NCBI GenBank assembly: GCA_964403585.1
Contig: CAYOFQ010000002.1
Coordinates: 5,667-69,666 of the forward strand
Length of the DNA: 64,000 bases
Source of the DNA: an uncultured Gammaproteobacteria bacterium
GTDB lineage: Bacteria > Patescibacteriota > Microgenomatia > JALYQM01
Direction: 5' to 3'
This document shows positions 1 through 64,000 of the stretch, one piece after another. Within the stretch, counting starts at the first letter, position 1. Every line of letters begins with the position of its first letter. The position numbers and the translations under genes are program-made. The notes under the pieces are model-generated. The model searched no databases and was not told the DNA's origin. It saw nothing but the letters and a program-made list of their open reading frames with translations.

Positions 1-2155
1 CAATACATTGTTTATATAATTCCGCACGCTCCAACTCAGGAATATATCTCCACTCTCTGTATTCAACACCCTCAAAATACTTATCAACTTCGTTATATCG
101 CTGCATCATTTTTTCAATAAGAAGCTCAATCGGCTGCATAGGTTGCTGATGTACTTCAGATGTGTATTCAGAAATTGCCTTCTTCAAAGCCAAGGCAACT
201 CCAATATAATCAACTACTATGCCAGCTTCTTTATCTTTATATCTTCTATTAACTCGGGTAATTGCCTGCATCAAGGTATAACCTTTAATCGGCTTATCTA
301 TGTAAATTGTATGCAAATGAGGAACATCAAATCCCGTTAACCACATGTCACAGACAATAACTATTTTGAGTTTATCATCAGGATTTTTAAATCTCTTTTC
401 CAATTCTTTGTTACTCAATTCGTCTTGAATTTTTCCTTTATAATCGCTATTACTAGAAATAACAATTGCCATCTCAGGAGCTAAAGGTAAATCCTTCATA
501 ATATTATAAAGATCAACGGCTATCTTTCGAGTCATCGTTACAACCATTGCCTTACCTTCAAGTTTTCTATGTACAAAATGGTATATAATATCCTTTGCAA
601 CTCGTCTCAACCTATCATCCGCACCCACTAAACGCTCTAATTCGCTAAATTTCTTTTTTAATGTTTCCTTCACTTCTTCGGGATGTTCCGAAAAATAATC
701 ATCAAAATCTTCATTGATAAATTCATTCGCGAAATGAAGTGGAATTAACCGGCTATCATAAAAAATTGGAACCGTAGTCTGGTCACGCTCTGAACGATCA
801 ATAGTATATCTGCTAACAACCTTCCCAAACACGAGCTGAGTATTTCTATCGCTAAAAGCTATCGGAGTACCTGTTATACCTAAGAAAGAGGCATTCGGAG
901 CAGCAGTACGGATATTACCTGCGTAATCAGCATATTGAGAACGATGAGCTTCATCTGCTATTACAATTAGATTAGCTCGATCCGTAATCTTATGGTCAAA
1001 ATCAAACTTCTGGATAGTCGTAAAAAGTATTTCGGAACCAGGATAGGACAATTTCTCTTTTAAATCCTCAACGGTAACAGCAATTTTCGAACCTATAAAA
1101 CCTGAACGTAAAAAAGTCTTATACAATTGCTGATCTAAATCATTTCGATCAGTCAAAAATAACAGCATGGGACCAGAAAGTTCATCAAGTTGTCGCACCT
1201 TATTGGTATAAAAAACCATTGACAAGGATTTTCCACTACCTTGAGTATGCCAATAAACACCAATCTTTTTGTTACCTTTCACCGAATCAAGAGTTTGCTT
1301 AATCGTCCTATTAACTCCAAAGTACTGATGATACATGCACATTTTTTTTGTGTATTTTGTAGCATCTTTTTCTGCATCAGCTTCGAATACAATGAAGTAA
1401 TGAATAATATCAAGCAAATGATCTTTATTAAATATACCCTTAGTCAATACCTCCAGCTGATATTTATCTTCATTATTCTCTTCTTCACTTTCGATCCCGT
1501 CCCAAGGCACAAAGAAATCCCATGAGGAAGAAACCGTTCCATGTTTCGCCTTAAAAGAGTCACTAGCTACTAAAACTTGGTTAAAATAGAAGATTTTAGG
1601 AATATCCTGCTTATACTTCTCATGCAGTTGAGTAAAGGCATCAACAATTGTAGCATTAGGATCTGTAGGATTTTTCAATTCATAAATAGCGATAGGTAGA
1701 CCATTAATAAACACAACAACATCTGGCCGTCTTGTTTTCTCAACACCTTGCACAGAAAATTGATTTACAACTAAGAACTCATTATTAAACAAGTTTTTAA
1801 AATCAATCAATTTAACATATTCATTTTTAGTATCTCCAGCTTTATTCCTAAAATGAACTTCGATTCCTTTAATTATCCACTCGTAGGCTTCTTTATTTCC
1901 AAGCTCAATATCTACGTGATGAAATCTCATAAGCAGTTGCACAACTTCGTAAATTTTTTCTTCTGGAATTGACGGATTAATCCGTATAAGCGACCGAGTC
2001 AATCGTGATTTTAGAATTACATCACGATAATCCTCCCGCTCAGGTGCAACCCCTCCAGGAGCAATATCAGGCCCATATGCATACTCATACCCAAGCTGCT
2101 TAAACCAACCTAATAATGGCTGTTCAGACAATGTATCTTCATTCAACTTACTCAT
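1..2155 (-). CDS. hsdR: Type I restriction enzyme R subunit (HsdR), N-terminal and helicase part; C-terminus lies beyond the left window edge
   Basis: Minus-strand translation from the ATG at 2155 (MSKLNEDTLSEQPLLGWF...) is open to position 1. It has a PD-(D/E)xK-like N-terminal region, Walker A HTQGSGKS, a DEAH box (IVIADEAHRSQY) and helicase motif VI (QAITRVNRRY). The start overlaps the hsdS stop. Confidence 0.8.
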   Translation of the reverse strand, partial: MSKLNEDTLSEQPLLGWFKQLGYEYAYGPDIAPGGVAPEREDYRDVILKSRLTRSLIRINPSIPEEKIYEVVQLLMRFHHVDIELGNKEAYEWIIKGIEVHFRNKAGDTKNEYVKLIDFKNLFNNEFLVVNQFSVQGVEKTRRPDVVVFINGLPIAIYELKNPTDPNATIVDAFTQLHEKYKQDIPKIFYFNQVLVASDSFKAKHGTVSSSWDFFVPWDGIESEEENNEDKYQLEVLTKGIFNKDHLLDIIHYFIVFEADAEKDATKYTKKMCMYHQYFGVNRTIKQTLDSVKGNKKIGVYWHTQGSGKSLSMVFYTNKVRQLDELSGPMLLFLTDRNDLDQQLYKTFLRSGFIGSKIAVTVEDLKEKLSYPGSEILFTTIQKFDFDHKITDRANLIVIADEAHRSQYADYAGNIRTAAPNASFLGITGTPIAFSDRNTQLVFGKVVSRYTIDRSERDQTTVPIFYDSRLIPLHFANEFINEDFDDYFSEHPEEVKETLKKKFSELERLVGADDRLRRVAKDIIYHFVHRKLEGKAMVVTMTRKIAVDLYNIMKDLPLAPEMAIVISSNSDYKGKIQDELSNKELEKRFKNPDDKLKIVIVCDMWLTGFDVPHLHTIYIDKPIKGYTLMQAITRVNRRYKDKEAGIVVDYIGVALALKKAISEYTSEVHQQPMQPIELLIEKMMQRYNEVDKYFEGVEYREWRYIPELERAELYKQCI

Positions 2156-2156
2156 A

Positions 2157-3326
2157 CTAAACATCTAGTTCCCCTCTTAACAACTTAGGCAGCAAGATGT
2201 CTTTCAATGAAATTAATTCATTATTTTCAACTTCTAACAGTTGAATCTTATGTTCTATACCTCCTGCAATTATTTCAAACTTTGAGATTAACTCTTCTGG
2301 AGGTAATATAACCTTTATATTTTCTAATTCACTTTTAGTAACAGCAGCAAAGATAGAACCAGATCCAAAACTATCTTCTTTTTTAAATACATTTCTTAGT
2401 TGGTAAAACAGAAAACTCTGGCTACCATTTTTATTTCGAACAGATGCTAGGCCTCGACCTAAGGACAACTCTCTATCAGCAATGTTCAGTCTTCCAACAG
2501 GGGCACGCACACTCAATAAAATATCTCCTTTTGCAGCTTTTCTCGGATTATTTGTACAGAAAATTTTATGAGTAGGATAACGCCGTCCAAAATAAGTAAC
2601 TCCCTGATGAAAAGGAAGACCCTTACCTTCTATGTTATAGTCTTCAGATGGTGGAGATTGACCCATTATAATATCTGCTACTTCAGCAAGAGTAGTTAAC
2701 CTCCACGTAGACTCAGACAAGACCTTATTACCTTGAATCATAAACCATTCTTTATAAACTAATTGGGCAACAAGTTCCAGCTTTTCTACAATTTTATTAT
2801 TTAGTACGATTTTTTCATCTAGTCTTGAAATTATCGAAGATATTTTAGACTGTATTCTCAAATTTTCAGGATACTTAATCAATATTTGCCTCAACTCAGC
2901 TTGCCTTATTCCTTCTGCAGCAGTTCCGCTCAATCTCTTAAGTAATTCATGTCTCCCCTCAGCTCCCTGAAGGTAATAGTATAAGTACTTAGGATCCAAT
3001 TTAGTTTTATCAGTCCTTAGTCCAAATAGCCTTTGGCTTAAAACAAGATCTTTTTTTTCAGCTAAATAATATATCTCACCTAAAGGCGCTTCTGATGTTA
3101 ACAAAATATCCCCTGCTTCAAGCTTTTCAGGCATCCACTTCTCATATAAATCCGAACTAACATACCTTATATCATCATGATTGACTATTCTACCTGTCTT
3201 AATATTTTTAGCAGATATCGCTGGAATGCCTTTACTCGACCAATCACCTCCTAATTTTTTAGGAGTTAAACCTCTATGATCAATTATCAATTCCATTAGA
3301 TTATCAAGTCTATCTTGTTTCCACAT
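2157..3326 (-). CDS. hsdS: Type I restriction-modification specificity subunit (HsdS), two target-recognition domains
   Basis: 389 aa with the typical HsdS central and C-terminal conserved helical repeats (…IISRLDEKIVLNNKIVEKLE… and …ILPPEELISKFE…LLPKLLRGELDV). It sits between the NYN gene and hsdR. Confidence 0.8.
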   Translation of the reverse strand: MWKQDRLDNLMELIIDHRGLTPKKLGGDWSSKGIPAISAKNIKTGRIVNHDDIRYVSSDLYEKWMPEKLEAGDILLTSEAPLGEIYYLAEKKDLVLSQRLFGLRTDKTKLDPKYLYYYLQGAEGRHELLKRLSGTAAEGIRQAELRQILIKYPENLRIQSKISSIISRLDEKIVLNNKIVEKLELVAQLVYKEWFMIQGNKVLSESTWRLTTLAEVADIIMGQSPPSEDYNIEGKGLPFHQGVTYFGRRYPTHKIFCTNNPRKAAKGDILLSVRAPVGRLNIADRELSLGRGLASVRNKNGSQSFLFYQLRNVFKKEDSFGSGSIFAAVTKSELENIKVILPPEELISKFEIIAGGIEHKIQLLEVENNELISLKDILLPKLLRGELDV

Positions 3327-3401
3327 ATACTAAACCCTTATTAAATTTGACTTATATCCACATTTTGCATATAATTAACATATAACGATGACTGGATAAG
3401 C

Positions 3402-3914
3402 CTAAGGTTTCGACCGACCGCTGATGCCAGTCGTTTTTTTGACATATTTTAAGCTCATTTTGAGCTTATCCAACGTTACTATATATTGAGCATACTTTCT
3501 CAATAAACTGGAATAATGCCTATTAGGCGTAATTACCTTCAAAAGCTTATTCTTACCAACTAAATGCTCAACTAAACAGTGAAAATCTCCATCATTAGAT
3601 ACAATTATCGCCTTTTCATAGTTTTCAAGCTCAATCATAGTATGTAAAACAAGCTCAGCATCAACATTCCCCTTCACAACTCCAGTTTTCAAAGTTAAGG
3701 TAGGCTTCAAAATGACTATATACCCCATCTCTTGTAAATGTGTATAAAGCTTTTCATTATCAGCTTTAAATCCGATAAAAACAAATGCTTTTTCGATCTT
3801 ATATTTATTTTTTAGATACTGACGAAACTTTCGCCAATCCAATTCCCAACCTTCAGATCGAACTCCTAAATTGAGATTTTGGCTATCTATAAATGCATAA
3901 TTCTCTTTACTCAT
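3402..3914 (-). CDS. NYN-domain (LabA/PIN-like) predicted ribonuclease embedded in the Type I R-M operon
   Basis: N-terminal YAFIDSQNLNLG and downstream AIIVSNDGDFHCLVEHL match the NYN/LabA acidic-residue pattern. The start ATGA overlaps the hsdM stop at 3911-3914, implying translational coupling. The C-terminal roughly 15 aa read through a hairpin region (3413-3473), so the true stop may be earlier. Confidence 0.6.
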   Translation of the reverse strand: MSKENYAFIDSQNLNLGVRSEGWELDWRKFRQYLKNKYKIEKAFVFIGFKADNEKLYTHLQEMGYIVILKPTLTLKTGVVKGNVDAELVLHTMIELENYEKAIIVSNDGDFHCLVEHLVGKNKLLKVITPNRHYSSLLRKYAQYIVTLDKLKMSLKYVKKTTGISGRSKP

Positions 3915-5704
3915 AACTCAAATCCTAAAGTTTTCAAATTCTTTCGTATCTCTTCTTCTAGTTGTCTCGATTTAGCAAAGTCAGCAGATAAACTCTTCGT
4001 CAACTCCGACATTTTTTCTTCATATGAAATACCGTCATCTTCTTCCTCCGCAATCTCAACATATCTCCCTGGAGTCAACACATAACCATTTTCAGCAATC
4101 TCAGAAAGAGTTACTGATTTACAGAACCCAGCTACGTTCTCATAAGTACCCACTTCACCTCTCCAAGCTCTCACAGTATCAGCAATCTTCTTAATTTGCT
4201 CATCATTAAATATCACTTGCTTCCTCGAAATTTGCTCGAATAGATCCTTGGCATCAATAAACAACGTTTCTCCAGCTCTATTTCGAAACCTTCCAGAAAC
4301 TTTATTCTTAGTCATAAACCACAAAGAAACAGGGAGTGAAACATTATAAAATAGTTTAGGAGGGCAAGCGATAATAATATCAATAAGGTCATCATCGATC
4401 ATCTTCTTACGGATTTCCCCTTCTTTACCACCTACAGCTAATGCCCCGTTAGCCATAACAAAACCAGCCATACCATTGGGAGTTAAATGATGCAAAAAAT
4501 GTTGAATCCACATAAAGTTAGCATTACCGGATGGAGGCGTTCCATATTGAATTCTCGGATCTTTTTCATCTAGTCGATCAGGGTTCCACTCAGCATTAAA
4601 AGGAGGGTTACAAATTTCGAGATCTACCTTTAAGTCGGAAAATTTGTCATCATAATAAGTATTTCCAAGTTCAATCTTTCCATAAATGCCTCTAATCGCT
4701 AAGTTCATTTTACATAACTTAAGAGTAGTTTGATTACTTTCTTGACCATAAATCGCAATCTTTGTAGGGTCTTTATGATGTTCTCGTAAAAATTTACTCG
4801 ACTGAACAAACATACCACCCGATCCACACGCAAAATCCGCAACTCTACTATTTTCAAAAGGTTCAAGCACTTCGACCAAAACCTTAACTATTGAGCGAGC
4901 AGTAAAAAATTCACCTCCACGCTTACCTTCTTCTGAAGCAAACTGACCTAAGAAATATTCGTAAACCCTACCCAATAAATCTTTTTCTTTTTCAATGTCG
5001 TGATCAAAGTTAATTCTAGAAAATATATTTACCAATTCTCCGAGGATGTGACTGTCAAGGCCCACACGAACGTAACTTTTGGGAAGTACCCCAGTAAGCT
5101 GTTCAGGATTATCTTTTTCTATAGCATCCATAGCTTCATCAATGTATTTCGCGATATCACTTGAAGTAGCCTTTGAACGCAAGTATTCCCATCGAGCAAT
5201 TTCTGGTATAAAGAAAATTCCTTTACTTTTATACAAGTCTTTTTCCTCTAGCATTTTCTCTCTTATTTGAGGATCCGGAACATACTCAGGTCTACTAGAA
5301 TCAGCCATAAATTCGACTAATTCATCCCGCCTTTGATAATAAGTGTCGGTAATGTATTTAAGGAATATAAGGCCCAAAACAATATGCTTATAATCGGAGG
5401 CATCAATTGAGCCACGCAGCTTATCTGCAGCGGACCAAAGATCATTCTCAAAATTTATATCTTTGTCCTTATTGATCTCTTGAGTAAGTCTTTTTGCCAT
5501 TTTGGCTGTTTCTAACTGAGCAACACTCACTCTAGATTGAAGTTCACTTGGCAAAGTATCCACTCGAATAAGGTATTTCTTACCTACCTCTTTGATTAGC
5601 ACCTCTCCAGCCTGTATTTTACCTTGTAACTGTTTTTGTATAGCTTGTCGCGACACACCAAGTATCCGTGCAAGGTCATTAATGGTGATATATTTTTCTT
5701 CCAT
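3911..5704 (-). CDS. hsdM: Type I R-M N6-adenine DNA methyltransferase (HsdM) with N-terminal helix-turn-helix domain
   Basis: 597 aa; catalytic NPPF motif (ICNPPFNAEWNPD) and an AdoMet-binding region (DFACGSGGMFV). The N-terminal roughly 70 aa look like a DNA-binding HTH (ITINDLARILGVSRQAIQKQL). Confidence 0.9.
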   Translation of the reverse strand: MEEKYITINDLARILGVSRQAIQKQLQGKIQAGEVLIKEVGKKYLIRVDTLPSELQSRVSVAQLETAKMAKRLTQEINKDKDINFENDLWSAADKLRGSIDASDYKHIVLGLIFLKYITDTYYQRRDELVEFMADSSRPEYVPDPQIREKMLEEKDLYKSKGIFFIPEIARWEYLRSKATSSDIAKYIDEAMDAIEKDNPEQLTGVLPKSYVRVGLDSHILGELVNIFSRINFDHDIEKEKDLLGRVYEYFLGQFASEEGKRGGEFFTARSIVKVLVEVLEPFENSRVADFACGSGGMFVQSSKFLREHHKDPTKIAIYGQESNQTTLKLCKMNLAIRGIYGKIELGNTYYDDKFSDLKVDLEICNPPFNAEWNPDRLDEKDPRIQYGTPPSGNANFMWIQHFLHHLTPNGMAGFVMANGALAVGGKEGEIRKKMIDDDLIDIIIACPPKLFYNVSLPVSLWFMTKNKVSGRFRNRAGETLFIDAKDLFEQISRKQVIFNDEQIKKIADTVRAWRGEVGTYENVAGFCKSVTLSEIAENGYVLTPGRYVEIAEEEDDGISYEEKMSELTKSLSADFAKSRQLEEEIRKNLKTLGFEL

Positions 5705-5744
5705 GACAATATCGTAACATATTAAAATAGAAAGTCAAGTTGCA

Positions 5745-5768
5745 ATATGACAACAAAAGTTGTCATAT
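5745..5768. promoter_or_regulatory. Perfect 10-bp inverted repeat (ATATGACAAC-aaaa-GTTGTCATAT) 40-64 nt upstream of hsdM; candidate operator
   Basis: Palindrome read directly from the sequence in the AT-rich hsdM upstream region. HsdM carries an N-terminal HTH that could bind it. Confidence 0.35.
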
Positions 5769-5776
5769 GAATATCA

Positions 5777-6469
5777 CTATTCGTCCACTCTCACCTCGTT
5801 CACCACATCATAATATGCATGCAAATACGAATTCTCCAACACCTCGCACTTCACCAACCGCAACGGTCGCACCTTCAACAAATCCACCTGCGTATGAAGC
5901 GACTCTCCATCCACCAACGTCGACGTATCCTTACCACCCACCAACACCGCCGCAATCACCACCGAAACATGATCAATCAGTCCTCGCCGCACCCATTCCG
6001 CATTCAACGTTCCTCCCGACTGAATCGTAATCCGATCCACCCTATACTCACGCTTAAGTTTCTCCATTAACCCAGCCAAATCCACTTCACCGTCATAAAA
6101 TAGAATCTCAATATTCGAATATTCCTGCTTCACCTTAAAAGCCGGATGATTTTTATTCGTCGTCACCAAATACAACGTCTTCACCCACTGCGCCAAATAC
6201 GCCACACCCTTTTCATTTAAATGAGGCTTATTATCCAGGATAATAAAACTACAATCAATTTTCTTCGGCGGAGTCGTTCGCTCATTCACCCCAATCTTCG
6301 CCATCACCCGCCCTGTATTTAACGAAAACAAATCCGTCTGCTTCTCCAAGTCATAGTACTGCTGTAACCCTTCCTTAACCCCCACAATCCGCTTAAAATC
6401 CTTATCTACATCCAACTCGTCTACATCCCCGGTGGAAATCTTTCCATCCATGTGATACACAATAATCAT
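5777..6469 (-). CDS. RibD C-terminal domain / dihydrofolate-reductase-like reductase family protein
   Basis: 230 aa; C-terminal ITIQSGGTLNAEWVRRGLIDHVSVVIAAVLVGG is typical of RibD_C/DHFR-like proteins. The overlapping plus-strand ORFs are antisense artefacts. Confidence 0.6.
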   Translation of the reverse strand: MIIVYHMDGKISTGDVDELDVDKDFKRIVGVKEGLQQYYDLEKQTDLFSLNTGRVMAKIGVNERTTPPKKIDCSFIILDNKPHLNEKGVAYLAQWVKTLYLVTTNKNHPAFKVKQEYSNIEILFYDGEVDLAGLMEKLKREYRVDRITIQSGGTLNAEWVRRGLIDHVSVVIAAVLVGGKDTSTLVDGESLHTQVDLLKVRPLRLVKCEVLENSYLHAYYDVVNEVRVDE

Positions 6470-6493
6470 TACTACACGTAAGAAAGGTCATAT

Positions 6494-6997
6494 ATGGAAG
6501 AAACATCCCCTATCGGTGAAATAAAAGGTACCCCAAAAGACGAACGAGGCGAACTACAGACCAATGGAGTATGGAAATTAACCGAAACGTCATCATTCGT
6601 AGAACCGGCAACCCCGGATAATCCGGATCATCGAACCCACAATGTAACAAAAACAACCTTCACCGTCGAAGGCCCAAATGATGAAGTATATAAAGTAACC
6701 AACACCAACGATCGTATCGATGTAGAAGGACCGGGGTACAACAGAACCGACGAAGTTATTACCAATACCGGTATCACTCGCAATAGCGAAGACTGGTTAC
6801 CATTCCAGATTGCCAACCAGCTCATTGATCGTGGTGACGCATTTAATCGAAGCAATCGGAATCAACTGGTAAGAACATTAGATACAATTGGCTCAAACTA
6901 CCAACAAGCAGTCGCAAAAGCAACTGAGAGCGGTGACCGCCTTGCTGCTATTCAAACCGCTGTTGATCAAGCTAAGGATTTTACCGACCAGCTATAA
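6494..6997 (+). CDS. hypothetical protein
   Basis: 167-aa ORF followed immediately by a strong rho-independent terminator; no recognisable motif. Confidence 0.5.
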   Translation: MEETSPIGEIKGTPKDERGELQTNGVWKLTETSSFVEPATPDNPDHRTHNVTKTTFTVEGPNDEVYKVTNTNDRIDVEGPGYNRTDEVITNTGITRNSEDWLPFQIANQLIDRGDAFNRSNRNQLVRTLDTIGSNYQQAVAKATESGDRLAAIQTAVDQAKDFTDQL

Positions 6998-7021
6998 AAA
7001 ATAAAATTCAAAGTGTAATAA

Positions 7022-7054
7022 TAAAAAAGAGCCGTAATGGCTCTTTTTTATTTT
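7022..7054. terminator. Bidirectional rho-independent terminator between convergent genes
   Basis: Stem AAAAAGAGCC / GGCTCTTTTT with loop GTAAT, an A-run 5' and a T-run 3'. Confidence 0.65.
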
Positions 7055-7066
7055 ACGATAATTAGG

Positions 7067-7861
7067 TTAAAAAATCTTTAAGTAACAATATACCACAATC
7101 ACACTGGCTACCACCAGCAATCCCACCATCGCCAACGGAACCACCGCTTCAGCATTCCCTGTACGCAAATCTAAAAACAACGTCGCCACAATACTACTCC
7201 CCATCAATACCGAAAATACCAGCCACGGCGCGGCAAACACATACCCTAAGGTTTTCTTTCGCCATAACAAAACGCCTATTAGTATCATCGCCGACAACAC
7301 TAACGACAAATCTATAACCTGAATAGGATTCACCCATAACCCGGCCGTTGCAATACTTTTTGGTAGATCTCCAGAGATCAGCGCCGGAATAATCTCAGAC
7401 AACCACAGCAAGGCAAATAACCCTCCCGTAAGCATCAGCAAAACACTCGCTCCGCGGAATCTCTTACCCACAACACTTTTGGCCAAGATAGCCAGATCCT
7501 GACCCAATAACCCAACTATCACGCTGTACGCAGATAAACCCAAAATAGCTACATACACTAAGAATAAATAATTGAAATGCACAAAAAAGGCATAGATCAA
7601 AAACGCGTAAATAAAATACAGCAGCGTACCCAACCACACCAGCCAAGCCGCAACAGATTTCTTAGTGAGAAAATACGTACTAACAAGCAACACCGGCACC
7701 GCCAACAAATTCCCAATATCCTGCCCCACCGCCTGCATCGCCCAGTTCGCCGATTCCTGCGCATACGTAACCGGATCAAAAATACCCAGTAAACTCGACA
7801 GCAAAACTAACGCGCCAATAAGCACCGAACAAAAAATCCAAACTTTAGATACCGAATGCAT
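7067..7861 (-). CDS. polytopic integral membrane protein (about 8 TM), function unknown
   Basis: 264 aa, almost entirely hydrophobic helices. Confidence 0.55.
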   Translation of the reverse strand: MHSVSKVWIFCSVLIGALVLLSSLLGIFDPVTYAQESANWAMQAVGQDIGNLLAVPVLLVSTYFLTKKSVAAWLVWLGTLLYFIYAFLIYAFFVHFNYLFLVYVAILGLSAYSVIVGLLGQDLAILAKSVVGKRFRGASVLLMLTGGLFALLWLSEIIPALISGDLPKSIATAGLWVNPIQVIDLSLVLSAMILIGVLLWRKKTLGYVFAAPWLVFSVLMGSSIVATLFLDLRTGNAEAVVPLAMVGLLVVASVIVVYCYLKIF

Positions 7862-7913
7862 ACCAACATGATAGCGTATTCTAAATTAAATACTGTGATC
7901 TGGATAAAATGAT

Positions 7914-8021
7914 TCATTGGGGAAACAGAGAGATAACCGAACCTATAAACATAAAAATGCCAAAAAACAACAGCGACAAGCCGCCAAGCTTTAACTTCTT
8001 ACTCCATACGTTCTTTTTCAT
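7914..8021 (-). CDS. possible small membrane peptide (MKKNVWSKKLKLGGLSLLFFGIFMFIGSVISLFPQ)
   Basis: 35-aa ORF preceded by GGAGGTG at the correct SD distance; absent from the ORF track because of the length cutoff. Confidence 0.25.
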   Translation of the reverse strand: MKKNVWSKKLKLGGLSLLFFGIFMFIGSVISLFPQ

Positions 8022-8097
8022 GATTTCACCTCCTGGTAGAGCGCAGATTGCGCTGCATAGCTACGCTCTACCATAGTTCATTTGAATCCAGTTTAGG

Positions 8098-8403
8098 CTA
8101 GGGTGATGCTGCCGGGGGCGGCGCTGGCCGGTGAATGGTGCAATAGTCTTCCCCTTTCAGATTGTAGGTTGTCATGATCGGAACTGAAAAGTCACCTACT
8201 TTAATCGAACTAGTTTTCACTAACCACGTCGCCGGACAATCCTCCTCGCCTTCTCCCAAAATCCCTGAAAAGGTTTGTTCGTCTTGAGCGCACCCGTTCG
8301 GGTGGCAGTAGACTCCCTTCCAGGTCAGGGATGATCCATCACATGCGGCCAAAGCCAACGCAGCAAGAAGGCCCAAAAGTACCAGGGATAGACCCCGAAA
8401 CAT
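8098..8403 (-). CDS. small secreted/lipoprotein-like Cys-rich protein, GC-rich gene
   Basis: Signal peptide with a lipobox-like LALAAC, six cysteines and a Pro-rich C-terminus; locally elevated GC compared with the flanks. Confidence 0.5.
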   Translation of the reverse strand: MFRGLSLVLLGLLAALALAACDGSSLTWKGVYCHPNGCAQDEQTFSGILGEGEEDCPATWLVKTSSIKVGDFSVPIMTTYNLKGEDYCTIHRPAPPPAASP

Positions 8404-8609
8404 CGCACGCTCCTGTGCTAAAAGGATCCAAAGTCTGCCCAGAAAATGAGCTAAAATGTTAACTCGCTTACTGAGCAGACCTTGAGTAATTATGAAGTGA
8501 ATTCCTGTGTTATCTCTCTGTTAAAGAACTTGCCGAATGGTGAATTCAGCCCGGTAATTATACTACAAAATTAACAAAAGTAAAATACTATAGGATATCA
8601 AAGAAGAGG

Positions 8610-9038
8610 TTATGCCACATGCTTCTTCATATACTCATATGCCGACCTGATTATCGATTCCAAAACCGCCAAATCCACATCCGAAAGCTTATTAATATAC
8701 AAACATCCACCCATTCCGCTACCGCTCGTTTTATGTTTGCCTAATTTCTCCAAAGCCGGATTATCGTGATTCCCTTGCAACACATACAACGTTAAGTTCT
8801 GCTTCCGCGGCGAAAACCCCACCAACATCCAATCCCCTTCCTGAGCACTTCGTTCGGATTTATAATGATACTTTCCAAACCCTACAATACTCGTTCCCCA
8901 CATCACCGCTTTTTCTCCGGTAACTTTTTTGAACATTTCCAACAGCGCCAACGCATCTTCACGCTTCTGCTGCGGCTCAACGGAATTCAAAAACTCTTTT
9001 GGATCTTGATCGGTAATTTTCGTTTTAGGTTCGGCCAT
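8610..9038 (-). CDS. DUF1801 (YdhG-like) domain protein
   Basis: 142 aa; paralogous to 14774..15205, sharing …GFSPRK…LYV…LEKLGKHK…G..CLYINKLSDVD..VLE.I.R.SYE…. Confidence 0.6.
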   Translation of the reverse strand: MAEPKTKITDQDPKEFLNSVEPQQKREDALALLEMFKKVTGEKAVMWGTSIVGFGKYHYKSERSAQEGDWMLVGFSPRKQNLTLYVLQGNHDNPALEKLGKHKTSGSGMGGCLYINKLSDVDLAVLESIIRSAYEYMKKHVA

Positions 9039-9057
9039 AGGTTGATTATATCAAACC

Positions 9058-10149
9058 TTACGGAAACAAGGTTTCAAACGAAGGACTATGCTCGAGGATT
9101 TCTCGCAGAAAAATATTCTTGGCAAAACGGTCAACTATTCCGGCAGCCGTATCCGTCAGTTCATCAGGCAATCGTCGCATCGTTATGCGTTGGTACATCG
9201 GATGAATCAGCGCGAAACCGTATTCAACAGTTCTCACCGCCAAATTACTAAAACCCATTTCCCGGCATTTCGAACGCAACTGTGCTTTATGTTCACGTAC
9301 AAGCCACTTTGGATCCTCTGTCGGATGTATCGATTGCAGCGCGTTATAGTAGTTTGGTATAGCCAACCGACCATCCAATTCCGCCCCGTTAATATCATCA
9401 TCAATCTGAGCCAACATCGTTGTGTAATGCAACCCCACCAGCGCCCGGCGAGTCCGTGTCACATCGCTACCTGCATCGAAGAAAACTGAATATTTAGCCA
9501 CCATCTCTTCAAAATTTCGCGGCATCTGAGCAAAGTTAAAACCAACTTCTTCTAATACCTGCGGACTCAGTAAAGACAAACAAAACGCCTCATACATAGC
9601 CACATCACAATGGACATGTTGCAGCTGTTGCTCCGGTGTCAGTTCACCTTGGTAGGTTGACAGAAACAAACTATCCCGGGAAAAATGACCAAAAGCAACA
9701 TCAGCTTCTCCACACGGCACTGCCGCAAATTTTTCAAAATACCGTTTGTGCAAACGTTGAGACATCTCTACTAATGCATCTCGATGATCTGTAGCACCGA
9801 CAGCTTTACGCTCAGCCGGTCGGCCAACATCAATATAGTCATTCAAGGCCGTCAGAGCCACCAAATACGCATCCAAGCCGCGCACCCTCTCGGCGATAGT
9901 ACCCTGCAAATAATCGGGGAATAAACATTCCACTGCCGAAACAATCGTCGCCGTCGTTACGGGCAAAGTTAACCCAGGTTCTTTTCGCTTCTCAGCGGCC
10001 ACAACCCGTCCAACTTCAATAAAAGAACTCACACCTTCAGAGAAACTTGCCATATCGCGAATTATACCATTACTAAGCAAAAAAGCATAAATATGATACA
10101 ATCCGTTCTTAATATATGAACGAATTAGTTCGGGAAATTGGATATGCAC
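9058..10149 (-). CDS. hypothetical all-alpha protein, divergently paired with the cytochrome P450
   Basis: 363-aa ORF whose 5' end overlaps the P450 start, so the real start may be internal (e.g. the Met at 10053). Asp-rich stretches (FFDAGSD, IDDDING) are present, but their spacing does not match terpene-synthase DDxxD/NSE motifs. Confidence 0.45.
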   Translation of the reverse strand: MHIQFPELIRSYIKNGLYHIYAFLLSNGIIRDMASFSEGVSSFIEVGRVVAAEKRKEPGLTLPVTTATIVSAVECLFPDYLQGTIAERVRGLDAYLVALTALNDYIDVGRPAERKAVGATDHRDALVEMSQRLHKRYFEKFAAVPCGEADVAFGHFSRDSLFLSTYQGELTPEQQLQHVHCDVAMYEAFCLSLLSPQVLEEVGFNFAQMPRNFEEMVAKYSVFFDAGSDVTRTRRALVGLHYTTMLAQIDDDINGAELDGRLAIPNYYNALQSIHPTEDPKWLVREHKAQLRSKCREMGFSNLAVRTVEYGFALIHPMYQRITMRRLPDELTDTAAGIVDRFAKNIFLREILEHSPSFETLFP

Positions 10150-11567
10150 TCCACAGCAGGATAGCGGTGGAAACCCGCCGCGCCCTGGCGCCTAATCAAA
10201 CTCCGGGGCCTCGGAAACTTAATCCGCTACTCGGATGTTTACCGGAAGTCAGCACAGGACTTCTTGAATATATAGATACCGTCGCGCATCAGTTTCCTGA
10301 AATAGCGTTCTATCATGCCGGCGCTGCTATCTGTCAGGTTACCGATCCTGGGTTGGTGCGGCAAGTGTTGGCAGTGCAGCACGAAAAAACCCAGGCCATA
10401 GTTTTCCCGCGCACGGCCATGCGTTCCACCTTAGGCGAAGGAGTATTATTTAGCCAGGGCACCAAATGGCGCAACTCCCGCGAAGCAATGCAACCACAAT
10501 TTCATCACGGGAAACTGGAAAATTTCGCCGATATTGTCCACTCGGTATTGGATGAAACAGTCGACCAACTCAAATCATACCAAGAAACCGGCGCTACCTT
10601 TGACCTTAACAACGCCATGTCCGAAATGACTTTAAAAATCGTTCTGCGATCACTCTTTTGTCAGGACCTACCGCTGCAGGATTACCGTTCCATCATCGAC
10701 TTCACTATTAGATACAACGAGCTTTTTGTAGATACCCTCACTAAATCTCCTCTCTCACTTGTCAATCTGTTACTGGACAACAAATGGGACAAAAACGTCC
10801 GCAAGCTTCACGATATCGTCGAACAGGCAGATATCATTTTCGACCGGCTTATCGATCACCACCTCGAATATCCGCCCGGAACCTTTGACGACCTCTTATC
10901 ACTATTTATGAATATTCAATTTGAAGGACAACCAAACACACGAGAACAAGTCAAAAACGAAATCCGCACCTTCATACTCGCCGGGCACGACACCTCTGCG
11001 CGAGGTTTAACCTGGCTCTGGTACAACCTTTCTCAAAAACCGGAATGTATCGCCAAACTAACAGGTGAATTACAAGCCACCGGTAAAAACGCGCGCGAAT
11101 TAGGTCCGCATGATCTCAGAGAACTTCCGTACCACCGTGCCACCATTGAAGAAAGCCTGCGACTACACCCGCCTTCTTGGGTAAATTTACGCATGGCCAA
11201 AGAAAACCTGGCCCTAAAAAGTTCGAGCGGTAAGGATTATTTCGTCCCGCGGGGTACATACATTATTGTCAGTCCGTATGGCACCCACCGCAGCCCTGCG
11301 TATTGGGAAAATGCCGAACAATTCAATCCGGAAAGATTTCTTCTGCCGAATAGAAAAACAATCCACCCCGGCGCCTTCTTTCCGTTTGGCGGCGGTCCTC
11401 GTCATTGCATTGGCCAGGGCTTTGCTATGACGGAAATGCAGTTAGCAGTAGCACGACTTAATTCCGAATTTGCTATTCAAATAATTACCGGAGAAGTTGA
11501 ACCAATGGCCTCACTTGTGCTTCGAGCTAAAAACCCCATTATGGCTAAAGTAACACAAAAAGAATAA
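10116..11567 (+). CDS. cytochrome P450 monooxygenase
   Basis: Heme-binding signature FPFGGGPRHCIGQGFA, ExxR (EESLRLHPP) and I-helix AGHDTSA. Confidence 0.85.
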   Translation: MNELVREIGYALHSRIAVETRRALAPNQTPGPRKLNPLLGCLPEVSTGLLEYIDTVAHQFPEIAFYHAGAAICQVTDPGLVRQVLAVQHEKTQAIVFPRTAMRSTLGEGVLFSQGTKWRNSREAMQPQFHHGKLENFADIVHSVLDETVDQLKSYQETGATFDLNNAMSEMTLKIVLRSLFCQDLPLQDYRSIIDFTIRYNELFVDTLTKSPLSLVNLLLDNKWDKNVRKLHDIVEQADIIFDRLIDHHLEYPPGTFDDLLSLFMNIQFEGQPNTREQVKNEIRTFILAGHDTSARGLTWLWYNLSQKPECIAKLTGELQATGKNARELGPHDLRELPYHRATIEESLRLHPPSWVNLRMAKENLALKSSSGKDYFVPRGTYIIVSPYGTHRSPAYWENAEQFNPERFLLPNRKTIHPGAFFPFGGGPRHCIGQGFAMTEMQLAVARLNSEFAIQIITGEVEPMASLVLRAKNPIMAKVTQKE

Positions 11568-11611
11568 CTCACCACTACTTAACTGGATTCTTCTTTGTTA
11601 TTATTAAATCG

Positions 11612-14203
11612 ATGCTTAAGCGACTGCTCACTTTTCTACTGCTTCTATCACTCTCGATATTTATTTTTCCGGGCAAAGTCCACGCGGCGTATTCCCTTGC
11701 TGGAAGCAACTCCTTCACCGGAACCAGCAGCGTCGCCATGCCAATTACAGATTTACAAATTAGTGGCACCGGTACCGAACCAATCAATGTAAAACTATTA
11801 GTTACCAGTGGAACACTTTCCATGTCTACCACCACCGGACTTACCTTCGATGGCAGCTCCAGCGGTTCTACAATCTATTTCAGCGGAACACTTACCAATA
11901 TCAATAACGCCTTAGCAACACTCACCTACACCAGAGCTTCAACCGGAACTGATACACTCGAAGTGTCACTGGTCCCGCGCGGTGAAGTTTTTTTTACAGA
12001 CAATAACCACTTATATAAATTTATCTCCGGAACCATCACCGCCAACAGTGCCCGTACCTCAGCCGCAGCACAAACCGCATACGGGGCCACCGGCTATCTT
12101 GCCACTATCACCTCCCAAGCCGAAAACGATTTCGTTGCAAACCGTCTCCAGGGTGATGGGTGGATCGGTGGCAGCGACGCCACTTCTGAAGGCACTTGGA
12201 AATGGATCACTGGACCTGAAACCGACACAACCTTCTGGTCTGGCGCATCAGGTGGAAGCACCGTAGGTGGCAATTACGCCAACTGGGCCTCCGGCGAACC
12301 AAATGACTGGGGTGGCAACGAAGACTGTATCCAGTTTTATATCACCAGCCGCAACTGGAACGATCTACCTTGCACTGGAAACACCCTTTCCGGGTATGTT
12401 GTCGAGTTTGGAGCACCGGGAGATCTACCCAGTGTCGTCGCCAAAAATATTTCTATCACTACCAGTAACGCACCAACCGTGAACACCTTCAGCCCTCTGG
12501 ATAACGCTACTAATATTTCCACCACCTCCAACCTTACATTGACGTTTAATCAAACTATCACTAAAGGTACGGGGAATATTCTCATTAAAAAAACTTCCGA
12601 CAACTCCACCGTTGAAACCATCGATGTCACCAGCTCGCAGGTTACCGGCCAAAGCACCAGCACTATTACTATCGACCCAAACACTACACTCGATGAAAAC
12701 ACCTCCTATTACATCACTATCCCAAATACCGCTTTTAAAAATGGCAGCAACGCGTTTTATACCGGCATCTCCACAACTACTGGCTGGAATTTTACCACCG
12801 GAGATTTCACTAACCCCGGCTTAAGCAGCATAACTGCCACATCAATTTCTAATTCCGGAGCAACTATCACCTGGGCGTCTACCGAGAGTTCGTCATCCCG
12901 GGTAACCTACGGACTCACGACATCATACGGCACTCAAACCTCCGAAACAGATACCTCTCCACGCGTCACATCTCATTCAGTTGCATTAACCGGTTTACTC
13001 GCCTGCACGACCTATCATTACACTGTCACATCACGCGATGCTTCCTCAAATAGCAGCACTTCCTCAGATAATTCATTTACTACCACCGGCTGTGAGGCTA
13101 GCCAAACTCCAGTCGACACCAACACCGAAACCATAACTACAACAACCGGCGGAACAACTACTCTTGAGGAAAACAACAACGAACTGACCGTCCAGGCACC
13201 GGGCAATTTCACTACTGCCGCATCGTCGGTTGTAATCCAAATCAAAGCAGTCGAAAGTTCACCGGTATTAAGTGCAACCGGTAAACCAACCGAAGTCCCC
13301 TTACCGGTCGGCAATATCGTCTTCGATGTTAAAGCCATTATTAATGGAACAACCGTGTTAGATTCATTTGATCAACCGGTCACGATCACCTACCACTATA
13401 CCGATGCAGATATCGTTGGCATCAAAGAAGAAACGCTCAGACTGTATCATTACCACAATAACACCTGGGAAGAACTCGACTCCTGTTATGTTAACCAGAC
13501 TACCAACACCATTTCCTGCACCACCGACAGTTTCTCAATTTTCGCGCTGTTTGGGAAATCCATCAACAGCCCAACCGCTCAAGTTGCTACAACCAACAAC
13601 GGTCCGGCCACATGCGGCTCATCCGTTCCGTCTACGCCCACACTATTTCAAATTGACGCAGCTCAAACCCAAGCCAAGGTATACCTCTCACCCGTTAGTA
13701 ATCCGGTTACCAACTACTTTATTTCCTACGGATACTCACCAAACGAAGAACGCTTTGGCACCTTCACCAACCTAAACCAGTCTACGGGAGTTCTTTCATA
13801 CACCGTCAACTTTTTAAGTGCCAACACCACCTACTATTTCAAACTACGCGCCTACAACGACTGCATGCCGGGCAATTGGAGTAACGAGATGAAGATCACC
13901 ACCCATAAACGCTTATCCGGCAGCACCGTGTACTATAAAAACTCACCCACACACACGCTCTCGGTTTTCCCCAGCCCGCTCAAAAACATTCCCTCCGTTC
14001 TCATATCGCAAAACAACACCTCCCGCATTCTCGGAGCTACAACCGGCACTACCTGTGAATATACTGTCCAATCGGGTGATTCACTCTGGACCATTGCATC
14101 CCAAAAACTCGGTGCCGGCTGGAAATACCAATCGATCATGGAGCAAAACAATTTAAATTCTACTTTCTTGAAGACAGGCTCCGTCTTAAGAATTGGCTGT
14201 TAA
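11612..14203 (+). CDS. large secreted surface protein with C-type lectin-like domain, Ig-like/FN3 repeats and C-terminal LysM
   Basis: Signal peptide MLKRLLTFLLLLSLSIFIFPGKVHA; a C-type lectin signature (WIGGSD…EGTWKW…WASGEPNDWGGNEDC…WNDLPC); an FN3-like segment (…TITWASTESSSSRVTYG…YHYTV…); a C-terminal LysM (YTVQSGDSLWTIASQKLG…). Confidence 0.75.
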   Translation: MLKRLLTFLLLLSLSIFIFPGKVHAAYSLAGSNSFTGTSSVAMPITDLQISGTGTEPINVKLLVTSGTLSMSTTTGLTFDGSSSGSTIYFSGTLTNINNALATLTYTRASTGTDTLEVSLVPRGEVFFTDNNHLYKFISGTITANSARTSAAAQTAYGATGYLATITSQAENDFVANRLQGDGWIGGSDATSEGTWKWITGPETDTTFWSGASGGSTVGGNYANWASGEPNDWGGNEDCIQFYITSRNWNDLPCTGNTLSGYVVEFGAPGDLPSVVAKNISITTSNAPTVNTFSPLDNATNISTTSNLTLTFNQTITKGTGNILIKKTSDNSTVETIDVTSSQVTGQSTSTITIDPNTTLDENTSYYITIPNTAFKNGSNAFYTGISTTTGWNFTTGDFTNPGLSSITATSISNSGATITWASTESSSSRVTYGLTTSYGTQTSETDTSPRVTSHSVALTGLLACTTYHYTVTSRDASSNSSTSSDNSFTTTGCEASQTPVDTNTETITTTTGGTTTLEENNNELTVQAPGNFTTAASSVVIQIKAVESSPVLSATGKPTEVPLPVGNIVFDVKAIINGTTVLDSFDQPVTITYHYTDADIVGIKEETLRLYHYHNNTWEELDSCYVNQTTNTISCTTDSFSIFALFGKSINSPTAQVATTNNGPATCGSSVPSTPTLFQIDAAQTQAKVYLSPVSNPVTNYFISYGYSPNEERFGTFTNLNQSTGVLSYTVNFLSANTTYYFKLRAYNDCMPGNWSNEMKITTHKRLSGSTVYYKNSPTHTLSVFPSPLKNIPSVLISQNNTSRILGATTGTTCEYTVQSGDSLWTIASQKLGAGWKYQSIMEQNNLNSTFLKTGSVLRIGC

Positions 14204-14755
14204 TACTTTAAAAGTAATGCTTGTTCTCATCGCAGTAGTTTGTTCTACCTTAATTCTCTCGAGCCGTATCTTATCCGCATCGAGGTTATCTAACAATCGA
14301 AGTCCTTTGCCAATCAAAACCGGCATAATATCTACCGACAATTCATCACATAATCCCGCATTGAGACATTGTCGGATCGTATCCGGCCCACCGATTACCT
14401 GAACCATTTTTTCTCCGGCAGCTTTCCTTGCTTTTGCCACAGCACTTTCAATACCATCCGAAACAAACGTTACGCTCAGTCGACCATTTCCTTGAGGATA
14501 CTTTTCAGGAGGAGTATGCGTTAAAATAAACAGCGGAACCTGAAATTCATAATCATCATTAATCCATTCAAACGGATCGGCCATTTCATATACATGCCTG
14601 CCCATTACCACTGCACCGGTGTTTGCAATCATCTCTTGGAATGAATGAACAGTATGCAACTCTTCAAAGTCAGTATACAGTCTATCTACACTGCCGTTAC
14701 TGTCCTGAACAAATCCGTCCAGTGACATCGTCATACCTGCAACTACTTTACTCAT
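14186..14755 (-). CDS. RibD_C / dihydrofolate-reductase-like family protein (YwjB-like)
   Basis: 189 aa; LDGF…GRHVYE…VQVIGGPDTIRQCLNAGLCDEL pattern of the DHFR-like RibD_C family; paralogous to 15392..16000. Confidence 0.7.
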   Translation of the reverse strand: MSKVVAGMTMSLDGFVQDSNGSVDRLYTDFEELHTVHSFQEMIANTGAVVMGRHVYEMADPFEWINDDYEFQVPLFILTHTPPEKYPQGNGRLSVTFVSDGIESAVAKARKAAGEKMVQVIGGPDTIRQCLNAGLCDELSVDIMPVLIGKGLRLLDNLDADKIRLERIKVEQTTAMRTSITFKVLTANS

Positions 14756-14773
14756 AGAGGAATTATACCAAAG

Positions 14774-15205
14774 TTAGGATTTCCACAATATGCGGTCAAT
14801 CGGACCTTTTTGGGACTGTAACTTTATATTCTCATACGACTGCCGCACAATTTGTTCAAGTACTGTCATATCAACATCGCTAAGTCGTTTAATATAAATA
14901 CAATATCCGGTAAGAGTGTGCTTCCCCAACTTCGCCAGTAACACCGAATAACGTGCAGTCCCATCCATCAGGTAAATAGTAATCTTCCCTTTGCGTGGAT
15001 AAAAACCAATCACCAGAGCATCACCTTCCCGGCCACTGTCATATTTGTAATGATACGTATCGAAACCGAGAGTTCCTTCATTCCATTTTTGCGGGATATG
15101 TCCACTTATTCGCTGCATCATCGCCAGTAATTTATGACTGTCTTCAATAGTTTGCGCATCGGTAAGTGAATCAATATAATCTGCAACTGAGCTGTCAGAT
15201 TTCAT
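14774..15205 (-). CDS. DUF1801 domain protein (paralog of 8610..9038)
   Basis: 143 aa with the same conserved blocks (GFYPRKGKITIYL…LAKLGKHTLTGYCIYIKRLSDVDMTVLEQIVRQSYE). Confidence 0.6.
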   Translation of the reverse strand: MKSDSSVADYIDSLTDAQTIEDSHKLLAMMQRISGHIPQKWNEGTLGFDTYHYKYDSGREGDALVIGFYPRKGKITIYLMDGTARYSVLLAKLGKHTLTGYCIYIKRLSDVDMTVLEQIVRQSYENIKLQSQKGPIDRILWKS

Positions 15206-15395
15206 GTATTAGTTTTCCTTTCGTGTCATACTTCATCCACGGTTTCGCCAATTTTCCCGCCACAAAATATCCCGTCTTTAGTTTAGTTGCATCCCTGCGA
15301 TACCATTTCCAATACCCTTCACGTTTTCCATCTTTAAGCTTTCCTATTGCATGAATTGATCCATCTGAATAATACGTAACACTGGAAATCTTCAT
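15195..15395 (-). CDS. MORN-repeat / YwqK-family-like small protein
   Basis: 66 aa with two G-x-EG-W / Y…G-K MORN-like repeats; its ends overlap both neighbours. Confidence 0.45.
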   Translation of the reverse strand: MKISSVTYYSDGSIHAIGKLKDGKREGYWKWYRRDATKLKTGYFVAGKLAKPWMKYDTKGKLIHEI

Positions 15396-16000
15396 AAGAC
15401 ATTGTATCTGATATGTGTCACAAAGCTGGTTCCACTCACTTCAATTGGTTCAAGTTTAAGATTAGGCACTCCTTCGAAAAGTCGTGACCCTGTTCCGATC
15501 GTTACCGGCACAATATGTAACCACAGTTCATCAATAAATCCGCCGGCCAAATATTGATTTATCGTGCTCGCGCCTCCCATAATCTTAACATTCCTATTCC
15601 CGACAGCCTCTTTAGCCTGTGTGAGAGCCGACTCAATACCATCAGTTACAAAGAAAAATGTCGTTCCACCTTCCATATTAATCGGTGCACGCGCTTTATG
15701 AGAAAGCACAAACACCGGAGCATGGTACGGAGGATCGTCACCCCACCACCCCTTCCATTCAGGATTATCACGTCTGTCACGAGGCCCAAACATGTTACTC
15801 CCCATAATAAACGCACCCGCATCAAGAATAGCGTCAATTTCTTTGGTATGTTTATGCTTTTCGGGTTCGGCAAACATCCAGCGATCAAGTAAATCGGCGT
15901 CAAAATTATCTCCAAACGGGTGTTCAAAACTCTGGTTCACACCGGCGCCAAACCCGTCCAAAAAAATAGTCAACCCTGCAGTAACTTTTGTTTTATTCAT
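15392..16000 (-). CDS. RibD_C / dihydrofolate-reductase-like family protein
   Basis: TIFLDGFG…IMGSNMFGP…VKIMGGASTINQYLAGGFIDELWLHIVP. Start placed at the ATG at 16000, which overlaps the upstream stop as ATGA, rather than the extended ORF-track start at 16051. Confidence 0.65.
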   Translation of the reverse strand: MNKTKVTAGLTIFLDGFGAGVNQSFEHPFGDNFDADLLDRWMFAEPEKHKHTKEIDAILDAGAFIMGSNMFGPRDRRDNPEWKGWWGDDPPYHAPVFVLSHKARAPINMEGGTTFFFVTDGIESALTQAKEAVGNRNVKIMGGASTINQYLAGGFIDELWLHIVPVTIGTGSRLFEGVPNLKLEPIEVSGTSFVTHIRYNVL

Positions 16001-16440
16001 AATTCTTGAGCTAGCCCAATGAGAATTCCTTCGGGTCCACGGATATAACAAAGCCGATACGAATGCTCATATTGGACCACTTCACCAACTAGCTGTGCAC
16101 CTTTCTTCTGAAGTCTTGTTAAAGTATCGTCGATATCCTGTACAGTAAACATAACCCGCAAGTAACCAAGCGCATTTACTGGAGCATTCCGATGATCGGC
16201 AATAACAGACGGAGCAATAAAACGCGAAAGCTCCAGGCGACTATGCCCGTCCGGGGTAACCATCATCGCAATCTCTACTCGCTGATTACCCAAACCCGTC
16301 ACTCTTCCGGCCCATTCACCTTCTACCATACCGCGTCCTTCCAGTGTCAGACCGAGTTCGGTAAAAAAGGCAATCGCCTCATCGAGAGACTCCACAACAA
16401 TACCGACGTTATCCATCCGTTTCAAGTTAGATGCGCTCAT
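15997..16440 (-). CDS. VOC-family glyoxalase / bleomycin-resistance-like protein
   Basis: 147 aa; LDHVGIVV-like N-terminus (MDNVGIVVESLDEAIAFF) and the βαβββ-type sequence pattern. Confidence 0.7.
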   Translation of the reverse strand: MSASNLKRMDNVGIVVESLDEAIAFFTELGLTLEGRGMVEGEWAGRVTGLGNQRVEIAMMVTPDGHSRLELSRFIAPSVIADHRNAPVNALGYLRVMFTVQDIDDTLTRLQKKGAQLVGEVVQYEHSYRLCYIRGPEGILIGLAQEL

Positions 16441-16811
16441 CCTTCTACCTCTACCTGAAATCCGCCATACGCCATTCGCTTCATATCTACAGGCATCTCA
16501 AAATCTTTAAAATCCATCTGTCCCATTTCCTCCATAACCTTAGCATTCACTTCATCACGATGTTCTTTTGAGTTAAAAACAATAAACGAAAACCAGACGT
16601 TCTCATCACCACTGGCACCCATAACTTCCGGAAAAGCACGTGACTTCTCATCACCCATTTCCTGAGGAGCAAGTTCACTGCCACGGCATTCATAGTACTC
16701 CAGCGCACCATGCTTCATCCACGACTCCTTACCCATTTCAGCCATTTTCTTGTAGTCCTCCTCTTTACCCTTAGGAACAACCAGTACAAATCCGTCTACA
16801 TATTTTGCCAT
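16437..16811 (-). CDS. DUF1428 (YbaA-like) domain protein
   Basis: 124 aa; MAKYVDGFVLVVPKGKEEDYKKMAE…GALEYYEC is characteristic of DUF1428. Confidence 0.55.
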   Translation of the reverse strand: MAKYVDGFVLVVPKGKEEDYKKMAEMGKESWMKHGALEYYECRGSELAPQEMGDEKSRAFPEVMGASGDENVWFSFIVFNSKEHRDEVNAKVMEEMGQMDFKDFEMPVDMKRMAYGGFQVEVEG

Positions 16812-16845
16812 ATAAAATTCCTTCCTTTTACTAATAAAATATATT

Positions 16846-17331
16846 TTATTCTGAAACCGGACTCCAATTTTTAATATTCTTCATCAATTCCCTACACTCA
16901 TCTCGCAACACTCCGCCAGCAACCGAAATACTTCTGCCATCAAAGGTAACTAATCGCTTACCATGCTCCTCGGCATGATAATCTCTCAACTCATACGGAT
17001 TCGGCTGAACATCTTCTTTGTAAGCACCAAAAACAATCCGGGACACCCCGGACCATCCTGCACAACCAAGACACATCGAACATGATTCTAACGTTGAATA
17101 GAGAGTACACCCGGATAAGTCTAAACTACCAAGTTTTTGGCATGCATTGCGTAAACACTCAGTCTCACCATGAGCAGAGGGATCTTTCTTAGGCCAAACT
17201 AAACTCCATCCGGTAGAAATAACGTCGTCACCCTTTACAAGAATAGCTCCAATCGGCGCACCTCCCGCAGCCTGTGACTTCTTCGCTTCCTCAATAGCTA
17301 ATCTAACATAGTATTCATACTTGTCATTCAT
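16846..17331 (-). CDS. CMP/dCMP-type zinc deaminase (nucleoside / guanine deaminase family)
   Basis: Zinc-binding H(A/G)E (HGETECL) and PCxxC (SCSMCLGC) motifs. Confidence 0.8.
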   Translation of the reverse strand: MNDKYEYYVRLAIEEAKKSQAAGGAPIGAILVKGDDVISTGWSLVWPKKDPSAHGETECLRNACQKLGSLDLSGCTLYSTLESCSMCLGCAGWSGVSRIVFGAYKEDVQPNPYELRDYHAEEHGKRLVTFDGRSISVAGGVLRDECRELMKNIKNWSPVSE

Positions 17332-17403
17332 AATGTAATTATATCGTAGTTGGAAGATTTGAGATAATACTAAAAAAGGGCTTCATAAAGCCCTTAAAAA
17401 TCT

Positions 17404-17421
17404 GCTCCCCGACTGGGACGT
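17404..17421. repeat. 18-nt copy of the 3' end of tRNA-Asn (TGCTCCCCGACTGGGACG); candidate att site
   Basis: Matches 18403..18420 (TGCTCCCCGACTAGGATT) at 15 of 18 positions in direct orientation, about 1 kb from the intact tRNA. Preceded by the hairpin AAGGGCTTCATAAAGCCCTT (17374-17396). Confidence 0.5.
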
Positions 17422-17713
17422 TATTCGGACTGAGATGTACTTGAGAAATTATTTTTTATAGTTTGTTTCGGCTTCTATTTGCCTCATCAGATAGAGATAA
17501 CTCTATGACAAACTACAACACGAGGAAATTATGAAACTATACTTAAAGCAAAAAACTAATTCTTCGACTTTCGTCAAAGCAAGTCTTATGCAATGAGCAT
17601 ATGTTCATCGCTTCCTCGTACTGTAGTTTGTATAAAACCCTTCGATTGTTTCGCGCAATGCGCAAGTACAATTCTTTAGTCGGGAGGGCCAAAGACAAAA
17701 CTTTCAGATGCGA

Positions 17714-18094
17714 CTACTCCGCCCAGGGATCGAAATCAGTTTCGGTAAGTTCTACCACTCGCGGATGCTTCTGCAGCTCGGCAAGTTCGACCTCCGAAAC
17801 GTTTTCGAAGAAACATCCTGCATAAGAGACAACCATTTGGTCATCCCTCATCTGGTTGAGCTCAACAATCGCGTCGGGATAGAGCGGCTGCTCCATTCCA
17901 CCGTGATTTATGAACCACTGCTTCTTACCTTCGGCTACAGCCTCGGCGGGAGTTAACGATCGCGGCACGATGATCCAGCCGTGGCCACAAATCAAGGCTC
18001 CAGCATTGAGCGGGAACTCGTCTTCGAATCGCGAGATCACACAACCCCAATAATTTTTGCCGGCGGTCTGATTGGCGATGTTCGATGCGTTCAT
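17714..18094 (-). CDS. hypothetical protein (GC-richer ORF lying between the tRNA-Asn 3'-end repeats)
   Basis: 126-aa ORF with no recognised motif; sits inside the approximately 1-kb segment bounded by the direct repeats. Confidence 0.45.
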   Translation of the reverse strand: MNASNIANQTAGKNYWGCVISRFEDEFPLNAGALICGHGWIIVPRSLTPAEAVAEGKKQWFINHGGMEQPLYPDAIVELNQMRDDQMVVSYAGCFFENVSEVELAELQKHPRVVELTETDFDPWAE

Positions 18095-18285
18095 TATTTT
18101 TCCCTTTCTTAGCTAAGACTGCTTGCAGCGAAAGTGCTACCGCTTTGTCTTAAAAGACCCTTAATACATTCGAATTTAATCAAATGCATAAAGGGTCTTT
18201 CATTACTAAGAAAGAAGATAAACTACATATTTTGAGGAAGATATAAGCTAAAAAGCTAATCCTCGTGTTGTAAAAGAACACTTAT

Positions 18286-18301
18286 GAGCTCAATTGAGCT
18301 C
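18286..18301. promoter_or_regulatory. Perfect 16-bp palindrome GAGCTCAATTGAGCTC; candidate operator of a recurring AGCTCAA motif family
   Basis: Read directly from the sequence. A near-identical site lies at 24097..24112, and AGCTCAA half-sites recur at 23999-24025, 25128-25150, 25265-25300 and 29213-29226. Confidence 0.4.
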
Positions 18302-18404
18302 AATCTTAATTACATTCATAAGTTCAATTTGAGCTTAGAGTATAACTAAGATATGTTTATTATATCACAAAATAGGGAAAAAGTAAATTACTATAGGTTA
18401 TTTG

Positions 18405-18681
18405 CTCCCCGACTAGGATTCGAACCTAGAACCTTCTCGTTACATGAACCCCACAAGTTTCCTAGTGGCATGGACTATCTCATCACCATACTTAAAAAGC
18501 ACAGGTGTCAGGCGTATAGTCTCTGAACCTTCAATACGCAAGAAGCGTAAAGCTTGGCTGCGGATTACCATAATCTTTCGATCGTAGGCTTCCCGACAGT
18601 TAACCCAATTTTCACTTCAGGATTTCTCCAGAAGGCTGCATCAATCTACAGCGAGCCGCTCTACCGTTGAGCTATCAGGGA
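18405..18681 (-). tRNA. tRNA-Asn(GUU) interrupted by a group I intron (5' exon 18681..18648, 3' exon 18442..18405)
   Basis: The exons rebuild a 72-nt cloverleaf: acceptor UCCCUGA/UCGGGGA, D-arm GCUC-AACGGUA-GAGC, anticodon loop CUGU|UAA, T-arm CUAGG-UUCGAAU-CCUAG, discriminator G73; close to Bacillus-type tRNA-Asn. The intron sits between anticodon positions 35 and 36, after a U. Confidence 0.75.
18443..18647 (-). ncRNA. Group I self-splicing intron (IC3-like, 205 nt) within tRNA-Asn
   Basis: P1 pairs the 5' exon GCUGU with an internal guide GCAGC and ends on a U•G wobble at the splice site. The Q element AAUCCGCAGC is an exact match; the R-like GGUUCAGAGACUAUA and S-like GAGAUAGUCC pair in a P7-like helix (GACUAU/AUAGUC); there is a P-like UGUCGGGAAG; the last intron nucleotide is G. 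I recall the Azoarcus/cyanobacterial tRNA introns carrying similar …GCCAAGCUU… and …GAAGGU.UAGAGACUA.ACG… stretches, but this is from memory and not aligned. Confidence 0.8.
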
Positions 18682-18684
18682 ATA

Positions 18685-19401
18685 TTAACTTTTACCGTGC
18701 TTTAAGCACGATGCATCCTGAATTCTATCACCAAAAACAGCAGAAATCCACCCCATAATTTGACGCTGTATATCTGAGCAACTGAACCTAATAGAAAACA
18801 CTCCATAAGAGTGTATATTTTTTCTAATTTTCTGTGAATCAATCTTATTTTTTACTATATAAGTTTTATGGAATTTAGCCTTAGAAATACCCGTTAGTTG
18901 AGACCAAAATTCCCTTGCAGCTTCTATATCTAAACCTTCATGAATCCAAAGTGCACCTCTAAATCTATCTTCAGGGACCTTCGCAAATTGCCGTAACCAG
19001 CCCATCATAAACTCGATTATCCGAGGATCAGAATTTGCGATACCTCCCTTCCCATCGGCTTTATCACCTTCACCCAAATAAATAGCGATACCTGCCAACA
19101 ACCTGTCCCTTTCAGAAATCGCACCTAGTTCATTTTTTGCATGTAAAAATATTTGCTGAGTTTTATTAATTCTGTAGGAACGTTTATTTTCAGCTGCAGC
19201 AAGAGAACCCTTTTTTTGACCGTTAATTTTTGTAGTAATAAGCCGGTTTCTCTGTTCATCAGTTAATACTATATCCCTACACCAACGACTTAATGTGTCT
19301 TTAGAAACTTTAACCTGTAATAAAATCTCATTATAAGAAAGACCTTTACTTCTTAATTTCTGAGCAATAATTCGTTCTTCCAATTTCCCTGAATAACCCA
19401 T
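18685..19401 (-). CDS. HTH-domain protein with a possible degenerate LAGLIDADG-like motif (candidate free-standing homing endonuclease; weak)
   Basis: N-terminal HTH (LSYNEILLQVKVSKDTLSRWCRD); central LLAGIAIYLGEGDK resembles a degenerate LAGLIDADG motif; located immediately 5' of the intron-containing tRNA. Confidence 0.4.
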   Translation of the reverse strand: MGYSGKLEERIIAQKLRSKGLSYNEILLQVKVSKDTLSRWCRDIVLTDEQRNRLITTKINGQKKGSLAAAENKRSYRINKTQQIFLHAKNELGAISERDRLLAGIAIYLGEGDKADGKGGIANSDPRIIEFMMGWLRQFAKVPEDRFRGALWIHEGLDIEAAREFWSQLTGISKAKFHKTYIVKNKIDSQKIRKNIHSYGVFSIRFSCSDIQRQIMGWISAVFGDRIQDASCLKHGKS

Positions 19402-19504
19402 GTCTATTTTATAAGATACGAAACAAGGATATACAAGTATATATTTCTAGATCCACTATTTGATAATTGCATCTAAATCCTAATTATTGCTAAAGTAAAA
19501 GAAG

Positions 19505-20206
19505 ATGAAAAACTCTTTTAATGTCAAATTTGCGCTAACCGCCATCGCAGTGGCTTTAATCCTCACCGGATTGGTTTTCACCGAAGTACTCCAGAGCAAT
19601 GCTAAAAAAGAATACCTCCGTAAAGCCGAAATTCAGCGCAAACTCGAAGACACCGCCCCCGCTCTTCTCCAGAAAGGCATCGATAAAATCCTCGGCGCTC
19701 AAGAGTTGAGCTTTTCAATGACCGAAACCTTCAGTGCTTTTGGCTGCGAATATACCACCATTTATGAAGGCCGGATTAAGGATGGCGAACAATACGCCAA
19801 AAATAACGTCAAATACGATAATAACGCCGTATTAAAAGATATCTGTCCCACTCAGTATAACGAAGTTATGTCCAATCTGTCAGGCGAACACTATTGGAAC
19901 ACCGCCAGTGATTCATACGAATATTCACCCGTCGACCAGCCAACCGAGTACCGCCAGCAGTTCTTCCGGGAAAATGTCGTCAACGCCAGTATTCAGGAAG
20001 TCTATGAAAACCCCACCAATATCCTGATGCGTACCAAATATACCAAAGACGACCAGGTCACCACGTACACCATAACTATAAACAAGCAAACCGAATCAAT
20101 TCAGAAAATTACCTTTACCCGCTCGGGCGATTCATCGCTCACCTCGGATACCGGTGACATCATCTTCATCTACGATGTCGACGAAGTTGCCCCGGCCCGG
20201 GGATAA
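19505..20206 (+). CDS. membrane-anchored hypothetical protein
   Basis: N-terminal TM/signal anchor (ALTAIAVALILTGLVF); the remainder is hydrophilic. Confidence 0.5.
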   Translation: MKNSFNVKFALTAIAVALILTGLVFTEVLQSNAKKEYLRKAEIQRKLEDTAPALLQKGIDKILGAQELSFSMTETFSAFGCEYTTIYEGRIKDGEQYAKNNVKYDNNAVLKDICPTQYNEVMSNLSGEHYWNTASDSYEYSPVDQPTEYRQQFFRENVVNASIQEVYENPTNILMRTKYTKDDQVTTYTITINKQTESIQKITFTRSGDSSLTSDTGDIIFIYDVDEVAPARG

Positions 20207-20524
20207 TTAACTGTTCTTAATTTTTTCTTCAATGTGATCCATTGTTTGTAAAAAAGCTTTTTCGATATCAATGTTGTAGCGCTTTGAAAGCACCAACACA
20301 CACCACAAACAATCTGCCAGCTCATGGGCCAATCGCTCATCTATATTTTCAAGTTTACGCACACCCTCTTTCGCCATGATTACTTCCATTAATTCACCAA
20401 TATCCGCCACAAACCCTTCCATAATATTGAGGTTAGTCCACGGAGTCCCCGACCGTTTTAACTCCAACTCCGAATACTTCTCCCGAATCTCAATCGCCCG
20501 CGCAGCTAAATCTTTAATGTCCAT
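20207..20524 (-). CDS. MazG-like nucleotide pyrophosphohydrolase
   Basis: 105 aa; FVADIGELMEVIMAKEG…LAHELADCLWCVLVLSKRYNIDIEKAF matches the MazG/NTP-PPase EExxE…(E/D)xxD helical motifs. Confidence 0.7.
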   Translation of the reverse strand: MDIKDLAARAIEIREKYSELELKRSGTPWTNLNIMEGFVADIGELMEVIMAKEGVRKLENIDERLAHELADCLWCVLVLSKRYNIDIEKAFLQTMDHIEEKIKNS

Positions 20525-20622
20525 ATGCCTCCTATAAAAAATGAGAGCTATCTGCTAGATAACTCTCATTGTACTACGCTATAGAATGTTCAGTCTCCTG
20601 GAAATATTTTCCTGAGCTTAGG

Positions 20623-20714
20623 TTATTCAGCGACATTCTTTGCCATACCTTAGCGGCAAAGCATAGGTTTAAAGGCTGAGACAAAGTCGAAGCGTTAACC
20701 GTGTCGCTGAATAC
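20623..20714. ncRNA. Unclassified structured-RNA motif, copy A (strand undetermined)
   Basis: Closing stem ATTCAGCGACA / TGTCGCTGAAT, inner hairpin CTTTGCC-ATACCTTAGC-GGCAAAG, then CATAGGTTTAAAGGC…GTTAACC. It shares a core with 63719..63835, with compensatory changes between the copies. Confidence 0.4.
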
Positions 20715-20732
20715 CCAAGCGAAGGGAAGAAC

Positions 20733-21872
20733 TTAATCTATATAATCTTTCAATTTTTTAGATCGGCTCGGATGACGCAACTTCCGCAGCGCCTTCGCCT
20801 CAATCTGACGAATACGTTCTCGAGTCACACCAAATTCCTTTCCAACCTCTTCCAGCGTTCGGGATTTACCGTCAATCAACCCAAACCGCATCTCAATAAT
20901 CTTGCGCTCACGATCAGTTAACGTAGATAAGACTTCCCAAATATGTTCACGCAATAAACCATGTGCAGCTTCGTCTTCCGGCAACGGCTCGTTGGCTTGC
21001 ACGAAATCTCCCAGGAAGCTGTCCTCATCCTCTCCAACCGGTTTTTCCAGAGAAGCCGGCTCTTGAGACACCTTAATAATCTCACGGGCCTTCTCGGGCT
21101 CTATACCCATTACTTTGGCCACTTCCTCTGGCGTTGGCTCACGACCCAGGTCCTGCATCATCTTACGTGATGTACGAACAAACCGGTTGATCGTTTCCAC
21201 CATATGCACCGGAATACGAATAACACGAGCCTGGTCAGCAATCGCACGGGTAATCGCCTGACGAATCCACCACGTCGCATACGTAGAGAATTTGTATCCG
21301 CGTCGCCAGTCATATTTTTCAACCGCACGAGCCAAACCAATATTTCCCTCCTGAACCAAATCCATCAAACTCATACCACGACCAACATATTTTTTGGCAA
21401 TTGAAACTACCAAGCGTAAGTTAGCTTCAACCAGTCGGTCATATGCTCGCTTATCTCCCTTTTCCACTTTCTTCGCCAAATCAATTTCCTGTTCAAAAGA
21501 CAACAGCGGAATGCGTCCGATCTCACGCAGGTACATACGTACCGGATCGGTTACAAAACCCTCATCAACCGTTGAAAGCACTTCCAGTTCTTTCTCAAGT
21601 TCCGAAGTACTCTTAACCGTATCTCCAGCCACTTCACTGGAAGTCTCAAACACATCAATCGACTCGGTGAGTAACTTGAGATACAAATTATCTAAGTCTT
21701 CTATGAAATATTCAGGCTGAGTATAGATTTCGAGAATATCATCCTGAGTAACAAAACCTTGCTTTTTACCTTTTTCAAGTAACTTCTTAATCATTCCGTT
21801 AACCACTTTAGGGTTAAGCACGGGAACGTCTTTGGTAACCTCGGCAGCAGGTGCTGCAGCAGTACTAGACAT
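20733..21872 (-). CDS. rpoD: RNA polymerase primary sigma factor (sigma-70 / RpoD)
   Basis: Regions 2 to 4 are conserved ([54 protein letters not shown]; [29 protein letters not shown]). Start chosen at ATG 21872, which is preceded by AAGAAGGAG, rather than the TTG-initiated extension to 21938. Confidence 0.9.
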
Positions 21873-21946
21873 GCAATACTCCTTCTTTCGGTATCCCCAG
21901 AGAAAAAAGACAAAAAAATGAATTCTCCAGGAATCCAATCACTAAA

Positions 21947-23866
21947 TTACAGCTTTTGCAATTTGCTCAAGCGTACAACAAGCATATCAACTTGCTGTTG
22001 TAAATGCGATATCTCGTCAGCCGTTCCTGAAAGCTCATTTTGCTTGATCTCAAGCGAAAGTACGCGCATTTGCTCGCGGATCATCATTTCTTTCAGGTTT
22101 TTAATAGTCAGGAACAATTCGCTACGCAACGCTTCGTCGCCTTCGGGCTCAATATCAATCAGGAAAATTTCATCAATGATTGGAATAATATCGCTCGTAG
22201 CACCTGCTATAAAATCCTGTACAAAACTCTCGGGATTAGCTATAAAGAAATCGACAAAATGAGTATACACCTCTTTGACCTTTTTGTCATCTATATCCTC
22301 TATCTTCAGCTTTTTCTCAATCCCCTGGACCGGCAGATGCAGGCGCATCAAAAGGGAGATAAAGTACCACTCCATCCGACCTTTTTTTGCCTGGTAGTCC
22401 ACTGCATACCGGTCAACCTCTTTCTGCTTCGCCCGGTTGGACAATTCTTCCAAACTGACAGTTTTAGGAAGCACCGGCCTGGTGGCCTTCGACTGTAGAA
22501 CCACCTTAGCAGAGTCCTTAACTTTCCCTGAATCACCAACTGATACACTTTGTCCTAGTTTAATCAACTCTACCTCTGAAATACCTAAATGAGTACTCAA
22601 TTTCTGGAGATAATGCGACCGTATAATCATATCCTTAATTCGCGAAAGCTGAGGCATTACCTCCCGTATGAAGTCACGCTTACCCACCGCATCCTTCACA
22701 TCGTACCGCTTCATGCCGCTTTGAATTATATAGTCGTAATACGGAACAGCCTGCTCCACTGCATCAATCCAGTTTTGAACTCCCTTACGGATGCATTCAT
22801 CCGGATCCTTACCGTTTTTTATTTGTATAACTTTTATCTCCATTCCCTTCTCTTCAGCCAAATAGATAGCCTTTCTCATTGCCATGTCCCCAGCCTTGTC
22901 CGCATCAAAACACAACAGCAAACGATTACATAATTTCCCCAGCATGGTAATCTGCTCTTCCGTTAAAGCTGACCCTTTTACTGCACACACATTCTTTACA
23001 CCGACACGGAAAGAAGACAGCATATCCATTTCACCTTCCACCAAAATAGCCTCACCTTTACGTCGGATAAACTCCTTCGCCTGGTAAAAGCCAAATAGAA
23101 ACTCCCGCTTATGGAAAATAGCTGTCTCCGCCGAGTTAATATATTTGGCAGTCTTATCCGTACCCAACACACGCCCGGCAAAACCTACTACCTGACCTGC
23201 TTTATCAAACAAAGGGAACATCACCCGTCCACGAAACATATCATAAAATCCGATACCTTTATCACTCTTAACACCCAATCCACCGGCAATAATTTCTTCT
23301 ATTGTAAAACCCTTCTTAAGTAAAAAATTTCCCAAACCATCCCAGCTCTTTGCCGAATACCCCAGCTGAAACAGCTCCGCCACATCATTCTTATCGGCCT
23401 TACCAGCCACAGGAATACTCTCACCAACCACCACACCCCGCTTCTCCAAATAATCCCGGGCTTCCTGCCCAACTTCATGCTTCACCAGCAAAAAATGATA
23501 GTACGCTACTGCCGCATCATGCATTTCATACAAACGTTCCCGTAAATCATTCTCCTGCCGGGACTGTTTACTCTCGATCTTCTGTATCTCTACTCCGGCT
23601 TCATCTGCCAATACTTTTACCGCTTCCGGAAACGTTAGTCCATCATGTTGCATCACAAAAGTGAACAAATCTCCGGATACTCCGCATCCGAAACATTTAA
23701 ATATCTGTCTATCAGGTGAAACATTGAATGAAGGAGAATTCTCTCCATGAAAGGGACACAAACCGGTAAAGTTTCGCCCTGCTTTTTTAAGTTGTATACT
23801 GCGCCCAATATAGTCAACAATATCTATCTTGTCTTTTATCTGTCGGATCTCGGTCTCGCTTGCCAT
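21947..23866 (-). CDS. dnaG: DNA primase DnaG
   Basis: CHC2 zinc finger (CPFHGENSPSFNVSPDRQIFKCFGCGVSGD), TOPRIM (ILVEGEMDMLS…CFDADKAGDMA); classic dnaG-rpoD operon arrangement. Confidence 0.9.
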   Translation of the reverse strand: MASETEIRQIKDKIDIVDYIGRSIQLKKAGRNFTGLCPFHGENSPSFNVSPDRQIFKCFGCGVSGDLFTFVMQHDGLTFPEAVKVLADEAGVEIQKIESKQSRQENDLRERLYEMHDAAVAYYHFLLVKHEVGQEARDYLEKRGVVVGESIPVAGKADKNDVAELFQLGYSAKSWDGLGNFLLKKGFTIEEIIAGGLGVKSDKGIGFYDMFRGRVMFPLFDKAGQVVGFAGRVLGTDKTAKYINSAETAIFHKREFLFGFYQAKEFIRRKGEAILVEGEMDMLSSFRVGVKNVCAVKGSALTEEQITMLGKLCNRLLLCFDADKAGDMAMRKAIYLAEEKGMEIKVIQIKNGKDPDECIRKGVQNWIDAVEQAVPYYDYIIQSGMKRYDVKDAVGKRDFIREVMPQLSRIKDMIIRSHYLQKLSTHLGISEVELIKLGQSVSVGDSGKVKDSAKVVLQSKATRPVLPKTVSLEELSNRAKQKEVDRYAVDYQAKKGRMEWYFISLLMRLHLPVQGIEKKLKIEDIDDKKVKEVYTHFVDFFIANPESFVQDFIAGATSDIIPIIDEIFLIDIEPEGDEALRSELFLTIKNLKEMMIREQMRVLSLEIKQNELSGTADEISHLQQQVDMLVVRLSKLQKL

Positions 23867-23998
23867 ACCCCAATATTACCAGAAAACAGTTAACACAAAA
23901 ATATCCTATAGTATTTGACTATTGGATATTTAGGAGTATAATAGATAGTGCCTCCAAAAGGCTATTTACCTCAACTGAGGTAGACAAGCTCAAAAGAG

Positions 23999-24043
23999 GC
24001 GCGAGCTCAAGCTCAACTTGAGTTCACAGTACTTTAACAAGAG
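23999..24043. promoter_or_regulatory. Conserved upstream element, copy 1 (GCGCGAGCTCAA…TTAACAAGAG), about 225 nt upstream of the GC-rich secreted gene 24269..24958
   Basis: Shares GCGC(A/G)AGCTCAACTT and TTAACAAGAG blocks with 25289..25337 and 29237..29285. Confidence 0.4.
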
Positions 24044-24084
24044 AACATGCAAAATAAGCTAAAACACTTCCCCAACCCGGTAAC

Positions 24085-24134
24085 CTACAGGATTTTGAGC
24101 TCAATTGAGCTAGATTGAACTCAGTATCCTGTAG
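24085..24134. promoter_or_regulatory. Nested palindromes: CTACAGGAT…[GAGCTCAATTGAGCTA]…ATCCTGTAG
   Basis: Near-perfect copy of the 18286 palindrome, flanked by a 9-bp inverted repeat. Confidence 0.35.
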
Positions 24135-24268
24135 TTTGCTCGGGTAATCAAGGAGGTGTAAACACCTACCCGAAAGTGACAAATCGTCACCGCAAATTGC
24201 AATCGAGGTCGTATGCCTCAGGATGACTTATTCAGTAGTAGCCGTTTTAAAACAACAAGGACAACACA

Positions 24269-24958
24269 ATGCCAACCCAACTCCGCTACCTGCTCGCCGC
24301 CATCTTGCTCGCGCTCGTCGTCGTTCTGCCCGCGGCTGCACAACCCTCAACACCCCCCGCAAACCCAGAGCCGACCACGATCGAGCTGAAACCGGCCTCG
24401 AAGACCATCACCGTAACCGTTCCCGCCAACGCAACGTTCGAGCAACGCCATGCCCTTATTAAGGCTGCCGCGCCTCAGAACGAGCTCGTTCGGATCCACC
24501 TCGTGATCGACAAGACGCTGGCTCCCAAGCCCGCCATCACGACCGCCGAGGCCAACCCGATCGCTGCATCCCACGCTGTCAGCTACACTATGCAGTGGAA
24601 CCGGCCGGTGTTCAACAACTACAGCAGTGCTACGCCTGAAGACTTGTCGCCCACGCTCACGTTCAATGTGTACACCGATACCGTAGGGCTCTCGCTCTAC
24701 AGCTGGATCAACTACAAGAACATCGAGCGCGGGGAGAGTGAATTTTACGTCGATTTCGACTTCGTTAACGTCACTGTCACCGGATCCGGCTCAATCCAGC
24801 TACATCTACCCACATATACCCCCAAGGCAGGATATGAGCAGGACGCTCAGTTCAATGCGTATCTCGGCGAGTACACCACTAACGGCTGGCTGAAGCAATC
24901 AACCATCCACTTCTACTCGCACGTCAAGCACATTTACTCGCCCGTCGCCCTTAGTTAG
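24269..24958 (+). CDS. secreted hypothetical protein (GC-rich gene)
   Basis: Signal peptide LLAAILLALVVVLPAAAQP; followed by a GC-rich hairpin (GAGCCACGC…GCGTGGCTC); GC is far above the flanks. Confidence 0.6.
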   Translation: MPTQLRYLLAAILLALVVVLPAAAQPSTPPANPEPTTIELKPASKTITVTVPANATFEQRHALIKAAAPQNELVRIHLVIDKTLAPKPAITTAEANPIAASHAVSYTMQWNRPVFNNYSSATPEDLSPTLTFNVYTDTVGLSLYSWINYKNIERGESEFYVDFDFVNVTVTGSGSIQLHLPTYTPKAGYEQDAQFNAYLGEYTTNGWLKQSTIHFYSHVKHIYSPVALS

Positions 24959-25288
24959 CAGCTTATCCGAGGCAGTTGAGCCACGCACACACGCTTACGC
25001 GTGGCTCAGCTCCTCGCAGGAGAAACCAAATGGAGTTTACTAAGCCCTTGAGTCTTGAACTCATTCGTAGCGTATTTCCCTATTTAGCCTCAACCTGTAC
25101 ATGTTCTCTTGTCCCATTTTAACCTCAAATAAGCTCAAATCTTATCCAAGCTCAATTTTAGCCTAAATATAACGAAATAATAACCTATAGTATTGACATA
25201 TAGGACAAAATATGGTAATATACAAGATGCCTCACCGAGGCTACCAGTTCAAATAGAACCGTCTAGACTCAGTTGAGGCTAGGAAGAG

Positions 25289-25337
25289 AGCGCAAGCTCA
25301 ACTTCCGCACCTTAACAAGAGTGCTTAGCAACAAGTC
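25289..25337. promoter_or_regulatory. Conserved upstream element, copy 2 (AGCGCAAGCTCAACTT…TTAACAAGAGTGCTTAGCAACAAGTC)
   Basis: About 335 nt upstream of 25672..26514; the 26-nt block TT(A/T)ACAAGAG.GC.ATAGCAA.AAGTC is nearly identical to 29260..29285. Confidence 0.4.
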
Positions 25338-25671
25338 AGAGTTACACGCTCGGCTAGCACAAATGAGCTCACGCTCATCCGCTATCCAATGGGCAACTAC
25401 CTCTGAAATAGCAACATTTTTTGAAACCAAATCCTCTTTCTCCCATTACAGCGGAATTCTGGACCTCATAATTGAGATTCGGTATTCCGCTGCAATGAAG
25501 ATTGAGTAAACTCCTTAGTTTGGAGAGCTCCTTGAACGCAAGTTCAAGAACTTCGTTATAGATCCAGCGGCCCGAGACCCTTCTCAACGACGCAAGTCGA
25601 AAAGATATAGGTCATATTTCCGCGCGGACTTTTCGACAAGTTTACAAGCAACCGAACAAGGAGCAAACACA

Positions 25672-26514
25672 ATGGAAACCCTCAACCGCAACCGCACCAA
25701 GCTCATCATCGCCGCCATCGCCATCATTTTCGCCATCTCTGCGCTTCCGCTGGCTGACTATTACTTCGGTACCAAGGTCACACCAATGACCAGCTACCAG
25801 CAGCCGACCGCCGCCCCGACCGCGGCCGCCCAGCCGACTAACGATCCCGTTGGTACCCCCAGCGAGAACGACCACAGCCTGCTGAAGGTGGCCTTCGACG
25901 ACGAGCCGATCACCGTGATCACCCCGACCGAGACCATCTCCTACGAGTTGGATCTCCTCCGGCTCTTCAACTACCAGCACGGTGACGTGTTCACAGGCAA
26001 TGATGACATCAGCGTTTCAATGGAAACTTTGGACGGCGACCCTGCCACAACAATCGTGTTCGACACCAGCTCAGACCAGCTCGGCGCCACCGACCTCGAC
26101 AAGCACACCACCACCTTCGGCAAAGGCCTCGCCATCAACAAGAGCGACCACTCGATCCACGCTGACGGCGGTGCTGTGATCACCTTCACCCTGACGACCT
26201 CGACCTTCGTGTCTGACGTTCAGGTTGTCGACCTGGATCGCGGCGCTATGCGAGTTGTTGGCCTAGATGAGAAAGGCAATGAAGTTTTCCGGCAGAGCAT
26301 GAGCCCCGACGCTCAGTTGATCAAGACGATGGCTGTCAACACGACGGTCAAAACGCTGATCATCCGGGTCAAGGACAGCTTTGTGTTGTTGCCACACTTC
26401 CGTGCCTTCTCCTCCGGCGAGCTGCGCGCCTTCTGGCTGCCGAAAACCCTCGGTGAGTGCACCAGCACCGCCGAAGAGGCCGCGCAATACCCCGATAAGC
26501 CGAGCTGCAACTAG
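25672..26514 (+). CDS. membrane-anchored/secreted hypothetical protein (GC-rich gene)
   Basis: N-terminal anchor LIIAAIAIIFAISALPLA, Pro/Thr/Ala-rich linker; followed by an RNA hairpin containing two G•U pairs (26549-26590), which places the structure on the plus strand. Confidence 0.6.
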   Translation: METLNRNRTKLIIAAIAIIFAISALPLADYYFGTKVTPMTSYQQPTAAPTAAAQPTNDPVGTPSENDHSLLKVAFDDEPITVITPTETISYELDLLRLFNYQHGDVFTGNDDISVSMETLDGDPATTIVFDTSSDQLGATDLDKHTTTFGKGLAINKSDHSIHADGGAVITFTLTTSTFVSDVQVVDLDRGAMRVVGLDEKGNEVFRQSMSPDAQLIKTMAVNTTVKTLIIRVKDSFVLLPHFRAFSSGELRAFWLPKTLGECTSTAEEAAQYPDKPSCN

Positions 26515-26751
26515 CAGTTCACTCGCCCTTCGGACTAACCGCCGCCAAGATGGAGCACGCGCTCACCACCACGCCGAGTGCGTGTTCCATCTACAATTGA
26601 TTTCAAAATGTTACGAAAAAATAGAAAGGAAGAAAGACAATGAAGAATCTAAAGCGTTTTAGCTTTACCATTTTTCCCCCGTCCGCCCGAATTTTCTAGC
26701 TATCTGCACTCTTGTTACCGATTTTACTTATCCCCAATTAACGTATATTTA

Positions 26752-28896
26752 TTACCTACCAAATTTAGCATTCTTTAGTGCTAACGGAACATATTGTTTA
26801 TACTCGTCATTCTGAGGTTGGCCACCGCTGCTTGGAGTAGTAACCATATCCATCAATTGCGCCAATATTCCCAAGGTATAATCAACAACCTCCGCTTGAT
26901 CATAGACTCCCTGATCACCTTTTAACGGCGCATTAGGATTACGTGCATTCGAAAAATCTGGTGCTCGAACCGAACCATTCTCAGGGTACGTCATCGCATC
27001 ACCTTGCCCATTCTTAATTCGACCTCGCCCCCATAGACGAAGCAACACTTCATCCATAACACTTTTATTAATTGCCTGATGATCTAATGCCAATAAATGC
27101 CCCAATTCGTGCATTAAGGAGTGAAAAGTTTCCATACAACTCCGAGTTACAACCAAAATACCGTATGGACGCATCGCATCTGCCGAGTCAAACCCCTTAG
27201 CCATAATATAACTATTTCCGCACGATGCGTTATCCTCAACCACAATAACAATAATATCTGCACCCAACTCTTTTCGTTTACGCTGCACATTTTCATCTTG
27301 TTGTACTTTATCGCGAATTTGCTGCAATGATTCCTTTGTTTCATCAAAACTAAGCGTACCTGGACGATCTACTGCGCCGAGTGAATGAACACGACCATTA
27401 ATTCCGTCACGGGCAAAGCCCTCGTTAATTTCAGCAGTAGCAATATTAAAACCACCCAAAAAACCCGGATGCGTTGCTGATACCTTAGCACTTGGAATAA
27501 CAGCCCACTGAATTATACGATCATTAGTTACACCAAACTCAGGATTAAAGGAAGTATCCACTCCCTGAGGAACAGATTGAACCTGCGGAGATCCGGAAGC
27601 TGGAGGAATATCTGCATCAATTTCAGGTTCCAGTTGTCGTGGTGGACGCTCTTCAACAGCAACAACATCTGTTTGGCCGGGGACACCTTCCAAAATGTAG
27701 GTAGTGCCATCTGCAGCCACAACTTTTCCTGCATTAATCGAACCGTCGGGATTAGTATCAATGTAGGCCGCCGTGCCTTCAACACCATTGACAGTACCCG
27801 TTAATATACCGGTACCTGTTAATGCAGCAGTTGAGGTTAAAGGTTCCGAGATTCGGGTACGCAACTCTTCCCCAAATGGATTTATTGCTACAGTACCATC
27901 CTTAAGAGCATTTTCATCGACTTGCACAATAGCTCTCCGTGTTGCTGCAGAACTAAGTGGAGGCAAAGCTCGACTCACAGTATTTAATACATCACCCGAA
28001 ACATCTTGGAACAGCGGCGGATATACATAATCCAACTGCTTATTAACCGCAAAAACTCCTGCAACTATAGACAGTACTAAGGTTGCAGAAATGATAGGTA
28101 TTGTCCACGATCGAATCTTCTCTCTAATTCTATTGGACTCATCAGATTCAAAAACAGCATGCTCAAATGCATAACGCAAATAGACACGCTCCTTAAAGTC
28201 CTCCTCTGATTCACCCGGCATGCGCTGTATGTACTCTGGCTCAGTTAAGTTCCCTCGTCCTTTTTTATTTTTTGACGCATTAGACCAAGACTCTTTAACT
28301 AAAGCAGCAACTATATCTCGAGAATCCTTTGGCTCAAGCAATCTCCCTTCTTTTACAGCTTTAATTTCATTCTTAGAATACTTAAGTCGAGTCTTTCCAT
28401 CTAATTTAATTCGCTCTTCATCCTGTTCAAGGAAATCTTCTTCAACAAAAGAAAACAGTTCTAATGCCATACGTTTTCTTATCTCTTGTAACATGAAACG
28501 CTCTTCATCTTTTAAAGTCTGGGTACTGTGTCCATCGACCAATTCGGACCGAACTTCGGGATCCAGTGCTACTGCTGGTCGAGAAACATTATCGATCCAA
28601 CCCGCCAGCGCGACATAAGATTCAACTACTTCCTTAAAGCTAGATAGCTTCTCCTCAGCGAATAAATCTATTTCAAATCTACCGAAGTTATTAAGTACAA
28701 AACCGGAGTCAGTTACCTGTACAAACATACCAACTCGATCTAATATTTGAGAAATACTTTCTTGATTATCTATGTGTGAATTCCGTTCAACATAGTTACG
28801 ACCTACCCGGTCCACATACTCAAGTGTACGCGTCCCAAGATGCTTCGCTGATTCGGCTATACGGTGAGGTACTCCTCCACTATTTTCGACAGACAT
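26752..28896 (-). CDS. membrane-anchored metzincin-like zinc metalloprotease with long N-terminal cytoplasmic domain
   Basis: C-terminal HELGHLLALDH matches the HExxHxxxxxH spacing, followed by a Met-turn-like SVMD; central TM WTIPIISATLVLSIVAGVFAV. Start chosen at MSVENSGG (28896), not the upstream extension. Confidence 0.6.
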   Translation of the reverse strand: MSVENSGGVPHRIAESAKHLGTRTLEYVDRVGRNYVERNSHIDNQESISQILDRVGMFVQVTDSGFVLNNFGRFEIDLFAEEKLSSFKEVVESYVALAGWIDNVSRPAVALDPEVRSELVDGHSTQTLKDEERFMLQEIRKRMALELFSFVEEDFLEQDEERIKLDGKTRLKYSKNEIKAVKEGRLLEPKDSRDIVAALVKESWSNASKNKKGRGNLTEPEYIQRMPGESEEDFKERVYLRYAFEHAVFESDESNRIREKIRSWTIPIISATLVLSIVAGVFAVNKQLDYVYPPLFQDVSGDVLNTVSRALPPLSSAATRRAIVQVDENALKDGTVAINPFGEELRTRISEPLTSTAALTGTGILTGTVNGVEGTAAYIDTNPDGSINAGKVVAADGTTYILEGVPGQTDVVAVEERPPRQLEPEIDADIPPASGSPQVQSVPQGVDTSFNPEFGVTNDRIIQWAVIPSAKVSATHPGFLGGFNIATAEINEGFARDGINGRVHSLGAVDRPGTLSFDETKESLQQIRDKVQQDENVQRKRKELGADIIVIVVEDNASCGNSYIMAKGFDSADAMRPYGILVVTRSCMETFHSLMHELGHLLALDHQAINKSVMDEVLLRLWGRGRIKNGQGDAMTYPENGSVRAPDFSNARNPNAPLKGDQGVYDQAEVVDYTLGILAQLMDMVTTPSSGGQPQNDEYKQYVPLALKNAKFGR

Positions 28897-29236
28897 AGGC
28901 CGGTGAATTATAACATTTACTATAAGATAAGTAAATGATCTACATATAACCTGACGAAAAAGAGATATTAATCGGACAAAGGGTTGACAATTCACTAAAT
29001 GTATAGTAGAGTTTATAGGTCATAATACCCTAACTCAAGGGCCGCTTCACTACTGCTGCTCCAGCCTTAACAAGGCGAATCAGCAATTTTGGTAATACCC
29101 GAATAAAATACGAAACTAATAAATCCGAAGTGAAGACAGGAAAACGCCTTTTGATAAGACCTATAGTGTTGACTATTATGACAAAATGTGGTATTATGAT
29201 GCTACCTTAAATGAGCTTAGGCTCAAAATGAGTTAA

Positions 29237-29285
29237 AAAGCGCTTTTAAGGTAAGTACATTTACAAGAGAGCAATAGCAAAAGTC
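29237..29285. promoter_or_regulatory. Conserved upstream element, copy 3 (…TTTACAAGAGAGCAATAGCAAAAGTC)
   Basis: About 390 nt upstream of 29677..30939; preceded by AGCTTAGGCTCAA half-sites. Confidence 0.4.
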
Positions 29286-29676
29286 TACAGTAGTCTGGAT
29301 GCCTACGGTACCGGTTTACCCGCCCCGTTAAGCAATATCCTCCCGCCTGTAGCATTCCGATACTAAACAATTCCCTTCACTACCTACGAACAGTGGAATT
29401 CTGCGAATAAGTAATCTTGTTCCCGGGATTCCACTGCTCAGTAGGAAAAATAGTGAAAGGAGGATGTTCCTACAACGACCACGTACGTCGTGAGCAGTTT
29501 ACATAGCAGGCTGGTCAAGTCCTATCGACATGGGAATGTCCAATCCGACAAGGTAGAGTGTGGCAAGTATCCACATCTATCAGCGTTGGTGCGGAATATA
29601 CCATGAAAGCAGGAGGAGATCTTCTGTCCGCCCGTCGTATCTCATATCGGCCGATAGAACTGAAGGATGTGCAACC

Positions 29677-30939
29677 ATGCGTAACAAACGCAACAACCGT
29701 AACCCTTTGCGGAACCCGTGGTTCCGCCGGACGAGCATCGCGATTCTCGTCGCGTTGGCGCTCGCCAACACCTTTCAGTGGGTGACTCTGGCGTCAGCTG
29801 CCGGGCACTTTAACTTTGAGGTGATCCGCAGGGATGAGAAGGGCTGGGAAGTTCGCGTCACCAACCCCGGGTGCCCCGAGGGTTGGAACTACAAGACGAA
29901 GAACTTGAGCGGCTCGTGGGAAGACGGGGATAACGGGGAAACAGCGCGCGCCTGGTGCGAGCGTGAAGTTCCCGATCCCAAGGATCCGACCAAGACCATC
30001 AAGGAGAAGTGCTGGGAGAGTTCGAAGTGGGTGGATAACCCCAACACGAAATCGCCCACGCGCGACCCCAACGTGCCCACCCGGACGCCGCGCCCCACGG
30101 TCGACTGCCCGCTCTGCACCGAAACGCCGACGGAGGAGGAGAAGACCGCCACGCCGACCGAGGAGGAGAAGACCGCCACGCCGACCGAGGTGGAAAAAAC
30201 CACCACGGCCACACCTCCCGGCGGCGGCGACACGGCTACCCCCCAGCGTACGGCGACCAGCACTTCCACAAGCACAAGCAACACGGCCACGCCGACCCGC
30301 CGCCCGCCCGGTGGTGGTGACAACCCGACCGCAACGACCATCGTGACGACCTACCTAGACGCCCGCGTCCTCGCGGCTTGCCGCGCGGATACCGGCCTGG
30401 GGGCTGACGTCGACCTCTATGTGTCGCCCAACCTGGCGAAAGCCTATAACCTCGGCGACAGCGTCAGCATCTACGCCCAGTACAGCGGCGGCACCGAGAT
30501 CGTGGTCGTGACGAAAGTTGGCTCAACGGACGACGGCTCGATCCACTACCGCGGTACGCTGCAGAGCGCGCGCAACGAGGTTCACTTCCTCAGCGTGGAG
30601 TTCGACAAGGTGTACAGCGTCAATGTCATCCCGTTCTGCATCACCGCCAGCACCGCCACCGTCGGCACCAGCGCCACCAAGACCCGCACGCCGGTCATTC
30701 CCCGCCAGGAAGGCTCAATCACACCCAACGCCGGCTTCGCAGCCGACGTTGACATGGCAGCGCTCCTGGCCGAAAACCCCACGATCGGGATGGTCGCCGT
30801 GAACGTGTTCGATCCCGAACACGCCTACGACCTGGCCTACCTGGCCGGAGCATTGATCAGCGCGCTGCTGGCAATCCTCCTCACCTGGTACGACCGCCAG
30901 CTCGCCGCCGCCAAGCCCCGCCGCCGCGTGACCGCCTAG
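29677..30939 (+). CDS. secreted Pro/Thr-rich repeat protein with C-terminal membrane anchor (GC-rich gene)
   Basis: Start at MRNKRNNRNPL…, signal peptide AILVALALANTF…ASA; TPTEEEKTA repeats; C-terminal TM LAGALISALLAILLTWY plus a basic tail. The 5' part of the longer tracked ORF (from 29560) is rejected. Confidence 0.6.
   Translation: MRNKRNNRNPLRNPWFRRTSIAILVALALANTFQWVTLASAAGHFNFEVIRRDEKGWEVRVTNPGCPEGWNYKTKNLSGSWEDGDNGETARAWCEREVPDPKDPTKTIKEKCWESSKWVDNPNTKSPTRDPNVPTRTPRPTVDCPLCTETPTEEEKTATPTEEEKTATPTEVEKTTTATPPGGGDTATPQRTATSTSTSTSNTATPTRRPPGGGDNPTATTIVTTYLDARVLAACRADTGLGADVDLYVSPNLAKAYNLGDSVSIYAQYSGGTEIVVVTKVGSTDDGSIHYRGTLQSARNEVHFLSVEFDKVYSVNVIPFCITASTATVGTSATKTRTPVIPRQEGSITPNAGFAADVDMAALLAENPTIGMVAVNVFDPEHAYDLAYLAGALISALLAILLTWYDRQLAAAKPRRRVTA
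30124..30200 (+). repeat. In-frame 30-nt tandem repeat (about 2.5 copies) encoding TPTEEEKTA units
   Basis: ACGCCGACCGAGGAGGAGAAGACCGCC is repeated directly. Confidence 0.6.
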
Positions 30940-31243
30940 TATCGGAAACCACTCACATCGGACGTCGTAAGATTTCCATAGCCGCAAGGTGATGTGAGTG
31001 TTATCCTGGCTTCCAGCCGAGTAAAACTGATGCCGTCTTCGAGACGTCATAAAGATACTCGGCTGGGACCAGGCGCTAGAAGCAATAGTAGAGAGGAATT
31101 CCTCAAGTCGATTGGGGTAATCCCAAACTTCTTGACCTTCTCGCACCGCTATTGCTCTCTGTTTCCGCTTGATTTTAAGTTCAAGAATTTGAAGTCAGAC
31201 AGAAACAAATTAAAAGTAAATGTGTTAAAATAAAGTTACTATA

Positions 31244-33103
31244 ATGAATATAGAAACAATGGATATAAATCACCATAACGACATCTATTTCAATAATAAC
31301 CTCAATATCCCCGGCGAATCACTGCAAGGCCGTGGAGTTATCGTGCCTGACCGAAAAGCCGACCCACTACCTAAGGATGAAAAAACACGCGCCATCGAAG
31401 AAGAAAGCCGTACCCGTATTGACAGCATCTTAGACAGAGCTGACGATTTAACTGCAGCCAAGGACTATTACCAATTCGGTAAACGCAAAGGCCAGGTTCG
31501 TTCAGCTCGCTTGAATATGCAAGGAAGACAAGCAATCTCAGGTAAAGATGGGTATACCGAAAAACTAAAAGGCACCTCAATTGATGCAATCTTTCAAGAT
31601 TACAGATACTTGAACGAACGTTTAACTGGCGAACTTAATGACGAAAATTCAGAAATTGAGATCGAATACACTGTTGAAGAAAGAGCCATCATGCGCTCAA
31701 TGCGTGAAGCTGCTTATCTCCAATTGCAGTATCGGGTGCAGGACATCTTGAAAAAGCAATCACCTGAAATGCATGACGCGTGGCTGCAAAATATGTACAG
31801 CCTCTCACACGACGCCCAGGGCAACAAAGTTGATCACATTTCAATGAGAGAAATTTATCTCGATGAAGCACGAGCATTTATTAAAGCGGGAATCGACGTT
31901 AATACCGTTAAACCAATCGAGATCGCACCACGAGAAGAAAAAACTAAATGGCAAAAAGCAGCAAATTTCTTAATGCAAAAAGCTAATGGTTTTATGCGTA
32001 TAGCAGGATTGTTATCACCGGCAACAGCTATTATCCCTCCTGCAGAATACACTCCCCCAATAACCAGTTCAATAGTTGTTGATCGACCAACTCCACCAAG
32101 TCCAATCACCAAGGATAATCCAACTCGCGGTTTGAATTACTTCAATGCCCAACCACAAGCCACCGAAGCTCCTGCAGCACCGGAAAATTTCACGACCAGC
32201 AGTATTGGTAAAAATAGAGCCGAACCGTCTCCAACACCTGAGGTCGTACCAACAACCCTTGCCACCCCCGAGCCGGTTATTACAAGAACCGAACCGACAG
32301 CCAAAACAGAAACACTACCTCCTCAGGAACCATTCACTATTGGCAGAGGCACAGATAAATTAAGATTAATGGAGGTTGGAAATGAGCAAACCGCACCACA
32401 AATACGCTGCGAAATTCCTGCACTTGACGTCCGTTTCGGATTTAAGCCACGACTCTGGGATCCAGAAGAAATACCAAACCCGCTGAATCAGGAGTATAAC
32501 GCCGTAGCTCAACTATCAGTCAATGGAGATATGCTAACAGATTTCCATGACCAATTCTATCCGATGAAGGCCGATCCGGCAGATACAAAACATAATCCTC
32601 CGTGGCCGAAAGACGTAGCTACGTTCCAGAAATTTCAACAGGAACATGACGAAAAAGATATAATCTGGTGGGAAGCCGAACAAACCTGGTTAATAGCCAA
32701 TAACGGTGAATGGCTACGAAGAGTATTCGACGGAGAAACATCCAAGAAACCGTTAAAAACGGTACAAGAAATTGAAGATACCATTGCACAAACCAACGGC
32801 ACACGCTTCACATGCGAACAAACCATAGACGGCAAGAAAGTAGTAAGAACAGGTACCATAAAAACATTCCACTTGGATGAAGATGCCACAACCGATTATT
32901 ATGCCGATAAGTCGCGCCTTCTTGAACTAATTAAAGCTAAATATGGGAATGGCGCAGTACCTGAAAGCAGCTGGAATAATTTATATGCCACCTATTGTGG
33001 CTTACGACCTAAAGACGCACCTGAAGCCACTAAGGCTAATGAAAGATTACCTTGGTCAGCCTGGATGTACGCAACCGTCTTTATGTTTGACGATCAAGCA
33101 TAA
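31244..33103 (+). CDS. hypothetical protein (619 aa, no signal peptide, central Pro/Thr-rich linker)
   Basis: Long ORF with consistent low-GC codon usage; no recognised motif. Confidence 0.5.
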   Translation: MNIETMDINHHNDIYFNNNLNIPGESLQGRGVIVPDRKADPLPKDEKTRAIEEESRTRIDSILDRADDLTAAKDYYQFGKRKGQVRSARLNMQGRQAISGKDGYTEKLKGTSIDAIFQDYRYLNERLTGELNDENSEIEIEYTVEERAIMRSMREAAYLQLQYRVQDILKKQSPEMHDAWLQNMYSLSHDAQGNKVDHISMREIYLDEARAFIKAGIDVNTVKPIEIAPREEKTKWQKAANFLMQKANGFMRIAGLLSPATAIIPPAEYTPPITSSIVVDRPTPPSPITKDNPTRGLNYFNAQPQATEAPAAPENFTTSSIGKNRAEPSPTPEVVPTTLATPEPVITRTEPTAKTETLPPQEPFTIGRGTDKLRLMEVGNEQTAPQIRCEIPALDVRFGFKPRLWDPEEIPNPLNQEYNAVAQLSVNGDMLTDFHDQFYPMKADPADTKHNPPWPKDVATFQKFQQEHDEKDIIWWEAEQTWLIANNGEWLRRVFDGETSKKPLKTVQEIEDTIAQTNGTRFTCEQTIDGKKVVRTGTIKTFHLDEDATTDYYADKSRLLELIKAKYGNGAVPESSWNNLYATYCGLRPKDAPEATKANERLPWSAWMYATVFMFDDQA

Positions 33104-33121
33104 TTCCTTATTCTATTTGAG

Positions 33122-33208
33122 CGGAGAGGGAGGGATTCGAACCCTCGATACCCTTGCGAGTATATTGTCTTTCCAGGACAACGCACTAGTCCACTATGCG
33201 ACCTCTCC
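33122..33208 (-). tRNA. tRNA-Ser(GGA)
   Basis: Class II tRNA: GGAGAGG acceptor, anticodon stem-loop UUGUC-CUGGAAA-GACAA, long variable arm, T-loop GGUUCGAAUCC; CCA not encoded. Confidence 0.8.
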
Positions 33209-33342
33209 TTAAAATAACTGGGTTGTATCAATAACTATCTGCTTTGATACAAGCCAGGTATTTTAACTGTGGGGTCGTCCTGTAAGGGCGACCTCTCCAA
33301 ACATGCTCCTTATTCTAACACAGATTCAACTGAAAATCTCAC

Positions 33343-33825
33343 CTAGTACAACTTTCGCTCATAAGTAATAACCGGCGTTGTGGAAATAAAAACTTCCGGT
33401 ACACCCTCTTGCCCTAAATTCTCCCCCACCCGCCGTACTCCGTCTATCGTGTGGTCTACAATCCGTCGAGCGACATATTTACTTGTCTGCCACGGATGAG
33501 CATCAAAACAACATGCTAACTCGTAAGCTCTATGTACCAATCGCCCGGTCTTACTCTCGGCGTTTTTACCATAGAAAGCAGTCATACCCCAGGTAAACGC
33601 TGCGCCACCAACATTAATTGCCATTGCCCCTATAGTCGCTGTCCTGGCATCAACCAGATTAAGTGCTGCAGCACCCGCCCAAACCGCATTTTGACCATAT
33701 CCGACTAAACGGACAGGGACATGTGCTGCAAAAAGTATTTTACGCTCATGGCGTTGAAGAAATCCTGCAACCCGTTCTTTTACAGGAGTAAGGAGGTCTA
33801 AATTGTCACGATACTGCTCTAACAT
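33343..33825 (-). CDS. hypothetical protein
   Basis: 160-aa ORF with Gly/Ala-rich hydrophobic stretches; no recognised motif. Confidence 0.45.
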   Translation of the reverse strand: MLEQYRDNLDLLTPVKERVAGFLQRHERKILFAAHVPVRLVGYGQNAVWAGAAALNLVDARTATIGAMAINVGGAAFTWGMTAFYGKNAESKTGRLVHRAYELACCFDAHPWQTSKYVARRIVDHTIDGVRRVGENLGQEGVPEVFISTTPVITYERKLY

Positions 33826-33925
33826 AAGGGTAAATTATACCATCCCGGAAAACAAATACGAAGTTCGACAATCCTGACAAAATTGTCATGGACTCCGTTC
33901 CGCATACACATAACAATAGCAGCAT

Positions 33926-36397
33926 ATGCACCAACTCTTCAAACCCCGCATTATAATCTATTGTGTTCTTTTTGCTTCAATGTTGACCATGCCAACACTG
34001 ATTCACCAACCACCGACCGCTGATGCCCACGTCATCAAGTACCCGATTATCCTAATCCCCGGCTTTGCCGGGACTACCCTGAGTACCTCCGACCTGGGTA
34101 CGGTATACGAAGGTGACGACGGGCACGGCGGTATATTTGAACACCACTACCTCGCCAATGAGCAAGTTTGGATTAATACATCCGAAGCAGCCAACCCGGG
34201 TGAAGACGATTATTTTGACGCGCTAAAGATGAAGCCTGACGGCCAAACGCCAGAATCTAATCTATATCCCCGGTTTCCCGTACCAGAAGTCTACCAACCC
34301 ACACTCGAATACTTCCGAACCAAAGGCTATCGTGACGGGAGAGACCTTTTTACTTTTGCCTACGATTGGCGCAGAGATATACGTATAAACAATGACCAGC
34401 TCGACGACCTCATCACCTATGCCAAACAAAGAACCGGACTACCGAAAGTTAATATAATAGCTCATTCCATGGGAGGACTGTTAATTAGACACTATATTAC
34501 CGACGCAACCAAAGCACAAAACATCTTCCGCGCAGTGACACTTGGCACACCGTATCTTGGTTCTCCCGAATTTCTCAAGTGGATGGGCTATGGAGGGTGC
34601 CTGACCAATCTCAACACAGGAGCTCCGTGTATTGGCATACCCGCTTCGGAAACCAAAGATATCGTCCAAAATTTCATTTCCGGCTACCAACTACTTCCTT
34701 CTCAAAAATATTATGATTTTTACGACGGGCACGACGCACAACATCCACGACCGTTTAAAGACACACGAGATATAGATACAAATGGAATCACTGGCGAACT
34801 AAGCTATCTCCAAGTAAAGGAATTATTAACAAACACTGGATATAATACCGCTCTTTTTACACCTGCCGAAGAACTGCATCAGCAAATAGATACAACTCTC
34901 CCAGTAATACTTGGTGGACAATTAACACTCATCGTAGGATCAGGTCAGGCAACTATTGGGCAAATTGAAGAACGTAATGTAGTGAACGTAGGGAATATTG
35001 CAATCAATAAACGCGACATTCACATGATCAACGGCGACGGCTCGGTACCACTTTTTAGCGCATCATTAGACGACAGCACCAACGGTCACCTGCTAACCGG
35101 GAATGCCCAAGTATTTTACACTAAACAAAACCACAATCAACTCCCTCAGGACAGTAATACCTTGGGATTGATTAATCATATATTTACGGGCAATCCCGGA
35201 GACACATACACCAATCCCGCTATTACGACACAACCGTTCCCACTCAATGGATGGTTAGTCTCAGTACATTCTCCGGTAACGCTGGACTTATATGATGAAA
35301 ATGGACTACTCACCGGAACCTCAAGCACAAACATAGAAACTGCTATTCCAAACACGTATTACGACACGGTAGACGACACTAAATATATTTGGGTAGATAA
35401 CATTTCCAACTACTACCTAAAATTCAAAGCCACAAGCGCAGGATCATTTGACCTAAAAATTCGTGAATACAACAACAATCAAATAGTCCAAGCCATCTTA
35501 TATAAAGATATTCCACTAACACAAAACACCATTGTTCAAAGTAGACTTAATACAGATAATTTCATGATACCCATACTGCAGATAGATGCCGACGGCGACG
35601 GAACATGGGAGAGTCTCGTTGATCCGACCGAAACCACTCATGAACACATTGACAACCTCCCACCCACCACTCAGATCACCGTTTCCGGCGAGCAAGGGAA
35701 TCAAGGTTGGTATAAAGACACTGCAACCATCCAATTAGCCGCTGAAGACAACCAAGGAGGCTCAGGAGGGGTAAAAATACACTACTCGGTGAATCAGGAA
35801 CCGATGAAGCAGTACAGCACTCCTTTTCAAATTTCCTCAGAGGGAGTCTCTACTTTAACCTACTATTCCGAAGATCAGGTCGGCAATACAGAAACGCTGA
35901 AAGAGCAACAAATAAAAATCGATCGTACCGCACCTGAAGTACAGGTGATGTTTATCAGCAATCAACTGGTCACGGAAATTGTAGGTAAAGACAATCTAAC
36001 CCCTGTGTCTACAGTGAAAAATACTGACCAAGTAGTAGTAACCGACGAGGCAGGTAATACCACCTCCATAAAACATCAAGCTAAAATAAACAAAGATCAA
36101 ACTAAAATCGAATTAACCACCATCTCATATAATGGCCAAGTATTCTCCCTGACTCCTAATCGATACGAATCCACGTATGAGACACAAAGCGGTACCGATC
36201 CCCTCAAGGAACTAGAACAAAAAATCAGTATTAAAGGTGAAGAAAAACTAACCGCACACTACTCTCAAAAGAAATACAAGACAGTTATTAAAGATAAAAA
36301 CCGCCAAGACAAAAAACAAAGCTATGAGGTGGAAGGCCTACAAACTATTATTCTCGGCACCAATAAAGGAGTAGTTTATACTAGTCTAAACATATGA
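33926..36397 (+). CDS. secreted alpha/beta-hydrolase (lipase/LCAT-PGAP1-like, GxSxG = AHSMGG) with C-terminal Ig-like repeats
   Basis: Signal peptide; PIILIPGFAGTTL oxyanion region; nucleophile elbow IIAHSMGGLLIRHYI; C-terminal beta-rich repeats resembling bacterial Ig-like domains. Confidence 0.7.
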   Translation: MHQLFKPRIIIYCVLFASMLTMPTLIHQPPTADAHVIKYPIILIPGFAGTTLSTSDLGTVYEGDDGHGGIFEHHYLANEQVWINTSEAANPGEDDYFDALKMKPDGQTPESNLYPRFPVPEVYQPTLEYFRTKGYRDGRDLFTFAYDWRRDIRINNDQLDDLITYAKQRTGLPKVNIIAHSMGGLLIRHYITDATKAQNIFRAVTLGTPYLGSPEFLKWMGYGGCLTNLNTGAPCIGIPASETKDIVQNFISGYQLLPSQKYYDFYDGHDAQHPRPFKDTRDIDTNGITGELSYLQVKELLTNTGYNTALFTPAEELHQQIDTTLPVILGGQLTLIVGSGQATIGQIEERNVVNVGNIAINKRDIHMINGDGSVPLFSASLDDSTNGHLLTGNAQVFYTKQNHNQLPQDSNTLGLINHIFTGNPGDTYTNPAITTQPFPLNGWLVSVHSPVTLDLYDENGLLTGTSSTNIETAIPNTYYDTVDDTKYIWVDNISNYYLKFKATSAGSFDLKIREYNNNQIVQAILYKDIPLTQNTIVQSRLNTDNFMIPILQIDADGDGTWESLVDPTETTHEHIDNLPPTTQITVSGEQGNQGWYKDTATIQLAAEDNQGGSGGVKIHYSVNQEPMKQYSTPFQISSEGVSTLTYYSEDQVGNTETLKEQQIKIDRTAPEVQVMFISNQLVTEIVGKDNLTPVSTVKNTDQVVVTDEAGNTTSIKHQAKINKDQTKIELTTISYNGQVFSLTPNRYESTYETQSGTDPLKELEQKISIKGEEKLTAHYSQKKYKTVIKDKNRQDKKQSYEVEGLQTIILGTNKGVVYTSLNI

Positions 36398-36651
36398 AAG
36401 TTACCAAGCATCTTCCAATTGTATTCGCAAGTATTGTAATCTGGCTCTTTTCACTTGTAACTCAAGCATACATAGATATGGCGGTATTTAAACACGCACC
36501 GGTCTTCCCTGCTCCCACATGTTCAGGAACCGGCTACCCTATTGCCTTGTGCAGCAGCAACGGCACCATAACCATTATCGTATGCCTTTTAAATATTACT
36601 CTTATTTTTGGAATACTTTCCCTTATTCGGTGGATCTATAATACGAAATAA
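36394..36651 (+). CDS. small membrane protein (two TM), hypothetical
   Basis: 85 aa; start overlaps the upstream stop (ATGA). Confidence 0.35.
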   Translation: MKVTKHLPIVFASIVIWLFSLVTQAYIDMAVFKHAPVFPAPTCSGTGYPIALCSSNGTITIIVCLLNITLIFGILSLIRWIYNTK

Positions 36652-36654
36652 CAG

Positions 36655-36738
36655 CGGAGAGGGTGGGATTCGAACCCACGAGGCTCATCACCTAGACGTG
36701 TTCGAGACGTCCGCACTCGGCCACTATGCGACCTCTCC
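36655..36738 (-). tRNA. tRNA-Ser(CGA)
   Basis: GGAGAGGUCGCAUAGUGGCCGAGUGCG…GACGU-CUCGAAC-ACGUC…GGUUCGAAUCCCACC; long variable arm. Confidence 0.8.
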
Positions 36739-36837
36739 TTAATATATCTTGTTCATACCTACTGGAGCCTGATAGGCATGAACAAGATATATTATCGTGA
36801 GCGTCGTCCTGTAGGGACGACCTCTAGCCCATTCTAG

Positions 36838-36910
36838 TGCACTCGACAGGAGTCGAACCTGTAACCGTCAGCTCCGCAAGCTGATGCTCTATCCATTAAG
36901 CTACGAGTGC
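36838..36910 (-). tRNA. tRNA-Arg (anticodon read as GCG)
   Basis: GCACUCG acceptor, D-arm GCUU-AAUGGAU-AGAGC, anticodon stem-loop UCAGC-UUGCGGA-GCUGA, T-arm ACAGG-UUCGACU-CCUGU. Confidence 0.7.
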
Positions 36911-36981
36911 CCATCTTTCATGCCTAAGCACAAAACTACCGTCATATTATAACGCACAAAGCCATTTCGCACAATTGAAGA

Positions 36982-37530
36982 TTATTGAGCGGTTTTCTCA
37001 AGAGGAAACTTCTTCGACACCCATTCTGCAGCCCGATCCACCGCTGAAGTATCCTTGCTGTCTTTCAGGATCAACCGTGTTCCAATTACCTGCTCGATTT
37101 GCTCCCGGGTAGCCGGCTCTCGCAACAATAAGTATATTGACCCGGGGAGACTGGCTTTAGTTCGCGCCACCATAATATCATTACCCCAGCGTTTCTCGAA
37201 CCAGTAGTACAGAAGATCCGGCCAGGCATAAAAGTGATTCCCGTTCTTAATTCCTGTCGTAAAAATTTCATTATCAATATCGTCAGGCGGAACGGTATAC
37301 AATACGTACACCAGAAAAACAAACGCAATCACTACGGCAATGACCAGGAACTCCCGCATAAAAAACAGGATCACAATAGATAAAATTGCCATAATAGTCA
37401 CTGTAGTGAAAAAATCTTTATCACGCTTTTTAAATGGGCGTGAAGGAGATCGCCATTGTAAAAGTAACTTTTTTTCTTCCTCAGGAACAATAGCTACCGT
37501 TGGTTGAGAGGAAACAGAAGAAGTGTCCAT
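36982..37530 (-). CDS. membrane protein, hypothetical
   Basis: 182 aa with two central TM helices. Confidence 0.5.
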   Translation of the reverse strand: MDTSSVSSQPTVAIVPEEEKKLLLQWRSPSRPFKKRDKDFFTTVTIMAILSIVILFFMREFLVIAVVIAFVFLVYVLYTVPPDDIDNEIFTTGIKNGNHFYAWPDLLYYWFEKRWGNDIMVARTKASLPGSIYLLLREPATREQIEQVIGTRLILKDSKDTSAVDRAAEWVSKKFPLEKTAQ

Positions 37531-37595
37531 AAGCGAATAAAAAGGATTATACTGAACACAGAATATCAGATGTGCGTAATAATGCGCAAGAGCTA

Positions 37596-39419
37596 TTATC
37601 CAAAAGTAAATGCAAAAACCTGAACACGATCATCTAAAAACTCTAATTCAATAGTCGCATCCGTCCATTCGGCAAAGGTAGCCAAATTGTATAACTTGGC
37701 AGCTTTCACCAGAAGTGAATTATCCCGAACGTCTTTACTGACATTTTTCTTATTAGTCCCCGTAACAGTGATCTTCACTCGCTTCCCATTTACCAATACT
37801 GTCTTAGGTTGTCCGTTCCCCTGACAATATTCACCTGTACAAACAAGCGAATCATCACCGGACGCAATAGGTACACTCACCCCGTCCGACATTACTAAAT
37901 TAATCTCTTTACCAATAAAATGGTAACGGAGTGTACTCCCCTTCTCTGCTTCAGCGTATTCAGGAGTTATTTTCCATCTCCCTCCTAAACTATACTGACT
38001 TGCCGACAAATCGTATCGCAATGAATAAGTGGAAAATGAATCCCGAACAACGCTTTCTTTTGACCTAAATTGCTCTTCATCTAATCGTGCGTAACCAACA
38101 TATGTCTCTGGACTAATATCCCGATCTACCACAACACCCGCTTCCTTAGTAAGTTCATAATCTGCCTGCACACCCCGCTCTGCCAATAATAACTGGATCG
38201 CCCGTTCCATATTCTCATAATCACCTTCTCCAAAATGATAGCGCCGGATTCTTCCCTGTGCATCAATCAGGTAATGTGCCGGCCAGTAATGGTTTTCATA
38301 CGCCCGCCAGGTACCAAAGTCATTATCCATCACCACCGGATACGTCAAACCAAAATCAGCAATTGCTTTCTCTACATTTTCCTGAACCTTTTCAAACGCA
38401 AATTCAGGCGAATGCACACCAATAACGGTGAAACCTTTATCTTTATATTTCTTATGCCAATCCTCAATATACGGCAATGTACGAATACAGTTAATACAGC
38501 TGTAGGTCCAAAAATCCACTAAAACAACGTTTCCCTGTAATGCTTTAAGTGTAAAAGGTTCCGGAGTATTCAACCATTTGGTTGGCTTTACAAACTCGGG
38601 AGCCGGACCGACATCTCTCAACAGAGTAGCGCTATCAAAACGGATATCACGTTGTGGAGTTCCCGGATTCTCACGAAGCTGCTGTAATTGACCCACAACC
38701 TCGCTACTCGATTCATACGAAGCTAAGGGGGTTAATACCCAACTCGGTAAACGCTGTACAATAAAAGTCTGAAAACGGCGGTCAATATTGAACACCAAAG
38801 CTAAAGCTGCCAGGATCATTACCACGCCAAAGAATTGTTGGATTCGCCCGGAATATTTATTAAGCAAACGGAAGCGACTTAATATCTCTTTACCACCATA
38901 CGCAATCATCAACAGCACCGAAGCGGATCCGCAAACATATGCAAAGGTTATCAAAACTGCCTCAATAGTTACTGACTGAGTCGCCACCAAAGTAATAACC
39001 GCCGCCAGTATTGGCCCTGCGCAGGGAACCCACAATAAACCGACTGTCAATCCAATCACTACCCCACCCCAAAATCCCGTCCGCTGTCCGACACTTCCCA
39101 CCTGCCCGCTCAACCGGGAAAAAACCCGCTCCGTGAACTGTGAAAAATACGGTACCACCATGGATAAACCAAACATAAATATTAGAACAATGGAAAGATT
39201 CCGCAGCAAATCCGGCGGCAAATTAAAACGATCTACTAATGCGGTTAAACCCAATGTAAAAAACGTAAAGCTGAAAATAAGTCCGAGGATAACCCCCAAC
39301 GGACGACGCGAACCACCAACAACAGTTGAAGATAGAACAATCGGTAAAATTGGCAATACACACGGTGTTAAAGCAGTAACAAATCCGGAAACAAAGGCAA
39401 AAATGAGAAGAAGTGCCAT
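37596..39419 (-). CDS. cytochrome c-type biogenesis CcdA/DsbD-like transmembrane domain fused to thioredoxin-like (TlpA/ResA-type) domain
   Basis: N-terminal CcdA-like TM helices with paired Cys (ALTPCVLP, LWVPCAGP); central redoxin domain with CxxC (WTYSCINCIRTLPYIEDWHKKYKDKGFTVIGVHSPEF). Confidence 0.75.
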   Translation of the reverse strand: MALLLIFAFVSGFVTALTPCVLPILPIVLSSTVVGGSRRPLGVILGLIFSFTFFTLGLTALVDRFNLPPDLLRNLSIVLIFMFGLSMVVPYFSQFTERVFSRLSGQVGSVGQRTGFWGGVVIGLTVGLLWVPCAGPILAAVITLVATQSVTIEAVLITFAYVCGSASVLLMIAYGGKEILSRFRLLNKYSGRIQQFFGVVMILAALALVFNIDRRFQTFIVQRLPSWVLTPLASYESSSEVVGQLQQLRENPGTPQRDIRFDSATLLRDVGPAPEFVKPTKWLNTPEPFTLKALQGNVVLVDFWTYSCINCIRTLPYIEDWHKKYKDKGFTVIGVHSPEFAFEKVQENVEKAIADFGLTYPVVMDNDFGTWRAYENHYWPAHYLIDAQGRIRRYHFGEGDYENMERAIQLLLAERGVQADYELTKEAGVVVDRDISPETYVGYARLDEEQFRSKESVVRDSFSTYSLRYDLSASQYSLGGRWKITPEYAEAEKGSTLRYHFIGKEINLVMSDGVSVPIASGDDSLVCTGEYCQGNGQPKTVLVNGKRVKITVTGTNKKNVSKDVRDNSLLVKAAKLYNLATFAEWTDATIELEFLDDRVQVFAFTFG

Positions 39420-39518
39420 ACTTCAGTATAGCATAGTGCGGAGAGGATTGGGCGATATTTGAACTTTTCTAAGTCAATCCTCTTGTGCATAAAACAGAAA
39501 AATTCGTAAGATATTATT

Positions 39519-40343
39519 ATGGCTAAGAAAAAGGGTGTCCAAAAATATTTTATACACCTAATTATAGCAGTTATATTAATAACCGGACTATATATAACTA
39601 TCTTCCTAAACCTCATCACTCCTCGTCATTCTAATAATATTAGACCTCAAAAAAATATAATAAATACGCCTACTTCTTCGTTCAAGGCAACTATTCTACC
39701 TATACCGACTCATACACCATATCCAATCAAATATAAAACTTATATAAACAATAAATCTGGGTTTTCTATAAAATATCCAGAAGTTACAGAAGCACTTTGG
39801 ACAGGTTGTGACGTTAATTCACAATCTTCAGGGATGACTAGCGGAATAATTCCAACAAAGTTAATCGAAGATCCGTCTAATGACACTATTTACCTCACCG
39901 TCACAAAATACGCCCATGTAGATATGATAAAAACCGCAAACAGTATGGTTAATGATCCTACATCGTGTAAAGTTGAGGAGGTAAATTTAAACCTAGTAAA
40001 AAATGGATATACTCAAAAACCATACGGACCAAATTATCCTAAACATACAAAGTTCATCTATAAGCAGATCAATAACGATAAAGACTTATCAGCTTTCGCT
40101 CAAGAGGTATATGGGGACAAATGTAATAACATAACAAAAATTCCATCTAACGAACTTAAGGGTATTTACAATATAGAATTTAATAATAGAAACCCAGATA
40201 CCGGATGCTGGATAGGAGCTGTTATCCGCTTTATATATTCACCTAAAAACAGGTTAGCAGTTACTTGGATCTTAGGACATGAACCACCATATCAAATATA
40301 CGGGCAAGTCCACGAGCTAGAAGTTAACTTTTTACAACATTAA
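39519..40343 (+). CDS. membrane-anchored hypothetical protein
   Basis: N-terminal TM LIIAVILITGLYITIFLNLI. Confidence 0.5.
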   Translation: MAKKKGVQKYFIHLIIAVILITGLYITIFLNLITPRHSNNIRPQKNIINTPTSSFKATILPIPTHTPYPIKYKTYINNKSGFSIKYPEVTEALWTGCDVNSQSSGMTSGIIPTKLIEDPSNDTIYLTVTKYAHVDMIKTANSMVNDPTSCKVEEVNLNLVKNGYTQKPYGPNYPKHTKFIYKQINNDKDLSAFAQEVYGDKCNNITKIPSNELKGIYNIEFNNRNPDTGCWIGAVIRFIYSPKNRLAVTWILGHEPPYQIYGQVHELEVNFLQH

Positions 40344-40397
40344 CCCTACATTTACAGATTCTGTAAAGACCTCTTCTGTTATAAACTTGAAGACTAC

Positions 40398-40491
40398 TGG
40401 CGGAGAGGGAGGGATTCGAACCCTCGATACGGGTTTAGGCCCATATAATTTCTTAGCAGGAAATCGCTTTCGTCCACTCAGCCACCTCTCC
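40398..40491 (-). tRNA. tRNA-Ser(GCU), CCA encoded
   Basis: GGAGAGGUGGCUGAGUGG…AUUUC-CUGCUAA-GAAAU…long variable arm…GAGGGUUCGAAUCCCUCCCUCUCCGCCA. Confidence 0.8.
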
Positions 40492-40552
40492 AAAGGTAAC
40501 CTGGAAACTTGAGGAAGTATATCACAAAACAGGCAGAAAATTCTCCCCCATC

Positions 40553-41380
40553 TTACGCAACCCGGTGACGAAGCCGTTTGAACTTGAACAAAAACCAGAT
40601 AAAAGCCACATAATAGACCATAATTGCCAGTTTCATCACACTGAATTCACGGTCAATCCCTACCAAACCCTTAAGCAAGTGTCCCACCATCGTTTCATCA
40701 TCAGGCAGGAAATTCAGTGGTATCGGCACAATACTGGACAAGTGAATATCACCATAAACCTCAAACAACTCCCCCAGTCCCCGCTGCACCAGAGCAGCAC
40801 CCGTTACCACAATTAAAGCCTCTGTGGCCTTAAAAATTTTACGGATCGGGAATTTGGTATACAGGAAGAATATAGCCAACCCAATCACGCTTGCACCGGC
40901 AAATCCCAAAAGCAATCCGACAAAATTCTGGAAAAAGACCGAAAAAAGCGCCGTACTGGCAGTAAATAAAGCTATCTCCGCCCCTTCACGAATCACCATA
41001 AAAAAGACCGTAAAAAAGAGCGAAAAATCAAACGCGTCCGGTCGAACACGTCCGGTTACCGTCGAAATCTGGTCACTATCCTTCTTTTTGAGGCGACCAT
41101 GTAAAGACAAAACTAAATAAACAATAAAGAACCCGGAGAAGGTCATTAAGTATCCCTCAAGCATATCCGCATTGCGTTCAGTCAACACCCCTCTGGCGAG
41201 ATCTCCAAACACATAGGTAAGACTGGAAAGAACTAATGAAAAGATCATTCCCACCCCGGCTGCCCAATAAATCTCACGCTCTTTTTTTAATTCAAGTTTC
41301 CGCGAAATCCCAAGGAAAACACCGGTAATCAGAAAGGCTTCTAAAAATTCACGAAAAGCAACAAGTGCAATAATTAACAT
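40553..41380 (-). CDS. FTR1/EfeU-family high-affinity iron permease
   Basis: Seven TM helices and the two RExxE motifs of the family (FREFLEAFL and VIREGAEIALF). Confidence 0.75.
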   Translation of the reverse strand: MLIIALVAFREFLEAFLITGVFLGISRKLELKKEREIYWAAGVGMIFSLVLSSLTYVFGDLARGVLTERNADMLEGYLMTFSGFFIVYLVLSLHGRLKKKDSDQISTVTGRVRPDAFDFSLFFTVFFMVIREGAEIALFTASTALFSVFFQNFVGLLLGFAGASVIGLAIFFLYTKFPIRKIFKATEALIVVTGAALVQRGLGELFEVYGDIHLSSIVPIPLNFLPDDETMVGHLLKGLVGIDREFSVMKLAIMVYYVAFIWFLFKFKRLRHRVA

Positions 41381-41452
41381 AGATCAACACTATACTAAAA
41401 ATAATATTTTGTGTATTTACAAATAAAACCCGAAGTAGTATAGTAACCTTGC

Positions 41453-42019
41453 ATGAGAAATACTCGTAAAACGCCCAACACTACTTGTGCTTACTGCCAA
41501 ATTCCTTTCTATAAAAAACCTTCAGAAATAAAAAAATATAAGCACACCTTTTGTTCGACTAAATGCTATGGAAAGTTTAGTAGCCACCCCTTAACTTGCA
41601 TTATCTGCGGAAAAGAATACCCAAGAAAATTTCACAAAAAAACCTGTAGCCGCAGCTGCGCTAATAAGCACCGAAGTGGAATAAAATATAAAGTAAATCG
41701 ACCAAGAGACAAAGTCGCTTACTCAACAGGGCTTAAAATACGCTTATTATCTGAAAGAGGCTCATCATGCCAAAGATGTAATTTCCCAAAAACAGAAATT
41801 TTAATTGTTCACCATAAAGACAGGGATAGGACCAACAACAACCTGAAAAATTTGGAGCTTATTTGCCCAAACTGTCATGCTGAAGAACACTATCTAGAAA
41901 AAAACTGGCTAAAAAGATATAATGTTCAGGAATTTAAAGAAAAGCTCCTTTTGAAAGAATCTGCTTACTTTATCTATCGTACGGAGAGGTCGCCTAGTGG
42001 TTTATGGCAGAAGTCTTGA
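41453..42019 (+). CDS. HNH-family endonuclease; 3' end overlaps tRNA-Ser(UGA)
   Basis: Cys-rich N-terminus; HNH core ILIVHHKDRDRTNNNLKNLELICPNCH. There is no in-frame stop before the tRNA, so the last roughly 15 codons read into it. Confidence 0.6.
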   Translation: MRNTRKTPNTTCAYCQIPFYKKPSEIKKYKHTFCSTKCYGKFSSHPLTCIICGKEYPRKFHKKTCSRSCANKHRSGIKYKVNRPRDKVAYSTGLKIRLLSERGSSCQRCNFPKTEILIVHHKDRDRTNNNLKNLELICPNCHAEEHYLEKNWLKRYNVQEFKEKLLLKESAYFIYRTERSPSGLWQKS

Positions 42020-42069
42020 AAACTTCCAGGTGATGAGCCTCGTGGGTTCGAATCCCACCCTCTCCGCCA
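41973..42069 (+). tRNA. tRNA-Ser(UGA), CCA encoded
   Basis: GGAGAGGUCGCCUAGUGG…GAAGU-CUUGAAA-ACUUC…long variable arm…GGGUUCGAAUCCCACCCUCUCCGCCA. Confidence 0.8.
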
Positions 42070-42089
42070 TAATTTGATACAATACTTCC

Positions 42090-42875
42090 ATGTCTCATGA
42101 ACTAGAAATCATACTCCGGGCAATCCAAGAAGCTTCAAAAATCCACCGCAAGTATTTTCAGGACCCTAATCTTACACATACGCCAAAAGGATTATCAGAC
42201 TCAGTTTCTCAGGCAGATCTCGAATCAGAAAAGATAATTCTAGACATACTTACTAAAGAATTCCCTGATTATTCCTTTTTCTCTGAAGAATCCGGACTCT
42301 CGGAAAATAAATCGAACAATCAGTGGATCATCGATCCAATGGACGGATCAAGTAACTTCAAGCTTGGTTTAACAGAAATCGGTATAACTATAGCCTTGCT
42401 ATCAGAAGGCCAAATAATAGCCGGAGCAGTTGCCGCGCCTTTACTAAACATTCTTGCTTATGCCGAAACAGGCGGGGGAACGTATCTTAATGGCACTAAA
42501 ATTACTCCTGACTCAACACCTCAAAGTAACATCATCTCCTTAATTGCCGGATACGCGGCTGTAGAAAGCCAAACCAAGGTTTGGACTGGATTACAAGGCA
42601 AAGTCAAACGGATTCTAATGCAATGGGCACCAACCATAGATTCCTTACTATTGCTTTCCGGTAAAACCGATGCCTTAATATCGTTGGACAACGAAATAGA
42701 AGATCAAGCCGCAGCGCTACTACTCTTCAAAGAGGCCGGATTCACTACCCGCACACTGGATAATAAAGACTATGATCTGAACGAATTTTCACTCCTATTA
42801 CCCAAAATGGTCATCTCCCGTAATGAGGATATAAGTAACAGATTAATAGCTGAAGTTAATCAAAGCCTGCAATGA
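42090..42875 (+). CDS. inositol-monophosphatase (IMPase/SuhB) family protein
   Basis: Metal-binding motifs FSEESG and WIIDPMDGSSNF. Confidence 0.75.
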   Translation: MSHELEIILRAIQEASKIHRKYFQDPNLTHTPKGLSDSVSQADLESEKIILDILTKEFPDYSFFSEESGLSENKSNNQWIIDPMDGSSNFKLGLTEIGITIALLSEGQIIAGAVAAPLLNILAYAETGGGTYLNGTKITPDSTPQSNIISLIAGYAAVESQTKVWTGLQGKVKRILMQWAPTIDSLLLLSGKTDALISLDNEIEDQAAALLLFKEAGFTTRTLDNKDYDLNEFSLLLPKMVISRNEDISNRLIAEVNQSLQ

Positions 42876-43666
42876 AACTCCTTAATATCAACATCGGCAT
42901 CAAAATAGACAACACCCCAGAAATTGCTGAGTTCATCAAGCAAACGAATGCCGACATTGTCGCCGTTCAGGAAATAGTTCGCCACCTTGAACCTTCCGTA
43001 TATGACCAATATAAAACAAAAGAAGGCATTGAAAAGATCGTTAACAACGTCTATCCATATAAGTTCTTCGGTCCGCTCTGGGTAACGGAAGCATTTAGAA
43101 AAAACGGCAAAATTCACCGTGATTTTAACGGTATAATTGAGCAAGGAAATGAAATTCTATCCAAATTTCCCATCACCGAAGCAACCAATGAGCATTACTA
43201 CAAATCCTATTCCTACGCACTTGATTGGACCAATTGGGAAGCAGAAGACCATGGGCGCGCCGTTCAAATTGTTGAAATTACCGTCAACAACAAACCATTA
43301 CAAATACTCAACTTACACGGAATATGGACAAAAGATAAGCTTGGAGATCAGCGAACCGACGCCGAATGCGAATATATTATTTCAGCTGCTCAACGGAAAA
43401 AAATACCAACTATTATTACCGGCGACTTTAACTTACTCCCCCACTCTAACTCAATAAAAATCATAAACAGTGAGTACAATAACTTAATCAAAAAATTCAA
43501 CATCACCAGCACCCGTCCGGAATTTAAAGACAACATCGATATAGGAAACAACGTGGTAGACTATATTTTTATAAGCAAAGATATCATAGTAAACAGCTTT
43601 GAAGTCATCCAGACTAATATTTCCGATCATTTACCACTTCTTCTTGATTTCGAGATTGAACAATAG
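42872..43666 (+). CDS. endonuclease/exonuclease/phosphatase (EEP) family protein
   Basis: ADIVAVQEI, ITGDFNL and SDHLPL catalytic motifs; start overlaps the upstream stop (ATGA). Confidence 0.75.
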   Translation: MKLLNINIGIKIDNTPEIAEFIKQTNADIVAVQEIVRHLEPSVYDQYKTKEGIEKIVNNVYPYKFFGPLWVTEAFRKNGKIHRDFNGIIEQGNEILSKFPITEATNEHYYKSYSYALDWTNWEAEDHGRAVQIVEITVNNKPLQILNLHGIWTKDKLGDQRTDAECEYIISAAQRKKIPTIITGDFNLLPHSNSIKIINSEYNNLIKKFNITSTRPEFKDNIDIGNNVVDYIFISKDIIVNSFEVIQTNISDHLPLLLDFEIEQ

Positions 43667-43671
43667 CAAGG

Positions 43672-44103
43672 CTACTGAGCACCACCCCACGCCACCGCTT
43701 GCACCTGTTTATATTCCGCCTCTTTACGGTCTATCATGCCATCACCCAAACGGGCTAATGCCAACGCCCGATGTGGAGCTTTTTGCAAAGTCATATCCAT
43801 CGCATATACTTGCATCTCTCTATATGCAGCTCCCACCGCGGCTACCCGACACAGCGATTCAACCGAATGAGGATTTTCCGGAGTCACACTCGCCCGCAAA
43901 GCCATCGCCGCTTCCATTCGTGCTTTAGTAGTTTCCTCAGTCCGTCCGTCTACAGCTTCATCTTTTACAACCGCCACTAAATACGTTGCTTCCAAAGGAG
44001 TCGGATTAATAAACGTAATCGCATCGCGAACAAGCGGCGGTAATTCTTCGACAGGATTTGGTTGTTGAGCTTCTTCTTCACCCATAACAGAATTATAATC
44101 CAC
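43672..44103 (-). CDS. hypothetical protein
   Basis: 143-aa ORF, GC-richer than its neighbours, no recognised motif. Confidence 0.4.
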   Translation of the reverse strand: MDYNSVMGEEEAQQPNPVEELPPLVRDAITFINPTPLEATYLVAVVKDEAVDGRTEETTKARMEAAMALRASVTPENPHSVESLCRVAAVGAAYREMQVYAMDMTLQKAPHRALALARLGDGMIDRKEAEYKQVQAVAWGGAQ

Positions 44104-44145
44104 GAAATACTATACGCAATAGCTGCCGGTTGGTATTATTAAACC

Positions 44146-44898
44146 ATGAACCTCAAACGACTACTCTTTTTAACAGTAATCACCTCTCTTAGTTTTAGTG
44201 CCTTTCTTGGAATCGTAGTTTTTCTCTTTGGAACCTTAAGTGAAACCGAAGGTCGCATAATCGGAACAACTTTTTTTGTAGGAATTTATTCTCTATCCGG
44301 ACTTGCGAGTTTCTCTCTCTACGAAAAAAAGAAATATCAAATACTCGCTACAGCAAACATTACCTTCGCAGCGGCAAGCTTCTTTATGACCGAACTGGTT
44401 TTATGGGATATACTGGACTTTGAGGACATCTGGCGGGCGGTTGCTGCAGCCGGCGTAATCGCCTATGCACTGGCACATATTTCGCTAGTAATGTTGGTCA
44501 ATCCCAAAAGCAACGTCGTAAAAACAATTCAAGTAGTAACTGCTGCTGCGATTGCACTGGTTGCAGGAATACTGAATATCCTGCTTTTTGAGATGATCAG
44601 CACATATAATAATGATGGCATCATCAGATTACTTGGTGTGTGTGCAATTCTCTCCGCTACCGGCACTATTCTGGGACCACTCATCAACAAAACTATCAAA
44701 AATCCCCATGAACAATTTACGTTAAACACTACTCCATCAACAATTCACCGCAGTGTAGCAAGTACTACCATCACTGAAACCGATCTGGGAATTACTACGG
44801 TCAAACATGCCATTACCGGAGAAAAGTTTCACCTGTTCAAAGAAGTAGATCAGACCACCAACAAAACCGAATTATTTATTGAACCCATCAACCAATAG
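44146..44898 (+). CDS. polytopic membrane protein, hypothetical
   Basis: About six TM helices. Confidence 0.5.
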   Translation: MNLKRLLFLTVITSLSFSAFLGIVVFLFGTLSETEGRIIGTTFFVGIYSLSGLASFSLYEKKKYQILATANITFAAASFFMTELVLWDILDFEDIWRAVAAAGVIAYALAHISLVMLVNPKSNVVKTIQVVTAAAIALVAGILNILLFEMISTYNNDGIIRLLGVCAILSATGTILGPLINKTIKNPHEQFTLNTTPSTIHRSVASTTITETDLGITTVKHAITGEKFHLFKEVDQTTNKTELFIEPINQ

Positions 44899-44940
44899 CA
44901 CCTCAGAGACAAAACCTTGCCCACTTGGTATACTACCCGC

Positions 44941-45534
44941 ATGAATGACTTACTCAAAAAACCGGAAATTAAATATGGATTAATCATTGGCCTCGCAGTT
45001 GCGGCCTACGTATATGCAGAATATTTGTTGGGATTCCATGGAAAGTACGCAGATTTCGGCCGCTATACAGGCTATGCCTCTACCTTAATACCCGTAATTG
45101 GATTATATTATGCCATGAAGAAAAAGAAGGCTGAATTAAATAATACGATATCCTTTAAAGAGGCCTTTATGACAGGGTTAATTGCTAGCGCTATTGCCGC
45201 CGCTATCATCTCCGGATTTTTCTACCTGTATAACACCAAAATAAACCCTACCTGGATAGATAAAGCGGTCGATTCCGCCCGCAAGGAAATGGTTAAGGAA
45301 AAAGTCGATCCAAAGAAAATTGAAGAAAATATTAAGGACTTAAAACAAATATACAGCCCCCAGACACAGCTTACTGCGGTATTTGTCGGTACCTTCATTA
45401 ATGGAATGATTCTCAGTCTCATTTTAGCCGCTGTTATGGCCAGAAAACGCAAAAAAACAGACGCAGCTACTCAAACCGAAGAAGTAAAAGAAATAGAAAC
45501 AACCAAAGAAATAAAAACTGAAGATAAATCATGA
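44941..45534 (+). CDS. DUF4199-like membrane protein
   Basis: Four TM helices with conserved aromatic or Gly residues; start moved to MNDLLKK (44941) from the ORF-track start at 44917. Confidence 0.5.
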   Translation: MNDLLKKPEIKYGLIIGLAVAAYVYAEYLLGFHGKYADFGRYTGYASTLIPVIGLYYAMKKKKAELNNTISFKEAFMTGLIASAIAAAIISGFFYLYNTKINPTWIDKAVDSARKEMVKEKVDPKKIEENIKDLKQIYSPQTQLTAVFVGTFINGMILSLILAAVMARKRKKTDAATQTEEVKEIETTKEIKTEDKS

Positions 45535-46310
45535 ACAAAACAGTCCTGATCACAGGAGCTTCCGGTGGACTCGGCTATGCGTTCGCCAAGCTGTATGCTC
45601 AAAAGAACTACACACTTATTCTCACTGCTCGCAATCACCAACGATTAAATGACATTGCTGCAGAACTGCTGGCCCAACACCATGTTACAGTTATCACCAT
45701 TCCCAAAGATCTGTCACAGACCAACGCACCTCAAGAGATACATCAGGAGATCCAAAAAACTAACCACCAGGTTGACATACTTATTAATAACGCCGGATTC
45801 GGCAACTATGGAGAATTTGCCGATGTTGAGTGGTCGCGGCAGAGCAACCTGTTACAAGTGAACATCGTCGCGTTAACACACCTCACACACCTTATTAGTA
45901 GTGATATGAAGAAAAGAAACTCCGGTCAAATTCTAAATATTGCCTCAACAGCCGGATTCCTGCCTGGTCCACTGATGGCTACATATTATGCCAGTAAAGC
46001 CTATGTCGTATCGTTTTCCGAAGCCATCCATGAAGAATTAAAAAAATACGGCATTACGGTAACTTGCCTATGCCCGGGCGTCGTTAATACCGGTTTTGGC
46101 AAAAACGCCGGGGCGCAAAGTACCCGTTTATTTAATACCTTTCACCTTGAGCCGGACACAGTTGCCGAAATGGGATATACCGGACTGCAACAAAGAAAAA
46201 ATGTCGTAATTGTGAATTGGGTGAATAAATTCCTGATCACAGCCAGCAAATTCGTACCAATAACTCTTACGCTAAAGGCAGTACGCTATATCCAGGAAAG
46301 CAAAAATTAG
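45531..46310 (+). CDS. short-chain dehydrogenase/reductase (SDR) family oxidoreductase
   Basis: TGASGGLG cofactor motif, NNAG, catalytic YxxxK (YYASKAY). Confidence 0.85.
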   Translation: MNKTVLITGASGGLGYAFAKLYAQKNYTLILTARNHQRLNDIAAELLAQHHVTVITIPKDLSQTNAPQEIHQEIQKTNHQVDILINNAGFGNYGEFADVEWSRQSNLLQVNIVALTHLTHLISSDMKKRNSGQILNIASTAGFLPGPLMATYYASKAYVVSFSEAIHEELKKYGITVTCLCPGVVNTGFGKNAGAQSTRLFNTFHLEPDTVAEMGYTGLQQRKNVVIVNWVNKFLITASKFVPITLTLKAVRYIQESKN

Positions 46311-47407
46311 CCAGTAGCCTGAAGAATAATTCCCTGTCCTTTTTTAGTAGTTAATACGAACGGAGCGTGGGAAATTTTTATCTTTTCCCGTAAACGATGT
46401 ATAAGTTGATCAAGTGCATCATCTGAATATTTGTCTTTCCACCCGTCTCCCCACACTACCCCGGCTAAAGCAGATCTGCTGATAAGCTCTCCTGCATGCA
46501 AAGTTAGATACCTGAAAATATCACCCTCTTGTCCCGTTAGCTCTTGAACTATTTTATTTTCCGCAACACTATATCCCTTAAGAACTAAATACCGGGATAG
46601 TAGCGGATTAAAAATCACTCCATCACAGGTAAAACCAAACTTTTCCAAGAATAACCTGTCTAAATAGGATCCACTTCCGGAGGCTAAAACTGCAACCTTG
46701 TCTTCGGGCAAATCAGTTAGGATGGATTCCAATCGTAACAATAGGGAATCCTGCTCAAGCAGATATGAAAGACTCCAGTCAGCCTGAGGATAATCTTTTC
46801 GTAAAAGATACAGTGATTTAATTAATCCGTCATGGCCACGACTCCACTCATAAATCTCCTTACTTTGCTCCAGTGTAAGCGAAAATGCATATCGCTCACT
46901 AAAGTTAGCAATCAGGCGAAGGGTATCATCAAAATCTAAATGGGTAAGCACAAACATCGACCGGGTCAAGCTCTTGTTACGCTTTTCTAATGCGGCATAG
47001 ACTGATTTAAGGTACGCGAGTGTTATGCATATAAATTTCATCTGTAAGGTCTCACGAACAGCATCAATTTCTGCGAATAAATCAGACACATCCTCACTGA
47101 GAGCCAAATCTACAACATAAACCGAGGGAGCTGAAGTTTCACACATTAACCGGACAAGTGATTCCATTTCTTCCCTGCTTTTTATCTTTACGGTAGTTAC
47201 ACGATAACTTCCACTCTCAGCGCGTAAAGCCTCACCAAGGGCATCGAAAACCACATTCTTACCCTCATCGGTCATGCTAATTATTGAACAGGGTTCCGCC
47301 TGCCGAATACGACTCAAAGCAAAATCCACGGCCTTCTGATGATGGTCGGTACACAGTTTTGGACCCGGTATTGCTTTTGGTATAGTCATAGCTCGTAATT
47401 GTATCAT
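46307..47407 (-). CDS. protein with C-terminal OmpR/PhoB-type winged-helix DNA-binding domain and unknown N-terminal domain
   Basis: The C-terminus LTGQEGDIFRYL…ELISRSALAGVVWGD…SDDALDQLIHRLREKI matches the Trans_reg_C pattern. There is no receiver-domain Asp pocket and no Walker A. Confidence 0.5.
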   Translation of the reverse strand: MIQLRAMTIPKAIPGPKLCTDHHQKAVDFALSRIRQAEPCSIISMTDEGKNVVFDALGEALRAESGSYRVTTVKIKSREEMESLVRLMCETSAPSVYVVDLALSEDVSDLFAEIDAVRETLQMKFICITLAYLKSVYAALEKRNKSLTRSMFVLTHLDFDDTLRLIANFSERYAFSLTLEQSKEIYEWSRGHDGLIKSLYLLRKDYPQADWSLSYLLEQDSLLLRLESILTDLPEDKVAVLASGSGSYLDRLFLEKFGFTCDGVIFNPLLSRYLVLKGYSVAENKIVQELTGQEGDIFRYLTLHAGELISRSALAGVVWGDGWKDKYSDDALDQLIHRLREKIKISHAPFVLTTKKGQGIILQATG

Positions 47408-47409
47408 AG

Positions 47410-49164
47410 TTACCTGATCCCTACCCTTTCACGCACAAATAACTTTCTAAAACTATGATGTTCTTTAATATCCGGCAGCACGACAATAATCTCTGCATTG
47501 ACATCAAGATAGTCACCATTCGAAAAACCGTATTCACCTGATCGCGAGGGAGGCAAAGCTATCGGAGCAAGCAGTTGAATCCCTGCAAATGTTCGCTCAT
47601 GAAGAAATTGACTCCGGAACCAGGCACATGGATTCCGCTCTATACTGGAAAGCTGATCGGATTGACGTAAGTTTGACAACACAACCCCTGCGCCCGGTTT
47701 ATAAAGGAGCAAATTAGCCGTTACCCGGTACCGGTCTAAGTCAGTGTTAACCAGCCTATGGACAAGTACCGAAAAGTCTTTTTCCTCTTTAATCTGTGAA
47801 CGATACCGGATTCCATCTTTTGTAGCGCGTAAATAGTCAGGCAGTGAGTACAAAGCTGCCGGATCAAATAAAGACTTAAATGCCATCAAATAATGAGTAG
47901 CATTCGCATCAATCATCCCCTCACCTTGTACTAAACGATCAAGATTAATATCAAAGTCCGTTAAGTGCGCCTGCACACGCAGAGCGGCCTCTGGACCAAG
48001 AAGATCATGTAAATATGCATAGCGGGGATTCTCAGGATCGGCAAGAAAACCCGCCGCTAATTGGGCATAGTATTCAACCTGTTGCCGATACGGTTCTCGC
48101 CGTAAAAAAACTCGCGTTCCTGACTTTACTGAAGCATCAATCTGCCCTTTGCTCACCATATCCAACCCTGCATCAACCAATAGCAGTCTAAGGGAACTTT
48201 CCTTCCGCGCCGGATGAAGCATTTTCATTATCCGGATCTTGCGCTCCGTATCATAAACTACCCGATCTTCTTTTGTGCTGGCAACACGACTGCGCAATAC
48301 TTCCAGACTATACCTGTCATTAAGCACCGCCAGTAACGAAGAGAACCGGGTTAAATCATTCTTGTTGTCCCCCGGACCAAACCATCCGCCTTCTTCCAGC
48401 ACTGCGTCCTCTGAAAGTTCGAGCGACTGAATTATCTTTCCTAAACCGTGAAAGTTAGAATACACCAGCTGATGATACTCATGTGAGAATCTCTGTGTGT
48501 TCAATTCAGGATTACATACAATTGCCAGGTTAAGCATTAACGACTGCACTAATGCCGGATTATATTCAAAATCCCGCTGCACATACTCCTCGTCTCCACT
48601 AAGTAAGGCAAAATGTAATCGAGCTAAGCTAAAGAGATTATGGCAGGTATCAAAGAATATATACCGGTCCTGATCGGTTTTGAAGTTAAGACTGCTTAAA
48701 AAAGCTTCGGTAACCGGAGAGGTATACAGCATTCCCCGCAAAAACCGTTGAAAATGGTAATCCTCAGTCTCCACCAGCGGAAGTACTCCCGGCTTAATGG
48801 CCAATTCACGGGTAGCCAACAGACACGTCGCTTCGATCTCCCGTGAATGATAATATACCGGCTGAGCATCAGAAGTTTGCCGAGCGATCCGCTCAGCCAT
48901 TTGAAAGATATGTAGCCCTACCCCAGAATAATGATACAAACGGGCCAGCTGTGCCCGATCCTCAGGAAGCCCGATTAAATCTGCTAGATGTTCACAAAAT
49001 TCACTCCAGCGCGGGTCGGCATCCCTGCGCAATAGCACATCAAGCTGAGCCGGAGATTCTGTATGAATACGTTTTAACCGTACATGTGGAGCCAGTATCC
49101 CGGCTGCTATCTCTCGAGCATGAGCTTCAATATTCGAATAAGTGAGATCTTCCCCTGAACACAT
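47410..49164 (-). CDS. hypothetical protein (584 aa), middle gene of a three-gene operon
   Basis: Long ORF with a 3-nt gap to the downstream gene; no recognised motif. Confidence 0.5.
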   Translation of the reverse strand: MCSGEDLTYSNIEAHAREIAAGILAPHVRLKRIHTESPAQLDVLLRRDADPRWSEFCEHLADLIGLPEDRAQLARLYHYSGVGLHIFQMAERIARQTSDAQPVYYHSREIEATCLLATRELAIKPGVLPLVETEDYHFQRFLRGMLYTSPVTEAFLSSLNFKTDQDRYIFFDTCHNLFSLARLHFALLSGDEEYVQRDFEYNPALVQSLMLNLAIVCNPELNTQRFSHEYHQLVYSNFHGLGKIIQSLELSEDAVLEEGGWFGPGDNKNDLTRFSSLLAVLNDRYSLEVLRSRVASTKEDRVVYDTERKIRIMKMLHPARKESSLRLLLVDAGLDMVSKGQIDASVKSGTRVFLRREPYRQQVEYYAQLAAGFLADPENPRYAYLHDLLGPEAALRVQAHLTDFDINLDRLVQGEGMIDANATHYLMAFKSLFDPAALYSLPDYLRATKDGIRYRSQIKEEKDFSVLVHRLVNTDLDRYRVTANLLLYKPGAGVVLSNLRQSDQLSSIERNPCAWFRSQFLHERTFAGIQLLAPIALPPSRSGEYGFSNGDYLDVNAEIIVVLPDIKEHHSFRKLFVRERVGIR

Positions 49165-49212
49165 AAGGCCTACAATAAAAATTATAGGCCATTATACCAC
49201 AAAAAGGTATTA

Positions 49213-50391
49213 TTAGGCTTGGAACTGTCCACCACGAACTGCAGTTATGCTGCCATTCTGGTGCTCTGTTACAGCGACAACCGGAATTATCCCATCAGGA
49301 AGAGTTCCATTCTTCTGCAAAGTTTTTGCTAACGCAGGCATTGTCAGTCCGGCTTGCTTTCCTGCTTTAGCAGTCGCAGCCAAAACAAATTCTGACTCTG
49401 TTAAGGCAGAAGAATCCGCCTGGACACCGGCAAGAACAGCCCGCAACCCTTCCAATCCGCTTGCATAACGCATCTCGGCAACTTGCGGATATAAGGGGAA
49501 CAGTGGCTGACCATCCTGATCAGGCACAACAACTTTTACAGTATCGTCAGAAGTTAATCCTTCTTTAGTATATTGTGCTACCAGCAATTCACCATGATCA
49601 CCCGGGAGAAATTCAATATCAACATTTTTACCTGCCCACTTAGCACGGACAATAGCTTTAACAACATCTCCTACTAATCCCTGCCGGGCATCATATTCTC
49701 CGCTGCGGGAGTTCATTTGAGCCAGATGACCACACCCTAAGTATTTAACCATTAAGTCAAGCACGGCATCCTGTGTTGCTCGTGTATCGCTAACACCCAT
49801 CTCATCCAAAACACGCGCAGGATCGTTAATAAGTTCAACTATCCATTGATCTGCATCAACCTGTGCAGCGCGGGCAACCACCGCTTCCGGTAAATCTTCT
49901 ACCGCAGCTAAATTATGCGCCATTTTCTGCGCAGCATGCATATCTGAATGGAGATACACACCGCCATTCTGCTCTATATCACCATCCACTACTTTCTGGA
50001 CCATCTCGGGAGTGAACACAGTACCGGTTAGATCTTCAGCAGTGCTGATCTTTACTGCAATAATACCTGCATCGCCGGCAGGAACATTAACACTCTCTTT
50101 TTTACGACGCCCGTCAATACAGCAAATTTCTGCAATCTCAGCTACTTTCTGTTCCGCAGCAGCTCTAAATCTATCCTCTGCAATTGCTTCGGGATTAGTC
50201 TCTATCTCACGTTGTGTAGATTGTTCTTGCATGACACCTCCTTGTCCTCCAATAGACTCACTACGGCCATCAGTTAATCCGACAACCCGCCGAGGCGGAA
50301 TTGGCCCTTGGTGCCCTCGCTGATCGTTTCCGGAATCGGGAGCAAATAAGCGCTGGTCCATCTCAATAGGCAAATAAATTTCTCTCGGCAT
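49213..50391 (-). CDS. hypothetical protein (392 aa), first gene of a three-gene operon
   Basis: Long GC-richer ORF; no recognised motif. Confidence 0.5.
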   Translation of the reverse strand: MPREIYLPIEMDQRLFAPDSGNDQRGHQGPIPPRRVVGLTDGRSESIGGQGGVMQEQSTQREIETNPEAIAEDRFRAAAEQKVAEIAEICCIDGRRKKESVNVPAGDAGIIAVKISTAEDLTGTVFTPEMVQKVVDGDIEQNGGVYLHSDMHAAQKMAHNLAAVEDLPEAVVARAAQVDADQWIVELINDPARVLDEMGVSDTRATQDAVLDLMVKYLGCGHLAQMNSRSGEYDARQGLVGDVVKAIVRAKWAGKNVDIEFLPGDHGELLVAQYTKEGLTSDDTVKVVVPDQDGQPLFPLYPQVAEMRYASGLEGLRAVLAGVQADSSALTESEFVLAATAKAGKQAGLTMPALAKTLQKNGTLPDGIIPVVAVTEHQNGSITAVRGGQFQA

Positions 50392-50490
50392 AAGTATACT
50401 CCTTAAAAAACAAAAATATCAGAATCTGACAAAATCCTGATAATCTTGACCGAATATACTCCTTAAGCCTGATATTTACAAGCGACCGTT

Positions 50491-51198
50491 TTGAACACCT
50501 CCCCTTTTGCTATAATCAAACCAATGCTACTCGACCTACTCTTCCCCAAGCAGTGCCTCTCCTGTAATAAATACGGTTCCTACATCTGTGATAACTGTGC
50601 GGCCAAAATAACCCGTCATAATCAAACCTGCATTGTCTGTTATCACTACTCACCATTCGGTAAAACCCACCCTGAATGCCAAAAACACACGCCACTTAAT
50701 GGCGCCATCCTGACAACCGAATATAAGGAACTGACACGCCATGCCCTCCACCAGATAAAATACAAACTAAACTACGATATCCTGAGAGAGCTCTTACAAA
50801 AAACACTCGACTCAAAAAAGATAGCGCAATGCCTAATTCAGGAAGAAATAGAGCTCTGCACCGAAGTACCTATGCATCCTTATAAACAGAATCAGCGGGG
50901 ATTCAATCAGGCATTGCTCATGGCAAAATGGCTCGCCGGACATTACTCCATTTCCTACCGGTCGCTGCTAATCAAGAAACACAACACCCTGCCACAAATG
51001 AAACTATCCCGTGAAGAACGGATCTTCAACATCAAAAATGCATTTTTAGTAAAAGATCCTTCCCTGATAAACGGCAGAAACATACTATTTGTCGATGATG
51101 TCACAACGACCGCCTCAACACTCGAAGAGTGTGCTTCCATCGCAAAAAAAGCAGGAGCAGGAAAAGTTTGGGCCATCGTCATAGCCGCTCGGCGATAA
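50491..51198 (+). CDS. comFC: ComF-family protein (phosphoribosyltransferase-like competence protein)
   Basis: N-terminal double-Cys zinc ribbon (CLSCNKYGSYICDNCAAKI…CIVCYHY) and PRTase motif ILFVDDVTTTASTLEE. Confidence 0.7.
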   Translation: MNTSPFAIIKPMLLDLLFPKQCLSCNKYGSYICDNCAAKITRHNQTCIVCYHYSPFGKTHPECQKHTPLNGAILTTEYKELTRHALHQIKYKLNYDILRELLQKTLDSKKIAQCLIQEEIELCTEVPMHPYKQNQRGFNQALLMAKWLAGHYSISYRSLLIKKHNTLPQMKLSREERIFNIKNAFLVKDPSLINGRNILFVDDVTTTASTLEECASIAKKAGAGKVWAIVIAARR

Positions 51199-51231
51199 AT
51201 ATACATTTGACATTCAATCAAAAAGTGATCT

Positions 51232-52956
51232 ATGCTAATTACATCTATGAAATCTGCCCACCTCAAAGTAATTACCATAGCATTTTTAGTAACCGTCGGA
51301 ACCTGGGTAGCATTAATGGGCGCACGCGGTGCCAACCAGGTAGCCTTGCATGAAGTAAATAAACCTTCCATTATTGGAGCAGAACCCCAGATTAACGTAG
51401 CTGCAAAAATGGGTCCGCTCGTACCGAATCCCCGCCAGGAAACAGACGACCCGGCTATCTGGATCCACCCTACTAATCCCAGCAAAAGCTTCATGATTCT
51501 TTCAGATAAATATAAAGGAATGTTTGTCTTTGATTTTAATGGAAATCAAATTCAACAATTACAAGCTACAGATTGGAATTTATCCGGCAGAGTAAATAAC
51601 ATCGATCTGCGCAAAGGCTTTAAACTCGGCAATGAAACTGTTGATGTAGTCGCCGGAAATTTCCGCGATGCCGGTAAATTGGGTATGGCTAAAGTAAATC
51701 CGAATTGGGGCGGAACGGTAAAACCATTAGAAGTAATCCCGGGCACTCCAACCATTTCCAGTGCAAGTTATGGATTTACTCTATATAAGCGCAAATCCGA
51801 CGGCCAACTGTTTATGTTTGATCAACCTAAATCAAGCGCACCTATAAAGCAATGGAAAATTGACGGAAGCTCTGGAACAATTACAACGACCTTTGTGAGA
51901 GATGTAGCAACAATGGGAGTTGCCGAAGGATACGTCGCCGACGATGATGCCGGATTAGTATATTTCACTGAAGAAGGCACCGGCATTCATAAATATAATG
52001 CCGATCCGGATAATCCGGTTAAAACTCGCTTGAATCTTTTCGCTAACGGTTCAGATACCAAACCGGATCGCGAAGGGTTAACACTCTATGCCTGTAACGA
52101 CGGAACCGGTTACTTAATCCTCTCCAACCAGGGATACAGCAACTTTAAAGTATACAACCGTCAGGGCAATAATGAGCTGGTTAAAACTTTTACTGCAGAT
52201 AAATCCAAAGGCACCGATGGCTTGGATGTTACTGCCTATGCAGCACCCGGTTTCCCGAACGGATTTGCCATAATCCAAAACGATGCCTCTACAGCCGGCG
52301 GAGCGACCACAATGAGTTATTATGTCTATGATTGGGCATCAATCGCACAGTCGGATATGAAAATCTGCCCGAACGGTGGCGGTGGTGGACCAACTATTAA
52401 CCCGACACCGACTAACAACCCTACCCCAACCATCCATCCTACTCTTACAGCTAATCCAACCCCAACAGAAGACCCGTTTACACTCTGCGACAAAAACGCC
52501 TATTCCATCAACAATCCGGCCGGATGGAATTTCACCGAAGAGTGCTTACAAAGAGATAGTGTTATCTATCAAAACGATAACCGCTTTACCTTCTTCGGAG
52601 TACCAACAGACTACAATGAAATATCATATATAAAAACACCTAACAATGTCATCAAAGACAGCACAACCCTTAGCTGGTCAATTAATCTAACCAAAACTGC
52701 CGACGTCTACGTGTTCTACCGAAAAATCCCCGGCCAAACAGTACCGTCCTGGCTATCAACATACACCAAAGTAACCCCTGCTGGATACGCAGATCTACCG
52801 CAGCATATCTTAAGAAAAAATGAGTTAGGCTTAATTGGCGTATATGATATTTACAGGAAACGCTCAACACCCGGTAACGTCAGCTTCGGAGCAGCGTCAA
52901 CGTCCTCGGTAAACGCTTACTCCATGTACATCACAGCGATAAAAACCAATATCTAA
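51232..52956 (+). CDS. secreted beta-propeller phytase (3-phytase, BPP family) with C-terminal extension
   Basis: Signal peptide; blocks matching Bacillus PhyC from memory (ETDDPAIWIHPTNPSKS, YGFTLY, EGYVADDDAGLVYFTEE, DREGLTLYACNDGTGYLILSNQGYSNFKVYNRQG, TDGLDV); Pro/Thr linker and about 150-aa C-terminal domain. Confidence 0.8.
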   Translation: MLITSMKSAHLKVITIAFLVTVGTWVALMGARGANQVALHEVNKPSIIGAEPQINVAAKMGPLVPNPRQETDDPAIWIHPTNPSKSFMILSDKYKGMFVFDFNGNQIQQLQATDWNLSGRVNNIDLRKGFKLGNETVDVVAGNFRDAGKLGMAKVNPNWGGTVKPLEVIPGTPTISSASYGFTLYKRKSDGQLFMFDQPKSSAPIKQWKIDGSSGTITTTFVRDVATMGVAEGYVADDDAGLVYFTEEGTGIHKYNADPDNPVKTRLNLFANGSDTKPDREGLTLYACNDGTGYLILSNQGYSNFKVYNRQGNNELVKTFTADKSKGTDGLDVTAYAAPGFPNGFAIIQNDASTAGGATTMSYYVYDWASIAQSDMKICPNGGGGGPTINPTPTNNPTPTIHPTLTANPTPTEDPFTLCDKNAYSINNPAGWNFTEECLQRDSVIYQNDNRFTFFGVPTDYNEISYIKTPNNVIKDSTTLSWSINLTKTADVYVFYRKIPGQTVPSWLSTYTKVTPAGYADLPQHILRKNELGLIGVYDIYRKRSTPGNVSFGAASTSSVNAYSMYITAIKTNI

Positions 52957-53111
52957 AAAAGTCCCAACAACTGTTGGGACTTAATTGTGGACATCCATGA
53001 CGAAAGTAGCCGACAATGACGAAGTGGAGAATGAATTAGAGAATATAAATCAACTCAATAATAATTCCAACAAAAGATGAATAAACGATAGTAGTGTAGT
53101 AAAATCAAGCA

Positions 53112-54005
53112 ATGTCACACATAACAAAAACCTTAAGAACAGGAGAATGGATTCATATTGAAAATCCAGACGCAAAAGACATAACCTTTCTACATACACA
53201 ATTCCCTTTTATTCATTCAGTAAACTTAGAAGATATACAAGAATCTGTTATTCGTTCCAAACTTGATACCTATCATGACCATATATTCGTATCTTTAGCA
53301 GTTCCCATAGACTATACACCAGGCACAAGATTAGAATACCTTGAGTTAACAATAATTTTTAATAAAGATATAATCATTACAGTAACCAACTCAAAAAAAA
53401 ACACCTCCAGACTATTCGAAGATATCTATAAACCCCAAGAAAATCCAGCAATAAGTGCATATGAGTTAAGTAGAAGACTTTACGCAAAATCAAGTAACGT
53501 TATCGCTCACATGGGCAAAGCTGTAGCCGATATTGATTCTGATATTCTTAACACACGCTCAACTACTGTCATTAGAAAAATATCAATATTACAAAGAAAT
53601 CTTATATATTTTGCAACCACTTTAGATGCAGCCTTACCTATATTCGAAAAACTTGAAAACACAACACATTCATTTCTCCAAGAACAAATAAGCGATTATT
53701 GGGGAGACATTATTGATACACTCTACGAACAAAGAGATCTTCTAGACGATTATTACAATATTTTGAAGGAATTATCTAATTCCCATCAAATTATTCTAGA
53801 CTACCATACTAATCACGTTATTCATATTCTAACGATTATCTCAGTTATATTTTTACCCTTGAATTTAATTGCAGGTATTTACGGTATGAATTTTGATTTT
53901 TTGCCTGGTACACACTATCCATATGGGTTCACTTTCACTATTCTAAGCATGGTTTTAATTACAGTTATTACTTTTATTGTAATCAAATACAAGAAATGGT
54001 TATAA
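53112..54005 (+). CDS. corA: CorA-family magnesium/cobalt transporter
   Basis: C-terminal two-TM region with the GMN motif (IAGIYGMNFDFLP). Confidence 0.8.
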   Translation: MSHITKTLRTGEWIHIENPDAKDITFLHTQFPFIHSVNLEDIQESVIRSKLDTYHDHIFVSLAVPIDYTPGTRLEYLELTIIFNKDIIITVTNSKKNTSRLFEDIYKPQENPAISAYELSRRLYAKSSNVIAHMGKAVADIDSDILNTRSTTVIRKISILQRNLIYFATTLDAALPIFEKLENTTHSFLQEQISDYWGDIIDTLYEQRDLLDDYYNILKELSNSHQIILDYHTNHVIHILTIISVIFLPLNLIAGIYGMNFDFLPGTHYPYGFTFTILSMVLITVITFIVIKYKKWL

Positions 54006-54133
54006 CTGAAAGGTCGGTGGAGCAAGTGCGTAACCTGCATAATGTGATAAAGGCAGCCGCAACGCTCACACAATGCACATCAAACAACATAGCGTTCTGT
54101 GTGAGTATACTGCTTTCCCCTCAATTTTGTAGG

Positions 54134-54733
54134 CTATGGTTGTATGAAAGATGATGTCGAGAGAAGCAACATTATCCCTATGGTATTAAGTAAAAACGAT
54201 AAGACTATAAATTTGTACGTTCCCATTTTAGATATACCCATCAAACTAATCCCGATCTCATCAGGCAAAGGTGAAGCAATAATGAAAGCTCCAAGTACAG
54301 GTAATGTCCACATAAAATATTTTGTGTGCAGCACTCGATTACAGTAGGCACCTCCTAGTTTGTAATAAAAAAATTTAAGCTCATCAATGATGCTGTATTT
54401 GATGAAATGAAATATTGTAAGATCGCCAACAACCGCACCCACTCCAGCAATGATTGCAAGGATATAAAAAGGTAACTTTTCAGCAAGTACGAACAGAATT
54501 ACTGCACCAGTAGCAACGGTGAACGTAGATACAAATAATATACCCGCAATAAATGCTCCAATATAACCAAGCTCACCTAAACTAAGCAAAAACATGTGAA
54601 ATATTTCCAGGCGAGAGATAACAACAGCAACGATAACGCTGAGTGCAAAAATTGCCAAGTTCCGATAGTTAATACTCGTTTTTTTCAACTTTATTTTACG
54701 CATCCATATGATTAGTATATGACTAAGTTGCAC
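54134..54733 (-). CDS. membrane protein, possibly DedA/VTT-domain-like
   Basis: Multiple TM helices with a Gly-rich re-entrant-like segment (YIGAFIAGILFVSTFTVATGAVILFV); family call is weak. Confidence 0.4.
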   Translation of the reverse strand: MQLSHILIIWMRKIKLKKTSINYRNLAIFALSVIVAVVISRLEIFHMFLLSLGELGYIGAFIAGILFVSTFTVATGAVILFVLAEKLPFYILAIIAGVGAVVGDLTIFHFIKYSIIDELKFFYYKLGGAYCNRVLHTKYFMWTLPVLGAFIIASPLPDEIGISLMGISKMGTYKFIVLSFLLNTIGIMLLLSTSSFIQP

Positions 54734-55895
54734 ATAAATTCACTAGTCAACCTAAAATTCAAACAGATCACGCACCTCAACACCCAATCGCACAGCAAGC
54801 TTTATCAAATACCACACCGTTGTATTCACATATCCATTTTCAATTTTAGCCGGGACCGAAGTGAAAAGTATTATCTTCTCTCAATAATCATTTACAGATG
54901 TGGAAAAGTTACCGGTCTACAAGACAAACCATTTATGACAAAAAATCAGGGGTTGGAACCAGTACTTTATCCAGTCCTATTAAGGTTTTTGATGCTTTAA
55001 AAACATCAAAAGAAAATGATGTGGAGATGCCGATCTATGAAATCGGGTCTGGAATCTGTAATTAAAAACATCTACATAGCATAGTCGGTACTTATATCTC
55101 GTACCACAACGATCCTACCGACAGGAGAAGTGATACAAAGGTCAAAGTCTTAAAGGATTACAGCGACCACCCCGAATCCTCGCATACAATCTTTGTTTAC
55201 GCCCTACTCCGCTCGATTGTAAAATCAGAATAGAACGTCCATTGTTTAGCTAAAGAAAAGTTTAGCCAAATGCAGGATAGCTAACGCCTGCTACAGCGTT
55301 ACCCAAGCCGAAGTTTGGGAACTTTGCAGCGATTTTGTCAGCTATTGATGTAGAAGAATCTGCATCTATATTTTAGTCCCGTTTTTACGACTCTTGAGAC
55401 CATCGTCGGCTATGCAGTTTTTAAAGAGCACATCCCATCGAAACAACACATCCCCATGAGATTTTATGTTAAGACTAGTGCTTAACAAGACTGAATTATA
55501 ACACATTTTAAGCCATTTTTCCAGTAAAATAAACCTGCCAAACCGCTAATAGCAGAGCAAAGCTTTAAACGCAAGCAGAGCGAAGCCTTAATCGTATCAC
55601 TGGCAAGCTCGACAAGAAGGGTATAATTACCCTGTTGACATACATACACTAATGATATAACATATAAATATACTTACAGTATAACAGTCATCACTCGCTG
55701 TAAGTGTTCCTTAAAAATTCCTTTTCTGATTTCGTCGCAGACCCCGGGATCATATAAAAAGGGCACAATACATGTCCTGTCAGTATCTCATTATAGGTGC
55801 CGCTAAATTGGATAAGGAATTTATGAATAAACCCGTCTTTGAAACATAAGGCGGGTTTATTTTTATGCAAAGCCTTTCTCCCTTTACCCCTACAC

Positions 55896-55904
55896 TGGTA
55901 TAAT
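55896..55904 (+). promoter_or_regulatory. Extended -10 promoter element (TGGTATAAT) 6 nt upstream of the smpB ATG, implying a leaderless transcript
   Basis: TGnTATAAT consensus read directly; no room for a Shine-Dalgarno sequence. Confidence 0.4.
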
Positions 55905-55910
55905 ACGCTC

Positions 55911-56354
55911 ATGAAATCACTCGTCTACAACAAACGAGCCAAATTCGACTATTTTCTGGAAGACAAATACGAGGCAGGTATGGTACTTACCGGAGGAGAA
56001 GTCAAATCGATCCGGGAAGGCCGTGCAAGCCTCCAGGATAGCTTTGTGCGGGTTAAAAATGGTGAGGCTTACCTATTGAATGCCTTTATTAATCCCTACA
56101 GCTTCGCCGATAACAGAAACCTCGATCCACGCCGGGAACGCAAACTGTTACTCCATAAAAAACAAATCAACGAACTGATGGCTAAAAGTAATGGCAAAAA
56201 TACCACCATAGTTCCCGTTTCTTTCTACAACAAGAACAACACCATTAAAGTAGAGATCGCCATTGGTAAAGGTAAGAAACAATACGATAAACGCGCCGCT
56301 ATCAAGAAACGCGACTTAGATAAAAAAATCCAGCAGGAAATGAGGATTAGATAG
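55911..56354 (+). CDS. smpB: SsrA-binding protein SmpB
   Basis: MKSLVYNKRAKFDYFLEDKYEAGMVLTGGEVKSIREGRASLQDSFVRV…RKLLLHKKQI matches SmpB throughout. Start set at 55911 rather than the tracked 55839. Confidence 0.85.
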   Translation: MKSLVYNKRAKFDYFLEDKYEAGMVLTGGEVKSIREGRASLQDSFVRVKNGEAYLLNAFINPYSFADNRNLDPRRERKLLLHKKQINELMAKSNGKNTTIVPVSFYNKNNTIKVEIAIGKGKKQYDKRAAIKKRDLDKKIQQEMRIR

Positions 56355-56515
56355 CCACGCGAAGCTTACCATTTCATTTTATGAAGCCGAACTTCCGCCC
56401 TGGGGAACGTTTATGGCTAAAGAAAAGATCGTGGTGCGAAGGGCATTGAGAAAGAGCAACTGGAGCATGTGAGGCCATTAAAACGAAATGGTAAGCGAAG
56501 TGACAAAGAAGTTTA

Positions 56516-58576
56516 TTACTCTTTCTTCGTCACATTTTCCTTCAACTCCACCTTAAAAATCTTCTGCTTTGTCAAAACATATAATTGCTTTTGCGCAACA
56601 TCAATTAGAATATCACTCGCATCTTTAAACTCTGGTGAAGTATATGTCGACACATAACTGCCATCCTTTTTAGAAACCACTACCACCCGGGCATTCATCT
56701 CATCCAGAATATATAAAAAATCAATCTCAGCATCAGTCGCAACCGCCCGTACATTTGTCAAATCCCCCTCCACTCCTGATACACTAAAGGTATCCTCTTT
56801 TCCTGAGAACAATTTAATAATATCCCCACTCTTTTTTCCGATCCACACATTTCCGTCGATCGCAAAACTAACTGCATCAGACAAATCCACCGTCACATCT
56901 GATGAAATATAATTACGAACCGGACCGAAACCATTCCCTTCAGGAATGTATTTCCAGATCTGAGCTTTTCCCTGATCTAAAAGGTATAAATTCCCGCCAA
57001 ATAGCTGAACATCAGTCAAGGTGCCCCAAACATCCGCGGGCTCAAGTAATCGCACCACTTCTGAACTTTGCTCTTGAGTACGCACAATACCTTTTCTTGC
57101 ACTCACACCGTAAGTAACAGTCTTATCACCTTCTGCACCGATCAATCCATCTAAATCATTAGGGCCAATCACCGCTGAGGCTGACCGTGTTTCCGTTCCT
57201 ACCTGGTATACGGAATTATGCGCAACATCTGCGACCAGCAACGCTGTTCCGGTAAGCGCAAATCGTTCCCCCACCGCCTGAGCATTTACCGTCGACAAAT
57301 CAAAGTAAGGTGAAAGATCAGTTAATGCGTATGTTTTAGTAACAACTCCATACGCCGACTCAATATCCCGGGATAACTTTTGAACTTCCGGATCTTTAAG
57401 AGTAGCCTCATCGAATTGCGATATAACCCGTCGGGCTTCCTGGAGATAATTCTTAGCTCGCTCGGGATTCAACTCAGCATAGTAAAGCCCTTGTTTATAC
57501 GCTTCTTCAGCTTGCGGCAATATTTCACTTTTAAGAACTGCGGTTTGCTTCTGGTTCTTAAACCTGTTCTCGTAATCATGTCCAATAAAAATAAACCCTG
57601 CAAATAAAAGCAGGATCATACATCCTAAAATAAAAACTCGTCGTCGGGTAAAAAAACTGGTAATTTTCTTACCGGCAGCAGCAATCTTACCCCGCGCCGC
57701 AGAAGGAATAATTTTTGCACTAAACCCTCGAATCGAAGCTTCTGATGAAAACAATCGCTCCCGCTCGGGGACCGGACTAGACAACGCAGCATCAACAGCA
57801 AGCTCTTTCTCAACAAACTCCGGATCCTCAGTCAGGGGAAGAGGTGAAGTAACATCTTCCTCCCGGCTTTCAGCAAAAACGATACTCTCTTCCTCTATAG
57901 AAGGCACGGCATCCGAACCGACATAACATCCAACAATACAGCAACTCGGATGAGTTTGTATTGGTTCATTAAAATACTGGGCTAATTTGGAATACGCTAA
58001 TGCCGAATCTAATTCTTTTAAACTTCCTAAGGTCAAAGGAAAATGACTTGTATCAACAGAACGATTAAATAAGCACAAAGTATCATTGGGTTGAATATAT
58101 CCGGAGAGACTTACAGCCAGGCTGGATCCTGAAGAGTCATCCGTCTCAAACAAATTTCCAAAAGTAGCCTCACGGTATAACCTCATTCCTGTCATTCCCC
58201 CACACCGAACCGTATACAAAACACTGCCCCAAACCACACCTATACAAAGCGAAAAATCAATATTCTCAACATTACCATACTCAAGGATCTTCTTCTCAAT
58301 GAAAGCCTGAGTTTGACGAACACAGTCCAGTAAATGTCCATGAACAGATACACACTCTCCCTGATAATATAATCCTTCAAAAAAAGGAAACACTTCCCTC
58401 CCCATTTGATCTATCGGGAAAACTTCCGGATACGTTATACAAAACAAACCAAAGATTCTCCCATGTGAAGCCAAAACAGAACCGACAGGACTGGTCAGAG
58501 GTAATCCTTCTACATATGATCCGGGAGCCGAAGCCGAGCTAAAAACAAATGGCTGGAAATTGAGCAGAGTATCCAT
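56516..58576 (-). CDS. large bitopic membrane protein: cytoplasmic N-terminal domain, single TM, extracytoplasmic beta-rich domain; function unknown
   Basis: TM at VFILGCMILLLFAGFIFIG; the C-terminal half is rich in short beta-strand repeats. Confidence 0.5.
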   Translation of the reverse strand: MDTLLNFQPFVFSSASAPGSYVEGLPLTSPVGSVLASHGRIFGLFCITYPEVFPIDQMGREVFPFFEGLYYQGECVSVHGHLLDCVRQTQAFIEKKILEYGNVENIDFSLCIGVVWGSVLYTVRCGGMTGMRLYREATFGNLFETDDSSGSSLAVSLSGYIQPNDTLCLFNRSVDTSHFPLTLGSLKELDSALAYSKLAQYFNEPIQTHPSCCIVGCYVGSDAVPSIEEESIVFAESREEDVTSPLPLTEDPEFVEKELAVDAALSSPVPERERLFSSEASIRGFSAKIIPSAARGKIAAAGKKITSFFTRRRVFILGCMILLLFAGFIFIGHDYENRFKNQKQTAVLKSEILPQAEEAYKQGLYYAELNPERAKNYLQEARRVISQFDEATLKDPEVQKLSRDIESAYGVVTKTYALTDLSPYFDLSTVNAQAVGERFALTGTALLVADVAHNSVYQVGTETRSASAVIGPNDLDGLIGAEGDKTVTYGVSARKGIVRTQEQSSEVVRLLEPADVWGTLTDVQLFGGNLYLLDQGKAQIWKYIPEGNGFGPVRNYISSDVTVDLSDAVSFAIDGNVWIGKKSGDIIKLFSGKEDTFSVSGVEGDLTNVRAVATDAEIDFLYILDEMNARVVVVSKKDGSYVSTYTSPEFKDASDILIDVAQKQLYVLTKQKIFKVELKENVTKKE

Positions 58577-58619
58577 TACATAGAATATATCAGAAAAATG
58601 GAAGAAAGCGAAAGATCGA

Positions 58620-58856
58620 CTAGGACAAGAAAGACAACAGTGTCAAACCAAACAAACCAATCGCGCCTAATAGCAGAAACAAACTGATCACCACAAAAAC
58701 CGGCGCCAGCTGCGTCCTCAATACCCGATTCATCATTTGTACTTGGCGCATAATCAAAAACGTAAACCCTAAAACACCAAAAGAAACAACAGCAAAGATA
58801 ACCTTAATTAAAAGTATAAAAGCGGAATCAAAAGAAAAATCGGTAAAATTATCCAT
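58620..58856 (-). CDS. small two-TM membrane protein
   Basis: 78 aa, two hydrophobic helices, immediately downstream of the bPH_2 gene. Confidence 0.4.
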   Translation of the reverse strand: MDNFTDFSFDSAFILLIKVIFAVVSFGVLGFTFLIMRQVQMMNRVLRTQLAPVFVVISLFLLLGAIGLFGLTLLSFLS

Positions 58857-58857
58857 A

Positions 58858-59457
58858 TTAGTGCTCTTTCCTGCTAATTACTCCCCCATGCTCGGCAACA
58901 AGTTCACCAACCAGTCGGCTCACTTGATCAGGATACGGAATGTCATCAAACTCGATGTTGGTCATTTCCGCTGCGGTCTGTACAAAAACATCACCGTAAT
59001 TAAATGCCAGCTGAAACGCACCGGCTACTTCCGAACGGACATCCTGTATTTTAGTAAATTGGGCTTCTGCAAAGTTCTTGTTAAACAACCCCACAAAATC
59101 GACATCAATAATACGGTCATTAGTAATAATATTTACTGTAAAGAACCAAATCAGGAGACGCTCAAAACCATAAGCAAATACTAATAAATACCAGAAGATA
59201 AACATCGCGAAGCGCAACATGAGTGGAAGACTTTCATACATATTAGGTGCCAGATACAGTACCGCTCCTTGAGCAAAAAGTGGCACCAGCAGCATAGCAA
59301 AGACTCCCACGATCCAGGGTACATTAGTAATCTGATGCTTGCGAATCAGGAGATATAACTGCTCCCCTTCCTGTTGCTCGTTGAAGATCACTGAACGAGG
59401 CTGGACCAGGAACGCGGAGGTCAGAGTATTGTTATTGCGTGCTGCAGGTAAATGCAT
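58858..59457 (-). CDS. membrane-flanked bacterial PH-domain (bPH_2 / YdbS-YdbT-like) protein
   Basis: Two TM helices followed by a PH-like beta-rich domain. Confidence 0.5.
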   Translation of the reverse strand: MHLPAARNNNTLTSAFLVQPRSVIFNEQQEGEQLYLLIRKHQITNVPWIVGVFAMLLVPLFAQGAVLYLAPNMYESLPLMLRFAMFIFWYLLVFAYGFERLLIWFFTVNIITNDRIIDVDFVGLFNKNFAEAQFTKIQDVRSEVAGAFQLAFNYGDVFVQTAAEMTNIEFDDIPYPDQVSRLVGELVAEHGGVISRKEH

Positions 59458-59510
59458 AGATATGAGTATATCAGTAACTATTATCTATTGTCTATGAGCT
59501 TTTTCCACGG

Positions 59511-61253
59511 TTATTTCTTCTCAATATTAAACAAGGCGCTCTGGATAAATAACTCACCCGGAGCACGCAGGTTAAACACTTGCTTAAATAAATCACCACT
59601 AATGGTTACTGTACCTTTATCAGTCTGGAAACTAACCTGATTAGTATATCCGCCATTAGCATATTGAGTAGAACCGATACCGGTAACGGAATTCACCGCA
59701 TCACCCCCAAGCTCCTGTTTTACCCGTTCAACCGACCAGGTATCACCGTTTGCTTTATCAGTCTGGGATACATGGGTAATGTTATTTCCGTCTTTCTTTA
59801 CCACCAGCACGGCATTCACAATATCGGCCATTTCTGATGAATTTAACCATGGATGCTTACGGGAACCACCACCACCGCGCGGCTTATACCAACCTTTATA
59901 AAACCAGGGGGAACCCGCAATCTTTTCATAGGCATCACCGGTCCAGCAACTCTGCGACCCGCACTTAGTATCCCACAACATCGGAGTGCTATGCCCTCGA
60001 CCTGAGTATGAATAAATCGCACCACCGGCAGTTGAAGCATAATAAGTCGTGATCATATCGTTAGAGGAGTTCGAAACAACGACCATACCTTTCGTTTCTT
60101 CCACTGCCTTATGCCATATGCTCGCTACCCCGCTGGTAGCCTTACTTGAGTTGTATACTTGACATGATTCAGTAATACAGATTGGTTTTGAAGCCACCAT
60201 TGCATAAGTACGGGCCGCAATAGCCTGAGCCTTCTGAGCTTCTAAATCCCACGATGAAGGCATCTCGGCAATACCCTTTAAGTAATTACCTTCAAAATCC
60301 AACGCTCCGGAACTGGTTTGAATTGTCGACGGAAAATCTCGCTTCTCAACACGGATATTCCCATAATACGCTTTAAGAATAGTTTCGTAATTTTGCCCGC
60401 TCTTAGCACGTCCTAAAGCGCCATACTGGCTCATTCCTTTGCGGTGTGGAGCTCCGAAAGAAAATGCTGCAAATGCCGGCGAGAAACCCGGATTATAGGT
60501 AGGGCTCGATGCTGCATCATCAGTCAAAGGGACATCCCCCACTGAAGACGTAAATGATCCGGTCTTCTCTGCTAATAATTGCTGTTGCCTGGCCGACAAA
60601 GCAGCAATCTGCGTCGATAAATCTGCCTGATACTTCTTTGCTTTAGCAATCTCTGCCTCATAAAAAGTTGCTTCTTTTGCAGTCTTCTCTTTTATTGAAG
60701 CCAGTCTGGAATTTTCTTTTTGTAAATCATTTTTAAGTTTCTCTGCGGTAGCCTTATCATCGTTGAGCGAACGCAACTCTGCACCAATACCTTTAATAAA
60801 TCGCTGATCTTCCTCAAGCGCCGCTTCTCTATAAGCAAGCCTTCTCGTTGCATCTCCTAATTCCGAACTTGAGAACAAAATCATTAACGGTGATGTACTT
60901 TTTGAGGTTATATAATAGGAATTTACCTTAGACTCAAACATATCCTGCTGTTCTTGCAGGCGTCCATCAGATTCTGCAATTGAGGTCTGCAGCCGTTTAA
61001 GTTCTTTTTGCTTCTGAGCTATTTGGCCTTCAACTTTTGTAATGGAATTCTTAACGCTATTAAGAGTGGTGGTTAAGCTGGTTAACTGCCCTTCCAAAGG
61101 CTTGGTAGCTTTTACTGAAGCTTCTCGGGCTGACTGCAATTCAGACAGCTTTTTTTCAATATCATCCAACTCATCAGCAAATACCAATGATAAAGAAGTG
61201 GAAGAGTGAATGAGTAAAGATAAACTGAGGATAAAAAGCAAAAAAGCTTTCAT
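59511..61253 (-). CDS. SpoIID/LytB-domain protein with N-terminal signal peptide and long coiled-coil
   Basis: Start at MKAFLLFILSLSLLIHS… (61253); about 200-aa coiled coil; C-terminal SpoIID-like blocks (AQKAQAIAARTYA, CQVYNS, YYASTAGGAIYS). Confidence 0.7.
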   Translation of the reverse strand: MKAFLLFILSLSLLIHSSTSLSLVFADELDDIEKKLSELQSAREASVKATKPLEGQLTSLTTTLNSVKNSITKVEGQIAQKQKELKRLQTSIAESDGRLQEQQDMFESKVNSYYITSKSTSPLMILFSSSELGDATRRLAYREAALEEDQRFIKGIGAELRSLNDDKATAEKLKNDLQKENSRLASIKEKTAKEATFYEAEIAKAKKYQADLSTQIAALSARQQQLLAEKTGSFTSSVGDVPLTDDAASSPTYNPGFSPAFAAFSFGAPHRKGMSQYGALGRAKSGQNYETILKAYYGNIRVEKRDFPSTIQTSSGALDFEGNYLKGIAEMPSSWDLEAQKAQAIAARTYAMVASKPICITESCQVYNSSKATSGVASIWHKAVEETKGMVVVSNSSNDMITTYYASTAGGAIYSYSGRGHSTPMLWDTKCGSQSCWTGDAYEKIAGSPWFYKGWYKPRGGGGSRKHPWLNSSEMADIVNAVLVVKKDGNNITHVSQTDKANGDTWSVERVKQELGGDAVNSVTGIGSTQYANGGYTNQVSFQTDKGTVTISGDLFKQVFNLRAPGELFIQSALFNIEKK

Positions 61254-61363
61254 CCAAAAAGGTACACGCGAGAACATACTTTCATAATACCATACTAAAA
61301 TAAAGAGTACGCTAAACATCCGATTTACAATTAAGAAACACATGCTTATGATAAAATAAACGT

Positions 61364-61786
61364 ATGAAGAAATGTTTAATTCTCATCCTCTTTTGTTTCT
61401 CATTTTTTGTTGCCCAGAATAGTATAGTTTTTGCCGCACCAACAGTCGAATGCAGCGCCACAATCAAGTGTCCTGCAGGTAAGTCGTGTGTTGGCTCATT
61501 TTGTGTTCAAGCTGCTCCCAGCCTACGCCCTGAATTCCAACAGGAAGGAGCCTTAACCTTTGCCGTCTCTCGATTCTTTACCTATTTATTGCCGGTTATC
61601 GGTATTCTCGGTTTCCTGCTTTTCCTCTGGTCGGGCTTCCAATTCCTGATGAGTAAAGGCGATCCTAAAGCCCTTGCCGCAGCTCAAGCGAGATTAACCT
61701 ATACCGCTATCGGATTGCTAATAATTTTCCTGGCATATAGTATTACAGCATACACAACCGGATTATTTGGATTGGTAACACCATGA
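61364..61786 (+). CDS. T4SS-pilin-like (TrbC/VirB2-like, CPR-type) small membrane protein, paralog 1
   Basis: Signal peptide, Cys-rich N-terminal segment, two TM helices and the family core WSGFQFLMSKGDPKALAAAQARLTYTAIGLLIIF. Confidence 0.65.
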   Translation: MKKCLILILFCFSFFVAQNSIVFAAPTVECSATIKCPAGKSCVGSFCVQAAPSLRPEFQQEGALTFAVSRFFTYLLPVIGILGFLLFLWSGFQFLMSKGDPKALAAAQARLTYTAIGLLIIFLAYSITAYTTGLFGLVTP

Positions 61787-62205
61787 AAAAAGTATTTAAG
61801 AAAAGCTTTATCATCTCAATATTTGTATGTATCGGACTCTTGGGTATCAAAAATATTCAAGCTGCCAGCTCCGTTCCGGTTGCTACCTGCCAACCGATCC
61901 CGGGACAGGGAGTCTCCATTCAGGATTGTGCGAACGCTAACTTCCCAAAGGGTGCGCCCACTACGATCGGTGGTTGGGTTTCTACCATCTTAGGCCAGGT
62001 ATATACCATAGCGCTTGTCGTCATGCTCGCCTATTTAATCTGGGGTTCATATCGTTTTATGATGGCCGCCGGAGACCCCAAAGCCATTGCCGCAGCCAGA
62101 GCCCATCTGACGTGGGCAATCGCTGGTATGATCATCGTGTTTGTGGCATATTGGATATATCGTGTCATCAACGAACTGGCATTCTATGTATTCCAGGACA
62201 TTTAA
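61783..62205 (+). CDS. T4SS-pilin-like protein, paralog 2
   Basis: WGSYRFMMAAGDPKAIAAARAHLTWAIAGMIIVF core; start overlaps the upstream stop. Confidence 0.65.
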   Translation: MKKVFKKSFIISIFVCIGLLGIKNIQAASSVPVATCQPIPGQGVSIQDCANANFPKGAPTTIGGWVSTILGQVYTIALVVMLAYLIWGSYRFMMAAGDPKAIAAARAHLTWAIAGMIIVFVAYWIYRVINELAFYVFQDI

Positions 62206-62222
62206 TGGTACTATAAAAACAT

Positions 62223-62849
62223 ATGTATATATATAAATTGTTCTTAGATGTAATCGCAGCCGTAGCACCCCCTGAACCGGGAAGCAATACCCCAAGCAAT
62301 GAAGCCGGAAGCATTGTCGGACGAATTTTCCCTCCATTTCCCGGATTTAGCGGATCAATCAGTTTAACCAGATATTTTCTTACCTTATTCAATACAGCCC
62401 TCTATGTCGGCCTCGTCGCTGCTCTTATATATATAGTCTACGGAGCAATCAAATGGATTACCTCGGGCGGAGATATCAAAGCCCTCGCCGCAGCTCGCAA
62501 TACCATTACCCACGCTATAATGGGTGTTATCCTTCTTTCACTCGGCTTAGTCATGAGTCAGGTTGTCGGAACATTTGTCTCTCCCACACTCGACGACACT
62601 AATTCAAAGGCAGTATATATCTGCGGCTATGGCAGCCGCAAAGAACAATGCGATTTAAGTGGCATTCCACCATCAGAATGTTATCAGTCTATTACCTGTC
62701 ACCAAGTCTACTCACGTATTTTAAATGAAAAGGCCGACAAACTACAAATGAGCTACCCAAGCCAATACTGCTTCAGTGCCCAGGAATGCGACAAGGGCTG
62801 TAAACAAAATGAATTAATTAACACATATAAATATTGCCAGCCAATCTAA
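62223..62849 (+). CDS. T4SS-pilin-like protein, paralog 3, with Cys-rich C-terminal extension
   Basis: GAIKWITSGGDIKALAAARNTITHAIMGVILL core plus about 90 aa C-terminal containing 10 Cys. Confidence 0.6.
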   Translation: MYIYKLFLDVIAAVAPPEPGSNTPSNEAGSIVGRIFPPFPGFSGSISLTRYFLTLFNTALYVGLVAALIYIVYGAIKWITSGGDIKALAAARNTITHAIMGVILLSLGLVMSQVVGTFVSPTLDDTNSKAVYICGYGSRKEQCDLSGIPPSECYQSITCHQVYSRILNEKADKLQMSYPSQYCFSAQECDKGCKQNELINTYKYCQPI

Positions 62850-62853
62850 GAAT

Positions 62854-63204
62854 ATGAATAGTAAAAAATTACTTATCTTTTTCATACTGCTCACGGGGTT
62901 AATACCTACCCGGCTGGCTGAAGCGGCCGGGCTGGGAACCTTAAGTCCACCGACTGGTACAACTCTAGATCTGAATGCCAACGTTATCCGTTTTGTTAAT
63001 TTTGCTATCGGCAGCGGTACGGTTGTTTTTCTGTACATGTTTGTCCGTGGAGCGATTGAATGGACTATTTCCGAGGGAGATAAAATGAGGCTCGAAACCG
63101 CACGAAACCGCATGACCCAAGCCGCTATCGGACTACTGCTTTTAGGTACCTGTTTCGCAATCGCATCAATTGTGAGATCCTTAACCTATTCACGGGGATT
63201 TTAA
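62854..63204 (+). CDS. T4SS-pilin-like protein, paralog 4
   Basis: RGAIEWTISEGDKMRLETARNRMTQAAIGLLLL core. Confidence 0.6.
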   Translation: MNSKKLLIFFILLTGLIPTRLAEAAGLGTLSPPTGTTLDLNANVIRFVNFAIGSGTVVFLYMFVRGAIEWTISEGDKMRLETARNRMTQAAIGLLLLGTCFAIASIVRSLTYSRGF

Positions 63205-63262
63205 ACAATTTTGGAAAAAATATGGTATAATAAGTTGTCTTGAAGGGAGGTGAATTTAAAAC

Positions 63263-63646
63263 ATGTTCAAAAAAGCATATGCAAAATTAGTTGGTGTTTC
63301 ATCAGCAGCAACAGCGGTATTATCTTTGGCAACGGCTACATACGCTCAGGTAACCTTATCGTTCCCTACTACCAGCCAATACGGTTTCAACGATTTGCCA
63401 ACAGCTCTTAGCGGAGTCTTAAACCTCGTTTTCTTCTTTGCGTTAATCTTAGTTTTGATCTACCTCGTTTGGGGTGGTATCCAGTGGATCACATCCGGTG
63501 GAGACAAAGCAGGAACTGAAGCAGCTCGAGGTAAGATCACTGGCGCTATCGTCGGTATCATTATCGTTGCAGTAGCATTCGCAATCTTCCGATTGCTCAT
63601 GACATTCGTCGGTGCTACAAACTCTATCGTTATCACCAAACAATAA
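63263..63646 (+). CDS. T4SS-pilin-like protein, paralog 5
   Basis: Strong RBS GAAGGGAGGTG; WGGIQWITSGGDKAGTEAARGKITGAIVGIIIV core; followed by a terminator. Confidence 0.65.
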   Translation: MFKKAYAKLVGVSSAATAVLSLATATYAQVTLSFPTTSQYGFNDLPTALSGVLNLVFFFALILVLIYLVWGGIQWITSGGDKAGTEAARGKITGAIVGIIIVAVAFAIFRLLMTFVGATNSIVITKQ

Positions 63647-63670
63647 AACTCAAAAACAAAATAGAGTTAA

Positions 63671-63701
63671 AAATACCGGTCTTTATGACCGGTATTTTTT
63701 T
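63671..63701 (+). terminator. rho-independent terminator after the pilin-like gene array
   Basis: Stem ATACCGGTC / GACCGGTAT followed by a T7 run. Confidence 0.65.
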
Positions 63702-63718
63702 GCATAAAGTAATATTTT

Positions 63719-63835
63719 TTACGAGTCATAAGTGTAAGACGACCTTCTCTGCCATACCTTGAACGGCAGAGCAGAGCTTTAAATGCCAATAAGTAAAGGC
63801 ATTAAGCGTGTCGTCTTACACTTATGACGAGTAGG
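63719..63835. ncRNA. Unclassified structured-RNA motif, copy B
   Basis: Approximately 20-bp closing stem (ACGAGTCATAAGTGTAAGACGAC…GTCGTCTTACACTTATGACGAGT), inner hairpin CTCTGCC-ATACCTTGAAC-GGCAGAG, then CAGAGCTTTAAATGCC-AATAAGTAA-AGGCATTAAGC. Two stems carry compensatory changes compared with copy A. Confidence 0.4.
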
Positions 63836-63841
63836 ATTAAT

Positions 63842-64000
63842 TTAAAGCGGTATCGTCACCGGCAACCAATAGGCAAAGAAAGCAAAATAGGCAATAAAAA
63901 ACAGTGCCGTTAATTTCCAGTCACAGTATTTGAAAAGATAATAGCAAGTTAAAAGCAAAATAAAAGGAAACGCCGGAACATAATAAAAAGAATATTGAAC
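63842..64000 (-). CDS. C-terminal fragment of a membrane protein; gene continues beyond the right edge
   Basis: Minus-strand frame open from 64000 to the TAA at 63842-63844 (…FFIAYFAFFAYWLPVTIPL*). Confidence 0.35.
   Translation of the reverse strand, partial: VQYSFYYVPAFPFILLLTCYYLFKYCDWKLTALFFIAYFAFFAYWLPVTIPL

Follow-up and report, generated by a model that had tools for sequence, protein, structure and literature searches.

The accessory RNA-cutting genes closest in setting to the predicted one described here are PrrC of EcoprrI and RloC, which are likewise embedded in a Type I restriction-modification (R-M) operon. PrrC combines an ABC-ATPase with an anticodon nuclease under the control of the R-M enzyme, and it is embedded almost exclusively in R-M systems (bioRxiv 10.1101/2024.01.29.577857). 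Other cargo has been described from defence operons, including DarTG2, which is embedded in Type I R-M together with the repressor RptR (PMC12255303), and HEC-09, an HTH and NYN protein embedded in Hma systems that was the sole NYN candidate assayed for defence and did not confer protection (bioRxiv 10.1101/2024.01.29.577857). The biochemistry of one bacterial NYN protein is known from a CRISPR-associated member, a Mn-dependent, non-specific ssRNase (PMC11346440).

A second group of related systems pairs a small RNA with a protein. In Type III toxin-antitoxin (TA) systems such as ToxIN, a structured RNA made of tandem repeats, ToxI, lies upstream of the endoribonuclease gene on the same strand. 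Type I TA systems with a 3'-overlapping antisense RNA or an enzymatic toxin include TxpA/RatA and BsrG/SR4, and SymE/SymR and RalR/RalA. In addition, the small, highly conserved structured RNAs DUF3800-I to -XI, drum and skipping-rope have their own terminators, occur on either strand and are associated with one protein family (PMC5737381). Here we compare these systems with a Type I R-M operon that carries an NYN gene and a small antisense RNA, located in a window of 64,000 nucleotides (the whole stretch of DNA analysed).

The hsd operon and its NYN gene

All genes of the operon are on the minus strand, and their order, hsdM–NYN–hsdS–hsdR, is as claimed in a first-pass annotation of this DNA. 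HsdM, HsdS and HsdR were all recognised in the one operon by Pfam, NCBIfam and PADLOC profiles, identifying it as Type I R-M. The 597-aa product of hsdM (3911–5704) matches N6_Mtase (E=7e-104) and HsdM_N (E=2.5e-25), and hsdS (2157–3326), an ORF matched by Methylase_S in two stretches and by PADLOC Specificity_I (E=5e-73), encodes a specificity subunit with two target-recognition domains. The restriction subunit gene hsdR is cut at the window edge, with its 5' part at 1–2164 and the remainder extending past the window start; the visible 721 aa match TIGR00348 (E=9e-173) and contain HSDR_N, SWI2_SNF2, ResIII and T1R_D3-like domains, and the hsdR ATG at 2164 gives an 8-nt overlap with the end of hsdS. 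The operon itself is a low-GC island, with a GC content of 0.35 in the hsd region versus about 0.43–0.45 elsewhere.

The gene between hsdM and hsdS (3402–3914, minus strand) encodes a LabA-like protein of 170 aa that the same annotation had called NYN, and both profile search and structure prediction agree with this assignment. The protein matches PF01936 (NYN domain, LabA-like, COG1432) with E=1.3e-15 and 58.6 bits (cutoff 24.2 bits), and its AlphaFold model (pLDDT 81.7) found 2qip (E=4e-8) and the MARF1 NYN domain (E=3e-4) as best PDB matches in Foldseek. The acidic site is intact, with D10, D85, D108 and D110 invariant among 26 NYN homologs. On this modelling the protein has a LabA-type PIN-like fold and is a predicted ribonuclease with conserved acidic residues. 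Pfam, PADLOC and NCBIfam profile searches detected no ATPase domain, leaving a single 170-aa NYN domain and thus a different protein from the ATPase-nuclease PrrC; the match to HEC-09 reached only 19 bits. The ATGA coupling to hsdM holds at the sequence level, since in the junction ttATGAgt the NYN ATG (3914–3912) overlaps the hsdM TGA (3913–3911).

We compared eight related HTH-hsdM operons and found the M–S junction filled by unrelated accessory genes in all eight, the cargo being NYN with the RNA described below, DUF3800 with the same RNA, RVT_3, DUF3800, DUF2321, DUF4145 or an ABC ATPase. In seven of these eight operons the start codon of the cargo gene and the stop codon of hsdM overlap (as ATGA in six). 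Defence-type genes occur in the same slots of related operons, namely the ABC ATPase and the Shedu nuclease SduA, with GmrSD just downstream. Judging from these operons, the slot between hsdM and hsdS is a variable accessory-gene (cargo) site, which resembles HEC-09 and DarTG2-RptR in that NYN or TA cargo sits within a defence operon and the site of embedding is a hotspot for recombination.

This setting bears on an earlier proposal that the NYN protein is a latent RNase of the PrrC/RloC kind, restrained by HsdMSR and freed by phage anti-restriction proteins. The position of the gene in the accessory slot, its translational coupling to hsdM and the defence-type cargo of related operons would all fit such a role, as would the PIN-like toxins documented from Type I operons and the documented cases of 'guilt by embedding' (PMC5499597; bioRxiv 10.1101/2024.01.29.577857). 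A few further NYN modules are also adjoined by hsdM (L066, L220 and L252). However, the protein is without an ATPase or sensor domain, and a conserved, regulator-like RNA of its own comes with it. The linkage to R-M genes, set out below, likewise speaks against this proposal.

The N-terminal domain of HsdM and its promoter

HsdM has an N-terminal extension of ~80 aa that includes a winged HTH at residues 5–50 (approximately nt 5692–5555). HTH_17 scored 24.8 bits at these residues in the whole protein and 28.1 bits when the first 90 aa were searched alone (cutoff 27), bearing out the extra N-terminal HTH noted at first pass. Among 25 HsdM homologs, HTH_17 was present in 14 and HTH_11 in 20. The best 120 HsdM matches all covered at least 92% of the query, and nearly all of them 99–100%, so that the HTH-HsdM fusion is common and no special feature of this operon.

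A perfect 10-bp palindrome had been reported upstream of hsdM, and we found ATATGACAAC-tttt-GTTGTCATAT exactly at 5768..5745. The window has five different perfect inverted repeats of 10 bp or longer, versus about 1.7 expected from shuffles, and the palindrome is therefore unremarkable by itself. Orthologous hsdM promoters share its half-sites, and the palindrome forms, together with GTTGTCA (5754–5748)-TAT-TGCAAC (5744–5739), a set of operator-like inverted repeats (5739–5768, minus strand) that abut the −35 box. The motif GTTGTCA-N2-3-TGACAAC stands beside the −35 box in seven of eight related hsdM promoters with differing upstream genes; it is immediately 5' of the box in L082, L084, L287, L288 and L081, and degenerate in L285. 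A promoter scan places the hsdM promoter at 5711–5738 on the minus strand, with a −35 box TTGACT (5738–5733), a 16-nt spacer and a TG-extended −10 box TACGAT (5716–5711). Since the −10 box ends 6 nt before the ATG, a leaderless hsdM mRNA is predicted; by inspection, a −10-like box lies about 6–9 nt 5' of the ATG in seven orthologous hsdM loci.

The idea that the methyltransferase regulates its own operon gains support from this conserved predicted operator next to the −35 box, and the HsdM winged HTH probably binds the repeat and autoregulates the operon. Self-control of R-M by a DNA-binding domain, exerted at an inverted repeat within the system's promoter, is known from SsoII-type methyltransferases, which carry an N-terminal HTH, and from C-proteins. 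Those systems are Type II, whereas the HTH-HsdM described here is Type I. The DarTG2 operon is also alike in having HTH/operator control, but RptR is a separate small repressor and the HTH here is fused to HsdM. In our literature search, no Type I system was found in which HsdM carries a fused winged HTH and its promoter a conserved operator.

A predicted small RNA antisense to the NYN gene

On the plus strand, a covariance model (R1) identified a gene for a structured small RNA, ~59 nt long and antisense to NYN (3382–3440; 76 bits, E=1.6e-16). The RNA has a conserved 5' tail, AUAACGAUGA, followed by a hairpin in three tiers (P1, P2 and P3) and then by a U-run, and its minimum-energy fold (−19 kcal/mol, z=−3.6) agrees with the covariance model. 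In an alignment of 98 distinct RNA sequences, paired cells amounted to 96%, compensatory changes were found at 10 of 11 pairs, and the covariation score was 0.489, a value that none of 500 shuffles reached, versus 0.189 for shuffles. Controls that were slid or shuffled gave far lower scores. G-U pairs numbered 21 in the plus-strand RNA orientation, versus at most nine non-standard cells in P1-P2.

Almost no variation is seen in the loops or in the 5' tail, AUCAC(G/C)AUGA, whereas stem P1 covaries, and in the variant RNAs of L076 and L069 the tail is unchanged although the body differs. In one NYN subfamily the ORF ends short of the RNA element and the loops and tail are still conserved, indicating that the constraint on the element is not protein-coding. 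The sequence conservation of loops and tail exceeds the need of a pure cis-antisense mechanism.

The predicted promoter of the small RNA (3347–3375, plus strand) consists of a −35 box TTGACT (3347–3352), a 17-nt spacer and a −10 box TATAAT (3370–3375). It is the top promoter-like site in 2100–5900, matching the sigma-70 consensus at 11 of 12 positions; promoter and terminator were both called from consensus, and promoters of Patescibacteria-like lineages are poorly known. Across 75 distinct homologous loci, TTGACA-17-TGnTATAAT, whose −10 is of the TG-extended type, keeps a constant spacing to the 5' end of the RNA; 48 of these loci have at least 9 of 12 consensus matches, and the position of the U-run after the RNA stem is conserved as well. 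The RNA is predicted to start ~20 nt past the NYN stop and to terminate, with hairpin and U-run, within the last NYN codons. The final 37 nt of NYN, stop codon included, lie within it, which makes the RNA an exact complement of the NYN mRNA 3' end. The existence of the module, the structure of the RNA, the signals for its promoter and terminator, and the linkage statistics given below are all in silico observations.

Rfam 15 gave no RNA family match at E<=1 in window positions 3200–4000 and nothing at E<=0.01 in L081, L082 and L084, DUF3800 motifs included, and a whole-window scan gave nothing reaching the gathering score in the small RNA region. A literature search found no description of this small RNA, and the module formed by NYN and its antisense RNA is apparently undescribed so far.

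Among the known RNA-protein pairs, ToxIN is alike in joining a structured RNA to an endoribonuclease, which here is a predicted one. However, we rejected Type III TA (ToxIN, CptIN, TenpIN) as an identity for the module: the RNA here is single-copy, on the opposite strand and at the NYN 3' end, unlike the repeats of ToxI, and the ToxN/AbiQ fold differs from the NYN fold. The DUF3800-associated RNAs are alike as conserved structured small RNAs tied to a protein family, and L082 pairs the RNA described here with a DUF3800 gene; their Rfam models are nevertheless unmatched by this RNA, and its usual partner is NYN. The resemblance to Type I TA lies in a compact mobile unit of two genes, in which a small RNA driven by a separate promoter runs convergently to the mRNA of a potentially harmful protein and is complementary to it. 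An own-promoter antisense RNA overlapping the gene, by which Type I TA is recognised, was found in silico, with promoter, terminator and overlap conserved (76/80 loci). A Type I toxin is typically a small hydrophobic or membrane peptide, with exceptions, whereas NYN is a predicted soluble 170-aa nuclease fold, and the RNA here, unlike those of Type I TA, is conserved across phyla beyond pairing needs.

Two other readings of the element start from its structure. The RNA might be a substrate, cofactor or scaffold of NYN in a ribonucleoprotein, with tail and loops serving protein recognition or target pairing; invariant loops and tail, a covarying P1 and a tail kept in variants are typical of protein-bound RNAs. 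Since the RNA contains no variable guide-like segment and the same RNA accompanies DUF3800 in L082, and since solo copies on phages (see below) are more easily explained as decoys, we consider this improbable. The hairpin might instead work as DNA, for example as an attC-like recombination site ending a promoterless cassette, with fortuitous promoter boxes. The conserved DNA block covers the end of the NYN ORF and ~60 nt past it, and the element forms its 3' boundary; the DNA upstream of NYN is not conserved, NYN is often joined to the preceding gene by ATGA, and unrelated cargo genes have the hsdM junction in common, all of which would suit a cassette. But the attC cores GTTRRRY and RYYYAAC occur in none of 60 elements, integrase is absent from the 25 most frequent neighbour families, and the −35 and −10 boxes and the U-run are fixed on one strand, which the G-U pairs favour too. 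On the first two counts we rejected an integron cassette or attC identity, and a DNA site of any such kind is scarcely credible.

Distribution and possible function of the NYN–RNA pair

We searched 80 species-representative NYN loci with the covariance model and detected the RNA in 76, always on the strand opposite NYN and at the NYN 3' end; scanning 948 kb revealed no stray copies, one variant excepted. In metagenomes, 61 of 66 RNA copies on contigs with room for the gene adjoin NYN in the same arrangement. Five cellular copies are solo, without NYN, and in L082 the same RNA follows the DUF3800 gene, with NYN absent, within the hsdM-hsdS slot, so the RNA is not tied to NYN without exception. 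The lineages with NYN and RNA are mainly uncultivated (Patescibacteria, Omnitrophota, WOR-3, Nitrospirota and Elusimicrobiota).

No conserved protein neighbour of NYN was found in the 80 loci. The neighbours are mostly housekeeping genes, including those for tRNA synthetases, SecA and transketolase, and R-M or defence genes make up only ~5% of them. Genes hsdM or hsdS lie within 8 kb of NYN in just 1 of the 80 genome loci, and hsdM lies near 2 of ~60 metagenome loci, so that R-M linkage, almost constant for PrrC, applies to only about 1–3% of NYN loci. By these searches the predicted module is widespread and usually outside restriction operons. The survey also runs counter to the proposed latency through the R-M partner: with its own RNA partner, no ABC-ATPase and rare R-M linkage, a nuclease held by HsdMSR is very improbable. 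We rejected the PrrC/RloC-type anticodon nuclease as an identity for NYN on its single NYN domain and this hsd linkage (1/80 and 2/~60 loci).

NYN identity is 55–73% among different phyla, which is unusually high conservation for a toxin. As identities of 55–70% span unrelated phyla, horizontal transfer of NYN is implied, and some contigs (L219, L193) carry tandem or multiple copies of the module. These data also bear on whether the pair is simply a gene of ordinary RNA metabolism under a cis-antisense regulator, neither toxin nor defence, acting in processing or decay in small genomes and located incidentally in the hsd operon. The high conservation and the largely housekeeping neighbours would suit this, ordinary genes are commonly under antisense control, and bacterial NYN/LabA proteins have been tied by context to tRNA/rRNA processing (PMC5499597). 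Against it stand the complete absence of conserved synteny, the horizontal transfer, the multiple copies, the defence-type cargo that takes the NYN slot elsewhere and the carriage of the RNA alone by phages, and we regard an ordinary gene as unlikely, if well worth keeping in view. NYN conservation and housekeeping neighbours in themselves fit a housekeeping role equally.

Among IMG/VR viral contigs, the full-length RNA was solo in five and with NYN in two, versus 5 and 61 in the metagenome sample (Fisher p=3e-4, on small numbers and differing search patterns). Genes for terminase and portal proteins are present on two of the viral contigs (L097 and L103), and L089 has an RNA ligase gene whose end lies ~900 nt from the RNA. 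For ToxIN, phages carry pseudo-ToxI decoys as RNA alone, which fits molecular mimicry escaping abortive infection (PMC3594212).

The reading we favour, to which we give about equal weight for and against, is that an NYN RNase and an antitoxin-like antisense RNA together make up a module that is autonomous and moves horizontally, and that this module was captured in the cargo slot. A LabA-type NYN ribonuclease and a ~59-nt structured RNA from its own strong opposite-strand promoter would have landed together between hsdM and hsdS of the Type I R-M operon, where NYN would depend on the hsdM promoter for transcription and on coupling to the hsdM stop codon for translation. The pair may act as a toxin-antitoxin or abortive-infection module with the RNA as antitoxin, a constitutive small RNA silencing NYN by antisense pairing or protein binding. 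Loss of the RNA, for example through host transcription shut-off upon infection, would free NYN, and solo RNA on phages could serve as a decoy. Transcription, toxicity, neutralisation and defence are what we infer for the pair, and its function would be independent of the R-M enzyme.

Taken together, we tentatively suggest, with rather less than even confidence, that NYN and its RNA represent a new and widespread class of RNA-antitoxin TA or abortive-infection systems, in which the RNA also serves DUF3800-type effectors and phages carry decoys. If true, this would provide the first function for bacterial LabA-like NYN proteins, and would offer a working hypothesis for the DUF3800-associated RNAs, which have so far been unexplained.

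The restriction-modification operon and its cargo slot

The operon lies entirely on the reverse strand and comprises hsdM (5704..3911; 597 aa, with HsdM_N and N6_Mtase domains), a NYN ORF (3914..3402; 170 aa, matching PF01936 at E=1.3e-15), hsdS (3326..2157) and hsdR, which starts at 2164, overlaps hsdS by 8 nt and continues past the window edge. The hsdM/NYN junction reads ttATGAgt (window 3911-3914), and the NYN start codon therefore overlaps the hsdM stop. A perfect palindrome, ATATGACAAC-tttt-GTTGTCATAT (5768..5745), is located directly past the stop codon of an unrelated RibD_C gene. The first-pass annotation had described this gene layout, the ATGA overlap and the palindrome, and the ORFs, profile matches, junction sequence and exact palindrome position bear it out on all three points. 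GC content is ~0.35 in the hsd region (0.33-0.39 over window 1-5700) compared to ~0.43-0.45 in the rest of the window, consistent with horizontal acquisition of the region as an island. Elsewhere, the window carries four further short-loop perfect inverted repeats of 10 bp or more (7021-7051, 24977-25008, 52959-52982 and 63669-63699), a group I intron match (RF00028, 79.7 bits; 18451-18657, reverse strand), a tmRNA gene (55019-55455, reverse strand) and five tRNA genes (33122-33208, 36655-36738, 36838-36910 and 40401-40491, all reverse; 41983-42066, forward), four of which are 84-91 nt long.

The embedded ORF had been assigned to the NYN nucleases, and this identity holds: in addition to the PF01936 match, its AlphaFold model (pLDDT 81.7) resembles the LabA-like structure 2qip and the NYN RNase domain of MARF1, and the acidic residues D10, D85, D108 and D110, which fall in the motifs FIDSQN, GNVDAE and SGDGDF, are invariant. 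The family is very populous and tightly conserved, with at least 8000 clusters at 90% identity, the 120 best matches listed among these sharing 64-100% identity with the window protein, and 117 clusters at 50% identity (E<=1e-30). Its hosts are Patescibacteria but also Omnitrophota, WOR-3, Nitrospirota, Elusimicrobiota and others (54-71% identity). In cultured phages and plasmids, no member of the window subfamily was found, only rhizobial plasmid genes of at most 30% identity. One contig (L193) encodes three NYN paralogs, two of them 27-29% identical. LabA-type NYN proteins abound in bacteria but to our knowledge have no established molecular role.

We examined eight related operons with an HTH-fused hsdM (HsdM identity 64-94%), and all eight carry cargo between hsdM and hsdS. 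This is NYN plus a small RNA, described below, in the window and the homologous locus L081; DUF3800, the RNA, DUF4145 and one more ORF in L082; an RNase H-like RVT_3 gene in L084; DUF3800 in L285; DUF2321 and one more ORF in L287; DUF4145 in L288; and an ABC ATPase in L289. In most of these operons the hsdS-hsdR junction holds variable cargo too, including the Shedu nuclease SduA in L289, DUF4145 and ORFs without an assigned family. An ATGA overlapping the hsdM stop provides the start of unrelated cargo genes (NYN, DUF3800, DUF2321, DUF4145 or ABC ATPase) in six loci, the exceptions being L084, with an 8-nt overlap, and L285, with a 3-nt gap. Such a slot fits the published principle of 'guilt by embedding' and the embedding hotspots of Type I systems (bioRxiv 10.1101/2024.01.29.577857; PMC12255303), as well as the occurrence of PIN-like toxins in Type I operons (PMC5499597).

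The first-pass annotation had likened the embedded nuclease to PrrC, held latent by its restriction-modification (R-M) partner. In contrast to PrrC, which is almost exclusively R-M embedded (bioRxiv 10.1101/2024.01.29.577857), the window NYN family rarely has R-M genes nearby: hsdM or hsdS similarity was detected in NYN flanks of up to 8 kb per side in only one of 80 species-representative loci (L066), and hsdM in two of ~60 loci of a second, metagenome sample. NYN as a family is not R-M linked. Neither a recurrent neighbour family nor a conserved protein partner of NYN was found across the 80 loci; the immediate neighbours are mixed (tRNA synthetases, SecA, transketolase, NUDIX and others), and ~5% of them are methyltransferase, R-M or helicase genes. 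Judged from these gene neighbourhoods, PrrC-like dependence on an R-M enzyme cannot be a general rule for the family. Given the cargo in all eight operons and the published embedding, the architectural analogy therefore stands, whereas the regulatory mechanism does not.

The HTH domain of HsdM and a putative operator

The ~80 aa that extend HsdM at its N-terminus form an excisionase/HTH_17-type winged HTH, which scores 28.1 bits when scanned alone. Among 25 HsdM homologs, 14 matched HTH_17 and 20 matched HTH_11, and weak PDB profile matches of the N-terminus were to MarR/ArsR-type regulators. The fusion is common, as query coverage was at least 92% in all 120 best HsdM matches and 99-100% in nearly all. 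In seven of the eight loci, an inverted repeat, GTTGTCA-N2-3-TGACAAC, abuts the -35 sequence TTGAC even though the upstream genes differ; the window version reads GTTGTCA-TAT-TGCAAC-TTGACT, and the perfect palindrome results from a third half-site further upstream. Both the HTH on HsdM and a regulatory site at its promoter, as first proposed, are thus supported. We also considered the palindrome as a terminator of the upstream RibD_C gene. Although it can form a hairpin of -12 kcal/mol, it is unconvincing in this role since a T-run is absent, it was not called by a terminator scan, and the conservation of the half-sites in loci with different upstream genes weakens this reading further.

A -10-like box is found ~6-9 nt ahead of the hsdM ATG in seven of the eight loci. 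In the window, this box (region 5702-5716) ends 6 nt ahead of the ATG, without a Shine-Dalgarno sequence, which suggests that hsdM mRNAs are leaderless. We reasonably infer that the two HTH domains of the M2S complex would autoregulate the hsd operon.

A predicted small antisense RNA at the 3' end of the NYN gene

All-against-all comparison of flanks revealed no conserved DNA upstream of NYN but a strongly conserved block spanning the last ~40 nt of the ORF and ~60 nt past its end. On the strand opposite NYN, this block reads TTGACA-17 nt-TATAAT, then after 6-7 nt AUCACGAUGA, with a hairpin and a U-run behind it. In the window, the corresponding small RNA (3382-3440, forward strand; covariance model 76 bits, E=1.6e-16) overlaps the final 37 nt of the NYN gene including the stop codon, and folds at -19 kcal/mol (z=-3.6). 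Its predicted promoter (3347-3375, forward strand) matches 11/12 consensus positions, is the top promoter-like site within 2100-5900 and sits in the 75-nt NYN-hsdS spacer, directed away from hsdS. Across 75 distinct loci, the boxes keep a constant offset from the RNA 5' end (-35 at -35..-30, TG at -15/-14, -10 at -12..-7), with at least 9/12 consensus positions in 48 of them.

Covariation, assessed first on 45 hand-anchored sequences and subsequently on 98 distinct model-aligned ones, supports the three-tier hairpin: 96% of the cells pair, compensatory changes occur in 10 of 11 pairs, and the covariation score of 0.489 exceeds those of shuffles (0.189; 0/500 reached it) and slid controls (0.166 or less). 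G-U pairs number 21 in the small-RNA orientation versus at most nine non-standard cells in stems P1-P2. In a second RNA subfamily, the NYN ORF stops ahead of the element and the loops and 5' tail are still conserved; the invariant C-terminal tail of the window NYN (KKTGISGRSKP) is therefore a read-through of RNA-level constraint. The conservation of the RNA in its loops and 5' tail exceeds what antisense pairing needs.

Rfam 15 gave no match to the element, whether the NYN region and three related loci were searched permissively or the whole window was scanned at gathering score, and we found no published description of the module in the literature on NYN/antisense RNA, RNA antitoxins, Type I restriction and candidate phyla. 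Other identities were rejected: the core motifs of self-cleaving ribozymes (hammerhead or other) are absent from the element as read by eye, the small ORF AUG-ACU-GGA-stop is not kept in the second subfamily, and attC-like core sites are absent in 60/60 elements.

The covariance model located the RNA in 76 of the 80 NYN loci, in every case antisense and at the 3' end, while 948 kb of sequence held no stray copies except one second, variant RNA (L076; 614-671, reverse strand), upstream of NYN in a locus that also has the standard copy. Conversely, NYN was present in the same arrangement for 61 of 66 RNA copies on metagenome contigs with room for the gene. Of the four loci in which the model found no RNA, L069 and L075 have, downstream of NYN, an antisense RNA-like start, AUCAC..., followed by another body, and L069 has clear promoter boxes too. 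All three variants begin with AUCAC(G)AUGA and have a stem and a U-run, but their interiors are different. We have high confidence in the existence and linkage of the NYN/antisense-RNA module, as shown in silico. Two modules stand in tandem in L219, and two RNA matches are adjacent in L213.

The RNA also occurs without NYN. In L082 (9559-9806) the RNA (80.8 bits), its promoter intact, follows a DUF3800 gene, as also in L083; in L082 the DUF3800 stop is separated from the RNA by a further hairpin-like sequence without an Rfam match, AACTGG...CCAGTT. Eleven terminator-bearing RNA motifs, unrelated and unexplained, are known to accompany DUF3800 genes (PMC5737381), and the small RNA may share their biology. 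In L200 (2527-3273) and L204 (3699-4445), a solo RNA lies beside a pair of small ORFs, the second MazF/PemK-like by eye.

Phage copies and a possible role for the module

A first viral DNA pattern was too loose, returning 80 loci of which four were true by the covariance model. Five IMG/VR viral contigs (L089, L097, L103, L133 and L297) carry the full-length RNA alone and two (L292 and L293) carry NYN and RNA; solo to paired copies thus stand at 5:2, compared to 5:61 in the metagenome sample (odds ratio 30, p=3e-4, from small numbers and differing search patterns). Genes for a large terminase and a portal protein are present in L097 and L103, and L089 has an RNA ligase gene (phrog_548, 3172-3810) that ends ~900 nt from the solo RNA (4708-4762), an arrangement reminiscent of the RNA repair with which phages answer anticodon nucleases. 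The solo copies resemble the capture of an RNA antitoxin by which phages overcome ToxIN (PMC3594212).

A CRISPR-associated bacterial NYN protein is a non-specific Mn-dependent ssRNase (PMC11346440), so by analogy an uncontrolled NYN could plausibly harm the cell. In the best-supported mechanism, to which we give an even chance, the small RNA would hold the nuclease in check as an RNA-antitoxin or abortive-infection module, and phage-borne solo RNAs would act as decoys. Several observations run counter to a simple toxin story: the conservation of NYN is unusually high for a toxin, the RNA loops and 5' tail are over-conserved for antisense pairing, and the L082 RNA accompanies DUF3800 rather than NYN. 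The main rival is a housekeeping nuclease with an antisense regulator.

Of the original interpretation, embedded nuclease cargo and an HTH-HsdM with its operator remain, while PrrC-like latency falls away; the NYN/antisense-RNA module itself is the more interesting result. The HTH-HsdM, conserved operator and apparently leaderless mRNA suggest a Type I system transcriptionally autoregulated by its own methyltransferase, and the coupled hsdM-hsdS slot is a ready place to hunt for new defence genes. Candidate-phyla bacteria are hard to study, and the solo phage copies point to RNA-decoy counter-defence in their phages. The RNA family is new to Rfam, connects to the long-unexplained DUF3800-associated RNAs and partners a nuclease whose close relatives make up thousands of clusters at 90% protein identity. 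Its tight pairing with NYN, from its own promoter, offers a concrete model for bacterial NYN function, testable in E. coli, in which the nuclease would be restrained by RNA.

Follow-up and report, generated by a model that had tools for sequence, protein, structure and literature searches.

Introns that interrupt tRNA genes between anticodon nucleotides 35 and 36 were recently surveyed by Nakagawa et al. (mSystems 2026; PMC13011429), who identified 22 intron-bearing tRNA genes in 95 complete Patescibacteria genomes, among them 15 of tRNA-Asn(GUU) and three of tRNA-Asp(GUC), all of these split at 35/36. Across 4,934 complete genomes the same authors counted 28 introns at this position, 19 in Patescibacteria and the other nine in Cyanobacteriota, Nitrospirota, Bacillota_A, Bipolaricaulota and Pseudomonadota; cases in tRNA-Asn(GUU) also occur in Cyanobacteriota, Nitrospirota and Bipolaricaulota (PMC13011429). 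Precise self-splicing in vitro was demonstrated for a tRNA-Asn intron of Saccharimonadia (GCA_016700035.1) and a tRNA-Asp intron of Microgenomatia (GCA_001029755.1), and a change of the terminal G to C abolished the splicing of both (PMC13011429). The Patescibacteria tRNA introns mostly have no endonuclease gene (PMC13011429). According to Nakagawa et al. (PMC13011429), the first catalogue of the site is that of Williams 2020 (tFind; bioRxiv 10.1101/2020.01.27.920355), where it appears as class Asn.4Ug.

The window, i.e. the whole stretch of 64,000 nucleotides that was analysed here, contains a locus of this kind. A preliminary description had placed a group I intron in a tRNA-Asn(GUU) gene at positions 18405-18681, and both these coordinates and the interval of 205 nt between the two tRNA halves proved to be exact. 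The same description held that tRNA-Asn was not among the known hosts of such introns. This statement is out of date, because Nakagawa et al. (PMC13011429) report the same site, with 15 tRNA-Asn(GUU) introns at 35/36 and splicing in vitro; the window intron is one more member of a family whose description and demonstrated splicing date from 2025-2026. The identity of the element as a group I intron lying within the anticodon of a tRNA-Asn(GUU) gene on the minus strand is confirmed by a covariance model, by a tRNA search that allows introns, by homologues that are spliced and by covariation in 80 relatives. The whole split gene runs from 18681 to 18405 on the minus strand, and its parts are the following.

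18648..18681, minus strand: 5' exon of tRNA-Asn(GUU), 34 nt, UCCCUGAUAGCUCAACGGUAGAGCGGCUCGCUGU, from T18681 to T18648, with the end ...CUGU (ARAGORN intron mode); it holds the acceptor strand, the D arm, the 5' strand of the anticodon stem and C32, U33, G34 and U35.
18443..18647, minus strand: group I intron, 205 nt, AGAUUG...UUCAUG, with A+1 at 18647 and the terminal G at 18443.
18405..18442, minus strand: 3' exon of tRNA-Asn, 38 nt, UAACGAGAAGGUUCUAGGUUCGAAUCCUAGUCGGGGAG, from T18442 to G18405, UAACGAG...GGGGAG; it holds U36, A37 and A38, the 3' strand of the anticodon stem, the variable loop, the T arm, the acceptor strand and the discriminator G (18405), and CCA is not encoded at its end.

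ARAGORN called no tRNA gene at the locus in its default mode; in intron mode it called tRNA-Asn(gtt) with a 205-nt intron (gctgt-intron-taacg), in agreement with the boundaries given above. The RF00028 search in Rfam that had been proposed as a check matched positions 18657-18451 on the minus strand with 79.7 bits, which passes the gathering score of 50 (E=1.2e-18; model positions 1-253 of 253). When the exons were joined, they folded as a tRNA-Asn cloverleaf of 72 nt with the interruption between nucleotides 35 and 36 and with the anticodon loop CUGUUAA that had been anticipated; the predicted ligated-exon sequence contains ...CUGUUAACGAG.... Uninterrupted tRNA-Asn genes that sit in the same gene order on other contigs are likewise 72 nt long, and the spliced product could be aligned without gaps to the uninterrupted tRNA-Asn of one locus, L152. 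As the D loop of the gene is one nucleotide short, the junction corresponds to 35/36 in standard numbering. The acceptor strands had been described as perfectly complementary; the stem does form, but one of its pairs, U5·G68, is not Watson-Crick. In the anticodon stem, nucleotides 27 and 43 are mismatched (G·A).

The same letters can also be read with both splice sites two nucleotides further 5', at 33/34, in which case the product would be tRNA-Thr(UGU). ARAGORN calls Thr(tgt) at many homologous loci, as does tFind, and the same ambiguity was described by Nakagawa et al. (PMC13011429), whose sequencing of spliced products confirmed the 35/36 junction in the published cases. For the window copy, which ARAGORN calls Asn and whose exons match tRNA-Asn genes, we regard the 33/34 junction as extremely improbable: the intron would end in A and not in G, and the nucleotide before the 5' splice site would face A and not G, whereas the U·G wobble and the terminal G that go with 35/36 are kept in 80 of 80 relatives.

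With the junction at 35/36, the fold of the intron was assigned element by element. Intron position i lies at window coordinate 18648 - i.

18635..18640, minus strand: internal guide sequence UGCAGC (intron nt 8-13), which forms P1 with exon GCUGU and intron A1.
18615..18634, minus strand: P2 hairpin (nt 14-33), 8 pairs including one U·U mismatch, with the GAAA tetraloop L2.
18604..18608, minus strand: P3 5' strand UUGGG (nt 40-44), partner of CCUGA at 18508-18512 (nt 136-140).
18527..18598, minus strand: P4-P5-P6 domain (nt 50-121), from the Rfam alignment and covariation.
18516..18523, minus strand: P7 5' strand (nt 125-132), within the R element GGUUCAGAGACUAU, with a bulged A and the G of the guanosine-binding pair.
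18508..18512, minus strand: P3 3' strand, only 3 nt after P7.
18484..18507, minus strand: P8 hairpin (nt 141-164), with receptor-like CCUGUG...UAUGG and covarying outer pairs.
18472..18478, minus strand: P7 3' strand (nt 170-176), within the S element GAGAUAGUCC.
18444..18471, minus strand: P9.0 and P9; in P9.0, AUG pairs with CAU, which stands directly before the terminal G205, and P9 is enclosed between the two strands.

In P1, the exon nucleotides G31-C32-U33-G34-U35 and intron A1 face the guide, and the wobble at the 5' splice site is U35·G9 (18639); this pair and the G at 18443 are the U•G wobble and terminal G of the preliminary description. The remaining elements that it had listed, namely a Q element with ten matches of ten, R, S and a P-like element, are likewise all present in the Rfam alignment: Q is AAUCCGCAGC and agrees with the Rfam consensus at 10 of 10 positions, R is GGUUCAGAGACUA, and S is GAGAUAGUCC. 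The P4-P6 domain comprises the P element (UGUCGGG), J4/5 AA, a GAAA-capped P5a, the receptor-like motif CCUACG...UAUGG in P5, Q and P6/P6a. The G-C pair of the guanosine site is present in P7. Since only 3 nt separate P7 from the P3 3' strand, J7/3 carries no hairpin of the P7.1/P7.2 type. Two of the five P3 pairs of the window copy are G·U; P9 has 7 pairs including one U·U mismatch and is capped by a GAAA tetraloop (L9). P8 has in many relatives the canonical form CCUAAG...UAUGG. No convincing contiguous P10 was seen when the 3' exon was inspected visually against the 5' portion of the guide; the only possible pairing noted was one of 3 bp, which is non-contiguous.

In order to find relatives, 185,579 species-representative genomes were scanned with the pattern TAGARC-N6-CTGT...AGAGACTA...ANATAGTCC, which is tuned to compact copies. 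At least 120 related loci were obtained, and those among the matches listed comprise 86 in tRNA-Asn and 34 in tRNA-Asp. Six loci that a simple splice-site classifier had labelled Tyr or His were all tRNA-Asn on inspection, so that no Tyr or His host tRNA is present among these at least 120 matches. The record titles of the matches listed are mostly of Patescibacteria, including Saccharibacteria, Paceibacterota, Daviesbacteria, Roizmanbacteria, Gottesmanbacteria, Levybacteria, Woesebacteria and Collierbacteria; further titles give Chloroflexota, Nitrospirota, Omnitrophota, Planctomycetales or Gammaproteobacteria. Among the matches listed, the closest introns are 73-75% identical to that of the window (L046, L035 and L103), within a wider range of 64-75% for the nearest loci, and the closest exons, at 90% identity, belong to two Daviesbacteria loci (L058 and L075). 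The introns of the tRNA-Asn copies listed measure 144 to 234 nt, with a median of 199. The window intron had been called as small as the Azoarcus ribozyme and an attractive minimal ribozyme; its 205 nt bear out the first part, but the second is weak, because 52 of the 81 tRNA-Asn copies among the matches listed are shorter than 205 nt, which makes its size ordinary.

The proposed structure was then projected on a MAFFT alignment of 80 tRNA-Asn copies. Standard pairs occupied 77.7% of cells, compared with 36-44% after the 3' partners had been slid by 1-3 columns, and the covariation score was 0.37, against 0.08-0.14 in the slid controls; none of 500 shuffles attained the observed percentage paired or the score. 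Two-sided changes were found in P2, P3, P4, P6, P8, P9.0 and P9. All 8 pairs of P2 covary (88.6% of cells paired), and two-sided changes occur in three of the five P3 pairs (86% of cells paired), in four pairs of P4 (UA/AU 58:19, CG/GC 60:17), in all nine pairs of P8, most clearly the outer ones, and in 3 of 3 pairs of P9.0 and 6 of 7 of P9 (82-83% of cells paired). The base of P6 covaries as well (CG/GC 51:29). At the tips of P5a, P6a and P8 the alignment is poor, with 40-60% of cells paired. The core hardly varies: GCAG·CUGU of P1 is the same in 79-80 of the 80 relatives, no change occurs in six of the seven P7 pairs, and the U35·G9 wobble and the column of the terminal G are both constant in 80 of 80. 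Exon CUGU, AGAGACUA on the 5' side of P7 and AUAGUCC on its 3' side are also invariant (80/80 each), which holds partly by construction, because these strings were fixed in the search pattern; the constancy of CUGU and of most P7 bases therefore has little evidential value.

Against this background we see no sign of decay in the window copy. It matches the consensus in 59 of the 61 columns that are conserved at 85% or more and keeps every invariant core position, and both of its departures lie in a P4 variant (UGUCGGG) that is present in several relatives. These figures argue against a decaying pseudogene, i.e. an inactive intron in a tRNA that has fallen out of use, to which one could be led by the mismatches in P2, P9 and the 27-43 pair and by the failure of ARAGORN to call the gene in its default mode. 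Moreover, the position downstream of dnaG-rpoD recurs in many related loci, the 64-kb window holds no other tRNA-Asn gene, and Patescibacteria usually have a single tRNA-Asn gene, intron-bearing and intron-less copies with the same anticodon rarely coexisting (PMC13011429). We therefore consider decay very improbable.

The locus is thus very probably a functional tRNA-Asn(GUU) gene of Patescibacteria (Microgenomatia, Daviesbacteria-like), split between U35 and U36 by a 205-nt self-splicing intron. We put this so firmly because the intron is homologous to relatives that are spliced and because its structure is intact and covarying; the catalytic activity of the window copy itself is what we infer from these sequence comparisons. 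The weak points of this copy are the two G·U pairs among the five of P3, the U·U mismatches in P2 and P9 and the G·A at 27-43. If the standard group I pathway and the published splicing of the homologues are taken as a guide, the gene would be transcribed, possibly jointly with the gene of a 238-aa protein that lies upstream, and the guide UGCAGC would pair with the exon to form P1, in which U35 and G make the wobble pair of the splice site. Folding of the P3-P8 and P4-P6 domains would follow, and the GAAA loops L2 and L9 would probably dock into the receptor-like motifs of P8 and P5, as in Azoarcus. A free guanosine bound in P7 would attack after U35; the terminal G (18443), set by P9.0, would then replace the guanosine, and the 3'-OH of U35 would attack the 3' splice site. 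The expected result is a 72-nt tRNA with the loop CUGUUAA, which RNase P and CCA addition would complete.

The same contig is present in the Logan assembly of run SRR16481186. The genes upstream on the strand of the tRNA are dnaG, rpoD and a small MazG-like gene; these are followed, toward the tRNA, by a 233-aa gene on the opposite strand and then by the 238-aa gene. Many of the related loci listed have dnaG and rpoD near their intron-bearing tRNA gene. RpoD is 61-70% and DnaG 43-49% identical to the proteins of the closest loci listed, including those of Daviesbacteria (L058, L075, L089 and L101). Homologues of RpoD, DnaG and the 238-aa protein occur, with identities of 44-70%, in Daviesbacteria loci and in loci labelled Gammaproteobacteria, and the best named homologues of the neighbouring proteins are those of Daviesbacteria and Roizmanbacteria. 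From the neighbouring genes and the exons, and not from a phylogeny, we infer that the host belongs to the Microgenomatia and is Daviesbacteria-like.

The gene nearest to the tRNA lies outside the intron.

18685..19401, minus strand: gene of a 238-aa protein, with its stop codon 3 nt before the tRNA.

At its N-terminus the protein carries a weak HTH, and its C-terminal part is a LAGLIDADG-fold domain. The C-terminal motif AGIAxYxGEGxK is invariant in the family, as is the acidic residue of GEG (E111), and a profile of 15 homologues matched the second LAGLIDADG motif of I-DmoI in PDB sequences (E=8e-4). Pfam, NCBIfam and PHROGs recognised the HTH only and not the LAGLIDADG-like domain, and a Foldseek search against the PDB gave nothing specific for the protein. 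Its closest named homologues are those of Daviesbacteria (65-66%), and every database name in the family is 'hypothetical protein'. A scan for promoters and terminators between this gene and the tRNA gave nothing convincing.

In at least 14 genome loci, 13 of tRNA-Asn and one of tRNA-Asp, the gene immediately upstream of the intron-bearing tRNA encodes a homologue of this protein; intron-bearing loci outside the clade of the window mostly have none. The linkage was also analysed from the side of the protein, in 80 metagenome loci that were picked by homology to the 238-aa protein alone (the query was a 9-sequence alignment), 68 of which had enough DNA downstream. Our own classifier found an intron-bearing tRNA-Asn downstream in 54 of the 68 and an uninterrupted tRNA-Asn in seven (three to four distinct). 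Seven loci were unclassified, and in several of them introns were suggested by ARAGORN or by the core pattern; an odd tRNA-like sequence was found downstream in two loci, L176 and L182, which are identical over the region examined. Because uninterrupted tRNA-Asn genes also adjoin it, the gene is linked with tRNA-Asn and not strictly with the intron, and the linkage is most simply explained by conservation of gene order.

The predicted domains of the 238-aa protein would suit a free-standing homing endonuclease, a domesticated DNA-binding protein like WhiA, or a maturase. LAGLIDADG proteins are maturases of some organellar group I introns, and a role of this kind would mean that the group I fold of the window intron is kept while its splicing depends on a protein. 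The weak P3 of the window copy would fit such a dependence, as would the place of the gene directly upstream of the tRNA, repeated in the 13 tRNA-Asn loci listed and in at least 54 of the 68 metagenome loci. We judge it improbable nonetheless, because most intron-bearing tRNA-Asn loci listed have no such gene beside the tRNA, the gene also adjoins the seven uninterrupted tRNA-Asn genes, and the retained E111 of GEG fits DNA cleavage or binding better than a purely RNA-binding role; furthermore, related introns splice in vitro in a protein-free manner (PMC13011429). Self-splicing remains the reading that we prefer.

A second role can be suggested tentatively, and we think it rather unlikely: the HTH-LAGLIDADG protein may target the tRNA-Asn gene, either as a free-standing homing endonuclease or as a domesticated form of one. 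If so, the protein would be what drives or stabilises the spread of an intron with no endonuclease gene of its own, an arrangement known as 'collaborative homing', for which the cyanophage psbA intron and F-CphI are the precedent. To our knowledge, such a homing partner has not been reported for the tRNA introns of Patescibacteria. In comparison with the LAGLIDADG homing endonucleases I-DmoI, I-CeuI and I-Tsp061I, the 238-aa gene is free-standing and lies outside the intron. The transcription factor WhiA, which is derived from LAGLIDADG proteins, has two degenerate domains and a C-terminal HTH, whereas the 238-aa protein has a single domain and an N-terminal HTH.

As a ribozyme, the intron adds one compact natural variant of 205 nt to a family with members shown to self-splice, and it opens no new question. 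The HTH and LAGLIDADG-fold gene upstream, which is kept beside tRNA-Asn in Microgenomatia-like genomes, is the only element of the locus that may repay further work. For genome annotation, default tRNA finders miss the gene, and a genome of this kind therefore seems to have no tRNA-Asn and receives a lower completeness score; the same point on completeness was made in published work (PMC13011429).

Among described introns, the tRNA-Leu(UAA) intron of Nostoc PCC 7120 (249 nt, subgroup IC3) is likewise a bacterial group I intron of an anticodon loop, and this intron of cyanobacteria and plastids self-splices and usually has no endonuclease gene. It is unlike the window intron in its insertion site (34/35), its core (GUGCAGAGACUCGACGG / GAGAGAGUCC), its greater length and its lineage. 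The tRNA-Ile(CAU) intron of Azoarcus sp. BH72 belongs to subgroup IC3 and has 205 nt. By inspection, the window intron looks IC3-like, compact and Azoarcus-like, because there is no hairpin between P7 and the P3 3' strand, where IA introns carry P7.1/P7.2. Visible in its sequence are the GAAA loops on P2 and P9 and the receptor-like motifs CCUACG/UAUGG in P5 and CCUGUG/UAUGG in P8; two GAAA loops that face two receptor motifs are what we take to be the design of the Azoarcus IC3 intron. The two would presumably share, apart from their equal length, a P1-P9 layout with no peripheral extensions, the GAAA loops on P2 and P9, receptor-like CCUAxG...UAUGG in P5 and P8, and the motifs GCCAAGC and AAGGU.NAGAGACUA. 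The Azoarcus intron differs, as we understand it, in its tRNA, its position in the anticodon loop, its guide sequence and its phylum. It was reportedly the subject of work by Reinhold-Hurek and Shub in 1992, and its crystal structures are said to be those of Adams et al. in 2004.

The closest likeness is to the published introns at 35/36. Nakagawa et al. (PMC13011429) assign these introns to subgroup IA by means of subgroup covariance models and state that none of the tRNA introns of Patescibacteria is IC. Most published tRNA-Asn introns have 20-50 extra nt between P7 and the P3 3' strand, which the window copy lacks, and the hairpins formed there presumably underlie the 'IA' assignment. The window intron has in common with the published introns the guide gcagc, a P region with ...gggaagcctacg..., Q tatggtaatccgcagccaagc, R gaaggttcagagacta, S gatgagatagtcc and the design of P9. 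The published tRNA-Asn introns and the window intron have the same host tRNA, the same insertion site and the same GCAG guide to C32-U35, and in both the terminal G follows P9.0 and a P9 with a GNRA loop. Four of the 15 published tRNA-Asn introns contain an HNH endonuclease gene, and the window intron does not. Over the whole length, the window intron is 53-64% identical to the published tRNA-Asn introns, about 60%, and 55-63% identical to the tRNA-Asp introns (50-64% for the 18 published sequences overall). Among the published tRNA-Asn genes, those with the closest exons are from the Microgenomatia genome GCA_016700135.1, which agrees at 60 of 72 positions, and the Paceibacteria genome GCA_030583765.1, which agrees at 61 of 72. 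The latter has a tRNA-Asn intron that is also of 205 nt, and the short P7-P3 junction of the window intron resembles that of this intron too. The tRNA-Asp(GUC) intron of GCA_001029755.1 (196 nt; 62% identical) is compact like the window intron and likewise has a short junction from P7 to P3. It differs in its host tRNA, in a 3' exon that starts with CAC and not with UAA, and in the sequences of P4 and P6. Since its exon also ends in ...CUGU, it has the same guide as the window intron, and it comes from the same class of host bacterium.

Four of the related tRNA-Asn introns found by the pattern scan of species-representative genomes (loci L070, L086, L089 and L101) lack the entire P9 hairpin, as can be observed in columns 265-295 of alignment A3. 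In these introns, only a few A residues separate the 3' strand of P7, which reads ...GUCCAUU or ...GUCCAA, from the terminal G, and a short hairpin is present between P7 and P3. Their 3' ends may be naturally occurring minimal versions.

A different arrangement was observed in two metagenome loci selected by homology to the 238-aa protein, L176 and L182, whose sequences do not differ over the region examined. At the expected tRNA-Asn site, which begins and ends approximately 90-130 nt beyond their 238-aa gene homologue on its downstream side, both contain the sequence TCCCCGGTAGCTC-TCCGCCAGCCGGCGGAG-GTAGAGCGG, which looks like a D loop with an inserted G+C-rich hairpin. This apparent hairpin is followed by A+T-rich sequence, and no recognisable anticodon arm was found within 500 nt. 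This tRNA-like sequence could be a broken gene or a different kind of interruption.

Elsewhere in the window, four tRNA-Ser genes (GGA, CGA, GCU and UGA) and one tRNA-Arg(GCG) gene lie inside 9 kb (33121-42069), and all five are uninterrupted. A tmRNA was detected with Rfam; ARAGORN reported none anywhere in the window.

55019-55455, minus strand, tmRNA (437 nt, 91.3 bits)

Compared with the Rfam model, this tmRNA carries long insertions, about 76 nt of them in the tag-coding region.

Upstream of the window tRNA-Asn (19505-23866), four genes were identified, in this order:

21947-23866, minus strand, dnaG
20733-21938, minus strand, rpoD
20207-20524, minus strand, MazG-like gene
19505-20206, plus strand, 233-aa gene

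Among the matches listed, many related loci likewise have dnaG and rpoD near their intron-bearing tRNA; L098, L109 and L117, labelled Chloroflexota, are among them.

Also among the matches listed, the related intron is present in many MAG records from third-party assemblies whose taxonomic label reads 'uncultured Gammaproteobacteria' or 'Pseudomonadales', including L006, L013, L014, L020, L035 and L046. These labels may be wrong: RpoD and DnaG of at least L035, L070 and L084 share 42-69% identity with the window proteins, and are as close to them as those of the Daviesbacteria loci.

Follow-up and report, generated by a model that had tools for sequence, protein, structure and literature searches.

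In the Bacillus cereus group, bcr1 is a repeat of ~155 bp that has been described as mobile-like and as having a non-conserved distribution (Okstad 2004; Klevan 2007; both via Delihas 2011, PMC3184786). According to the Delihas review, its copies are alike along their whole length, are accompanied each time by 5-bp direct repeats and are transcribed (PMC3184786). The pneumococcal BOX, RUP and SPRITE elements are co-transcribed structured repeats and have been judged parasitic (Croucher 2011, PMC3049150).

The element analyzed here was noticed in a sequence-only reading of a 64,000-nt stretch of DNA, referred to below as the window. The family so far comprises three intact sequences (A, B and D) and one remnant (C). 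Compared by description, bcr1 would be the closest analogue of this family, which, however, has no conserved termini.

As in bcr1, a small intergenic interspersed element is confined to one shallow lineage and distributed unevenly among close relatives (PMC3184786). The predicted closing stem with two independent stem-loops, kept by compensatory changes, and the structural instability of some copies are likewise shared with bcr1 (PMC3184786). In contrast to bcr1 by its description there, the element is only ~95-115 bp long, its outer closing arms are unrelated, and a direct repeat is present at one copy only (PMC3184786).

With BOX/RUP/SPRITE, ERIC, Correia and RPE-type repeats, the element shares a species-restricted occurrence, a length of ~100 bp, a structured character and an intergenic position, often between stop codon and terminator (PMC3049150, PMC3184786). 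Further likenesses would be co-transcription with neighbours, slow new insertion and a parasitic nature with side-effects on expression (PMC3049150, PMC3184786). The number of nearly identical copies in each of those families runs from tens to hundreds, and their ends or modules are conserved, whereas in the present one, with its three intact members and one remnant, the interior is conserved and the ends vary.

Integron attC sites, REP sequences and IS200/IS605 hairpins (HUH/Y1 transposases) work as single strands in their folded state, and their orientation is biased with respect to replication. In attC sites, which are found in cassette arrays, the outer core sites (RYYYAAC/GTTRRRY) are conserved, while REPs are simple hairpins of 20-40 nt with a conserved GTAG. 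The present element resembles these sites in that the fold is conserved rather than the stem sequence, and in its intergenic position downstream of genes. It differs from them in having neither core sites nor arrays, and in that neither an integrase nor a Y1 transposase was found in the scanned ORFs of the window.

A three-way junction closed by P1, with two hairpins, a variable P1 and loops holding the most conserved unpaired bases, is also typical of the purine riboswitch and the hammerhead. Unlike these, the element showed no Rfam match, no hammerhead core and no consistent 5'UTR position, and its closing stem (12-24 bp) is far longer.

Copies of the element and covariation of their fold

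Both loci proposed in the sequence-only reading were present where it had placed them, with the shared core it had described. The second had been given as 63719-63835; its inverted repeat was found at 63720-63833, and at least three copies, rather than two, were found in the window (Table 1). A core of ~66 nt was common to copies A and B, with a mean column identity of 84% over 93 columns (20623-20714 against 63732-63821).

Table 1. Positions of the copies, their structural parts, adjoining terminators and other families (window coordinates unless a relative is named).
Feature	Position	Strand	Remarks
Copy A, whole element	20617..20720	+	model strand, not necessarily the functional strand
Copy A, closing inverted repeat	20621-20635 / 20702-20716		imperfect extension to 20617/20720
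Copy A, P2	20638-20644 / 20655-20661		loop ATACCTTAGC
Copy A, P2 extension	20635-20636 / 20663-20664
Copy A, P3	20666-20669 + 20672-20677 / 20691-20696 + 20697-20700		TA bulge at 20670-20671
Copy A, loop L3	20684-20687		AAGT
Copy B, whole element	63720..63833	+
Copy B, closing stem	63725-63743 / 63810-63828		perfect, 19 bp; within a 24-nt inverted repeat, 92% complementary
Copy B, P2	63747-63753 / 63765-63771
Copy B, P2 extension	63744-63745 / 63773-63774
Copy B, P3	63776-63779 + 63782-63787 / 63798-63803 + 63804-63807		TA bulge at 63780-63781
Copy B, loop L3	63791-63794		AAGT
Copy B, direct repeat	63721-63726 and 63827-63832		ACGAGT, 6 bp
Copy C, degenerate remnant	55517..55607	+	between tmRNA 5' end (55455, - strand) and smpB
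Copy D, intact	L031:180-270		Logan ERR8482628, closest relative; orthologous tmRNA-smpB spacer
Intrinsic terminator near copy A	20540..20570	-	14-bp stem and T-run; downstream of copy A, just before RBS and ATG of the MazG-like gene
Bidirectional terminator hairpin near copy B	63669..63699		used from both sides: last pilin-like gene (+), convergent PMT-family gene (-)
Family 2	56364-56496		two further copies in L027
Family 3	L023: 96-202 and 18616-18720		perfect stems of 18 and 16 bp, unrelated in sequence; cores closely similar

Each intact copy formed a three-way junction, in which the two hairpins of the core (P2 and P3) are enclosed by a closing stem of 12-24 bp. The outer sequence of this stem was unrelated from copy to copy with pairing kept, and the junction strands were only 0-2 nt long. 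The invariant unpaired bases were ATACCT in loop 2, the TA bulge of P3, AAGT in loop 3 and GT in the junction. When folded singly, copies A and B again gave this junction (z = -6.4 and -10.7, respectively, against dinucleotide shuffles), and identical helices were recovered by RNAalifold on a separate MAFFT alignment.

The compensatory differences claimed earlier for P2 (CTTTGCC/GGCAAAG vs CTCTGCC/GGCAGAG) and P3 (GGTT/AACC vs GCTT/AAGC) were confirmed. The closing stem had been said to differ entirely in sequence while remaining paired. This held for the outer part, where the arms of A, B and D were at chance-level identity, but not for the inner 4 bp (CGAC/GTCG), which are common to A and B.

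Between A and B, 9 pairs were altered on both sides and 60 of 62 cells were paired, compared with 32-44% in slid controls. Across A, B and D, both sides were altered in 14 of the 31 base pairs and one side only in none, and 97.8% of cells were paired. None of 500 shuffles reached the observed value on any measure, and no slid control had more than 3 pairs altered on both sides. Given the both-sided changes, the absence of one-sided ones and the 98% pairing across A, B and D, the fold of the element is under constraint. No G-U pair occurred among the ~90 pairs of the three helices, which is a weak statistic with so few sequences.

A covariance model built on A and B, the check suggested in the sequence-only reading, returned two further copies. 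Copy D was found in a different genome by the model of A and B alone (E = 5.5e-14). Copy C was found by the same model in the window (E = 0.015) and has 19 of 21 bases (GCAGAGCAAAGCTTTAAACGC) in common with copy B. The detection of D in another genome and of a degenerate C in the window by a model of A and B constitutes the strongest, independent evidence against chance.

Since its split from C, copy D has undergone three double substitutions with pairing kept (P2 TGCC/GGCA to TTTC/GAAA; P3 G-C to T-A). The pattern resembles purifying selection in place and so hints that the host benefits; a similar pattern could arise through gene conversion by another copy. Relative to its intact ortholog D, copy C has lost ~36 nt, among them the 5' arm of the closing stem; it carries unpaired substitutions in both P2 and P3, and shuffles folded just as well (z +0.7 and +0.1). 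That P2 and P3 have decayed in C speaks for selection on pairing, at whatever level, over its mere production by template-switch mutation.

When ~150 kb of relatives' loci were searched with models R1 and R2 with filters off, copy D was the sole further copy. Weak model matches at L032 229-311 and at 50824-50919 of the window both lay inside coding sequence. Copies A, B and C are 8-35 kb apart among housekeeping genes, and they share one orientation on a replichore with a GC skew of -0.07 to -0.28 (n = 3, a weak statistic).

Several small motifs were also inspected. The junction strands (AC / U / none on the minus strand) were examined on both strands for a hammerhead or other ribozyme core, and no CUGANGA/GAAA was present. 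An 11-nt GNRA tetraloop receptor was rejected as coincidence: UAUGG and CUAAG occur in minus-strand loop 2, but no helix stands between them, and B and D have a different 5' half. Tiny minus-strand ORFs of 7-9 codons following AAGGU-AUG were set aside, the Shine-Dalgarno spacing being merely 1 nt.

Gene context and orthologous sites in relatives

The gene neighbours named in the sequence-only reading proved correct for both copies. Copy A is situated between the rpoD stop (20733) and the MazG-domain gene (20207-20524), both on the minus strand. The terminator at 20570-20540 is not part of the element; 50 nt separate it from P1 of copy A, with which it does not compete. Copy B comes after the last T4SS-pilin-like gene and its terminator and precedes a convergent PMT-family gene (named by synteny with relatives), so that it is located between the terminator at 63669-63699 and the stop codon of the minus-strand gene (63842-63844).

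Copies C and D are placed between divergent promoters in the tmRNA/smpB spacer. The tmRNA promoter (extended -10 TGTGTTATAAT) and the smpB promoter (TTGACA...) both have copy D on their upstream side, and the spacer of D is probably untranscribed. No promoter, terminator or flank motif common to A, B and D was found, and their gene neighbourhoods were heterogeneous.

The terminator scan called only the adjoining hairpins (20570-20540 and 63669-63699), and neither strand has a T-run after P1; an intrinsic terminator was accordingly rejected. A search of the whole window with Rfam 15 at gathering thresholds returned only the tmRNA, a group I intron and 5 tRNAs. When the threshold was relaxed to E<=10 over 20500-20800 and 63620-63920, nothing was obtained over the motif core, the output being weak chance matches or the adjoining terminator only. 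The earlier remark that no riboswitch consensus is matched was in agreement with these scans.

The minus-strand order at copy A (element, 50 nt, terminator, RBS, mazG-like gene) would fit a cis-regulatory RNA, either riboswitch or attenuator, that acts on the terminator at 20570-20540 to control the gene of the MazG-like pyrophosphohydrolase. This is extremely improbable, as there is no downstream gene to control at B or D in either orientation, the terminator is not interlocked with P1, and L021 keeps the rpoD-terminator-mazG arrangement without the element. The junctions of 0-2 nt leave little space for a ligand pocket, and an Rfam match is lacking. The element is neither a riboswitch nor a terminator.

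Orthologous sites were compared among relatives at 83-92% protein identity, and sites A and B were empty in all of those examined. Site A was without the element in L021/L022 (rpoD 92%), L020 (91%), L032 (87%) and L023/L024 (83%), the empty site consisting of either the terminator alone, as between rpoD and the mazG-like gene of L021, or a gap of 17-20 nt. Site B consisted of the terminator alone in L033 (pilin 88%) and L027/L028/L029 (SmpB 87%), and its orthologous terminators stand alone in L033 and L027. The C/D site was occupied in three ways: L031 (SmpB 90%) has the intact copy, the window has the remnant with its truncation and mutations, and L027 has a hairpin-closed element that is not related.

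After the split from relatives at ~88-92% protein identity, copies were acquired at further intergenic sites next to terminators, and one older copy (C) is decaying in place while its ortholog D is still intact. Presence/absence polymorphism at orthologous sites together with decayed copies is expected of MITEs and interspersed repeats in general, and both were found here.

Insertion into an existing terminator loop, hinted at by the L027 terminator AAAAAAGCGAC...GTCGCTTTTTT with GCGAC common to copy A, was rejected: at copy B the orthologous terminator is still there as a hairpin of its own, and P1 is not followed by a T-run. The copies are also not attL/attR of an island between C and B, as D occurs alone in L031 and relatives share the gene order without B.

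No transposase, integrase or reverse-transcriptase domain was found in the 25 window ORFs scanned (Pfam). A REP/RAYT system was rejected on account of the length of 95-115 nt with a three-way junction, the absence of GTAG at the stem foot and the absence of a Y1 transposase among scanned ORFs. In the case of integron attC, the outer arms contain neither R'' (RYYYAAC) nor R' (GTTRRRY), and copies are 8-35 kb apart. A retron ncRNA (msr-msd) also has a long closing inverted repeat, but the neighbours here are rpoD, mazG, pilin, PMT-family, tmRNA and smpB, with no reverse transcriptase.

A classical non-autonomous DNA transposon (MITE), with terminal inverted repeats, target-site duplications and a transposase encoded elsewhere in the genome, would account for the presence/absence polymorphism at three sites with one decayed copy and for the intergenic placement beside terminators. 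It would also suit copy B, where ACGAGT is repeated symmetrically around a 100-bp unit with 17-bp perfect inverted ends. We nevertheless regard it as improbable. Save for the inner CGAC/GTCG of A and B, there is no relation among the terminal arms of the three intact copies, so that no single transposase binding site exists. There is no convincing direct repeat around A or D, whose flanks offered only 4-bp candidates that were off-boundary or themselves palindromic. The conserved part is the interior, the opposite of a MITE, and the ORFs scanned included no transposase.

Distribution and families of like architecture

Exact patterns were searched in three large collections. In GTDB genomes (596 Gb), the pattern TGCCATACCTTN{2,5}GGCAN{8,11}TTTAAA gave 7 matches, and in JGI metagenomes the pattern GCCATACCTTN{14,22}TTTAAAN{15,45}CGTGTCG gave 2; all were chance matches in coding DNA. 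The GTDB and JGI patterns demanded TGCC/GGCA or GCCATACCTT, which are absent from copy D, and were thus too strict. Three exact patterns run on IMG/VR viral contigs gave 6, 1 and 0 matches, again by chance and in coding DNA; the one that stood alone (L026) scored only 10 bits under the family model.

The pattern independent of the P2 stem, CATACCTN{12,20}AGNTTTAAAN{15,32}TTAANCGTGTC, fits A, B and D and was one of those run on viral contigs, the only collection it covered. No match to copy B was obtained by BLAST in phage or plasmid collections. Judged from these exact-pattern scans, two of which were too strict, the distribution of the family is narrow and restricted to one lineage of ultra-small, uncultivated bacteria.

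Two other families of like architecture were observed in the window and its relatives (Table 1). In each of families 1-3, an arbitrary long closing stem surrounds a family-specific core. The architecture common to the three is a structured core of ~65-100 nt inside a near-perfect closing hairpin of 10-24 bp.

These three families may represent an undescribed class of mobile or self-perpetuating elements in Microgenomates-like CPR genomes. Such an element would move with its own closing stem and would be recognised by shape rather than by its terminal sequence, either as folded ssDNA or as RNA cut out at the base of the stem; alternatively, the core of family 1 could be a new small ribozyme or protein-binding RNA. 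Either proposal is speculative and, on balance, unlikely.

Propagation, possible function and meaning

Covariation cannot separate an RNA from a repeat, because structured interspersed repeats such as bcr1 also hold branched hairpins by compensatory changes. The sequence-only reading had argued for a functional RNA rather than a MITE or a terminator. It was right about the terminator, there being no U-tract and separate terminators adjoining A and B, and right about the classical MITE, the arms being unrelated. Its preference for a functional RNA over a mobile or repeat element was not supported, since the A and B sites are empty in relatives, C is decaying, D lies in a probably untranscribed spacer, no promoter, terminator or gene association is common to the copies, and G-U pairs are absent.

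Our tentative preference, held at close to even chances, is that A and B are members of a low-copy, lineage-restricted family of structured interspersed repeats. The element would be propagated, or at least retained, through its single-stranded fold. A recogniser may read the loops of the core and sense that a closing duplex is there, rather than read terminal sequence, in which case the closing arms could drift freely provided that they pair.

We lean towards a constraint acting at the DNA level (ssDNA hairpin) or symmetrically on both strands rather than on a classical RNA gene, because pairing is Watson-Crick only, intact D occupies an untranscribed-looking spacer, and the copies have one orientation on a strongly GC-skewed replichore. 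Copies A and B would be carried in the minus-strand 3'UTRs of rpoD and the PMT-family gene, respectively, between stop codon and terminator. The long duplex could there secondarily influence mRNA processing or stability.

Some observations run counter to the interspersed-repeat reading. No mobilising enzyme was present among the scanned ORFs of the window, which is part of the genome. The features that define a MITE fail, the terminal arms differing between copies and a flanking direct repeat being found at copy B only. With three intact sequences and one remnant, copy number per genome is a weak statistic as well. The upkeep of pairing in D by double substitutions and the decay of P2 and P3 in C also belong on this side. 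Furthermore, a 4-bp loop-loop contact between AGGU (L2) and ACUU (L3), one G-U pair included, is possible on the minus strand and would favour RNA.

The copies could instead be a small RNA module used by the host, with no promoter of its own and co-transcribed in the minus-strand 3'UTRs of rpoD (A) and the PMT-family gene (B). The perfect closing duplex of 19-24 bp would be an RNase III-type processing site, at which cleavage frees a three-way-junction RNA of ~70 nt or strips the mRNA of its protective terminator; the loops would bind a protein or dock together, and paralogs would arise and vanish by birth and death.

Covariation in all three helices with invariant unpaired bases is in line with such a module, as is the single orientation of A and B relative to host transcription, exactly between stop codon and terminator. 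In three unrelated families, the closing duplex is as long as a dsRNA substrate and its sequence is arbitrary. Double substitutions maintain D in place, C has decayed where two other intact copies exist, and the AGGU/ACUU pairing is feasible on the minus strand only. In contrast, no obvious host transcript covers D, which is upstream of the tmRNA and smpB promoters, and the lack of G-U in ~90 pairs is unusual for a set of RNA helices. The distribution is extremely narrow, and the same genes of relatives function without A and B. Taken together, a host-used RNA, the main rival of the repeat reading, is possible but rather unlikely.

The Watson-Crick-only pairing, equally palindromic on both strands, could also indicate a duplex or cruciform DNA site for a host protein (nucleoid organisation, a replication/recombination site or an insulator), with the hairpins as palindromic binding sites. 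The shared orientation on the replichore, the intergenic spots between convergent, divergent and tandem genes, and the position of D in a probably untranscribed spacer are compatible with it. Palindromes bound by proteins keep their sequence, however, whereas here 14 pairs switch identity yet stay paired. A three-way junction with asymmetric conserved loops is atypical of a duplex-DNA site, and relatives dispense with the copies. We consider this explanation highly improbable.

The genomes of CPR/Patescibacteria are very small and are commonly regarded as repeat-poor, and to our knowledge almost nothing is known of their non-coding elements. The present case indicates that even such a small genome carries structured intergenic elements, which are gained and lost over the time in which species diverge and are kept by compensatory changes. 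If the interspersed-repeat reading is correct, the find is a modest one, adding one more lineage-specific repeat family. The practical lesson is that strong covariation in a few paralogs is insufficient for calling a riboswitch or an sRNA gene. The free sequence of the closing stem around a conserved interior, with the same design in two other families, points to recognition by shape. If confirmed, recognition of this kind would broaden the view of how small elements spread, whether by structure-specific ssDNA transposition or by RNA excision from host transcripts.

Fold and covariation of the family 1 copies

Both loci of the structured motif were present as described in the sequence-only reading, and its observation of structured copies was confirmed and strengthened. 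With the outermost arms left out, copies A and B (family 1) were 84% identical over 93 columns (20623-20714 aligned with 63732-63821). When folded singly, each reached the identical three-way junction, composed of a closing stem (P1) and two hairpins (P2 and P3) connected by junction strands of 0–2 nt. Against dinucleotide shuffles, fold stability corresponded to z values of -6.4 (A) and -10.7 (B) on the + strand and -4.7 and -10.1, respectively, on the - strand.

The outer sequence of P1 showed chance-level identity between A and B, only the innermost CGAC/GTCG being common to both. Four unpaired stretches were invariant: ATACCT of loop 2, the TA bulge of P3, the GT joining P3 to P1, and AAGT, the rest of loop 3 being variable. 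Rfam 15 gave no match for A and B, whether its gathering thresholds or E<=10 was applied.

Features of the family 1 element, of the related families and of the surrounding window (window coordinates unless a locus is named)
Feature	Position	Strand	Description
Copy A	20617-20720		Between rpoD and MazG-like gene
P1, copy A			15-nt inverted repeat, 93% complementary; imperfect extension to about 20 bp
Copy B	63720-63833		Between pilin-like array terminator and convergent PMT-family gene
P1, copy B			19 perfect bp inside 24-nt inverted repeat
P2			7 bp + 2-bp extension across U/C mismatch (A-U in A, C-G in B)
P3			4 bp, TA bulge, 6 bp
Copy C	55517-55607		Remnant, tmRNA-smpB spacer
Copy D	L031:180-270		Intact, tmRNA-smpB spacer
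Family 2	56364-56496		18-bp closing stem (GCTTACCATTTCATTTTA/TAAAACGAAATGGTAAGC), 97-nt core; fills gap from smpB to convergent 686-aa gene
Family 2, two copies	L027: ~9590-9715 and ~10455-10590
Family 3, two copies	L023: 96-202 and 18616-18720		Perfect stems of 18 and 16 bp, unrelated in sequence
HsdS	2157-3326	-	Specificity subunit, type I restriction-modification genes (2157-5704)
NYN-domain gene	3402-3914		Predicted RNase, between HsdS and HsdM genes
HsdM	3911-5704	-	Methylase
Apparent split tRNA gene	18390-18690	-	5' half TCCCTGATAGCTCAACGGTAGAGCGGCTCGCT; 3' half ending GGTTCGAATCCTAGTCGGGGAGCA
Group I intron	18451-18657		Rfam 79.7 bits, within apparent tRNA gene
ORF	18685-19401	-	238 aa, no Pfam match; ends at 5' edge of intron-bearing tRNA
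Tandem repeat	30118-30198		27 nt x3 (ACCGMMACGCCGACSGAGGAGGAGAAG) within ORF 29560-30939; encodes repeated acidic peptide segment
tRNA-Ser genes	33121-33296, 36654-36825, 40400-40502		Extended flanking repeats in common, outside tRNA
tRNA-Ser flanking repeat	33256, 36785		AGGTATTTTAACTGTGGGGTCGTCCTGTAAGGGCGACCTCT at 33256; 76% identical copy at 36785
Inverted repeat	36733-36801		29 nt, tRNA-Ser region
tmRNA gene	55019-55455	-	Long insertion in tag-reading-frame and pseudoknot region, vs Rfam model
Extended -10 box	55480-55500		TGTGTTATAAT, about 45 nt upstream of mature tmRNA 5' end; conserved in L027 and L031
Pilin-like array	61364-63646		Five small genes, most matching T4SS-pilin family (PF18895)

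The three compensatory changes listed in the sequence-only reading proved correct: between A and B, nine pairs had changed on both sides and none on one side only. In the helices, 60 of 62 cells were paired, and pairing fell to 32–44% when partners were slid by 1–3 columns as a control.

A covariance model built from A and B (R1) was run across the window with filters off, and a third match, copy C, was obtained (19 bits, E 0.015), in which 19 of the 21 bases around GCAGAGCA.AGCTTTAAA.GC match copy B. Relatives' loci (among them L020–24, L027–29 and L031–33) were collected via rpoD, SmpB and pilin homologs; the source organism belongs to CPR/Patescibacteria of Microgenomates type, with rpoD ~70% identical to that of Daviesbacteria and Curtissbacteria and 80–92% to that of nearer relatives. 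In L031, from the closest SmpB relative (90%; Logan ERR8482628), the intact copy D reached 60.3 bits (E 5.5e-14) with R1, which was trained on A and B only. The flanks of D align to those of C, on the left at ...attataacacattttaag... and on the right at gctcgacaagaa..., which abuts the 3' arm directly; both occupy the same spacer, and they are therefore orthologs. Compared with D, about 36 nt are gone from C, the 5' arm of P1 included, unpaired substitutions are present in its P2 and P3, and its fold is no better than shuffles.

When the model guided the alignment of A, B and D, the 31 pairs were 97.8% paired, with 14 changed on both sides and none on one side only. None of 500 shuffles matched any of the covariation measures, and slid controls gave 0–3 both-side pairs. 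RNAalifold, applied to its own MAFFT alignment, arrived at an identical set of helices, the P2 extension among them. In C, as in A and B, P2 keeps TGCC/GGCA and P3 keeps a G-C pair, whereas D carries TTTC/GAAA and T-A instead. Since C retains the A/B forms, these represent three double substitutions after the C/D split. While C gained unpaired changes, the D lineage took double substitutions, and from this comparison of copies pairing in the intact ones is evidently under selection. No G-U pair occurred among roughly 90 base pairs of the A, B and D helices; by typical frequencies, such an absence is unusual for RNA helices. Quasipalindrome template switching, a known mutation mechanism (PMC7202029), was rejected as the mere source of the pairing, because the local hairpins of C should then have been restored as well.

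Presence and absence in relatives

Site A is empty in L021/22 (rpoD 92%), where just a terminator and the RBS of a mazG-like gene are found. Only 17 nt (L020) or 20 nt (L023/24) separate rpoD from the next gene in other relatives, and L032 has a terminator. At site B, from the last pilin-like gene to the convergent PMT-family gene, a bidirectional terminator alone was observed in L027–29 (SmpB 87%) and in L033 (pilin 88%), the one in L033 being orthologous to the window terminator at 63669-63699. The pilin-like array itself is syntenic in L027, L029 and L033, followed by the convergent PMT-family glycosyltransferase gene. The C/D site of L027 is occupied by an unrelated hairpin-closed element. 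Insertion in the window's lineage is by far the more parsimonious account of these loci, the alternative being a large number of precise losses. From the sequence-only reading, a structure that is real and unclassified stood; its preference for a functional RNA over a repeat was not shown. A riboswitch for mazG was ruled out by the contexts of B and D together with the empty site in L021.

No common motif was detected among the flanks of A, B and D, and consensus scans at A and B revealed no promoter or terminator of the element's own. On the - strand, A and B each follow a stop codon and precede a terminator. D is located between a putative tmRNA promoter (extended -10 TGTGTTATAAT, - strand) and a putative smpB promoter (TTGACA...), and the DNA holding it looks free of an obvious transcript. 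In the window, smpB is divergent from tmRNA, both being transcribed out of one spacer.

GC skew in 4-kb windows across 1-64000 is uniformly negative and very strong (-0.07 to -0.28, + strand C-rich), so the entire window is assigned to one replichore. A, B and C have one orientation on it, which at n=3 is a hint and no more.

Nothing genuine came from scanning GTDB species representatives, JGI metagenomes and IMG/VR with exact patterns, two of which were too strict for D-like variants, nor from BLAST searches of phage and plasmid collections. The 25 window ORFs scanned include no transposase, integrase or reverse transcriptase. The intron-bearing apparent tRNA gene was not called by ARAGORN.

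Possible modes of persistence

The data show the fold, the selection on pairing, the placing of A and B described above and the pattern of gain, decay and absence. The element may be perpetuated because its folded single strand, with the core loops and the closing duplex, is recognized, whereas its terminal sequence is not. We lean, loosely, towards a constraint at the DNA level or a strand-symmetric one, because pairing is Watson-Crick only, D is seemingly untranscribed and the orientation does not vary. The chief competing reading is an RNA module carried in host transcripts, with an RNase III-type enzyme cleaving it at the closing duplex; this would account for the arbitrary stem, the lack of a promoter and the upkeep of D in place. 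A possible AGGU/ACUU loop-loop contact, also in its favor, exists only on the - strand, the strand on which rpoD and the PMT-family gene are transcribed.

A classical MITE is disfavored, as termini are unconserved between copies. A direct repeat that would suit one flanks copy B only: the 6-bp ACGAGT (63721-63726 and 63827-63832), symmetric about a 100-bp unit with 17-bp perfect inverted ends, resembles a target-site duplication. A and D have no repeat like it.

Families of like architecture and known repeats

An inverted-repeat survey of the window and the relatives' loci revealed families 2 and 3, both constructed like family 1. In the L027 ortholog of the window family 2 element the stem is largely different with pairing kept, and the second L027 copy lies in the tmRNA-smpB spacer. 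Family 2 copies have the core motif TTTTATGAAG..CTCCGCCCTGGG in common and gave no Rfam match. The family 3 cores (L023, rpoD 83%) are ~72 nt long and closely similar (..AGCGACTTTTCGATTTTT...AAAATCGAAAT..GAGCGGAAAAAC..). Because three families are built alike, a long arbitrary closing duplex with a family-specific core apparently recurs as a general plan in this lineage.

Among described repeats, the closest analogue of family 1 appears to be bcr1 of the Bacillus cereus group, a ~155 bp repeat with mobile-element traits and a distribution not conserved between close strains (PMC3184786). Pneumococcal BOX, RUP and SPRITE, co-transcribed structured repeats judged parasitic (PMC3049150), are comparable as structured repeats. 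In contrast to all of these, the closing arms of family 1 are unrelated, its direct repeats inconsistent and its known copies few. Given the bcr1 analogue and these differences, family 1 would be a variant of a known sort of element and not a new sort. The design seen in all three families would gain interest if it turned out to mark, in CPR bacteria, a mobile element recognized by its structure or a class of excised RNAs.
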